A stretch of DNA of 49,314 bases from Nemertoderma westbladi. Lineage: Eukaryota; Animalia; Xenacoelomorpha. Below are positions 1 through 49,314 of the stretch, one piece after another. The notes beneath the pieces are model-generated. The model saw nothing but the letters and a program-made list of their open reading frames with translations, had not been told where the DNA came from and did no database searches. The position numbers were made by a program, and so were the translations under genes. The stretch spans positions 1 to 49,314 of the forward strand of contig JAUCBJ010006572.1 of NCBI GenBank assembly GCA_032718475.1. Reading direction: 5' to 3'. Within the stretch, counting starts at the first letter, position 1. Each line of letters opens with the position of its first letter.

Positions 1-2429
1 CGGCAGAAGCAGAAGCAGAAAGAAAGGCAGCAGCGGCAGAAGCAGAAGCAAAAGGAAAGGCAGCGGCGGCAGATGCAAAAGCAGCAAAGGCAGTGGCAGA
101 AGCAGAACGGAGAGCCGCTGAGCAGACTACCCAACTGGAGTTGGAAAATCTGCAAGAGACACAAGACAGTATAAATAAACAGTTTACTGCTAATCAAATG
201 CAAATGATGAGAAAATCTACTCCCAAGCGCCAGGGATACACATCCTCGGAGGAAGGCGAGACCACCGATCCTGAAGGCGGAGGAAATAGATCTCATCTAA
301 GTAGGCGTAGAAAAACATCTTACCGTCGCAAATTGCCTGATTTGCCCCCAGCTGTTAAAAGACAGCTAACTAGCACAGACTTAGGTAGTGCAGAACCCAT
401 AGAACAATTTATCCAGGTCAAAAGACTCCCTACTATAGTCGATGAACCTGAAATCATTAGGCCTGTTGTTCCCAAAGTCACTTCTGTGCTAGAGACCCCT
501 ACACTTCTAGAGCTTAACTCTAAATTCCCTTTACATAGTACTACACTGCCTGTACCCGGTGGAACAGTCCATGCAAATACCCCTGTCCAGACAGCAGAGA
601 GAGAAATCAATAATTTGTCTCCCGTCGTCCCGCGTCAGCCCGCTACTATGTTGGCGACTCCCGCTTCGGCGGTTGAGTGGGTGGAGGAGGGACGGCGGGG
701 GATGAATCTCCTGCTGGGACAGATGCAGGAGACTGTCCACCAACTTAAGGGAACAGTGAGGGAAGGTAGAGCAGAGTTGCAAGAGGTGCAGCAAAGTATC
801 GCACTAGAACGCGACAAATTAGTCAATATCCAAAAGGGCATACCAATAACCCCTGTAACATTGTGTCAACCCGTTAGGTCTGAAGTATTACATGCGCAAG
901 GTGTGGAGCCTACACGCATCTATACTGCTAGTGAAGTTGAAACTCCTATAGCAAACCCTATTAAGGGTGATTATAGGCCTGTTATTAATGATATTCCCTA
1001 TAGAACTGATAATGATCCGAGAAATTTATATACCGATAATTCGATATTAAATAACACGATGGCCCAAGAAAGCTTTACGCGGCAGATGGCTAGAACAGAA
1101 GCCCGCCAAGTGGTCAAAGTGGGAGAGATCGTCAAATTCAATGGAGATGAGATGAAATGGTTACCTTTCAACGAATATTACAAAGATAGCATACAGAACT
1201 CTGTACTATCTAACGGAGATAAACTTAGATTCCTCATCAAATGTTTGGAAGGACCTCCCAAGTTAATGGCGTTAAAGTTTATTGGACATCCAGATGGATT
1301 AAGACAAGTTTGGGATACACTAAACATCAGGTATGGTAACAAGGATAACATAGCTAAGTATTTGTATGCAAAATTAGTAGCCCCTCGACACTTCCTTAGT
1401 AGCGGGATTATAGAGTTTTCCGATGAGATTCAAGAGATCTGTAGACAATTGGACTGGTTAGGTAAGTCTCATGAATATCAGAGTTCCATGGTTATTGGAG
1501 CCGTAGTCTCTACTTTACCAAAGGGTGGAGTATGTACACGCTGGGACAAGAAAGTGTTGTACATGAACGAACAACAACGACGAAGTCCTACCATGGCTGA
1601 TCTCATGTCCTTCTTAGATAGTGAAGTAAAATTACAACTCATAAGGCAGTCCAGAGAGAAAACATCGGAAAATAAGGTAAGTGAGAAACCCGTTTCTAGG
1701 AGAAGGATAATACCAGTGTGTTATACTGACGACGGCGAAAGCCAAGCTTCTCAAGAAGAGGACAGCGGGAAAGACACAGCAAAATCTTACTATGACAACA
1801 AGACCTATAAAGACGTAAGTAAATACAAGTCTCGAACCAGTGACAGGAGAGAACAGGTAACTACAACTCCTCCTACGTCTCCTAAGAGAATTCACGGAAG
1901 AAAGCCCGAAGAAAGAACGAGAGTGCATAACGTTAACCAAGTTAAGGTGAGTAACATCAAACCAAAATGTGCGCTGTGCGACGGGCCCCACCGTTTGAGT
2001 GCGTGTGCTGAATTTCTAAAGAAATCCCCTGTAGACAGACGTACAGTCCTGTGGAATAAGCGGTTATGCTATAATTGCCTCAGATCAGGACACCAACGGC
2101 GAACCTGTTACTCCGACGTAAAGTGTGCAAAGTGTGGCGCGAAACATCACATCTTGTTACACAGTGAGTTCGAACAAGACAACCCGAGTCAGGTAAGTGA
2201 GCCCGAACTACATGTCCAATTCAGTGATGTGAACGACACTGACCAAGGTTCTGAGTGGGAAGGATTCTATACAGACGAATTCTCCGATGCCAACGAATCC
2301 TGTTATCTAATAAATACCACAGTGTATCGAGCACTTACGGATGAAAAGGACACTGACGAGTTTACTCCAACTCCTTTTGACAAACAACCATCTTGGAAAG
2401 TTCCAACTTCCAACATAGGAATAAGATAA
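1..2429 (+). CDS. BEL/Pao Gag (partial, N-terminus outside window), ends at a premature TAA
   Basis: KFNGD..W..F...L....KL.FL...LEG capsid-like region; CALCDGPHRLSAC, CYNCLRSGHQRRTC, CAKCGAKHHILLH. TAA at 2427-2429 corresponds to Glu (GIREFP) in copy 2. Confidence 0.88.
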   Translation, partial: AEAEAERKAAAAEAEAKGKAAAADAKAAKAVAEAERRAAEQTTQLELENLQETQDSINKQFTANQMQMMRKSTPKRQGYTSSEEGETTDPEGGGNRSHLSRRRKTSYRRKLPDLPPAVKRQLTSTDLGSAEPIEQFIQVKRLPTIVDEPEIIRPVVPKVTSVLETPTLLELNSKFPLHSTTLPVPGGTVHANTPVQTAEREINNLSPVVPRQPATMLATPASAVEWVEEGRRGMNLLLGQMQETVHQLKGTVREGRAELQEVQQSIALERDKLVNIQKGIPITPVTLCQPVRSEVLHAQGVEPTRIYTASEVETPIANPIKGDYRPVINDIPYRTDNDPRNLYTDNSILNNTMAQESFTRQMARTEARQVVKVGEIVKFNGDEMKWLPFNEYYKDSIQNSVLSNGDKLRFLIKCLEGPPKLMALKFIGHPDGLRQVWDTLNIRYGNKDNIAKYLYAKLVAPRHFLSSGIIEFSDEIQEICRQLDWLGKSHEYQSSMVIGAVVSTLPKGGVCTRWDKKVLYMNEQQRRSPTMADLMSFLDSEVKLQLIRQSREKTSENKVSEKPVSRRRIIPVCYTDDGESQASQEEDSGKDTAKSYYDNKTYKDVSKYKSRTSDRREQVTTTPPTSPKRIHGRKPEERTRVHNVNQVKVSNIKPKCALCDGPHRLSACAEFLKKSPVDRRTVLWNKRLCYNCLRSGHQRRTCYSDVKCAKCGAKHHILLHSEFEQDNPSQVSEPELHVQFSDVNDTDQGSEWEGFYTDEFSDANESCYLINTTVYRALTDEKDTDEFTPTPFDKQPSWKVPTSNIGIR

Positions 2430-3365
2430 TTTCCTGTAGTGCAAGTTCGAGTTCATGGTCCCAACAAGAGTTACATAGTGAACGCCCTACTTGACTCCGG
2501 CAGCACAGGAACATTCATCGATCAAGAACTAGCCGAAGATATCTTTGCTGGACAACCCAAGTTCCGGACTAAATTGAATATGTCAGGAATTATACAGGTT
2601 TGGAAATCTACCATAACGGCAGATTACTATGTAGGTGCGTTGTCCACCCCCCAGGATAAATTAGGAGCACAAAGTATAAGGTCAGTAAAAATGGTGGCTA
2701 TAAAGAACTTCGCTACTACCCAAGCAGACCTTTATAATTGGGACGAGGATGAGAGCATCCAACATCTTAAGATACCTCGATTCCAGACAGATTATCCTGG
2801 AGTGCAAATACTCATCGGCCAAAACGCGCATGAAGCGCTAGAGACATTGGAGAAACGGCCTGCTCAACCACAGCCACTACAAACTTATGCGGTAAGAACT
2901 AGAGTAGGTTGGTACTTCACTGGCCCTTCCCGTAGAACTCTCAAAGAGAGATTACCTCAACAACAGGTATACCAAGTAAAGGAATGGGAAGTGGAGAGCA
3001 GTGATGTGGACGATCCAACTGAGGGAACACCATACTCCTCAGATAATGACGATATTAACTCCAATGTAGATCAATGGAGACATTGCCTTGGGATGATTAA
3101 TCCAGCCGACATCGCTTCCAGAGGAGCAACTCCTCAAGAACTGATAGATACTCCAGGCTGGTTAGGTGGATCCGACTCCTTAAGTAAAGAAGAAGAAGAA
3201 TGGCCTCCTCATCTTACCACGGCAGAAATTAGACAGGCCAAGGGAGCGGAGAAAGTAACACAACAACTCAATCGCCCAGCTAGTCGTTTATGTTACTGGA
3301 AAGAGACCGAAAACTGTCCGAAAACTATGGAAGGCAAGATACTCTTCCTACGACTACTTCCCTAA
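2430..3365 (+). pseudogene. Aspartic protease fused by deletions to short RNase H-region and integrase C-terminal remnants
   Basis: ALLDSGSTGTFI and ILIG protease motifs. Junction near 3058 jumps to DQWRHC..NPADIASRG; junction near 3257 jumps to TQQLNRP, as read against copy 2. Confidence 0.88.
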
Positions 3366-3926
3366 TCCGACAAATATCTAGGGACTCCATAACGTGATAG
3401 CATGTGGAGTGGGCGTGTGACTATATCATTTTATATTTGTTTATTTTATATTTATGTATGTATTATTATGTACTTTATTATAATCGTTTTTATTTAATTT
3501 TATTTAGTAAAATGTTATTTTAGAATGTTTAGTAGATTAGTGCAATATATTAGTGTTTATTACGTACATAATTACTTATAATATATTTAGTGCGACGGCA
3601 AGAAGTAATTATTTTCTCTTTCCTTACTGTCCGTATTATATTATAAATGCGAGACTATAGTAAGATGACATGTCAGTACTTCTTAAAGTACAATAAAGCC
3701 ACTACTATATTTAAGTATTATTGGTAGGCAGAGTATTAGGAATGCAAAGTTCAGATCCTCGTGTCTCGGCTAAACCAAGCTCTGGGTAGACCTTGGAAAC
3801 GACTTGCCTCTTCACACTGACATTGCTTCGTGCGATATTGCTCTTCTACCTTATAACAAATAATACATATAGTAGCGTGATGTCCCTCTAACAGTAGCGT
3901 AAGTCGCAAATAAATCTGTTAAACTT

Positions 3927-4200
3927 TTGACCATCTGTAATTCTAGTCGATTAAGATATCGTGGCACCCACCGATATACTTGAAAGACAAATTCTAGAAT
4001 CAGTGGTTAACGTCCCCAGACAAGTTCTGGAATAAATCGGTGCCCATCCTAAATATTAATTTAATATTTATTAAAATCTGTAAAATTCAGATCCGTTAAC
4101 AATTCTAGTCGATTAAGATATCGTAGCACTTACCGATACTCTTAAAAGACAAATTTCATAGAATTAAGGATCCTATGTTCCCAGACCTGCTCTGGAATCA
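3927..4200 (+). repeat. Two ~160-bp-spaced direct repeats, each a long predicted stem-loop, in the pol/extra-ORF spacer
   Basis: AATTCTAGTCGATTAAGATATCGT at 3939 and 4101, each followed by a CCAGA-N5-TCTGG hairpin. The same pair is present in copy 2 at ~29740-30075. Confidence 0.85.
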
Positions 4201-5013
4201 AATTGTGTCAATTTTAACATCAAATAATAAAATTCACGGGAATAAATTTAAATTCATATTCGAATGAATTTCATAAATTGTCATTTTGTGCAATTTACAA
4301 CATTCCCAAAATTCCAGTAATTAATAGATCATGGGAGCGGAGATTCATATTGAGTGTACTAGAGTGCGAGAATCTCCAATATATAGTCAATAGCCGATAA
4401 AATTTATAAAATCAAGCATAAAGAGAAGATTGACAATTAAAGAATTACTATTAAATACCATCCCAGATCTGTATACATGAGAATTGCCCTAATTCTACCG
4501 CTAGTTTTCCATAATGTCACCATGGCAACACCCACGCTAGAATTAGAAGCAAGTTAAAGGAACAATAAAAAGCTTGCCCCATTGCGTAGCATAAGAGTAT
4601 ACACAGCGCACTATTAGTATCCAAGGATACATAGTAATAACGTGACATTCTGGATGACACTGACTAACGGACAAATGGCATGCATGTGTGTAGTAAGTAA
4701 TGATTGTATGGAATTTGTGCGTTTATAGGTGAATGTTACTACTAAAGTGTGTTTACAGTAGATAATCGCAATTGTAAAGTAGCCCTAACTCTACCGAGAT
4801 AACTTCAAGTGGATTCAAGCTTTTGGGACGGACAGTGGTGGGACTTGTGCCGGTTATCGTTGTCGTGCTGTTGCTACATGTTGGCGTAAACACTGCGAAA
4901 ACGGTACATCGGCGCTGAGAAACCCACTGTCCGGGGGCAAAGTCTAGTAGGCAGCGACGCCCGCTTGCCTAAATATTAACTCATACTGATATTAATAAAC
5001 TCAGATAGCAGAT

Positions 5014-6462
5014 ATGACGGAATTGATAGAAGATGACTTTGGTATTAGAAAGCGATATACTCTACCTTTACAAGCGTTTGTGGATAGCTTGATACGCGGT
5101 GAAGCCGATCCGACTATTACGGAGGACGATGGTCGTTATATCGAACCGCCGATGTCCCAAGAGCAACTTACGCGTGAATTGGACTATCGAAAATTAACCG
5201 CTCGCTATACGCATCGTAATGGTACGTATATGGACTTCTTAACTACTGGCCATCCTATCGATTTACATGATACGGACGAGGTAGACACCGAAAGGGAAAT
5301 GGTTCTATTTAAATATCATACCCAGCGGCGTCGTAACGATAAAACGAGAATAGATCACGAAAATTCTATTCGTAACAGACTGGGAAGACGAACCAATATG
5401 TCTAGAATCTGAGGAGATTCAGCCTATCGCGCTCGGAACAGCGACAACGATTACATCCTAGAATGGTATCAAGGTCCACAGTGTCTCACTGCGTACGATT
5501 ATCGCCATGCCAACTATGTTTCTCGGCAACGTTGTCGGTTATGCGCATCGAGAGACCATGTTACGCCCATGGACACAAACGTCCGCTGTTCCTATTTCCC
5601 CGAACAACCGGCGATGGAAATTTATTGCGCGTATTGCAGATTTAATAATTTGCACATTTTTGCGGTTTGCCCTCAATTTATGACTCAATGCCATCATTGT
5701 CAATTAAAAGGACACGCCAGCTTTGATTGTCCCTTTAACCATGATTTAGAGAGCATAGATGAAATGATTGTACTACGTTATATCAGAGCTTGGGAAGCGA
5801 ACGCTGATTTACATTGTGATTCACGCCATCGCTATTATCCTGGACGCGCTTACGAAGGAGTTTATGCGTTCCATCCTTATTTGTTTGCCTCCGTCGAGCA
5901 GAAATCACGCCTATCAAGTTATGAACTACTGAAGCGCGTTGGAGAATGTATTTCAACCAAATATGTACGCAAATTTCTCAGGAGCATTAATCCGAGTGAC
6001 ATCCATTCTTACAACTTAATAAACTTTATCCGTCAAGACCCTGCCTATGGAGACTTATTCGTCAACTCACACCCTGAGTTACAAGAAGTATATCGACGGC
6101 CTTACGAGTACCGAGCCCGCGAACGCGAGTTGGAAAGAACCATTAAACCAAGGAAGTTTCTAACTACCTATGGTCCACCCACGGCCCTCGTGCAGACCAC
6201 TCGTACAGGACCCGTAAGAGCGGCTGTCTTGAAACGAGCTCTCAAAGCCGTTAAACCCCTCTCCCCGGACGTTGATGTCAATCAACCCGGTACTTCGACC
6301 GGCGGATATACCGATCGCAATCCCATACCTTCTGATGCAATCATATTGCACCCTTCACCCAGGAGTTATAGCCCTCCTCGTAAAGTGGCTCGCCCCAAAG
6401 AGAAAAGGACTCTTGCTAGCTTTAAAAAACTGCGTAAACGCCGTCCGCGCAAGAAAGACTAA
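5014..6462 (+). pseudogene. Extra ORF of the BEL element (unknown zinc-knuckle protein), one in-frame TGA at 5410-5412
   Basis: ORFs 5014-5412 and 5569-6462 are in the same frame and 5413-5568 is open (GDSAY...CRLCASRDHVTP). Motifs CRLCASRDH, CAYCRFNNLHIFAVC, CHHCQLKGHASFDC; C-terminal KKLRKRRPRKKD. Homologous N- and C-termini occur in copy 2. Confidence 0.8.
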
Positions 6463-6540
6463 CTGTTTAGAGTATTTTTATATTTTAGAAACTGTGATTT
6501 TGTATATTTTATAGACTTAAATCCCATTTTCTGGGAGCGG

Positions 6541-7738
6541 TGTAAAAGCTTTTGTGGGATAACTGATACGTTTGCCTTTGCTGGCCAGTTCCCCCCCAGT
6601 CGCTAGAATACTCTCAAAGGGATTTATAACTAAAATAGTGCAAGCTACCAGCTTATTGGCTGATGTGCTGTACGGAGATATCTGGGCTCAGTTTAATCGG
6701 CCAACTAGCTTAGAGAGGTTGCCTAAGCCTTGCTGTCCGTGTCGGCCAATAGAATTTGCGTAGGCGTTGATTTCGACCTATCCCAGCGCTACTGAACTGA
6801 ATTTCCTATCTCTATGCTCATCCTCTGTGTTGAACGGGGCTTCGTGGAATAAGGGTTTTTGGTATACTCGTATAGTAGTAGTAGTCTTATGATTTTATAG
6901 GATTCTGTTGTTGTGTTCCCATTTTCGCCATAACACCGGCTTTTTGGGAAGAACTCTAGTAAAACTGCTTGAATTATCGAAAGTATAAACTGTTACCTAA
7001 CTAACCTACCGATCAATCTAATCAATCAACCTACCTATTAATCATATTGTTTGTACTGTTATTTACCGTCAGTTATTAATTGTACCTATTTGTTGATGGA
7101 AATATTGCTCTTTGGATAATACGGATAAATCACCCAAATTTCCCAATTTTCTTGATACACTACAGGTTAGAGAGGCGGGCTATATATATAACAATTGCGA
7201 TTTATATTAATGTGGTGTGTATTGAATCTAATGTTATTTAGCAGACCCTACATAAGTCAATTGCTGCTCTCTTTATGTGTGATCAAATATACTGACGGTC
7301 GGCAGAATAGTGTGTATGATTGTGATTGGTAACAAAGTATTTCCTAAAGAATACGCTTTATACTTTAATCATAAGCAGTATCGTTGCGTTTAGTATAAGT
7401 CCTAGTTCTGTTTAAATAGATAGAGCGCCACGTCCTAAAGGAACTGTTAATATTTCCCGAAAGCCAATAATATCTGTCAGGAATTAATTATTAACGATCT
7501 ATCGAATAATACAGTAAGTTTACGCTGCAACCTTACACTGCAATAATAAAATTTAAGCAGCCGAATTCAGCCTCCCGGGTGTAGATCCATCGGGTGAATG
7601 ATCGCGCATGGGCTGACTTCGGCTAATGTTTTGTGTATTAGCATAAAATATTGTCGTATGCTAAAGGTGTTTTAATTAACTAAAAGACATATAAATTTTG
7701 GCAGGTTAAACTGCTAAAGGTCTTCAAAAGCGCGAACA
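6541..7738 (+). repeat. 3' LTR of BEL copy 1 (~1198 bp)
   Basis: Starts TGTAAAAGCTTTTG after purine-rich GGGAGCGG (PPT-like) and ends AAAAGCGCGAACA; both termini match the copy 2 LTR termini. Confidence 0.9.
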
Positions 7739-9120
7739 CCCTCTTCCCGGCTCCACTCCACCCGCGCCCCCATCCCGTGGATGTCAACGTCCCAACATTT
7801 TATGTTGGGCTGATGGGATTATCTATCCACTTTCCTTTATTCCTTTGATGAATAATGAATAAATTACAATTTTGCTACGACTTACTGCAGCACTGTTGAA
7901 TTCAAGCGAGTTAATGTAATGGAACGATGCCTTTCGTGGCTTAAGCTAAGCATACTCAAATTATTAATATATTAACAAATTATTAAATTTTATCCAACGT
8001 TATATAAGGGACCTTTAACGAAAATCTTTCAGCAAGAGCTCAACCTAAAGTATAAATCGCTCGGAGAGTAAAGGTTGCGTTTAGCAAATGCCTTTCCCGT
8101 CTCGAACAGGATGCTTTCAACAGCGGCAACTATATCGCTACGCAGTATCTAAACTTTATTTTGAGATGGGACGGGAAGTTATGAGTCGCTATTTAGATAC
8201 AGCAAATGGACGAGTTCTAACCAACGACTCCGTAATCTGGAACCCTCCCGCTCCCACCCTCAAGCTACAAATCCATTCGCCATTTTGCAGGCACCAGTAA
8301 ATAACCTTTCTAAAATACTTATCAACCAGGACCAAAGAGACTTGCTCGGATTGGGGTTTACCTTCATTCCATACCATGGTACAGCGCCCTCTGATGTTCT
8401 AGAGGCTGAGATTGATGTAGCCTCAGCAGCAACGAAAATTTGAACTAGATTTCGAAAATTGGTTAATCCACCTATGGATGAACAATGAGCAACCCCCCCT
8501 CAAACATCTGACCAACTGATCGTGTCACCGAAGTCCCTGTAGCATCAAACACTTCTGCTACTCCCAAGGTTAGTACTGCCACGCAACTATCTCATACTCG
8601 TTCGCAACCAACAACGGCCCGCAAAAAACTATTCCCAGCCGCGAATACAGATGCTTATGAACCAACACCCCTTGTTGAGGTTCTTCACGAGCTGAACAGA
8701 GCGAACCCACAGCCGGCTCCACAGACCCAACCCCGGGTAGACTGCAATTTGCACCCAGATTTTCCTTTGCAACTCGACCGCCGTGCTGGGGTTCTCATTC
8801 CTGACACACCTTCTTCGCGCACCCGTTCGAGAACAGCACAGGACTCAGTTAACTACAATCTGCGAGGTAAGAGTAATTCTAGACTTAACGCCATCCCGCA
8901 GTCACCCCCTATAGCTGTTAAACCTCCTGATCCCCCGCACTTTAGCCATCCCCATTGGGTAGTGTCATCTGTAGATAGCGTTTCTGTTGAGAATATTATT
9001 TCTGGCTTGCACAGAGCAGTGCGAAGGGTCAATGTAGATAAACTTAATGAGGAAGTGCGCCCTAATATCACCCCAGCACAGCAGTTGGCTCTCAAACAGC
9101 TCCGAAATAACAAGAATTTA

Positions 9121-10630
9121 CTACTCCTACTAGGTCGAGCGAACTCGGACAGTGTAAATGAGATCCTTCCAGGCTTCCCGATTCTCCATAGTTGTCGCAA
9201 TTTCGTTTCTCCCAAGTTCAGTATCCCTTTCAAGTTGATCTATATATGTTATGGCAGGTCGTCCACGACTACGCTTTCCATGAGTTGGTTGCCAGAGAAG
9301 TAGATCTGGTATGACCTCGTCTTTACTTCGCCAGCAGTGCCCACTGAATTTTAATCTGCGTTCACGGAGGGTGGTTGATACAGGTGGTATTGTACCATAA
9401 AGCTCGGCGTTTGTCATGTGTTGTCTCCAGCTGATGTTTAGGGCTGCCCTTAGTAGTCTTGTGTAGCAACCATCAATTCGTTGTTCAAGTGATTTAGTCA
9501 GTGTCCAGGTCTCACCCCCGTATAAAAATACACTTTCCACTGTGGCTCGAAAGAACTTGGTCTTCAGGTGCCTGGAGAGATCTGATTTCCAGATGGTATC
9601 CATTTTTGATAGAGCTACCCAAGCCTTTGCTTTCCTAACTTCTATGTCCTTTTTGCTACTCTCTATCCATGATCCAAGGTACTGGAAGTCATCGACCTGC
9701 CTTAGTTGATTATTATCAATGGTTGTCAAGTTTCCATCAACATTAAAGGTCATGAATTTGGTCTTGGTAGCATTTATATGCAATCCAACCTCCTTAGCAG
9801 CCCTCTCCACTTTATTTAGTAGAAGCTGTGCATCTGCTAGCGTATTAGAGAGCAGGGCGATGTCATCCGCAAAGTCGGTGTCTGTGACTGTAGTTGCCGG
9901 ATATCTACTACTTCTGCGTTCTTGAAGTGTGAATCCCAGATCTTCACCCTTTGTGGCCGTCCTCATTGCGTAATCCAGCACAATTACAAATAGTAATGGT
10001 GCTAATGTGTCACCTTGCAGTACGCCAGCCAGGATTGAGAAAAACTCAGTTTCACCATCTGGTGAGAGTTTCTGCGCTTCTGTGTCACAATATAGCAATC
10101 CAATGCCAGCAACAATTACTTCTGGTATTCCATAAGCTCTTAGGATTTCAAGCATTTTACCTCTATGGATGGAGTCGAATGCCTTCTTGAAGTCCACAAA
10201 AGTCATGACTGCGGGGAGATTCTTTGACTTAATTCCTTCAATCAGTCTCCGTAGTGCAAGTATCTGAGCTATTGTTGATCTACTTGGTCGAAATCCGTTT
10301 TGGCTCTTACGCAGTAGTTTCTCTATGTGAGGCCTAATCCTATATAGAATCATTTTATTGTATATTTTGGCAGCGACCACAAGCAGACAGATCCCACGAT
10401 AGTTTGTTGGTATGCCGAGGTCTCCTTTCTTGGGGAGAGGCTTTAGTTGACCTTTAGTACAAATTGGTGGTGGCTTTTCCCCTTTTAACATCCGGTTGCA
10501 AACATTCAATAATGGTCTAATTAGCACTCCGGTTTTCCATACCTCCGCTGGGATTTCATCTAATCCACTCGCTTTATTATTGGACATGCTTTTAATGCTT
10601 CTTTGGAGTTCGGCAGGTGTGAAGTCCCTT
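9121..10630 (-). mobile_element. 5'-truncated RTE-type non-LTR retrotransposon with 13-bp TSD
   Basis: TAACAAGAATTTA duplicated at 9108-9120 and 10631-10643. The 3' end is the stop codon followed by a short TAG-like tail. Confidence 0.93.
9130..10629 (-). CDS. RTE-type reverse transcriptase (N-terminally truncated, no internal stops)
   Basis: NYRGI, QNGFR, FVDFKKAFDS, GVLQGDTLAP, FADD, YLGS and the C-terminal HGKRSRGRP motif. The frame is open up to the truncation point. Confidence 0.92.
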   Translation of the reverse strand, partial: RDFTPAELQRSIKSMSNNKASGLDEIPAEVWKTGVLIRPLLNVCNRMLKGEKPPPICTKGQLKPLPKKGDLGIPTNYRGICLLVVAAKIYNKMILYRIRPHIEKLLRKSQNGFRPSRSTIAQILALRRLIEGIKSKNLPAVMTFVDFKKAFDSIHRGKMLEILRAYGIPEVIVAGIGLLYCDTEAQKLSPDGETEFFSILAGVLQGDTLAPLLFVIVLDYAMRTATKGEDLGFTLQERRSSRYPATTVTDTDFADDIALLSNTLADAQLLLNKVERAAKEVGLHINATKTKFMTFNVDGNLTTIDNNQLRQVDDFQYLGSWIESSKKDIEVRKAKAWVALSKMDTIWKSDLSRHLKTKFFRATVESVFLYGGETWTLTKSLEQRIDGCYTRLLRAALNISWRQHMTNAELYGTIPPVSTTLRERRLKFSGHCWRSKDEVIPDLLLWQPTHGKRSRGRPAITYIDQLERDTELGRNEIATTMENREAWKDLIYTVRVRST

Positions 10631-11851
10631 TAACAAGAATTTAGCATTCCTTAAAGGTGACAAAACTGGTAATATTATTTTATTGGATAAATCTGCTAAG
10701 GAATATGAGATCCTTCGAATTTTGGGTGATAAGAAAACATATGTGAAACTACGCAAAGACCCTACTGCACGATTTCGTGTTGAATGCCGATCGTTGTTAG
10801 ATTCCCTTGCTATTGTGAACCAACGGCTTCACCATCACCTCTTCCCTAATACCTTCACTACCGGCCATATCTTTATAACTCTTAAAGACCATGAACCACG
10901 TGACGAGTGGGTAACCCACCCTAATGGTGCCCTAATCCCAAAAGGTATACCTATTATATCTAATACGGACGCATTTTTTAAACCCTTATCCAAAATGATG
11001 CACCACTATCTGCACCACTCTAGTTACTACTGCCGATAACTATCTAAAAAGCTCTTTGGATCTCAAACAAACCATGCCTACAACAACTAATAATTCCCAT
11101 TTTACTTTAGCCACTATTGATGTAATAGACATGTTTACCACCATCCCCCATGAATTGGGTATTGAGGCTACCATGCATGCACTTTCTGAGGATCCTACAT
11201 TAGCTGAACGCTCTATTTTTACACCAACTCAACTCGCAGCAATTTTACGGTTTCTTCTATACCACAACTTTTTATTTTATCAGAATAATGTACTACCTCC
11301 AAATCGCAGGTGCACATATGGACGGTCACCACAGTAGTGATTATTCTATAATCAGTTCATACAAAGCACTCAAGAGGGCGATAACTATTTCGCTACGGAC
11401 TCCGTCATTCTTTCAATATACAATGTGAATAAGACAATAATATGATAATGCTCTCCATAACGAAAAATATTATGTACTCTTGTTTCCACCATAAACCTAC
11501 GTTACGGGCAGTAGTGGTGAAATCTGAAATTTTGCGTATTCGCCGTTTAACTGACTCAAACCATTTGTTCACATGTTATAAACACCAGTACCTCAAGTTG
11601 TGTGAGAACCGAGGCTATCTGCTGGATTTCCTCCTCTCACTCCATGCGTCGAACCCAACACCTCTTTTTCCAGTGCCGATCACGCAGCAGCCGTCTTTAC
11701 CAACGGAGGGGGATGGTCCATCAGCACCCCAAAATTTAAATAAGACTACATCGAGTGGGCCAAAATACACCTCTATATACTGTATCTCCCTACGACCCCA
11801 CAGTTCCTGCCTGTCGTCCTAGCGCCCGTTATCCGCAAATATAATGCTGAC

Positions 11852-12376
11852 TTGCGTTCGCTAGGTATTAGTGTCCAAACGGTCCCGCGTAACCTCCCAT
11901 CGTTAGGTAAACTGTTGATCACCGAGTCCGAGCCAACTCTGCCTCTTGGTGACCATTCTTGCAATGGGCGTCGCTGCAAATGCTGCTCGGCCGTTCTAAA
12001 CCAGCGCCGGACACCATTGGGTGACCCCATCCATGGGAGATTTAACTGCAAATCATTTAATGTGATTTATTTTATCAAATGTAAACTGCATCCACACTTG
12101 TGGTATCTCGGCCAGACAGAACAGCGTTTACATGAGCGCATCCGAGGACACCGTAGTGCTATAAACGACGCAGCTGGAAAGGGTCTAGGAGTCGATTTAT
12201 CGAGTCCTGAAGTCTTGCTACTGCAGCACTTTGCTATCTGTGGGATCGGTGCGCTCAATATTACTTGTTCTAAAAGGTTTACGAACCACGAGCGTAGGAT
12301 TCATTCTGAAGCGGTTCTAATTAACTTGCATCGCCCCCCAATTAATACTGTAGTTCCCCGTATTGGTCTGTACTAA
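11852..12376 (+). pseudogene. GIY-YIG endonuclease domain of the Penelope-like element
   Basis: FNCKSFNVIYFIKC...WYLGQTEQRLHERIRGHR...QHF...EAVLI...IN. Confidence 0.88.
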
Positions 12377-13074
12377 AACATGTGAACTTTGTTTTGTATA
12401 TTCTACTTAGGATTTTGTATTAGTCAGTTTGTTTTATTTTATAGCTTATTGTTTTTCTAACTATGTGGCTCGCCCCACATGCCCGCCTTAATGATAATTT
12501 CAACTCTAGTCATACAGCTGCTATTTGCTTTTTGCATAGCTGGCCCCTCTGGGTATTTACCCTATGGCGTAGTTAGTAATACTCAATCATTCTGTTAGTT
12601 TTATTTCATTAATTTTAAAGATTTTATTACTGCTTTTATTTCTGATGTTTTTTATCTGTTTTTATATACATATCATTCGTATGCACTATATCACTGTTGT
12701 TTTATTATTTTATTAGCCTTTATTTATAAGTTTTATAGATATTCTACTTAATAGCAGGATAGGGTACACCATTGGTTTAGTTTTTATTTACTATTATTAT
12801 TTTATATTTTTTTAACATTTTAATACTTTATTACTTTAATACTTATTTATTATAAATTTTGATTTAGAGTTAGTTTTGGTTCATTATGAATTTCCGATAT
12901 AATTTCTAACCAAGCTCAACTTCTACCGGTCTGCCACTTTACACAGCTATTATCTTTATTAAAATAGTCATAACTACTGTACAGTATCATAACGGTATCG
13001 GTTTTGTATATATCTTTTTAGGTTTTGAATTGGTTTTTTTAGTTAAATTTTATTAATATTGTGTTTAAAAATAT

Positions 13075-13111
13075 ACCACTGAAGATGCGCGGGAAGCGTG
13101 AAATAGCTGGT
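13075..13111 (+). ncRNA. Degenerate minimal hammerhead-ribozyme motif in the Penelope-like 3' region
   Basis: ACCA-CTGAAGA-T-GCGC-GGGAA-GCGT-GAAA-TAGC-TGGT: core boxes plus stems I and II are present; stem III and the cleavage triplet are not canonical. Confidence 0.6.
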
Positions 13112-13295
13112 AAACTAACAATATTTTATATTAGCCGTGGCTCAAGACCCTTACTCGTTTAATAATTAATTTAATAATTAATTAATATTTACTGTTGAAT
13201 TTAAAACCTACACAAACAAGCGCATACATTAATGCTTTGCTTTAGTCATAGAACTCTCAAATAGCAGCTTTGAAAACTGTCGCAGAGCAATTAGC

Positions 13296-13997
13296 ATGCA
13301 AAGATCAGCTTGCTTGTATGAGTTCAGACTCATACAAGGTCTTTGTATAGCGATTTACAGCACAATTGCATTCTGCACCTCCTGCAAAAGTGGTCATATA
13401 TACACATTCACCAATGAAAACAATGAGCTCCAAGAAAAGTTCCAATCTCAAATGGAAAACTTAATCACCGCCAACTGGGGAGACACAACACCCGTCATCG
13501 TAGATGGTTGCACAGAATGCGGCGTTCTGGACATGAGATTCTTTACTTATACCTGGGTGAACGGTGTCAAATACAACGGTATGCTGGAATGGATTGGATA
13601 TGGTTGCAGGAGAAACAACACTGAGTATTCCTCATGTGTCAAGTTGCCAACGGGTGTTCAGTGCGAGGCAATATTTGGCAATCAAGAGCTGGCGAATAAG
13701 GCGATGGCGGGAAAAGGAGATACCTACACCAAAGTCAGAAATTATCTCAGCCTTGAATCAACATTCACAAGGGAGATTTGTCAGCTTGGTTGTTGTAACA
13801 GCACTTGGAACTGCCCCGACTTCGTGTGGGCTGCGGCCGACACATTTACCGTTCGTACAACATCGGAAGCCGCAACTACCGACGCTGGTACAACTACCGC
13901 ACTCGATTCCACAATGGCTACCGGTGGATCTGGAAACATTGTGCCAACCATGTCTCAACTAGTTATGCTCATAAGCATTATTTGTGGATTGTTCTAG
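13296..13997 (+). CDS. Probable GPI-anchored Cys-rich surface protein, Ly6/uPAR (three-finger)-like
   Basis: Weakly hydrophobic N-terminus, CTSC...CTEC...GYGC...GCCNSTWNC, Thr/Ala-rich stalk, small-residue GGSG site then hydrophobic tail LVMLISIICGLF. AATAAA near 14162. Confidence 0.6.
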   Translation: MQRSACLYEFRLIQGLCIAIYSTIAFCTSCKSGHIYTFTNENNELQEKFQSQMENLITANWGDTTPVIVDGCTECGVLDMRFFTYTWVNGVKYNGMLEWIGYGCRRNNTEYSSCVKLPTGVQCEAIFGNQELANKAMAGKGDTYTKVRNYLSLESTFTREICQLGCCNSTWNCPDFVWAAADTFTVRTTSEAATTDAGTTTALDSTMATGGSGNIVPTMSQLVMLISIICGLF

Positions 13998-15199
13998 AAT
14001 TCAGATTGAAAAAACATTCACTGACTTGACATTATGTAACATAGGTAACATATGTAGCAAATATATATTATAATCCATATTATATTTACGCGCTATATCC
14101 TGGGTATAGTGTCGTAATTCAGTGACTTGGGCCATCCTGCTCAAAAAATCATCCAAATTTTAATAAAATTGCATGTTCACCTCCCCCCCTCCTTCCTGGG
14201 TGAACCAGAATTAGCGATCGATATTTCACTAGAAACGCGCGGTTATTATTCAACCTTACTGTATAGTGTTTTGTTGGTAGGCGAACTAACTAACTGATGG
14301 AAAGCTGGCCTACAAGGAGTCCACATATGTATCATACTGTAGCCTGGAATTAGTTGCAAATGAAATCTCATAAGATTTTTTTGAATAATTAATATGTCTC
14401 TGATATGTCCAATAAGTCTCTGAATAACGACACAATATTCCAGAACATGTTGTAACCTTGTTACAACATTATTAAACTATGTTGGTGGATGGATTGATTT
14501 AGAAAGTACCATTTAATCGTAATTTCATGCCTTGTGTGGATAGAGCGCGCGGATTTGGCGACTTTAGCCCTGATAATAGAACTGTATAAATTATGTATAA
14601 GTCATTAAAATGTGGCACCAAAAGCTGGCATGATTGGCCTGGAAAATGGTGCAAGACCAGACAAGAAATCGATATCAAATGAAAGTGGTGTAACATGTTT
14701 CTATACATAAATGAAATATATTCATATTATGTTAGCTATATCAGCATACATTATGTAACCATGTGTTCTACAATCATACTCACCCCATTGTCAAAACCCA
14801 ACTCTACTCTGCAGCTGCAATCCCGCTTAAACTTCAAAGTCAATAACTTCCCTTCTCCGTCAGCCGGAGGGGAATTGTACTTGAGAAGATTACCAAACTT
14901 GAAATTTATGTATGACTGACCGAGTGATTTGGGTCGGCTTTGTTTTGGACTTCTGACATTCCTAATATAATTCAGGGCAATCATGTATGTATTTTATATC
15001 GTGAGTATGTCAATTGTGTAGGCCTATATAAATTATATTTAACTAGTATAATAGAATACAATTGAAAAATATAACAAAATGATGCTTGGGGAATATTCTA
15101 CAGTATCAATGTAATAAGTATTTAAATTCATTGATATAAATAAAACCTTAATAAAGTTTATAAACTTTCATAAAATCTATTTTCATTGACTAAATCAAC

Positions 15200-15345
15200 C
15201 CGCTGTCCTCGTGGATACAGCGCCTAAGCCTCTTTAACAATCGCGTATGGTGTCCCAGATTCAAATCCGACTAAAGTCTGTAAAAATTTCGCACTGTTGT
15301 GTCCCTGGGCAAGATGCTTAGACGACAGTGCTTACGAAAAACCTG
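15200..15345 (+). mobile_element. tRNA-derived SINE remnant
   Basis: B-box-like AGATTCAAATCC followed by TGTTGTGTCCCTGGGCAAGATGCTTA, resembling the GTGTCCTTGGGCAAG central motif of many metazoan SINEs. Confidence 0.55.
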
Positions 15346-15623
15346 ATTTAATGGGAACCTCGCTTCTGCTGAGAGAGAAAAACAAAGAGTAAGGAGTTGG
15401 ATGAGTAATGGAGTTATTTGGCTAACTCCCTGCCTTACAGATAACATCAAGAGAGAAAAGCCTTGCTTCGGGTTTCCCCCGGGGTTTCGTGTTTTACATT
15501 CACCGAGTAGTGTAATGTTAAACATTTTAATAGTAAGTGTAATGTTGAGAAAATGTCGGCATAGTCCTGGGGGGGGTCACCAAATGTTTATGTATTTTTA
15601 TTAACCTCTTGACTTTTATCTTT

Positions 15624-15668
15624 TCGGAATGTGAGCGTAAAGTTTTAAACTTTACGCTCACATTCCGA
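15624..15668. repeat. Perfect palindrome, 22-bp arms with 1-nt spacer
   Basis: TCGGAATGTGAGCGTAAAGTTT-T-AAACTTTACGCTCACATTCCGA. Confidence 0.95.
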
Positions 15669-16547
15669 TTTATTATTCCGATTTAAACTAGGGGTAGGAG
15701 GTAGATAGCACTTTTTAGGTCATGTCTTTGAAATCAAGGGGGTCGCCCCACATTCTGACCGCTATCATCTCAGAATTATGAAAAACAAAAAAATTTTGAA
15801 AAAAATTTCATTTTCATCAGTAGACATTAATTTTGGTGCCATATGTCCCATTTTTACCTTACGCATAGTGGGTTGTGTAGTGAATATGATGTAAATAGAG
15901 TTTCAATGGTCCTATGAACTCGAAAGTGGTATCATTGGAACCGCAATTGCCGATTTAGTGGGTATAGAACACCCTTTTGAAGACCCCTGATCAATAGTTT
16001 CGCAGCAATACTGTAAAAATTGACAAAGTTATCCATATTTTGTTAAAAATTACATATGAAACTGTTCAAATGTGGTTGTTTGAAACGCATTTCATACCCA
16101 GATAGTTTGATTTTTTCGTAAAGTTGGTAATAAGTACCGACATTGTGCTATTTACAGCTAATTAACTTTAATATATATTTAATTTTAATAAATTATTTAC
16201 AAAAATAATGTTCAATAAATATAGTTAGTTAACAGTGACTTTAATTGTTTTAATATATAAATGATTTATCTAATATATATAATTTCATTGTGAAAAAAAT
16301 GTGTTAATGAAAATTTTGAAATTTGATGATATAATATTAGATTTATCTTAAGGATTACTGCGCAAAAATATTTCTGCATTGGTATATATATGGTCAACAA
16401 TTGGACCATAATTACAGTATAAGCATATTTTATACAGCTTAGGAATGCAGCTAGCTATGTCTTCAGATGTCACTTCTGTAATTGCAGTTCTGTAGTAATG
16501 TTAGGCCTACTCAATTCTCTCAATAGTATTATTATTACTTGAATACA

Positions 16548-19500
16548 ATGACATCTCAATCACTTGCTCAGTGTGACATAGTATTTGTTTTGGGTGACAA
16601 ATTACCCTTCATTTATGAGGCTGTTATTGCAATTACCAATTATGCCCCAGGCGGCTCACCTAAGGCAGATAAAGAGTCTGCCCTTAGAACGAAGGCAATT
16701 ACTGCATATTCAAATTCCCTTAACAATATGTGGTGCAAAGCCTTTGGAGCTGATAATATTGCATCTAGAAGCACCATAAAGCGAAAACTTCGGGCTCACA
16801 TTTTGGATTATTTCAATAAAGTAACCATGAAAGGGAGGTCTTGTAAAAGTAAGAGAGAGAGAATGCGTAACTGGAGGGATAATAATTATTCAGTTTTGTC
16901 CATATTGAACACTAAAGCGGTTCCAGATAATTTTGATACAGATGAACGTGCATTTTATTTTGGGCAATTAAGCAAGCAGCGGACTGGTTATCTTAGCGAT
17001 CAAATAGATACTGAATACGAATTGAAAATAACTGCCGAGCAACAAAAAAGTCAAGACCAACAGGAACTCACCAGAATAGAGGAAGAACACATCTTTGGTG
17101 ATGATGGTAGTGAGGTTGTTGACAGTAATTTTGATGACGACTGCTTTAATGGGGAAATAAGCTCGCCTATAAACCTTAACATAAGCAGCAATCGCTCAGG
17201 TTTAGCCCGAAACACCAAGTCTTACATAGAAAAAAGTAGTCAGACAATTTGCAATTTCATTGACCGAATTGAAATCCGCCAGAGGAGAAACTTAACAAGT
17301 GACATAAAAACAACATGTGCAAATGTATCAACTTCATGTGCACTGTCAGCAGAAAAGTCACGAATAGCTGTCCAGGTAGTGGCTAGAGATCTGTACAAGC
17401 ATAAATACTTTTTATCTCCCGAAGAACAGAATGGAGACAGTAATTGTACCCTGGAAGCTGAACCAATTGAGCCCAACCCTAAACGAGTTTGTCGAGAAAC
17501 TGTATCACCCAAAACAAATACTCCAGTTTCGGCAACAGACTACGGAAAATATAGATATGTTCTACCTAGTTCAAAAACAATAATTGAACACAAACAACTA
17601 CAAGCATCTGGTGTAAAAAAAGATGCAGGGACTGCTTTAGCAACAAAAAACAGTGAAATAAAGTGCACCCTCCACTATGATACAACATCAAGAAATAACA
17701 TTGATGGGGAGTGGCCTTGCCTCATATTGATATTCTCAAACAACACTAAATTTCGTTTGCGTCCTCTGTTTTTTGTGTATGAGGATAGAGATAATATAAT
17801 ACTATTAATTACAGAAACATATGAACGTTTAGCTTGTGCTGCATCACTGGCATTATCATCTGCTATTGGTCCAATGTCCCTATGGAAAAACACAACTGCA
17901 GTAATGACGGATGCTGTATCAAAAAATCTAAATATAGAGAAGGGAGTTTCTGACAAACTTGGAAGTGATTATATTCCGTATCATTTACTGTGTAAGAGTC
18001 ATACAGTTGAAGCATTTGATAGGTCAAATCTGACAGTTTTGTGTGACTTAGAGCGACAATTAGACCTTAGAGGAAAGCTGGAAGCTGCCAATTATTCACT
18101 TCATACATTCTTTCGAGGGAAAAAGGCAGTAGTTCTAGCAGGTTTAAATGCCTTGCTTAAGTTGGTCGCCTATGATAAGTCTGCCAATGCAGCTTCACTG
18201 GCTGAAGAGTTTGACATTCTCCTAGAGAAAGAGGGAAAAGTGAAGCACATGACACTCTACCATGAGAGAAGATTTACTAAATTAGGTTACATGTCAGCTT
18301 CCATTCTAGAAGCATTACCACTTCTGAGAACTCTTTTAGCTCAGAGTCACAAATCGAATCAACTAACTGAAACATGTAATCTCTTTTTGGAGTGCGAGTT
18401 TTTTATCACTGAACTCTGGGCACTATCATACTTTACCCATAAGGTAACTCTTCCATACCTAAACTGTATCGAGCTATCAAACCAGTCAACTCTCCTAAAG
18501 ATCTTACCAAAATTACATAGTGATCTATTGATAGGATGCACTGAAACCCTTGGAGAATTTATAATTAGTTATAAACATGTACCAATTAGAGAACCCAATA
18601 GTCCACTGGAAGTCAAGCTAATAGAGCTAATGTGCACAGATGCAGCTGCTGTTTTACAACTGCAATGTGGCAGAGAATATGGCTTCTCAGCAGTTGATAC
18701 TCCCGCACGTACTACAGAGTTGCACAAACTGACAGATTGCGAGCTAGCAAATTTGCCAACTAACAACTTACAAGCAGAGCGGGACTTGGGCAAATTCAGT
18801 AACATAGCAACTGTTGCGAAATTCCGAAATAAGAAATTTACTGCAAGAGGCATCAGAAACGATATGGTATTGTATCAAGCATCACCAAAGTGTGTTGATG
18901 AAACCACAAAGAAGATCAATGCCATCCTTCGTGAGAGAGAATTTAATTGGTCTGCTAAACAAAAACAACTACAGCTGAAAAGATTAGAAGAAAAAATTGA
19001 GAAAAGCAAAAATGTCAAAGATTACACATTAAAACTTCTTAGGGACTGTAAATCTTGGAATGGACCAGCTACCTGTATAAATGAACTCGAAGAAATAATT
19101 AAAGATAAAGGTCAATTACAGTCAGATCGGATTGTTAAAACTGAATTATCTTACTTTAAACATACACACAAGTTAGATGTTACTATTCGACCAGAGCTAT
19201 ATCGTCTAAATGGGATAACACCTGATGAACGGCTTGAAAATTTTCTGGTGCTTCTTGGCAATCAAACTCCACCAACAGGATCTGTTGTAGACTTACCTAC
19301 AAATGATGACTTGTCTATGATATTAGCCATACAGAGTGACAAAGATAAAGCAATAGATAAACCAGCTCCTTCATTGGCTGTGGACATCAATGGAATGTGT
19401 GCCACATTGTGGATTTTTGAAGGCAAATCCACATGGGAATTAGGATACCTTCTTGAAAGAAAGGAGTCAACTTATGTTGTGAACCATTTGGAACGGGTAG

Positions 19501-19694
19501 ATCCTGTATCTGATAAACGTTGGAAATATCCTGCTTTCGATGATGTTCAGGAGGTCACAAAGGAAGGTATTATGAACTGTTTGGTTGATGGAGACTGGGA
19601 CTTAACTTCATCTTCACGAAATATGCAGTTTATTCTACATAACCACTCTGAGTTCAGGGCCACATTTGACTTCCTTTTTCCATCTAAAAAGTAG
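16548..19694 (+). CDS. DDE transposase, hAT-like, uninterrupted (~1048 aa from first ATG)
   Basis: Candidate catalytic D in LHYDTTS, D in AVMTDAVSKN, CxxH in LLCKSH, RF in ERRFTKLG, E in PTNNLQAERDLG. The true start may involve an upstream exon. Confidence 0.82.
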   Translation: MTSQSLAQCDIVFVLGDKLPFIYEAVIAITNYAPGGSPKADKESALRTKAITAYSNSLNNMWCKAFGADNIASRSTIKRKLRAHILDYFNKVTMKGRSCKSKRERMRNWRDNNYSVLSILNTKAVPDNFDTDERAFYFGQLSKQRTGYLSDQIDTEYELKITAEQQKSQDQQELTRIEEEHIFGDDGSEVVDSNFDDDCFNGEISSPINLNISSNRSGLARNTKSYIEKSSQTICNFIDRIEIRQRRNLTSDIKTTCANVSTSCALSAEKSRIAVQVVARDLYKHKYFLSPEEQNGDSNCTLEAEPIEPNPKRVCRETVSPKTNTPVSATDYGKYRYVLPSSKTIIEHKQLQASGVKKDAGTALATKNSEIKCTLHYDTTSRNNIDGEWPCLILIFSNNTKFRLRPLFFVYEDRDNIILLITETYERLACAASLALSSAIGPMSLWKNTTAVMTDAVSKNLNIEKGVSDKLGSDYIPYHLLCKSHTVEAFDRSNLTVLCDLERQLDLRGKLEAANYSLHTFFRGKKAVVLAGLNALLKLVAYDKSANAASLAEEFDILLEKEGKVKHMTLYHERRFTKLGYMSASILEALPLLRTLLAQSHKSNQLTETCNLFLECEFFITELWALSYFTHKVTLPYLNCIELSNQSTLLKILPKLHSDLLIGCTETLGEFIISYKHVPIREPNSPLEVKLIELMCTDAAAVLQLQCGREYGFSAVDTPARTTELHKLTDCELANLPTNNLQAERDLGKFSNIATVAKFRNKKFTARGIRNDMVLYQASPKCVDETTKKINAILREREFNWSAKQKQLQLKRLEEKIEKSKNVKDYTLKLLRDCKSWNGPATCINELEEIIKDKGQLQSDRIVKTELSYFKHTHKLDVTIRPELYRLNGITPDERLENFLVLLGNQTPPTGSVVDLPTNDDLSMILAIQSDKDKAIDKPAPSLAVDINGMCATLWIFEGKSTWELGYLLERKESTYVVNHLERVDPVSDKRWKYPAFDDVQEVTKEGIMNCLVDGDWDLTSSSRNMQFILHNHSEFRATFDFLFPSKK

Positions 19695-19712
19695 GCCTAA
19701 TCATTCTCAATA

Positions 19713-19957
19713 TCTTCCCGGTTTATCTGGCATCCGGCAAAGGTCAATCAAAAAGTCAAAATCTTCCCGGTTTATCTGGCATCCGGCAAAGGTCAATCAA
19801 AAAGCCAAAATCTTCCCGGTTTATCTGGCATCCGGCAAAGGTCAGTAAAAAAGCCAACATCTTCCCGGTTTATCTGGCATCCGGCAAAGGTCAATCAAAA
19901 AGCCAAAATCTTCCCGGTTTATCTGGCATCCGGCAAAGTTCAACCCAAAAGCCAAAC
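19713..19957 (+). repeat. 49-bp tandem repeat, 5 copies, immediately after the transposase stop
   Basis: TCTTCCCGGTTTATCTGGCATCCGGCAAAG recurs at 19713, 19762, 19811, 19860 and 19909. Confidence 0.95.
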
Positions 19958-20974
19958 TCTCTGCCTTCCTGTAGAACGTTGGCGACGTGGCAGAGCTTAA
20001 AGCTGATAAACTCAGCTGAACTAAAGCTACAGGAAAATTCGTTCACTTTGCGGCTCCTATGACTTATTTGAAAGTTCAGATGAGTTTCCACACTTTATAC
20101 AATATATGATAACTCTGATCACTGGCTAAGGTGAAAAGTCAACTTTCATCAACACAACAGACTTTGAGTTCCGTTAATTTTTTCTTAACTCATTATTAGT
20201 AAATTAATCATCATTGTGGTTCCAATGAGACTTTATTTCAAGTTAAGATGACCCAACAACAATTTTCCAATGAGACTATTTTCAATTTAATACGACCTTC
20301 CAAACTCTTGTTACAACATATCTGCATATTAAGACTTCTGATCGCTACGCCTACAGTAGGGTGAAAAGTTGATTTTAGACAATATCTCATACTGAAAAAA
20401 ATTATTCGCTGTTGAAAAATAAATATTTTTTAATTCACTAACAGTAAACCGACGATTGCGATTCCAATGAGACTATTTTCAACTTCATACGACCTCTCAA
20501 ACTCTTTTTACAACATATTAATGATTCCGATCACTATGACTAAGGTGATAATGAGTTTTTGTCAACGCGACAGACTAAATATGATGTCTACTGATGAAAA
20601 TGAAATTTTTTTTCAAATTTTTGTTTTTTTTGTAGTTCTGGGATCATAATGGATAGAATGTGGGGCGACCCCCTTGATTCCAAGAATATGACCCTGTACC
20701 TCCTACCCCTTGTAAACGTAAAGTTAACTTTGGCATTTAGTAATTTTTTTAGGCCGGGGATTACGACTTTTTTCTCCAGTGCGGTCCCCCCCAGAACTTT
20801 TATCCCCAGAGCAAACTCCAGTACACCTTTAGCTACCATTTTAGGATGTAAGGCTAGACCATTCAAAGCATTCGTGCCGAAAGAAAAACTACCTTGGCTC
20901 CCATGCGGCGGTTAAATCCACAACCTCAGAGAGACGTGAATTCAATGCAACCACTACACCAAGGTGTGCCCGAT

Positions 20975-21330
20975 TTTAAGCGGTCTATAAAGTGTGTTGA
21001 GTGGGCTTTAAAGTGTGGTGTGCCGGCTATAAAGTGTAGCGAGCGGGCTATAAAGTACCGGTATGTAAACAATCTATAAAGTGTGTGTACGGTCTATAGA
21101 GTGTGGTGCGGTCTATAAAGTGTGTTGAAGGGGATTTATAGTGTGGTAAGCGGGCTATAAAATGTGGTGAGCAGGCTAATGTGTGGCGAGCGAAATATAA
21201 AGTGTGGTGTGCCGGCTATAAAGTGTGTGAGCGAACTGTGTGGTGAGCGGGGAATAAAGGCTATACAGTGTGTGAAGGGTCTATAATAAGGGCGCGGTTG
21301 ATATAAAGTTTGGTGAGCGGAGTATAAACA
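20975..21330 (+). repeat. Degenerate ~22-bp minisatellite
   Basis: Recurrent (C)GGGCTATAAAGTGTGGTGAG-like units. Confidence 0.85.
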
Positions 21331-21796
21331 TAAACATATCTTGAGGTTGTTGAAACTGAGAGGAGAACAATAAAAATTTTAGTTTTGTAAGCGGGTGGCA
21401 GCAAGTGCAGTACAGGAAACTGTCGTAGATAACTAACACAGGGCCCAGGTCACTGTTATTTTTTAAACTGTAAAGATTTAAAACTGAATTGATACGGGAA
21501 TAAAAATTAACCTTTTCATATATTATGCCGTCTTGTTTTCCATGATTTTACTTTGTTATACATGAAGAAGCGATAAAAAAATACATTTTTACACATAGTA
21601 AACACATCAACCAAATTAGTTTATCAGACTTATTAAAATTATTGAACTATCTCCTGAAATATAGTGTCACAACTTAGTGACATTCTACTTGGCAACCAAT
21701 CTTGTTTCAAATTTTTTGAGATTGTATTAAATTTGATACAGAAATAGTTTCACCTCCCTACTTGGGTTGAGTTGAGTTGATAATGAATGTTTTGAG

Positions 21797-21942
21797 TTTA
21801 TTTTCGCCTCCAATCTTTAGCTACAAGAGTTAAAAAAAACGTGTCTCAGTCGATGAATAATAACTGCAGCGCGACTGGTGTGTAATCGACACCTTTATTA
21901 ACCGGTTGCTCTTTGCAGCTAAAGAATGAAAGCGAAAATAAA
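21797..21942. mobile_element. Small MITE-like element with ~33-bp imperfect inverted ends
   Basis: TTTATTTTCGCCTCCAATCTTTAGCTACAAGAG ... CTCTTTGCAGCTAAAGAATGAAAGCGAAAATAAA. Confidence 0.6.
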
Positions 21943-22250
21943 TATTGTGCCAATTGCCAATAGTTTGGAGGTAATCGAGGGTCACCATGAACATATATTA
22001 TCATTCCTCGAACATAGACTTTTAAAACACACTTAATTATGAAGTTCGTACGTAGAATAAATAACTAAAAAACGTTCCTTTATAGATAATAACATTAACT
22101 AACAACGGAAATAATAAATTATCTTACTGTTCATTATTGCAGTATAAGGTTGACAAAATGTTATGTTAAATAACGATATACAATAATCTGGAATATCCAT
22201 AATAAAATTACAAACATACTCCAATGCAACATAGACACTACAAGGAAGCA

Positions 22251-22895
22251 TCACAAACACTCCAATACCAGTGCCTGTTCCAAAGCACCGAGGTCGGTAT
22301 GACTGGATATTCTCCAAAATGGAATGTCCAACACCTTAGCTGCCTGTTCCTCATCCTTACCATCACCGATGCACACATAGGTGCACTTCTTCCCGTATTT
22401 CTGTTGAATCCTCTCGAAACAGTTCTCCTTGCCAACCTTAGTCGCAGAATAGATCGCATCCACGGGGAAGATGCCCCCCAACCCGTAGAGCAGACACTTT
22501 GCGAACGCGGGGACCAGTTGGGTAGTCGTGGTGAGAATGTTGGCGCACTGCGACCTGCTGTTGATTAGCGACAGCGGTTTGAGTGCGAGTGTGAGCCAGG
22601 AGTCTGTGGCCGTCTCGATGTCCTGCCGCAGTTGCAACCAGGTCTCGCGTTTATGAGTGGAGGCGCCTAGAAGGCCGCCAACGTTGTTAGCGTAGCTTGT
22701 GTAGATGTCCTTGATGCGGCGGTAGCGGTAGGCGAGTTTGCGCATCCAGTCGACGCCACCCCGGACGCCGCCTGAGGGGGCGGCGGAGATGGAGATGCCA
22801 CCGGCGGTTGTGGCGGCGTGGAAACCGTCGGTGGTGAAGTCGTAATCGCTGAGATCCGCTCCGTTGTCGTCCGCAGAAATGTCGTCTATGTGAAC
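22251..22895 (-). CDS. eya: Eyes absent, last coding exon (EYA/HAD phosphatase domain)
   Basis: Acceptor tttag| then [12 protein letters not shown]...[21 protein letters not shown]...TTTQLVPA...[15 protein letters not shown]...IGDGKDEE; TGA stop. Confidence 0.97.
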
Positions 22896-22965
22896 CTAAA
22901 TAAGTAAAAAAATATATGTAATGTTACAAAATTTACTTCAACTATTTTAACTTTTAAACATAAAA

Positions 22966-23075
22966 AAGTTGGTTGAGCGCCGGTCCCGCAATCTATTGGC
23001 TGCAGGTTCGAACCCCACCAGGATCCACTCAGCTTTTCATCCACTGAGATCGATAAAATGAGGACCAGTTGAATT
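22966..23075 (+). mobile_element. tRNA-headed SINE with Nin/Deu-like central domain, in the eya intron
   Basis: B box GGTTCGAACCC followed by ACTCAGCTTTTCATCCACTGAGATCGATAAAATGAGGACCAG. Confidence 0.65.
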
Positions 23076-23093
23076 AATGGGAGCAAAACTTGG

Positions 23094-23849
23094 GATAGGA
23101 GTAGCGCCCACCCCTACCTTCGGGTAGCAGATAGGAGTAGTGCCCACCCCTACACTCGGGTAGCAGATAGGAGTAGCGCCCACCCCTACCTTCGGGTAGC
23201 AGATAGGAGCAGCGCCCACCCCTACACTCGGGTAGCAGATAGGAGTAGCGCCCACCCCTACCTTCGGGTAGCAGATAGGAGCAGCGCCCACCCCTACACT
23301 CGGGTAGCAGATAGGAGTAGCGCCCACCCCTACCTTCGGGTAGCAGATAGGAGTAGCGCCCACCCCTACACTCGGGTAGCAGATAGGAGTAGCGCCCACC
23401 CCTACCTTCGGGTAGCAGATAGGAGTAGCGCCCACCCCTACCTTCGGGTAGCAGATAGGAGTAGCGCCCACCCCTACCTTCGGGTAGCAGATAGGAGCAG
23501 CGCCCACCCCTACACTCGGGTAGCAGATAGGAGTAGCGCCCACCCCTACCTTCGGGTAGCAGATAGGAGCAGCGCCCACCCCTACACTCGGGTAGCAGAT
23601 AGGAGTAGCGCCCACCCCTACACTCGGGTAGCAGATAGGAGTAGCGCCCACCCCTACCTTCGGGTAGCAGATAGGAGTAGCGCCCACCCCTACCTTCGGG
23701 TAGCAGATAGGAGTAGCGCCCACCCCTACCTTCGGGTAGCAGATAGGATTAGCGCACACCCCTGCATTCGGGTAGCAGATAGGAACAGCGCCCACCCCTA
23801 CCTTCGGGTAGCAGATAGGAGCAGCGCCCACCCCTACCTTCGGGTAGCA
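23094..23849. repeat. 36-bp minisatellite, ~21 copies, in the eya intron
   Basis: Unit GATAGGAGTAGCGCCCACCCCTACCTTCGGGTAGCA with CCTT/CACT and GTAG/GCAG variants. Confidence 0.97.
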
Positions 23850-24307
23850 ATGAAACTGTAACTTGTGCTATTGACTTTCGTTTATTGTTTTGATTTTTCC
23901 CTAACTTATAATTTGACATTGAGACGATAATTAATTCGCCGATATTTCGTATTTTAAATCAATTTAAATTTCGTTTCGTATTTTTTGGTCCAAAAACCAA
24001 TACAATCCCGTCAAATATTATAAATATTGCAACGCAACACATTATTATAAAAAACAGGTTAGTACCGGTACAGAAGAAAAATGGCATACTTTGGCCAAGT
24101 AGGTACAAACATTTAATGCAATGGAAGTTGGTTTTTTAGTGAAAGAAATTTAAATTGAATTTCAAGTCGAGTGGGATAGAAAGTTGAGTCTACTTGCTGA
24201 CTTGGCATTCATTACTAAGGTATGACGGTATGAACGAATACCTGGTATATATTTATATTTAAACTAGCGAAGATAAAGTAGATCAAAAGGAAGGAGCGTA
24301 ACCTAAC

Positions 24308-25045
24308 CTGGTCACATTCCTCCAACTCATTGAAGAAGAAATGGGTGTCTGCGAGGTTAAATATAAGTTCCTCCATGCGGAGTCCAAGGTTAACAGTCTG
24401 TGAGGGATCTTTGCCAAACCTCTGGGCAAAGGAACCGGTAAGCAGAGAGTTAAATATGATAATCGTCTCGTCCAGATCCCAGATAAAGACCCGATCCAAG
24501 GAGTGAGGTCTCTCTGGGCTGGCGTTGCTACGACGTCCACGGCGCATTGGTTCCCGTGGTGACGTGATACTGGGGGGCGACGAGTGCGGGGGTTTACTGC
24601 ATTCGGTGCGGGGTAACGGGTTCAAATGGTACGTTGTACTAGGGGGAGCTATCCGGGCAGTTGGGGGGGAAATCGGGGGGAAATTCGAAGGTTCTCCACC
24701 TCCCCCGTATATACTGTAAGTCTGTTGGTAGCTGGGGTACTGGGTCGAGTAAGCGGGTATGCCTCTTGGACCGGTAGTAGGGCAGTAGGGGGCGTTCAGA
24801 GAGGAAGGGGCGGTGTAACTCTGGGGGTAGCAGGGTGGAGGGCCGTAGGAGTAGCCGGAATGGTAGCCATACCCGTGGTAGAAACCGCCAGGTGTGGGCG
24901 GGGAGGGCACCCGGAAGTGTGCCCCACCCCCGTAGGTTGCGCCCGTGAAGTCAGTAACGCTGGAGACGCTCCCGCAGGTCGGGGTTAGACTCATGTACAG
25001 GGGTTCAATAGGTCTGTGAATGCTGTCGTCGTATGGTGAAGCCAT
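24308..25045 (-). CDS. eya: Eyes absent, upstream coding exon (P/S/T/Y-rich region and start of EYA domain); start codon uncertain
   Basis: RRGRR linker, [14 protein letters not shown] catalytic motif, [18 protein letters not shown], then donor |gttag in phase 0 with the next exon. Confidence 0.93.
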
Positions 25046-25722
25046 TGCATCGCACTGTCTGACTGTCACAGATGATATACCGGTAAATATATATATATTA
25101 TTGATAATAATAATGATATATGATATAAAAATGGTGCAGGTTTATTAAATAGGCTAATAATAGAATAGCCTAAAGAGTTCAATATACAGATATAGGCTAA
25201 GATCAGAAGATATACCAACAAATCAATGTTTATATGTTTGTCTATTTGTTGGGCACAGCGGCACAACTTTAGTCAGAGCTTAGCGAAGTACAAAAAAAAT
25301 ATAATAGGCCTATCTGCCTATTGTAAATGTAATAGGCCTACCAAATCCGAAATACCGGTACTGCAACATGATAATTAGGCCTGACTTAGGCCTATAAATA
25401 ATCTATGTACTAATGTATGTCTTCCTGTCTTCAGCTCTCAGCAGTTCAAGGCACACGTGCTTGCGCACAGAAGTTCCTTTAGCTAAACTTACCTGTAACC
25501 AATATTAGGTTTATATTAAAATGTGTTACAACGATTAATACGTCCGAAAACATACTTTATTTTAAAATTTTCATATCTTGGAAGAAAATCTAGCTCCACA
25601 AACTGACAAACATTTCATGAAAAGAACAGAAGAATGCAATTTTCACACCAAATTAGGAAAATTGAAAAAATTGGATAAATCAGTCAATATAATAATAAGT
25701 AATAAAATTATCAAATTTGCTT

Positions 25723-26100
25723 ACTAATATAATTTGTGCAGTTTCTATCACTTATAATGTATATGTACAATCTTTTCGTAATGTTGACATTTTGGAATAA
25801 AACTACATAGATACTTGTTGCAAAGTACTTTACACAGTGTTCTGATCCTCGTGGCTTTATTTTCACTCACTCACTAACGTTCGTTCGTGTAACAAAGCGA
25901 CTCGGATTATCACACTGTAAAGTGCTACTTTACACACAACACAAGTATGTAAATAGTTATTATGTCATTTTTACATTTATTTATACAGCAACTAATATAA
26001 TTTGTGCAGTTTCTTTTCAATTATAATGTATATGTACAATCATTTCGTAATGTTGACATTTTGGAATAAAACTACATAGATACTTGTTGCAAAGTACTTT
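25723..26100. repeat. ~268-bp tandem repeat, left part (split by the BEL insertion)
   Basis: ACTAATATAATTTGTGCAGTTTC at 25723 and 25991; the unit resumes at 42067. Confidence 0.92.
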
Positions 26101-27280
26101 TGTTCGCGCTTTTAGACCTTTAGCAGTTTAACCCGCCAATTTTAGGTGTCTTCTAGTTTATAAATCGACTTTAGCCTATAACAAGTATTTGTTGCATATA
26201 AAGTTACATTAGCCGAAGCCAGCCTATGCGCGACCATTCACCCACAGTTAAGGGAGACTGGATTCGGAGGCTTTGACCTTATTGCGGTGTAGACTTACTG
26301 TATTATTCGATTGCTCGTTACTATAATATCTCTGACAAATATTATTTACTTTCGGGAAATATTAACAGTTCCTTTAGGACGTGGCGCTCTAAATATGTAA
26401 ACAGAGTTATGACTTACACTAAACACAACGGGATGGCTAATGATTTTCGTATAAAGCGCATTCTTTAGGAAATGCTTTGTTATCGGTCACACTCCTGCAC
26501 ACTACCGCACACTGCTGCACACTGATCTGCCGACCTTCACTAAACTTGATCATATATAAGGAGAATAGCAACTGACACATGTAGGGATTATGAAATAGCA
26601 TTCAATTCACCCCAAAACCACTATAATGTAAGTCGCAGTTGCTACAGGTAACTGGTCCCTCTTACCTTCAGTATATCAAGAAGATTGGGGTTTTATGATT
26701 ATTTATCGATGTTCTCCAAATATAACAACATATCCACCAACATATCCACAATTAATAACCGACAGTAAACAGATATGTATGGTTCGTGTGTACTGTGTAC
26801 TGAGTCTGCGTAAATTGTGTGGTTTGATAACAGTTATACGTTCCTATAATCAAAGCCGTCGAATGTTTGGCTAAAGTCTGAAACTCAGAATAATTCCAAA
26901 GCCGATGTTCTGGGGCTCAGGAAAAGGTAAACAAAGACCGTCATGCATTGCGCGATTTCCCGTAGGCTTCTGTGCAAATAAAATGAAAATCGCTCTGATT
27001 GGTCGAGTGAGCTGAACAAAGAGAGTTAAGAAAGCTCCACATCGACATCAAAATCAGCTGATAGATTTCGTCATCTGAACCACACTGTATTAAGAGTATT
27101 TTGGCGTATTGCGGCATAAAATGGCTTGTTATGTCCGCTAAAGTACACATACAGAAAAATGGCTTTTTATGTCCTCTAAAACACCTACACAGTAAGAAAA
27201 ATGGCTTTTTATGTCCGCTAAAACACCTACACAGTACTTTGCGGGGAAAATGACTAGTTATATCCACAAAAGCCTTTACA
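26101..27280 (-). repeat. 3' LTR of copy 2 (1180 bp)
   Basis: Near-identical to 40889-42066 (roughly a dozen differences by eye); preceded on the - strand by GGGAGCAG. Confidence 0.97.
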
Positions 27281-27358
27281 CTGCTCCCAGAAAATGGGAT
27301 TTAATTCTATAAAATATAAAAAATCACAGTTTCTAAATATAAAAAATACTCTAAACAG

Positions 27359-28913
27359 TTAGTCTTTCTTGCGAGGACGGCGTTTACGCAGTTTTTTGAG
27401 GCTAGCAAGAGTCCTTTTCTCTTTGGGGCGAGCCACTTTACTCGGAGGGCTATAACTCCTGGGTGAAGGGTGCAATACAATTGCATCAGAAGGTTTAGGG
27501 TTACGGTCGGTGTATCCGCCGGTCGAGGTACCCGGTTGATCGGTATCAACCTCAGTGGAACGAGGTCGAACAACCTTGAGAGCGCGTTTTAAGACAGCAG
27601 CTCTTACTGGTCCCTGACGGGTCGTTTGCACGAAAGCGGTAGGTGGACCGTGTGTAGTGAGAAATTTCCTCGGTTTGATGATTCTTTCCAACTCGCGTTT
27701 TCGGGCTCTATCGGAATCGATATGCTTCCTCTCGAGCTGATTTTCCTCAGCTTATCGTTGGAAGCATTCGTCCAAAACTCTTGCAGAGAGTAGGGTCGTC
27801 CAAGTTCGATATCTTCTTAGAGATTCTGGATTTCCCGATCGAACTGAGATAAAGCTAATTCGTTGACCGCTTGGACTTGCGGCTGCAATTTACATTTCTC
27901 CAAACAATCGTAGGTTCCTTTTCCGATCCTTTGTCGAATAGTGTCTAACGCGTTTTGTTCAACTCTCTCCTCCACCTCGGTGACAGGTTGTATCGGGGTT
28001 AGATCGGGACGATTATACGGGTTGAACGGCGATATTAGGTGTCCACGTCCCAATCCGGCTAGGTAAGATGGGCAAATATCTAGGGAGCCCACAACCGGAG
28101 TGCCACCGACTAATTGTTCGGGTAATAGTAGATCTTTGAACAGTGAGTACAGTTCGGCAGGATCTGTGATACTATTAGGATCAAGAGTCTGAGGTCTCAC
28201 TAGGGAGTGAGGAGGTCTGACCGAGTATTCCAGAACTCTGATCATAGGTTTATTTAAGGATCATTTGAGTCGAGCGAGCGTAGGTGATACATCGAACAAG
28301 TTTCGCTCGAAACTCCCGTAAATATAGCGAGTAAAACTGTGCTTAGAGCAACATCTCCGCGGATGTTTATGTCTTTCCGTTTGTTGGTTGGGTCTTGGGC
28401 ATTCATCGCAATAATACCAAAGACGCACGTCTTGTAGGGGAAACGCGGGTGATCTTTCTACAGTTTTACAATGTTTCTCTCAAGAATTCCAAATATTATG
28501 TTGGAGTCACCGCGTTTATCCGGTTCTTTAAAGTCTTCTCTTTCGAGTCGATTTCGAATATAATTTTCGCATTCGATTCTCAGTTTATCGTTCTGACTCC
28601 GCTGGGTATGATATTTAAATAGGACTATTTCCCTTTCGGTGTCGACATCGTCCGTATCGTGTAAATCGATAGGATGACCAGTAGTTAAGAAGTCCATATG
28701 CGTACCATTACGATTCGTATAGCGAGCAGTGAATTTTCGATAGTCCAATTCACGAGTGAGTTGCTCCTTGGACATTGGCAGTTCGATATAACGACCATCG
28801 TCCTCCGTAGCAGTTGGACTAGCGTCGCCGCGTATTAAGCTATCAACAAACGCTTGCAACGGTAGAGTATATCGCTCCCTGATACCAAGATCATCTTCTA
28901 TCAACTCAGTCAT
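27359..28913 (-). pseudogene. Extra ORF of BEL copy 2 (fragmented; zinc-knuckle segment absent)
   Basis: MTELIEDD N-terminus and ...KKLRKRRPRKKD C-terminus match copy 1. The middle (~28540-27710) is absent from copy 1 and is broken by stops and frameshifts. Confidence 0.8.
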
Positions 28914-30634
28914 AGCTGCTATATGAGTTTATCAATATTATAATTAGTTATAATTAGGCTAGCGGGCGTCGCTGCCTACCCCTCACGTCCCCCGGACAGC
29001 GCAAGATCCTCAGCGCTGATGTACTGTCGCCGCTGTGCCTATCGCCAACATAGTAGCTGCACAACGACAACAACAACCAGCGCGAGTCACTCCACTGTCC
29101 GTCCCAAGGGCTTAGATTTACTTCAGGTTCTTACTGCAGAGGTAGAGCTACTTTCACAACTGCGACTCGCTACTGTAAACACACTTTAGTAGTAACATTC
29201 ACCTATAAACGCACAAATTCCACACAACTGTCACAAACCGCACACATTCGGGCCATTTGTCCGTTAGTCAAGTGCCTTCCAGAATGCCACGTGATTATTA
29301 TGTATCCTTGGATACTAGCAGTGTGCTATTTATTCCTTATGCTATTCAATGGGGCAAGCTTTATTGTTCTTTTAACTCACTTCTAATTCTAGCGTGGTTG
29401 TTGCCATGGTGACATTATGGAAAGCTAGCAGTAGAATTAGGGTAATTCTCATGCATACAGATCTGGGATGCTATTTAATAGTAATTCTTTAATTGTCAAT
29501 ATTCCTCTTTATACATGATTTTATGAATTTTATCGGCTATTGACTATATATTGGAGATTCTCGCACACTAATACACTTAATAGGGTGAATCTCTGCTCCT
29601 ATGATCTATTAATTAATGGAATTTTGGGAATGTTATAAATTGTATAAAAATGACAATTTATCAAATTCATTAAAAAAGATGAATTTAAATTTATTCCCGT
29701 AAATTTTATTATTTATCATTAAAACAGACATAATTTTATTCCAGAGCATGTCTGGGGACTAGGATCCTTAATTCTAGGAAATTTGTCCTTTTAAGAGTAT
29801 CGGTAAGTGCTACGATATCTTAATCGACTAGAATTTTAAAGGATCTAAAATTTAACAGATTTTAATTTATAGATTTTCTAGAGTTAACTTTTAAGTATTT
29901 ACTCTATTGTATTTGTTTGACAGATTTTATAAATATTAATAGTTAATATTTAAGATGGGCACCGGTTTATTCCAGAACATGTCTGGGGACGTTAACCATT
30001 GATTCTAGAATTTTGTCTTTCAAGTATATCGGTGGGTGCCGCAATATCTTAATCGACTAGAATTACAGATGGTCAAAGGGTTTAACAGATTGATTTGCGT
30101 TTTACGCTACTATTAAAGGGACATCACGCTACTATATGTATTATTTAATATACGGTAGGAGAGCAATATTGCAAGAAGCAATGTCAGTGAGAAGAGGCAA
30201 GTCGTTTCCAAGGTCTACCCAGAGCTTGGTTTAGCCGAGACACGAGGATCTGAACTTTGCATTCCTAATACTCTACTTACCAATAATACTTGAGTATAGT
30301 AGGAGCTTTATTGTACTTTAATAAGTACGGATATTTCATCTTACTGTAGTCACGTATTTATATTATGATACGGACAGTAAGGAAAGAGAAAAAGAATTAT
30401 TTCTCGCCGTCGCACTAAATATATATAATATAAGTAATTAAGTAATAAAGACTAATATATATTGCACTAATCTACTAAATAATCGCTAAAATAACATTCT
30501 ACTAAATAAAATTAAAGAAAACGATTATAATAAAATTACATAATAATACATACATAAATATAAAATAATAAAAACAAATATAAAATAATATAAACTAAAT
30601 ATATAAACTAAAATAACACCCACTCCAGACGCTG

Positions 30635-33600
30635 TTACGTTGGGGAGTCCCTAGATGTTTGTTGGATTAGGGAGGTGGTCGTGGGAAGAGTATCTTGCCT
30701 TCCATAGTTTCCGGACAGTTCTCGGTCTCTTTCCAGTAAACATAAACAACCAACTGGGCGATTGAGTTGTTGTGTTTCGAACACAATTCCAGGTTTCTTA
30801 AAGTTACGTCGCATGATGACGAGTTCTACCGATCGCACCAAACCATCATCTGAGATATGAGTCTCGATGATACGACCTGTCTGCCACCGCTTACGTGGAA
30901 GATCTGATTCCACAATAAGGACCATGTCTCCGGCGCTGACGTTTTCTTGCTGCGCAAACCACTTAGTTCAAAGTTGTAGCGTAGGCAGATAATGTTTTTC
31001 GAAATGGTCAGCGAAACGACGGGATAACAACTGCATAAGTTGCCAAGTTTGCCGGCAGTATTCGTCTCCGTCCGTGATTTGCGATCGTGGGAGCATGGCT
31101 ACAGGTTTCTTCAGTAGGAAGTGCGCGGGTGTTAGCGCTTCCAGGGAATCAGGACTCGATGAGACTGGCATAAGCGGTCTCTCGTTGAGATAGGCGGCGA
31201 TTTCCTCCATTAACGTCCGCAAAAGTTCGTCGGTGAGATACGCGCGGCACGGCACTATAAAGTGAAATGCGGTCTTCACGCTCCTGATTAATCTCTCCCA
31301 ACTTCCTCCCCACCAAGGGGCGTCGGCGGCGTTGAAGGTCCAGCTAGACGCTGTTACCCTTAGCTGATCGTCCACCTGTCTTTGGTTCCAATCTTTGACG
31401 TAAGCCTTGATTTCATTGTTGGCACCAATGAAGTTCGTCCCCTTATCAGATCTCATCGTGTTGCTAGTTCCAAAGCGAGCGATCTGTCGGCGTAGACTCA
31501 GTATGAAGCTGTTGGTAGATAGATCGTTCACCATATCGAGATGGATAGCTCTACAAGTCATACAGACAAAGATGACACACCATCGCTTAACTATAGTCCT
31601 GGCACGATATACTTCAATAGGGCCAAATAAATCCACACCGGTATTAGTAAATGGTGGTTCATAGAAGCTTACGCGTTCCCTAGGTAATTCTGCCTCTCGC
31701 TGTGTTAAAGGCCTACTGAATGCTTTCCTACAGGGTATACAGTTCCTAAGAACTTGGTTCAGAGCTCTACGGGGTTTATGAAAATAATAGCGAGTTCGAA
31801 TTTCGCTAAGAAATCGTTCTCTACCAGCATGGTAAAGCTTACTGTGAACAATCATCTTGATTTGTATTTCAAGATTTCTAATGAGTATGGGAAACTTAGT
31901 GTCAAAGGATAATGGAGCATTAGTTAGTCTTCCTCCAACGCGTATTAACCCATCTATCATTGTGCTAGAGAAATGATCCCTTAAGCGCATCTGTGGATTT
32001 CTCAACAACAGGAAATACTTATCGGAATCCTCATAGCATTGCAGGAGTCTCAGTATCTGCTTATTGGTTTCTTCATGCTCCTGGTAACTGATCTTCTCCG
32101 TCAGAAACCTATCTGATACTTTGTATTGGGGAAGATCTTTAATAGCATGGACCTGTGCAGATGTCAGTGGAGCGGTATCACTAGCGATCTTCGTCCTGGA
32201 GTAGTGATGATGAAAACATCGCTTTAAATAAGCAACGGCCTTACAAAGCCGATTCCAGGAGCTATAGTGATGTATCGCTCTCTGCAGGAGAGGTGAGAGT
32301 CCTTGCGAGACGTCTGGTGTTCCAGATTTCCAATCTCTCTCTCTGATTTCCACAACAGACTTATTTGTGGCTGGGGATTTTGGATCCAAAGCGTCGTCTC
32401 CGGAAGTGTGTAGTACAGACAGATCTATCACGGGTTTAAATAACTTCGATTTACTCGCCCGGGTTTTAGGTTTGACTTTCTCCGCTCCCTTGGCTTGTCT
32501 AATCTCTGCCGTGGTAAGATGAGGAGGCCATTCATCCTCTTCCTTGCTTAGGAAGTCGGGTCCACCTAACCAGTCTGGAGTATCTATCAGTTCTTGTGGA
32601 GTTGCTCCCCTGGAGGCGATGTCGGCTGGATTAATCGTCCCAGGGCAATGTCTCCATTGATCTATCTTCGTGCGACTAAGTATAATGGCTACTCTGTTGG
32701 TAACGAAGACGCTGAACTGACAGACTTCATTGGTTATATACTCCAACACGAGTAAAGCATCGGTCCAATAGACAGTTTTCTCCAGTGGATAGTCGATCTG
32801 TTCTGTTACATTCTGGCCGATGGCTGTAGCGTATAGAGCCGCTTTTAACTCCGCTCGAGGAACTTTCAACTTGTTGTTTATCAAGGCCTTAGAGGTAACC
32901 AAGGCGACCTTAATTCCATCCGGAGATTCAACCCTCAGGTAGGCTACTATACCTATTCCCATGTCGCTGGCGTCTCCAAACACATGGAGTTGATAGGAAT
33001 ACGTGGGGAGAACGTGACCAAAATAAGAACGGGAAATCGTAAAATTCTCGATGGATGGTAGAGAATCTTCCCATTTCATCCACTTCTTTAATAGTTCTCC
33101 CTTAAGTGGATCGTCCCACGAGTGGTTTTCAAGCCTCATTTGTTGTACTAAACTCCGAGCAATCAATATAACTGGGCTGATAAATCCCAATGGATCGAAA
33201 TAAGTGCTCAGGATACTTAGACAAATCCGTTTAGTTCGAATTGGATTATATCGCTGTTTTAGCTGGAAAAACAGGATATCTCTCTCCGTGTCCCATTTCA
33301 AACCAATCGTCTTGGTTTCTGGAAGATCATCCTTGATAAGGTCTAGATCTTTAACTCCTCGGTCTTCTAACGGGATCGATTCCAGAAATTCACGGGAGTT
33401 ACTGGTGAATTTAGTTAATCGAAATCCACCTCTTTTCAAGCACTCTACCATTCCTTTGGCGACATCAATGGCTTCTTCCACCGATGGGAGGGACTTTAAA
33501 TTGTCGTCCATGTATATATCCCATTTGATGTTGTCGATCACCTCTTTGGAGAAGGCGTCCCGGTTGTCATCAGCAGTGGTGCGCACTACTGAGCAGGCGT

Positions 33601-36600
33601 TTGAAGGGCTCGAGATGATCCCAAAAGCCTGGATGGTCATCCAGTACTCCACCGGTTTCTGGTTGAGGTCTCCTTCAGGCCACCACAGAAATCGTAGGCT
33701 GTCCCGATCCCTATCCAGCGCCTTAACTTGTAAGAACATGCCTTCTATATCGGAGGCGAAAGCGATCAAATATTGTCGTAATCTTAAGAGTATTCCCAAC
33801 AAGGATTGGAGTAAGTTGGGTCCCGCAACAACTCGGAGTTAAGGGATTGGCCCATGTAGAGGGCGGAGCCGTCAAATACTACCCGGACTTCGTTGGGTTT
33901 ACCGGGTTTGGGAACGTAATGATGTGTTAAATAGTACGTTCTCTCAGTTATAGGTGTTTCTTCCGGTACTCGCTCCGCATATCCCTTGTCAATGAATTTC
34001 TTCAGCTGGGTCTTGTACATCTCCTTAGCTGAAGCATTTGCCGTAAGGCGTCGATGTAGTTGCGCAATTCTCTTCTCCGCCAAGGGTCGGTTGTTTATAA
34101 AATTGGGTTCTCGCCGTCGGAAAGGCAGACCAATCTCATACCTACCTTGATCTTTAAGAAAATGTGTAGTCGTTTCCTGTATCTGCTTGGCTCTTTCTTC
34201 TTCTACCGATAGGGCCTTATCGTAGGAATTGGGCTCTACAGCCTCTTGAGTAAAGAATCGTACGGCGTGTTCATCGCGAGTCTTCGCGTTGTAACGATCT
34301 ATCACTTCATTCAGTTCGTCGTTGTAATCGACTTGTCCCGCTGGATGGATGAGGTGACACAGGTTCACTTGGTTTTGCCAAGTTTCATTTTCCGTAAGGA
34401 GGTTGATCGTATTCTCCTCGTCGAATAGTTGATGAATATCGTCATTATCTGAGGAGTATGGTGTTCCCTCAGGTGTGTCGTCTCCCTCACTGATTTCCCC
34501 TTCCCATTCACTCACCTGGTAGACTTGCTCTTTAGGTAGCCTTTCCATGAGAGTCCTACGGGAAGGTCCAGTAAAGTACCAACCTACTCTAGTTCTTCCC
34601 GCATAGGTTTGCAGTGGTTGCGGTTGAGCAGGCCGTTTCTCTAATGTCTCAAGCGCCTCATGCGCATTTTGGCCGATGAGTATTTGTACCCCTGGGTAGT
34701 CGGTGTTGAATCTAGGTATCTCATGCTGCTGGGTGAAATCGTCTTCATCCCAGTTATAAGGTTCCACTTGGCTGGTAGCGAAGTTCTTTATCGCCACCAT
34801 TTTTACTGACCTTATACTGTGTTCTCCTAGTTCATCCTGGGGGGTGGACAACGCGCCTACATAGTAGTCTGTAGCTACTGTAGATTTCCAAACCTGCATA
34901 ATTCCTGAAAGGTTCAACTTAGTTCGGAACTTGGGTTGTCCAGCAAAGATGTCTTCGGCTAGTTCTTTGTCGATGAATGTTCCTGTGCTGCCGGAGTCAA
35001 GGAGGGCGTTCACTATATAGCTCTTTTTTAACCCATGGACTCTCAACTGCACTACGGGAAATTCTCGAATTCCTACGTTGGAAGTTGGCACTTTCCAAGA
35101 TGGTTGTTGGTCAGGAATAGTTAGGGGGAGCTCACTATCGGTTTCAGTCTCATACGTAAGTGCTCGATACACTGCGGTGTTTATTAGATAACAGGATTCG
35201 TTTTCGTCGGAGAATTCTTCCGTGTAGAATCCTTCCATCTCAGAACTGTGGTCAGTGTCGTTCACATCACTGAATTGGACATGTAGTTCGGACTCACTTA
35301 CCTGACTCGGGCTGTTTCTTTCGAATTCGGTGTGCAATAAGATATGATGTTTCGCGCCGCACTTAGCACACCTTGCGTCGGAGTAACAGGTTCGCCGTTG
35401 GTGTCCTTGTCTGAGACAATTATAACACAACCGCTTATCCCACATGACTTCGCATCTATCTTTTAGGGATTTCTTTAAGAATTCCTCACACACACTTAAA
35501 CGGTGGGGCCCGTCGCACAACGCACATTTTGGTTTGATGTTACTTACTTTACCTTGGGTAGTGTTGTGCACACTCGTTCTTTCCTCGGGCTTTCTTCCAT
35601 GAACTCTCTTAGGAGACGTAGGAGTTTTTGTTACCTGTTCTCTCCTGTCACTGTTTCGAGACTTAGATTTACTTACGTCTTTAGGTGCCTTGTTGACATA
35701 GTAAGATCTTTTGGGGTCTTTCCCGCTGTTCTCCTCTTGAGAGGTTTGGCTTTCGCCGTCATCTGTATAACACACTGGGGTGACCTTTCTCCTAGAAACG
35801 GGTTTTTCAATTACCTTATTTTCCGGTGTCTTCTCTCGGGACTGCTTTAGGAGCTGTAATCTTACCTCTCCATTTAAGAATGACATGAGATCAGCCATGG
35901 TAGGGTCTCTTTGTTGCTGATCCATCATATAGAGCACTTTCTTGTCCCAGCGAGTACCTACTCCACCCTTTGGCAAAGTAGATGCTATGGCTCCAATAAC
36001 CATGGAACTCTGATATTCATGAGACTTACCTAGCCAATCTAATTGTCTACAAATCTCCTGGATCTCATCGGAAAATTCTATAATCACGCTGCTAAGAAAC
36101 TTTCGGGGCGCTACCAATTTCGCATACAAATACCTAGCTATGTTATTCCTATTACCATACCTGATGTTTAGTGTATCCCAAACTTGTCTTAATCCATCTG
36201 GATGTCCAATAAACTTTAACGCCATTAACTTGGGAGATCCTTCCAAGCAGTCGATGAGGAATCTAAGTTTCTCTCCGTTAGATAGCACAGAGTTCTGTAT
36301 GTTATCTTTATAATATTCATTAAAAGGTAACCATTTCATCTAATCTCCATTGAACTTGACGATCTCTCCCACCTTTACCGCTTGACGGGCTTCGGTTCTA
36401 GCCATTTGACGCGTAAAACTTTCTTGGGCCATCGTATTATTTAATATCGAGTTATCGGTATATAAATTTCTCGGATTATTATCAGGTCTATATGGAATAT
36501 CATTATCAACAGGTTTATCGTTACCCTTAATGGGGTTTATTATAGGAGTTTCTACTTCGCTAGCAGTATAGATGCGTGTAGGCTCCACACCTTGCGCATG

Positions 36601-38899
36601 AAATATTTCAGACCTAACAGGTTGACACATTGTTACAGGGGGTGATGGTATACCCCTTTGTATATTTACTAATTTATCGCGTTCTAAAGCGATACTCTGC
36701 TGCACTTCTTGCAACTCTAACCTACCCTCTCTGACTGTTCCCTTTAACTGTTGAAGAGTCCCTTCCATCTCCCGGACCTGCTGAGAGGAACACAAACAGT
36801 GTTCCCTCAGCTGCCCGAGCAGGAGACCCATCTCCCGCCGTCCCTCATCCATCCACTCTACCGCCAAAGCGGGAGCCACCAACATAGTAGCGGGTAGACG
36901 AGGGACGACGGGCGATAAATCGTTAATGTCTCGCTCGGCGTCCTGGACTGGAATTGACTCTGGAACAGTCCTACTGGGTACAGGTAGTTTAGTACTGTGC
37001 AAAGGGAATTTAGAGTTAGGTTCTGGAAGTACAGGGGTCTCTCACAGAAGGGGTGGCTTCGAGAACAGGCCTAATTATTTCAGGCTCATCTACTATAGTA
37101 GGGAGTCTTTCTACCCTAATAATTTGGTCTGTGGGTTCTGTACTACCTAAGTCTGCACTAGCTAGTTGTCTTCTCACAGCTGGGGGCAAATTAGGCAATT
37201 TCTGATGGTGAGGCATTCTTCTACGTCTGCTGGAACAAGATCTATTTCCTCCGCCTTCAGGATCTGTTGTATCGCCTTCATCAGATGATGTAAATCCCTG
37301 TCTCTTGGGAGTAGATCGACTTATCATCTGCATATACTTAGCTGTTCTTTGTTTATTGAAGTAATCTTGCTTCTCTTGAAGATTGTCCAACTCTAGTTGG
37401 ACTGTCTCTTCAGATGCCCTCCGTTCTGCTGCTGCCACTGCCTCTGCCGTTTTTCTTTCCGCTTCTGCCGCTGCTACCTTTCTTTCAGCTTCTGCCTCTG
37501 CCGCTGCCGTTGCCGCTGCCGCTTTTCTTTCCGCTTCTGCCACTTTTCTTTCCGCTTCTGCTTCTGCTGCTGCCGCTGCCTCTGCCGATGCCGCTGCCGC
37601 TTCCGCTGCCGCTTTTCTTTCAGCCTCTGCCTCTGCCGCTGCTGCTTTTCTTTCAGCTTCTGCCGCTGCCGCTGCAGCTGCCGCCTTTCTTTGAACTTCT
37701 GCCGCTGCCGCTGCTGCTACCTTTCTGTCTTCTATCCGTTTTTTCTTTAATTGTTCTTCCTGTTCCCTAACGAGGAGGATGCTTTCATCAAATTTAGCCT
37801 GCTCTGTGACTAATATTTCTGCATCTAATGCGTCTAACACAAATTTGGCTCCTTCACTAGTAGGGTGAAGTCCAGCCAGCCGTCTCCTCAACTCTTTGTC
37901 ACCTATAAATCGTTGATAGTCCGACAGATAGATGTCAATAGCGTCCTTCTTCTGAGGTTTCTCCAATGTCGCTTCGCTTTCCACTTGAGAAAAGGTAGCG
38001 TCTGTTGATTCTCCGTGGGTTGAGCGCTCAGCCAGCTGAATTTTCCACTGGGCCGTTCCTTGAACCTTGAGACCCACCCGCTGGAACCAAGTCTTTACGG
38101 CAACTTGCAACGACGTGTCTTGGCTTCTTTTCGAAGCTTCCTCAAAGGCCGATAGGATTAGTCTGATTCTTAGAATTCTTTCTCGAATTTGATAAAGCAG
38201 CTCTCCCTGCTCTTGAGGTCCTTGGGGTTGTTGAAACAGTTGTTCCTCTAATCGCTCCAAAGAGCTGAAGAATCCCTGTACATATCCTGCTGCCGACTTC
38301 TTCCACACAGCTGGATCTCTAGTGTCCCTTACCACTCCCATCCTGTATAAGTCCTCCCAGGCAGCTTCCGATAAGTTAAACGGGAGTCCGGGTCCGGGGA
38401 AGTTCCATTGCGTCTCGACAATAGACTTCAGTTCTTCATTCGTGTATCCCGCATAACTATCCTTGGTCGATCGCTTACTTCTCGCCCAATCAATTTGATG
38501 TTCTTCCACCGCAATCAATACTCTAGTGAGTATGGCTTCAGGAAGAATGAGAAGTGGATCCGAATAAACTGCATCTGCCATCTTTGCTCCGCGCTCGGGT
38601 GTCAACTCTACAGTATCTGAACTACTGGAGCTATCGGGCCGCTGAGAAATAAGTTCTCGGCTCGAGTGTTGCTGCTGTTTAACAGCTGCCTCTTGGTCCC
38701 GCTTGACTTGAGCCCGAGTGCCTATGATAGACCTACGGTGCTTTACTAGCCTAGGGTCTGATACTACTACTGGAGGGATGACCTTTCTTACAGTAGGAGG
38801 GGAGTTGAACTTCGGTCTCAAACGTTCCGCACTCCTATCTGGATCACAGATTGTTGTATCTAGGAGACTGTCTGACAGGTTTTGCTTTGTATCAGCCAT
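30635..38899 (-). pseudogene. BEL/Pao gag-pol polyprotein with frameshifts (~37040, ~33810) and stops (36340-36342, 30968-30970)
   Basis: Gag knuckles, LLDSGS, RVVFDGS, RT YMDD, RNase H FGDAS and NPAD, integrase H..H..CIPC, GVDLFGP, SDKGTNF, GGSWERLI. Confidence 0.95.
37420..37725 (-). repeat. Coding low-complexity repeat (AAAEAEAERK)n in Gag
   Basis: GCA/GCG/GAA-rich units; the homologous tract is at 1-115 in copy 1. Confidence 0.9.
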
Positions 38900-39033
38900 G
38901 TTTGTTTGTACAATTGAACGCTTACTGCTAGAACTACAGTTAAAGCAAGTCTAGTAATTCAGTATCAACTATAAGCCTAGTAATTAATTACCGATATCGT
39001 TACTCAGTGTAACGTGATATATACAATATATTA

Positions 39034-39290
39034 GAATACCGGTATACACTTATAGTATATAATATAAGTATTATTACAGACTAAGGTTCGTCACAGAATA
39101 CCGGTATATAATTTCAGCGCAAATATATATAAATATATAATAAGCCTACTGTGAATACCAGTATACAGTTCCACTTATAGTATATATAAGTATAATTATA
39201 GACTAGAATTAATTACAGTATACCGGTACATAATTTCAGCTTAAATTTATAGAGATAAATATAATAAGCCTATCGTAAATACCAGTATGT
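39034..39290. repeat. ~125-bp tandem duplication in the BEL 5' leader
   Basis: The CACTTATAGTATAT...TAATTTCAGC...ATAATAAGCCTA...AATACCAGTAT block occurs twice. Confidence 0.75.
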
Positions 39291-40888
39291 CAATTATTTT
39301 ATAATAACTGAATTTCTGAATTTTAGGGTTACTTTACGTTACTTTATTACCGTTATTTAAGCAGTAGTCCAACTGATATTAAGACCTAATTGATGGATGA
39401 CAGGCCTACTATTTTATAAATTGGCTTGAGTTGATTTATAATATATATATACCCGTTTAATGGGTTTTTGTTACAATATTTGAAATAAATGTTATTATTT
39501 CTAGGTAAGGAGTCACTTCACAGAAGCTGAACGCTCTCAGTGGAGTGCTACTTATTGGACACTAAAACAAATAATTCTAATTTACTAAGTTACTTATTAC
39601 TACAAATTACGTACAATTACTGTGTGAGATTACAATCTCTAAATAAACACAAAAGTTACACGTACAAATTTTTAGGGGTAATTTTACAGGAAATCTACAA
39701 ACCAGCCTAACAAGGGGTTAGAATTTCTGGTTCTTACAAACGGACAGGAAACTACGGTATTTGAAAATAATAAAGCAGTAGTAAATATATTGCGTTGTCT
39801 AGATAAGAAATTACCACCGTCTGACGACTTATAGTCTCTAGCTTTACAGCTCTATAAGTACTACGTTATGTACCCGGAATGTCCCTACCTAGAAGTTAAT
39901 TACCGCAGCCAACCATAGCTAACGTGCCTATTAACCACTTTACAACACAAATATACTGCCTACACACTAATTACCTTCGGAAAGCACTGTACACTAAACC
40001 CTAAATTAGGTACAAGTACTTATAGAACAAATAACCAGCAGTTAAAAATACTTGTACAGCTAAAAGAACCACAGTATCTGCTGGAGTGACTAGAGCATAA
40101 AATCACCAGTCTTTACCTACGCCAAACAGCCCTGATGTAGTACCGGGGTTAATTTAACTATAACGGTATGTATAACAAGCACAATTACTGTAGGAATAAA
40201 CTTGGGGTTGTGTATGTTGCGAATAATCGCATAAACTCTGAACAATAAATATTACGCTACCCGTACAGACTACACAAACAAAATACAGACCAAATGCTGG
40301 CAGACTACTATCAAGCCTAAATAAACTACAGTATATGCAGACTCCGAAATGGTTAGTTAGTATGCGTTCTAACTGAGTAGTACGACTTATTCTTTCGGGG
40401 GGGATTTACCTTACAGCACTGGATGCCCCCACGTTCCTAACTAGTACTTTATCGGACATACACTCTACACACACTGCAATCTCTTCGGACCTGACAACAG
40501 CCAGACAACAATCCAGCCTACAAATTACTTGTACAATCTGAGCAGGCTTACATGCTTTCTGCTCAATATTAACTTACAGATAAATAAAACTGACAGAAAT
40601 AAGTAAAATCCTAATAAAAAACCAGGGCTGCAGTCCCTGATTAAATATCAAGACCTACCGGTATATAATTATAAAAATCGAATAATACTGCTGTTCCTGT
40701 ACTGCTGTAAGTACCGGTTCGGGCAGTTGGGCAGTTAGGCCTACAGCTTACCGTTCGACCGGTACCTTCGACTTTATTGCCTACGTTGCAATAAAGAAAC
40801 TAAAATAACTGTTATTGTTCTTACCAGAACAATAGTAAACTGTATTTATTGTCTACTGTGCAATAAAGGAAAAATCAATAACTGTTAT

Positions 40889-42066
40889 TGTTCGCGCTTT
40901 TAGACCTTTAGCAGTTTAACCCACCAATTTTAGGTGTCTTCTAGTTTATAAATCGACTTTAGCCTATAACAAGTATTTGTTGCATATAAAGTTACATTAG
41001 CCGAAGCCAGCCTATGTGCGACCATTCACCCACAGTTAAGGGAGACTGGATTCGGAGGCTTTGACCTTATTGCGGTGTAGACTTACTGTATTATTCGATT
41101 GCTCGTTACTATAATATCTCTAACAAATATTATTTACTTTCGGGAAATATTAACAGTTCCTTTAGGACGTGGCGCTCTAAATATGTAAACAGAGTTATGA
41201 CTTACACTAAACACAACGGGATGGCTAATGATTTTCGTATAAAGCGCATTCTTTAGGAAATGCTTTGTTATCGGTCACACTCCTGCACACTACCGCACAC
41301 TGCTGCACACTGATCTGCCGACCTTCACTAAACTTGATCATATATAAGGAGAATAGCAACTGACACATGTAGGGATTATGAAATAGCATTCAATTCACTC
41401 CAAAACCACTATAATGTAAGTCGCAGTTGCTACAGGTAACTGGTCCCTCTTACCTTCAGTATATCAAGAAGATTGGGGTTTTATGATTATTTATCGATGT
41501 TCTCCAAATATAACAACATATCCACCAACTTATAACAATTAATAACCGACAGTAAACAGATATGTATGGTTCGTGTGTACTGTGTACTGAGTCTGCGTAA
41601 CTTGTGTGGTTTGATAACAGTTATACGTTCCTATAATCAAAGCCGTCGAATGTTTGGCTAAAGTCTGAAACTCAGAATAATTCCAAAGCCGATGTTCTGG
41701 GGCTCAGGAAAAGGTAAACAAAGACCGTCATGCATTGCGCGATTTCCCGTAGGCTTCTGTGGAAATAAAATGAAAATCACTCTGATTGGTCGAGTGAGCT
41801 GAACAAAGAGAGTTAAGAAAGCTCCACATCGACATCAAAATCAGCTGATAGATTTCGTCATCTGAACCACACTGTATTAAGAGTATTTTGGCGTATTGCG
41901 GCATAAAATGGCTTGTTATGTCCGCTAAAGTACACATACAGAAAAATGGCTTTTTTGTCCTCTAAAACACCTACACAGTAAGAAAAACGGCTTTTTATGT
42001 CCGCTAAAACACCTACACAGTACTTTGCGGGGAAAATGACTAGTTATATCCGCAAAAGCCTTTACA
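40889..42066 (-). repeat. 5' LTR of copy 2 (1178 bp)
   Basis: Near-identical to 26101-27280; CCAAT-like box and ~40-bp U3 repeats. Confidence 0.97.
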
Positions 42067-42506
42067 ACTTTACACAGTGTTCTGATCCTCGTGGCTTTAT
42101 TTTCACTCACTCACTAACGTTCGTTCGTGTAACAAAGCGACTCGGATTATCACACTGTAAAGTGCTACTTTAGACACAACACAAGTATGTAAATAGTTAT
42201 TATGTCATTTTTACATTTATTTATACAGCAACTAATATAATTTGTGCAGTTTCTATCACTTACATTTCGTAATGTTGACATTTTGGAATAGAACTACATA
42301 GATACTTGTTGCAAAGTTCTGATCCTCGTGGCTTTATTTTCACTCTCTCACTAACGTCCGTTCGTGTAACAAAGCCACTCGGATTATCACACTGTAAAGT
42401 GCTACTTTACACACAACACAAGTATGTAAATAGTTATTATGTCATTTTTACATTTATTTATACAGCAACTAATATAATTTGTGCAGTTTCTATCACTTAT
42501 AATGTA
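42067..42506. repeat. ~268-bp tandem repeat, right part
   Basis: Continues ACTTTACACAGTGTTCTGATCCTCGTGG exactly as at 25827-25855; the last unit carries small deletions. Confidence 0.92.
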
Positions 42507-43200
42507 CCGGTACGTGGTATTATTCTGCATGGGTGTAAAATGTGAAGTGAAATATAACAGCATAAATCTGGTGTACTTTACAATTCACATGATGGGCCGG
42601 GCTGTTAAATTCGTCTATGGTCTCACCAAGCAAGAACATAGGCTCTTTTCCCAACATATTATATTTAATATCTTGTGATGATGGAGCATTGGTATCCAAT
42701 GAGAAGGATTCAAATAATGTTTTAAAAGACTTGTTATTGGATGTGTTGAGTAAGATATCCCTTCCCAGGATTGTGCGACATTCTGAGACTGTTTATCATA
42801 TTTGCCAAATATGCATGCCAATTTTGGCATGTACCAAAAAATGGCACAACGACACAACTCTGCCAACTCCCAACAGCCCAAATAATTCAGAACACTTGAA
42901 AACCCGTATTGGTGAAAAATTGTTTTCAAAACATGAACACTTTCCCAATTAAATAATTTTGACCACAAAACATGCTTTCTGACCCAAGGTCTAACTGTCA
43001 GACTGTGAGCTGTGGTCATGGTCAAACTGTGTCACTGTGGTTTGGTAGGTATGCATAAGAATGCAACTGCAACATAGTTAATGCAAATGTCGACTAGTCA
43101 TTTGTTAGGTCCGCGTAGCGAGACCTCTAGTATTCATTCCGTTGTTGTTGTTGTTGTTGTTGTTAATTTTCTCATTACGTTTTGGTATTAGGATTGATAC

Positions 43201-43275
43201 GGCCCCAGTAGTGGCTCAGTTGGCAGAGAGTGGGATTTAGAATCTGTAGGTACTGAGTTCAATCCCCCATTCCGA
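43201..43275 (+). other. tRNA-like head (SINE or tRNA pseudogene)
   Basis: A box TGGCTCAGTTGG and B box GAGTTCAATCC; no pairing acceptor stem. Confidence 0.55.
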
Positions 43276-43494
43276 TGAATGTTTTTTGTTGTAAGATTGG
43301 TAGTAATAGTAAGCTAATCAAGGAGACAGTTCATGCGTCAGTAGACGCGGACCTTTGCGCGATTTCGCGCTTGTTTGAATTGAATTCACCATAGAAATAG
43401 GTTTGAATTGATTTCATCATAGAAATATATTTAATAAAGCATGCCAGGAGGCATGGGTGTAAAAGTAGGTCTACAGTACAACAATACTTGTACA

Positions 43495-46400
43495 CTCAGA
43501 GATTTGGTGTCCTCAGCAGTTAGAGCCCAGCATGGACTCCCATAGAGGAGTACTGCAACTACTGCTGCTCTAAATAATCGGACCTTAAGTTTCAGTTTAA
43601 TTATCGGTGACTTCCAAATCCTGAAAAGCCTATTCAAGGCTGCCCATGCCTTGCCCTTACGTATTCGAAGGTCCTCACCTGACTTCCGGATCCACGATCC
43701 CAGGTAACAGAAGTCGTCCACATGCTCAAGCATACCATCCTTTGAGCTTATGCTCATCCGATCAGAGACTTGCTGAGGACTTTCAAAGTTAACTGTCAAA
43801 ATTTTGGTCTTTCTGGAGTTAATAAAAAGACCAACACTAGAAGCAGCATGTTCTAATGAGCTGAGGAGCCGTTGGGCTCCCTCTAGTGATTCTGAGAGTA
43901 CTCCTAAGTCATCAGCAAAGTCTAGATCAGTGAGGTACTTGGATGGATTTCCTCGACTTCTGGAGCCAGTAGGTGGAGTTATCATCACCCCATCATCATT
44001 ATGATGATCTAAGGACATGCCATGTCACCGTCAACAGTAGACACAAATGTTGTCGAACCATCGTATACTGATCTGATTGCTGCAATAATTTCATCAGGAA
44101 TCCCATATAATGAAAGTATGCTGAACATGCGTGAGCGAGAGACTGAATCAAAGGCCTTGAAGAAGTCAACAAAGATAACAGCCAGATGCCTGTCTTTCTT
44201 TTTTTGATAACTCTTCAATTATCCGTCTAAGTGCCAAAATGGGCTCCATGGTCCCACGACCTTTACGGAACCCATTCTGATTTCCACGGAGCAGTCTCTC
44301 AATGGGATCCCTGATGCGATTTAATAGAATTCTATTGTATAGCTTTGCAGCAATCGAGATCAATGAGATTCCCCGAAAAGAACCATAGAGTGTTAGGTTG
44401 CCCTTCTTGGGAACTGGCACCAACTTATTTGTTTTCATTTCTTGTGGGACTCTTGTTGTTCGGTACATGTCTACTATGATGGGATAGATGAGCTTTAATC
44501 ACTCAGGTATTTTAAAGACCTCAGGGAATCACCATCTACTCCACTGGCATGATTGGTCTTAATGCTCTTTGCAGCAGCCTTCACTTCTGCAAAGGAGATA
44601 TCGCCAATGGGAATATCTGGGAGTACAGACTCAGACACTTTTACTTCTATAAAGTTATCAGGCAATGCCCTGTCATTATTGAGGAGCTTTTCAAAGTGGG
44701 CCTTCCAACCATTGAGGCGATCGGCTGGTGATTCAGCCTTAACCTTGGTGGTTGGTTGGCTTTTCCGACCAGTAAGCAAGTTGATCGATTTCCATGCCTG
44801 GGATGATTGCCTGCTGTCGTCAGCATCATTGATGGCATCAACCTGTTGGTTTATTAGCTCCTGTAGATTAACAGAGTACTGCCTATTCAGGGACCTAGAT
44901 GCAGCCTTAACTGCATTCTTGGCCGCTGTAGTCTGTTTGAGTCGGGACTATTTCTGCGCCTTATAAAGGTCATTTCGGCACTTCTGAATTTTGTTGTCAG
45001 TCCAGGGGGCCCTTTTCCTGTTTCGAGGGTATACAGGAACTGTATCTGCAGCTGCTAACTTAACTGCTTCTGTTAAGGCAGTATAGCCCTCACAGTGATC
45101 TGCCGCCTCAGAGGCAAGAACCTCATACCTGTTGCTCAGCTGTAGTGTGAAGCTGGATCTCACACTTGGCTGTTGCAACAGAGAGGACCAGTCATGCCGC
45201 AGCAAGGCAGATTTCGTTGTTCTGCTAGCACGCAGACTAAGTCTTACCTTGGCCACAATAAGGCGGTGATCAGAATATGGTCTATCTGGGACTTGTGACC
45301 ACTGGGTCCACTATGAGTCCATAGCTTTCCAGTTCGCTTCTTGAACTGGGTTCCAGCCGAAAACAATCCATTTCCAGAGATAAAATCCTGAAGATCGGCG
45401 GAATTTCGGTTAACACTATTGCTATAGACCCAGGGCTATGTAGGTGATTGATGTAGACTTGCATTAAAGTCTCCCAGGAATGTTAATAATGCATGCTGAT
45501 CCACTCCATCAGTAGCTGCTTGAAGATTATGGTAGAAATTTTCCACCTCCTCTACAGGGGCAACACTAGTTGGAGAGTAGCACACAATCAGAACCATCTT
45601 AGGAAACTTCTTAGCCAGTCTTCCAGAACATGATAAATGACAACGGATGATGTGGTTAGAGATTTGGTCTATTTTGTCCAATGTTGCATGTGCAGTTGGA
45701 ATCATCAATAGACCAATTCCAACATTGCCACTATCATCTGCTGAAGCGAGGGCGAGTCGCCAACCGCCCCCCATGTCCTTAATCAGAACCTCATCAGTCT
45801 GTCCAGTCTGCATTCGGTGCTCTTGAACACCCACTGCACTAAGAGAAAGCTTATCTGCCAAGGCAGTCAGCTCACCTTGTCGCATTGGGGACCCGAGTGT
45901 TAGGGTGTTTACTGAGGCTAGTCTAGTGACTTGCCTCAGATTCACCAATGGCTTTATTGGTCGGGATGGAACATGAGAGTAGCCTCCAACTCCAGAATCC
46001 CTCTCCCCCTCACAATCTGGCCTCCCTGGTAACCCAGGGTTTGGGCCAGAAAGGTCATCAGGAAAGGGACTCAAACAATTGTTGGCTGCTCTCTCTCCAG
46101 TAGGGGGTGAGACAGGCAGCCGGTCAGGAGATAACTGACGCCTGTGAGGCCGATTGTGTCCGGTAATTCCACTGGCCTCTAGTGGCCGGACCTCCGCATT
46201 ACTAATGTAATCCATAGTGGGGGTTGGGGGGTCTTTTTTGCCGAGTCAGCTCTCGGGGCAAATACCACACCCTGGTTTGCCATTCCACAGGGTGGGTGTC
46301 GCAGTGGAGTCAGATATGAGGCCCATCACCCATATCTACTCTGGCGCACATGACCCACCATTGGCTGTGCAGCTCATCTGCTGGGTCATGCCCTGTACCC

Positions 46401-46680
46401 TTGCTGCCAGGTGCAGGTCGCAGTGAAGTGCTCTCAGAGTGGACATGAGAACACTCTACTCCTGACCAGCCATTGGTAGATCACCATCTGCCTAGGCCAG
46501 GCCATATACCCCTGCAGCCAAGTATATGGGTCCTTAATCCAGGACCAAGGGCGTCCTTATCCCAGAACGAAGGGGGTCCTAGTTACAGGACCAGATTTGC
46601 CCTAGTAAGAGGGTCTATACAGCTACAGGTGGCACCTCCTTTATGCTGCATGGAGGTGGCAAGTTTTCCTGATCATTGAC
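43495..46680 (-). mobile_element. Decayed RTE-type LINE (APE endonuclease + RT), 3' end missing
   Basis: APE motifs GVQEHR, CYSPT, LGDFNA, SDHRL; RT motifs FRGISL, QNGFR, FVDFFKAFDS, FADD, YLGS across frameshifted ORFs; GC-rich 5' leader. Confidence 0.9.
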
Positions 46681-47289
46681 TTAGAATACCTGACTGCCTG
46701 ACCCGACCATGTGACCTGTGACCTGACATATGACCTGACTGTATGTCTGTAACATGAATAACTATTAACTCAAACCCAAGCGTTTATTTTTTAAGGTAAA
46801 ACTCATTCTAAATTTGGATTTCCCACACTAGAAGTTTGACTGTATTCCTATTGACCAATGCTAATGCAGTGCAGAGAGCAAACCAGAAGTATCAATTAAT
46901 TGCCATTACCGGTAATCAAAAAAGCCGTATATTCGAATTCGATACGATAATCATCTGAAGTACATTAGGCCACGTAGGTAAGTTAAGTAAAAGTAAGCAT
47001 TTTAGCGTGAAGGAGATCGGCTATAAATTCAATACAATTTCATTAATTGTCTATTGTAGGCCCTATAACCATTATTGTACCTGTACGTACTGCCGTATCA
47101 CCATCACGAATATAGGGATGTAGGGAATATAGGAATATAGCAATAAGGGAATATAGGAATGCACGAATACTGTATACAGATATAGGGGACCCTATAGGTC
47201 TAAGCGATCATTTTATAGTTTTTTACACAAGAAAGACACAAAAATCTTTTTTCGGGGATCATAAAACAGTAACAGTTAGGTCTATGAAA

Positions 47290-49296
47290 AATTACAGCAA
47301 GGAACGCTTTTTAAGTTTGTTAGTTAATTCTGACTGGGAACCCTGTTTTAAGGCCGCTGACATTAACCTTGCGTACACTGTTTTTAAAGATATATTTATA
47401 AAGGCACTTAATACTGTAGCACCAATTAAATAAATTAGTCTTAAACAACGCACTGAGCCCTGAATGACCTCGGGTATTCTTAGTAATATCATATAGAAAG
47501 AGATAACTATTTGTATGTGTATTTGTATAGGAAATACCGTGTTTTAGCTGATTATAATAATTACTACAAATATAGAAACCTTGTCCAACGGGAAATAAAA
47601 AAAGCTAAATCTGAATATTTGTACAACAAAATAAGTGAGAATAAAGATAATCAATCCTAAAAGTCTATCGTCTACCCTAAAAGGTTTTTATAACCTAAAG
47701 ATTTTACTAAAATCTTTAGGTTATAAAAACCTTTTAGGGTAGACCATTTTAAGGTCTACCCTTTAAGGCAATTTAAGGTTTTTATAACCTAAAGATTTTA
47801 CTAAAATCTTTAGGTTATAAAAACCTTAAATCTAAATCGAATATTGTTCTGCAAGATAACGGTGAGCTGATTCATGATCATACTCTAGTTAGTAATTTAT
47901 TTAATAATTATTTTACTAATGTTGCCTCTAATTTAGTTAAGAAGTTACCGTTATCAAGTAATAAATATAGTATAGGGTCCGAAACTCGAAATAATTTTTA
48001 TTTAGAAAAGTTACAAAATTCAGAAAAGTTATTTTTAAAACCCGTTTCTGAGGATTTCGTCTAGACCTAATACCTGCCCGTTTTCTTAAGGATGGTGCTG
48101 AAGTACTTAAAGTGCCTATTACTTTTATTATTAATTACTCTATCGTATATAATGTAGTACCAGACGAACTGAAATTAGCTAGGGTTGTTCCTCTGTATAA
48201 AAAGAATACATAGTAAAGTAGAACCCTGTAATTACAGACCTGTTAGTATCTTAAGTATTGTATCTAAAATTCTAGAACGTTCTGTTTTTTTCTACAGCTG
48301 GAAGCACATCTTAGTAGGCTAAATCTGATCTATGAACTTCAGTCCGGTTTTCGTAAATCATATTCTACAGACACCTGCCTTATTAACTTAACTGATACAA
48401 TTAGATGTAATAACGCAAAGGGTTTATATACTGGTATGGTAATGTTGGACCTACAAACAGACAAAAGGCTTTCGATACTGTAGATCACGAAATTCTGCTT
48501 GGTAAGTTAGGCCTGATGGGTGTAGGTTCTATAGACTGGTTCAAGTCCTACCTGTCAGACAGAGGTCAAACTGTAGTCATTAGCAAATCGCAGTCTACTG
48601 TACAAGAGATTACCTGTGGTGTACCGCAAGGTAGTATATTAGGTCCTCTGCTTTTTGTATGCTATGTAAATGATATGATAAGTAGTATAGATCCCGATTT
48701 TAAACTCATTTTATATGCCGACGACAGTGCTCTTATTTTCTCTCATAAAGATCCTATCCATATTTCCCAAAAGTTAAGTGCAGTTCTAGAATCCTGTAAT
48801 GAGTGGTTGGTTGATAATAAGCTATCCATTCACTACGGTAAGACTTAAAGTATTTTGTTTGGTTCCAAAAGAAAGTTAAAGAAGGTAACTAAGTTTGAAG
48901 TCATTAGTAATGGACATAAGATTGAAAATAAAAAGGAAGTTAAATATTTAGGCGACACATTGGATAACTGCTTATCAGGAGAAAGTACAGTGAAAAACAT
49001 TTTCTTGAAAGTTAACAGTAGGCTTAGGTTTCTATACAGAAATAAAAATAGTTTAAACACCGACTCCCGCAAGTTACTTTGCTCTTCTTTAATACAGTGT
49101 CACATGGACTATGCATGCATGCCCTTCTTGGTATGAAGGCTTAACCAAACAGCTTAAATGTAAATTACAAGTAGCTCAGAATAAAGTAGTACGATTTATT
49201 AACGACTACAAACCTAGGCACCACCTAACTCCAGATGACTTTTCTGAATCTGGACTACTTAACTTAGATAGTAGAGTTAAGCAGCTACGCCTTAAC
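47290..49296 (+). mobile_element. Decayed CR1/L2-group LINE RT region
   Basis: [46 protein letters not shown] in broken frames. Confidence 0.9.
47670..47831. repeat. Two perfect fold-back palindromes (37-bp and 30-bp arms, 1-nt spacer)
   Basis: 47670-47744 centred on C47707 and 47771-47831 centred on C47801. Confidence 0.95.
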
Positions 49297-49314
49297 CCTC
49301 CCTATTACCACTGG

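Follow-up and report, generated by a model that had tools for sequence, protein, structure and literature searches.

A selected, non-env accessory region with two alternative middle modules in an unusually long BEL/Pao-type retroelement

According to the ICTV profile, BEL/Pao elements are 4.2-10 kb long and carry one to three genes, the third of which is env-like (PMC8742986). Several types of such an env-like third reading frame (ORF3) have been described: an F-type protein in roo, gB-like proteins in mosquito BEL elements and in Tas, and Gn-Gc in Atlas (PMC8742986, PMC13524379, PMC3118150, PMC9094657, from the sections of these papers that were available). The accessible portions of PMC3118150 and PMC13524379 present extra genes of BEL/Pao elements as env-type only; the supplement of PMC3118150 lists element sequences, and it may hold similar ORFs. 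No non-env accessory gene of a BEL/Pao element was found in the literature covered, which consisted mostly of non-subscription papers, with Repbase and supplements outside its scope. The ORF3s of the bdelloid rotifer elements Vesta and Juno comprise GDSL esterase, DEDDy exonuclease, coiled-coil and transmembrane types and are typically read from spliced messages, as far as the excerpted text of PMC5408684 goes. Non-env extra ORFs have also been reported for plant LTR retrotransposons, such as GENE23 of Grande and those of Retand and PvRetro13 (PMC7264820; also PMC8220671, both in part). The transposon proteins with proven anti-silencing activity that the available part of PMC6719617 cites are from plants.

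The window analysed here, i.e., the whole stretch of 49,314 nucleotides from Nemertoderma westbladi, contains two copies of a retroelement with an extra region between pol and the 3' LTR (Table 1). A Pfam domain scan of this element returned DUF1759, an aspartic protease, Peptidase_A17, Integrase_H2C2 and DUF5641, in that order. Its Pol gave 117 matches at E <= 1e-50, nearly all with PF05380 and the best at 36 % identity; the named relatives are from animals, mostly aquatic ones. The Gag nucleocapsid of both copies has three Cys/His knuckles, which is the pattern of BEL/Pao Gag nucleocapsids. The LTRs of copy 2 have TGT..ACA ends, are flanked by a 5-bp target-site duplication and differ by 11 mismatches (~1 %); despite this small distance, several stops and frameshifts are present in the coding regions. 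BEL/Pao elements are characterised by a primer-binding site for tRNA-Arg or tRNA-Gly behind the 5' LTR and by a polypurine tract ahead of the 3' LTR. The first TGG lies ~60 nt past the 5' LTR of copy 2, no TGG-type primer site adjoining that LTR, and a purine-rich run of 8 nt precedes the 3' LTR. The length of the LTRs falls within the BEL/Pao range of 0.2-1.2 kb, and that of the entire copy 2 exceeds the range described for the group (PMC8742986). Because of this excess length, the element is classed as BEL/Pao-type by its proteins and not as a formal member.

Table 1 Features of the two element copies in the window
Feature	Positions	Strand	Remarks
gag-pro and pol remnants, copy 1	1..3394	+	RT and integrase core deleted; non-autonomous
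Non-coding spacer, integrase end to ORF-A	3366..5013	+	1.65 kb, ~90 % identical between copies
ORF-A, copy 1	5014..5412	+	132 aa, ATG to TGA; first 125 codons common to copy 2, 85 % identity
Type-1 middle module	5389..6112	+	ORF-A end, linker, three Cys/His clusters (~5533-5736), predicted helical region
ORF-B type 1, copy 1	5413..6462	+	Open for 349 codons, same frame as ORF-A; no ATG until 5569
Shared C-terminal part, copy 1	6113..6462	+	~115 aa, Pro/Ser/Thr-rich; 86 % identity to copy 2
3' LTR, copy 1	6541..7738	+	First ~500 nt unalignable to copy 2 LTR, remainder 72 % identical
Copy 2, full-length element	26101..42066	-	15,966 bp; LTRs 1.18 kb
Shared C-terminal part, copy 2	27359..27708	-	
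Type-2 middle module, copy 2	27709..28538	-	830 nt, broken in copy 2
ORF-A shared part, copy 2	28539..28913	-	Reading stops 23-26 codons further on

The contigs of four of 12 public runs (those named X1, X3, X4 and X5, X4 being guessed to be RNA) were aligned to each copy. The family is abundant: 20,873 contigs of run X1 fell on 4300-6800 and 5929 on 27600-28660. The leader of copy 2 measures ~1.9 kb. A long N-terminal extension of Gag carries an Ala/Glu/Arg/Lys repeat and differs in length between the copies (37400-37720 on the minus strand; 1-110).

The extra region of copy 1 (5014-6462, plus strand) forms a single reading frame, 483 codons long and interrupted once, by a TGA at 5410-5412; it starts with MTELIEDD and ends with KKLRKRRPRKKD. 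At local composition, the chance probability of an open frame is 3e-8 for 349 codons and 1e-3 for 132 codons. The gap from the stop of the region to the 3' LTR is 78 bp in both copies. A first-pass annotation of this DNA had described a sense ORF in the env position, with the same start and with an end ~80 bp short of the 3' LTR in each copy, and had read copy 1 as a single frame with one TGA and three Cys/His strings; measurement and retranslation agree with this description. Copy 2 (minus strand, 28913-27359) has only the first 375 nt and the final ~350 nt in common with copy 1. The 830 nt between them are unique to copy 2 and correspond to the ~275 codons that had been reported as missing from copy 1. 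The knuckles quoted for copy 1 are indeed absent from copy 2, as had been noted, but the latter is not free of Cys/His motifs, since one frame of its middle contains a different string, C-x2-C..H..H..CC..H, near 28410-28340. The type-2 middle of copy 2 carries a number of lesions: a frameshift near 28497, stops at 28261-28263, 27817-27819 and 27752-27754, and a frame change near 27773. The extra region has an acidic start and a basic end; 16 of the final 40 residues of the shared tail are K or R, and the terminus is identical in both copies.

Purifying selection acts on the parts common to both copies, as it does on gag. Differences between the copies were distributed over the three codon positions as 11/8/31 in the N-terminal part (p 8e-5) and as 11/7/35 in the C-terminal part (p 2e-6), and an arm of the spacer had no codon-position bias between the copies. 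The dN/dS of copy 1 vs copy 2 was 0.20 for the N-terminal part (CI 0.10-0.39) and 0.14 for the C-terminal part (CI 0.07-0.25); for gag the value was 0.19, and with the frame shifted it was 0.9-2.5. Absence of an intact ORF from every copy, with a dN/dS near 1, had been named in the first-pass annotation as speaking against the accessory gene; the dN/dS values of the shared parts lie well below 1. CpG-prone sites partly inflate dS (divergence at fourfold sites outside CpG contexts is 0.11-0.27, n=15-39), an effect that cannot create a frame bias. Among the 27 contig differences listed for the copy-1 frame, third positions accounted for 11 of the 16 variable and for 3 of the 11 near-fixed ones (Fisher p 0.054). 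For the middles, the third-position share of the listed variable sites was 5 of 7 in type 1 (p 0.045), a weak bias by which selection within this middle is weakly indicated, and 5 of 10 in type 2 (p 0.21, with 25 of the 40 listed entries used).

The region has the position and strand that env has in roo, Tas and mosquito BEL elements (PMC13524379, PMC8742986, in the sections available). It might accordingly be suspected to be a decayed or highly diverged env or a small fusogen, all the more as a hydrophobic, ATG-less stretch lies upstream of it in copy 1, at 4820-4890. Such an origin is scarcely credible. The region starts acidic and ends basic, it yielded no fusogen match in the sequence searches, and no signal or anchor segment was seen by hydropathy, the best 19-residue Kyte-Doolittle mean being 0.78; the earlier statement that signal peptide and transmembrane helix are lacking was thus reproduced. 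Protein, PDB-sequence and Pfam searches matched the region to none of the known env, Gag or LINE ORF1 proteins, in line with the non-env coding region proposed at first reading. The upstream stretch, a hydrophobic 19-mer followed by basic residues on the plus strand, was considered as a small membrane ORF and rejected as chance-level: it is interrupted in copy 2, lies where the spacer diverges fastest (76 %) and does not outscore frames that arise by chance in AT-rich spacer sequence.

The two middles, 724 nt in copy 1 vs 830 nt in copy 2, are similar in length and have no likeness, either as DNA or as six-frame protein. Each of them is multi-copy and occurs in thousands of contigs. The junction of the N-terminal part with the type-1 middle is spanned by an X5 contig with a depth of 2918 (5265-5520), with three differences and no gap. 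That of the type-1 middle with the C-terminal part is spanned, again gap-free, by an X5 contig with a depth of 1817 and 91 differences in 527 nt (17 % diverged) and by one more X5 contig, these type-1 crossings being drawn from the best 32 of 27,281 pieces. For the junction of the N-terminal part with the type-2 middle, the spanning pieces are X4 records 22 and 23 and, with a depth of 1692, X5 record 31; no spanning piece for the remaining junction, at 27708, was present among the best 32 of 8331. Loose ends at the junctions run into the middle of the other type, and none of those listed (best 24 of 619 and best 24 of 280) joins one middle to the other.

These observations bear on the proposal in the first-pass annotation that the complementary parts of the two copies derive from one ancestral ORF of at least ~750 aa containing both middles, each copy having lost one by deletion. 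Two overlapping deletions could produce the pattern seen in two copies, and a rare long form could have escaped contig pieces that, as listed, are all shorter than 810 nt (the best 24 of 619 and 24 of 280 being considered). With unrelated multi-copy middles of similar length, junctions crossed gap-free even in diverged contigs, and loose ends that lead from one type to the other, the joined ancestor is nevertheless very improbable. The type-1 middle occurs once in the window, and the contigs show it collinear in divergent copies, a pattern that a recent nested insertion would not produce. Loose ends in X4 and X5 (~6318 and 27717) indicate that a third arrangement may exist, with the type-2 middle attached to the tail ~190 nt further down; this fits a recombining, modular region.

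The TGA in copy 1, noted at first reading as the one stop in a single frame, is not private to this copy, as loose ends at 28539 in both X4 and X5 match 5389-5418 including the TGA. This evidence consists of one contig in each of two of the four runs, both from the best matches listed; the X5 loose end has the length expected of the contig with a depth of 2918, which provides most of the X5 depth in the bin (3876). Near-fixed contig differences from copy 1 were found at 11 other places in the frame and none at 5410-5412 (best 40 of 564). For type 2, copy 2 has a stop at 28466-28468, which is also seen in the loose ends of eight, seven and two contigs of X1, X3 and X5, respectively. The N-terminal reading of this type ends 26 codons past the junction in the frame of copy 2 and 23 codons past it at 28466-28468; the frameshift of one base near 28497 is private to copy 2. 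At 28261-28263 and 27752-27754, most contigs depart from copy 2, whose stops there have the look of decay; the stop at 27817-27819 is absent from the differences listed. Some contigs have one-base indels just past the stops (5433; 28333-28465), and the alignment of an X4 relative begins only at 5434. Judged from these contigs, both types have as a family trait a stop behind the N-terminal part. Because two unrelated types stop near the same junction (7 codons past it in type 1 and 23-26 in type 2), the simplest reading is that ORF-A, with 132 to ~150 residues, is complete in itself and precedes ORF-B, and the one-gene reading of the first-pass annotation is probably wrong.

A single accessory gene of ~480-520 codons with an exchangeable middle, in which the stop would be a lesion fixed in non-autonomous lineages or would be read through, is unlikely, although it deserves serious weight. 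In type 1 the frame is the same on both sides of the TGA, the 52 codons from there to the first ATG are open, as they would be in a single gene, and the first Cys pair lies upstream of that ATG, all of which counts against two genes. Copy 1 also lacks RT and integrase, so that selection on accessory genes may be relaxed in it, and the contigs examined gave no link of the stop to copies with an intact pol; the spread of a non-autonomous lineage could have carried a dead stop along. A single gene is harder to reconcile with the downstream module of type 2, which lies in a different frame from the stop-bearing one, and with two unrelated types that stop within so short a distance of the same junction. 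The codon score of the 52 codons after the TGA is weak (0.009 vs 0.074 for ORF-A). The base following the TGA is a purine, and neither a stable fold nor a read-through hairpin was found behind it (fold z -0.4 to +1.0), a context unlike that of known read-through signals.

The third knuckle of the type-1 middle has the canonical spacing C-x2-C-x4-H-x4-C, from which the other two deviate. Against Pfam it reached 18.7 bits with zf-CCHC_3 (cut-off 27; E 0.0017) and 9 bits with zf-CCHC (cut-off 20.8). Knuckles 2-3 align weakly with the Gag knuckles of the element itself (pairwise E 0.018-0.085, 22-24 % identity), and the neighbours of the type-1 module in the Atlas comparison were, among eukaryote matches, all tandem zinc-knuckle (CCHC) clusters, which with scores of 0.77-0.86 provide a lead only. 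Both results would suit a captured nucleocapsid-like piece, taken from the Gag or ORF1 of another retroelement and serving in the cytoplasm as a second RNA chaperone or a packaging helper instead of regulating in the nucleus. This origin is improbable, however: the knuckle spacing differs from that of the BEL triple knuckle, no capsid or protease domain adjoins the module, the conserved basic tail is common to the knuckle-less type, and the module found no match in a set of 1.84 billion representatives in which retroelement Gag proteins should be abundant.

Searches for relatives of the proteins confirmed none of 4468 candidates for the whole frame, read with X at the stop. No homologue of ORF-B type 1 was obtained among the 1.84 billion representatives, nor any of the ORF-A alignment among the seven candidates (lengths 68-231) from a word-indexed set of 5.8 billion; both proteins may thus be new folds. 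Of the pattern matches in metagenome and viral contigs, 0 of 206, 0 of 2 and 0 of 75 were confirmed as relatives; the PDB sequences contained no relative (best E 1.2), and the type-2 middle had no Pfam match. Since the sets searched are poor in animal repeat proteins, the absence of homologues is weak evidence. A single-sequence structure model of ORF-B had a pLDDT of 38.8. That of ORF-A (pLDDT 53) was uninformative, its best PDB-wide hit (Z 5.8) covering a two-helix hairpin only, and it had no match at E <= 0.001 in a viral structure library; the Atlas matches of ORF-A (0.84-0.88) are unnamed and below the trusted level. The basic tail is, we assume, similar to a nuclear localisation signal. 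A nuclear nucleic-acid-binding role is plausible for the zinc-knuckle version; that both types have one function is a guess, type 2 being without knuckles.

The spacer has no ORF of 50 codons common to both copies. A 3' splice site may be present just before the ATG of ORF-A, as judged from motifs by eye; a strict branch-point/pyrimidine/AG pattern gave no acceptor near either ORF start. The donor-like sequence AGGTGAATG is common to both copies, at 4727 and 29204, which is unremarkable because the spacer is 90 % identical between them. An Rfam search over 3300-7800 gave nothing beyond E 0.42. The spacer may hold a cis element. Downstream of the cassette, the U3 regions cannot be aligned (6565-7061 vs 27255-26770), and the internal regions of the copies are 83-87 % alike. 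Many contigs leave the copy-1 sequence at ~6554, and contig depth falls steeply in this part of the LTR. The difference in U3, in a comparison of two copies, is one sign that may point to self-specificity.

Some further observations were made in the window. The spacer (3366-5013; 28914-30634) contains internal repeats of 55-100 nt at 3939-4201, and in places it folds more stably than shuffled sequences, with z values of -2.5 to -3.4 at 3880-4160 and of -2.3 in copy 2 (~55 windows, uncorrected). An open frame of 1055 codons without a Pfam match is located at 16527-19694 (plus strand); by eye, we presume that this frame could be a DNA transposase. Behind it, at 19659-19960, comes a tandem array with units of 49 nt. 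Pieces of a Penelope-like element are present at 9130-12376 and 43431-44498, with an RT carrying DUF6451 and a GIY-YIG domain. A tandem array of more than 20 units of 36 nt, in which several frames are open, occupies 22950-23969.

Taken together, the extra region of this unusually long BEL/Pao-type element is a selected orphan cassette of non-env kind, built with exchangeable modules and differing in its anatomy from the first-pass description; its function is putative. The full reading favoured here, which we hold tentatively and at not quite even confidence, is that of a selected non-env cassette of two genes, ORF-A and ORF-B, the ORF-B product being likely nuclear and likely binding the RNA or LTR DNA of the element itself to promote its expression. 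The cassette would consist of a small shared ORF-A, closed by the stop after the shared N-terminal part as its true end, and of an ORF-B in which a front module that can be exchanged, either zinc knuckles or an unrelated domain, precedes the basic tail common to both types. Both would be translated from spliced subgenomic RNA, as is described for ORF3s in the available text of PMC5408684. Because no ATG occurs in ORF-B type 1 until past the first Cys pair, this frame needs splicing, read-through or a non-AUG start, and it might be joined to part of ORF-A in the manner of foamy Bet (PMC8003144, in part). The middle would have been exchanged by recombination between subfamilies. The tail would carry the ORF-B product into the nucleus, where the variable module would bind RNA or LTR of the element and so raise expression or blunt silencing. 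The module may also set the specificity for the cognate subfamily, an idea prompted by the fact that both types differ in their LTR U3 as well.

A more far-reaching form of this proposal, which we regard as distinctly unlikely, would make the family a 'complex' retroelement, with a two-gene regulatory cassette laid out like bel1/bel2 of foamy viruses, a constant ORF-A and nuclear tail, and modules matching the LTR of their own element. The product would then be a family-specific transactivator or anti-silencing factor and a new protein family; the linkage of module to U3 is hypothesised from two copies. If the cassette reading is true, BEL/Pao elements also evolve regulatory accessory genes and swap their working parts. 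Family-specific counter-defence would then become directly testable, as a single animal genome would offer two natural versions with different U3 regions. If the region is one broken orphan gene, it is a curiosity of one family.

Among known systems, the env-like ORF3s of BEL/Pao elements belong to the same superfamily and share position and strand with the extra region. The latter differs from them in showing no signal peptide or anchor by hydropathy and no fusogen similarity in sequence searches, and in likely comprising two ORFs. The rotifer ORF3s, on the evidence of the excerpts of PMC5408684, resemble it in being family-specific, interchangeable non-env ORFs past pol in LTR elements of animals. 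Enzyme homologues are recognisable among them, however, and whole ORFs differ, whereas here the middle differs between shared ends, the host is of BEL/Pao type and no homologue was found. The extra ORFs of plants also include some with nuclear products, but these are antisense and reside in Ty3/gypsy elements, as stated in the available sections of PMC7264820, while the present region is in sense orientation, in an animal, and has Cys/His clusters.

The layout is approached by that of the foamy viruses, in which, according to the part of PMC8003144 available, two accessory ORFs, bel1 (Tas) and bel2 (Bet), precede the 3' LTR, the second has no product of its own and is expressed spliced to the first, and the far part of bel2 is partly exchangeable between viruses. 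This likeness is an analogy of layout only: foamy viruses have an env and an internal promoter, and for the extra region no sequence similarity to them was found and splicing is only proposed. A model for a module that matches its U3 may be seen in VANC of the Arabidopsis VANDAL elements, accessory protein variants of which act only on the cognate family (PMC6719617, in the sections available). VANC belongs to a plant DNA transposon and has a demonstrated activity, whereas the extra region, to which it has no similarity that could be found, is given such a role by hypothesis.
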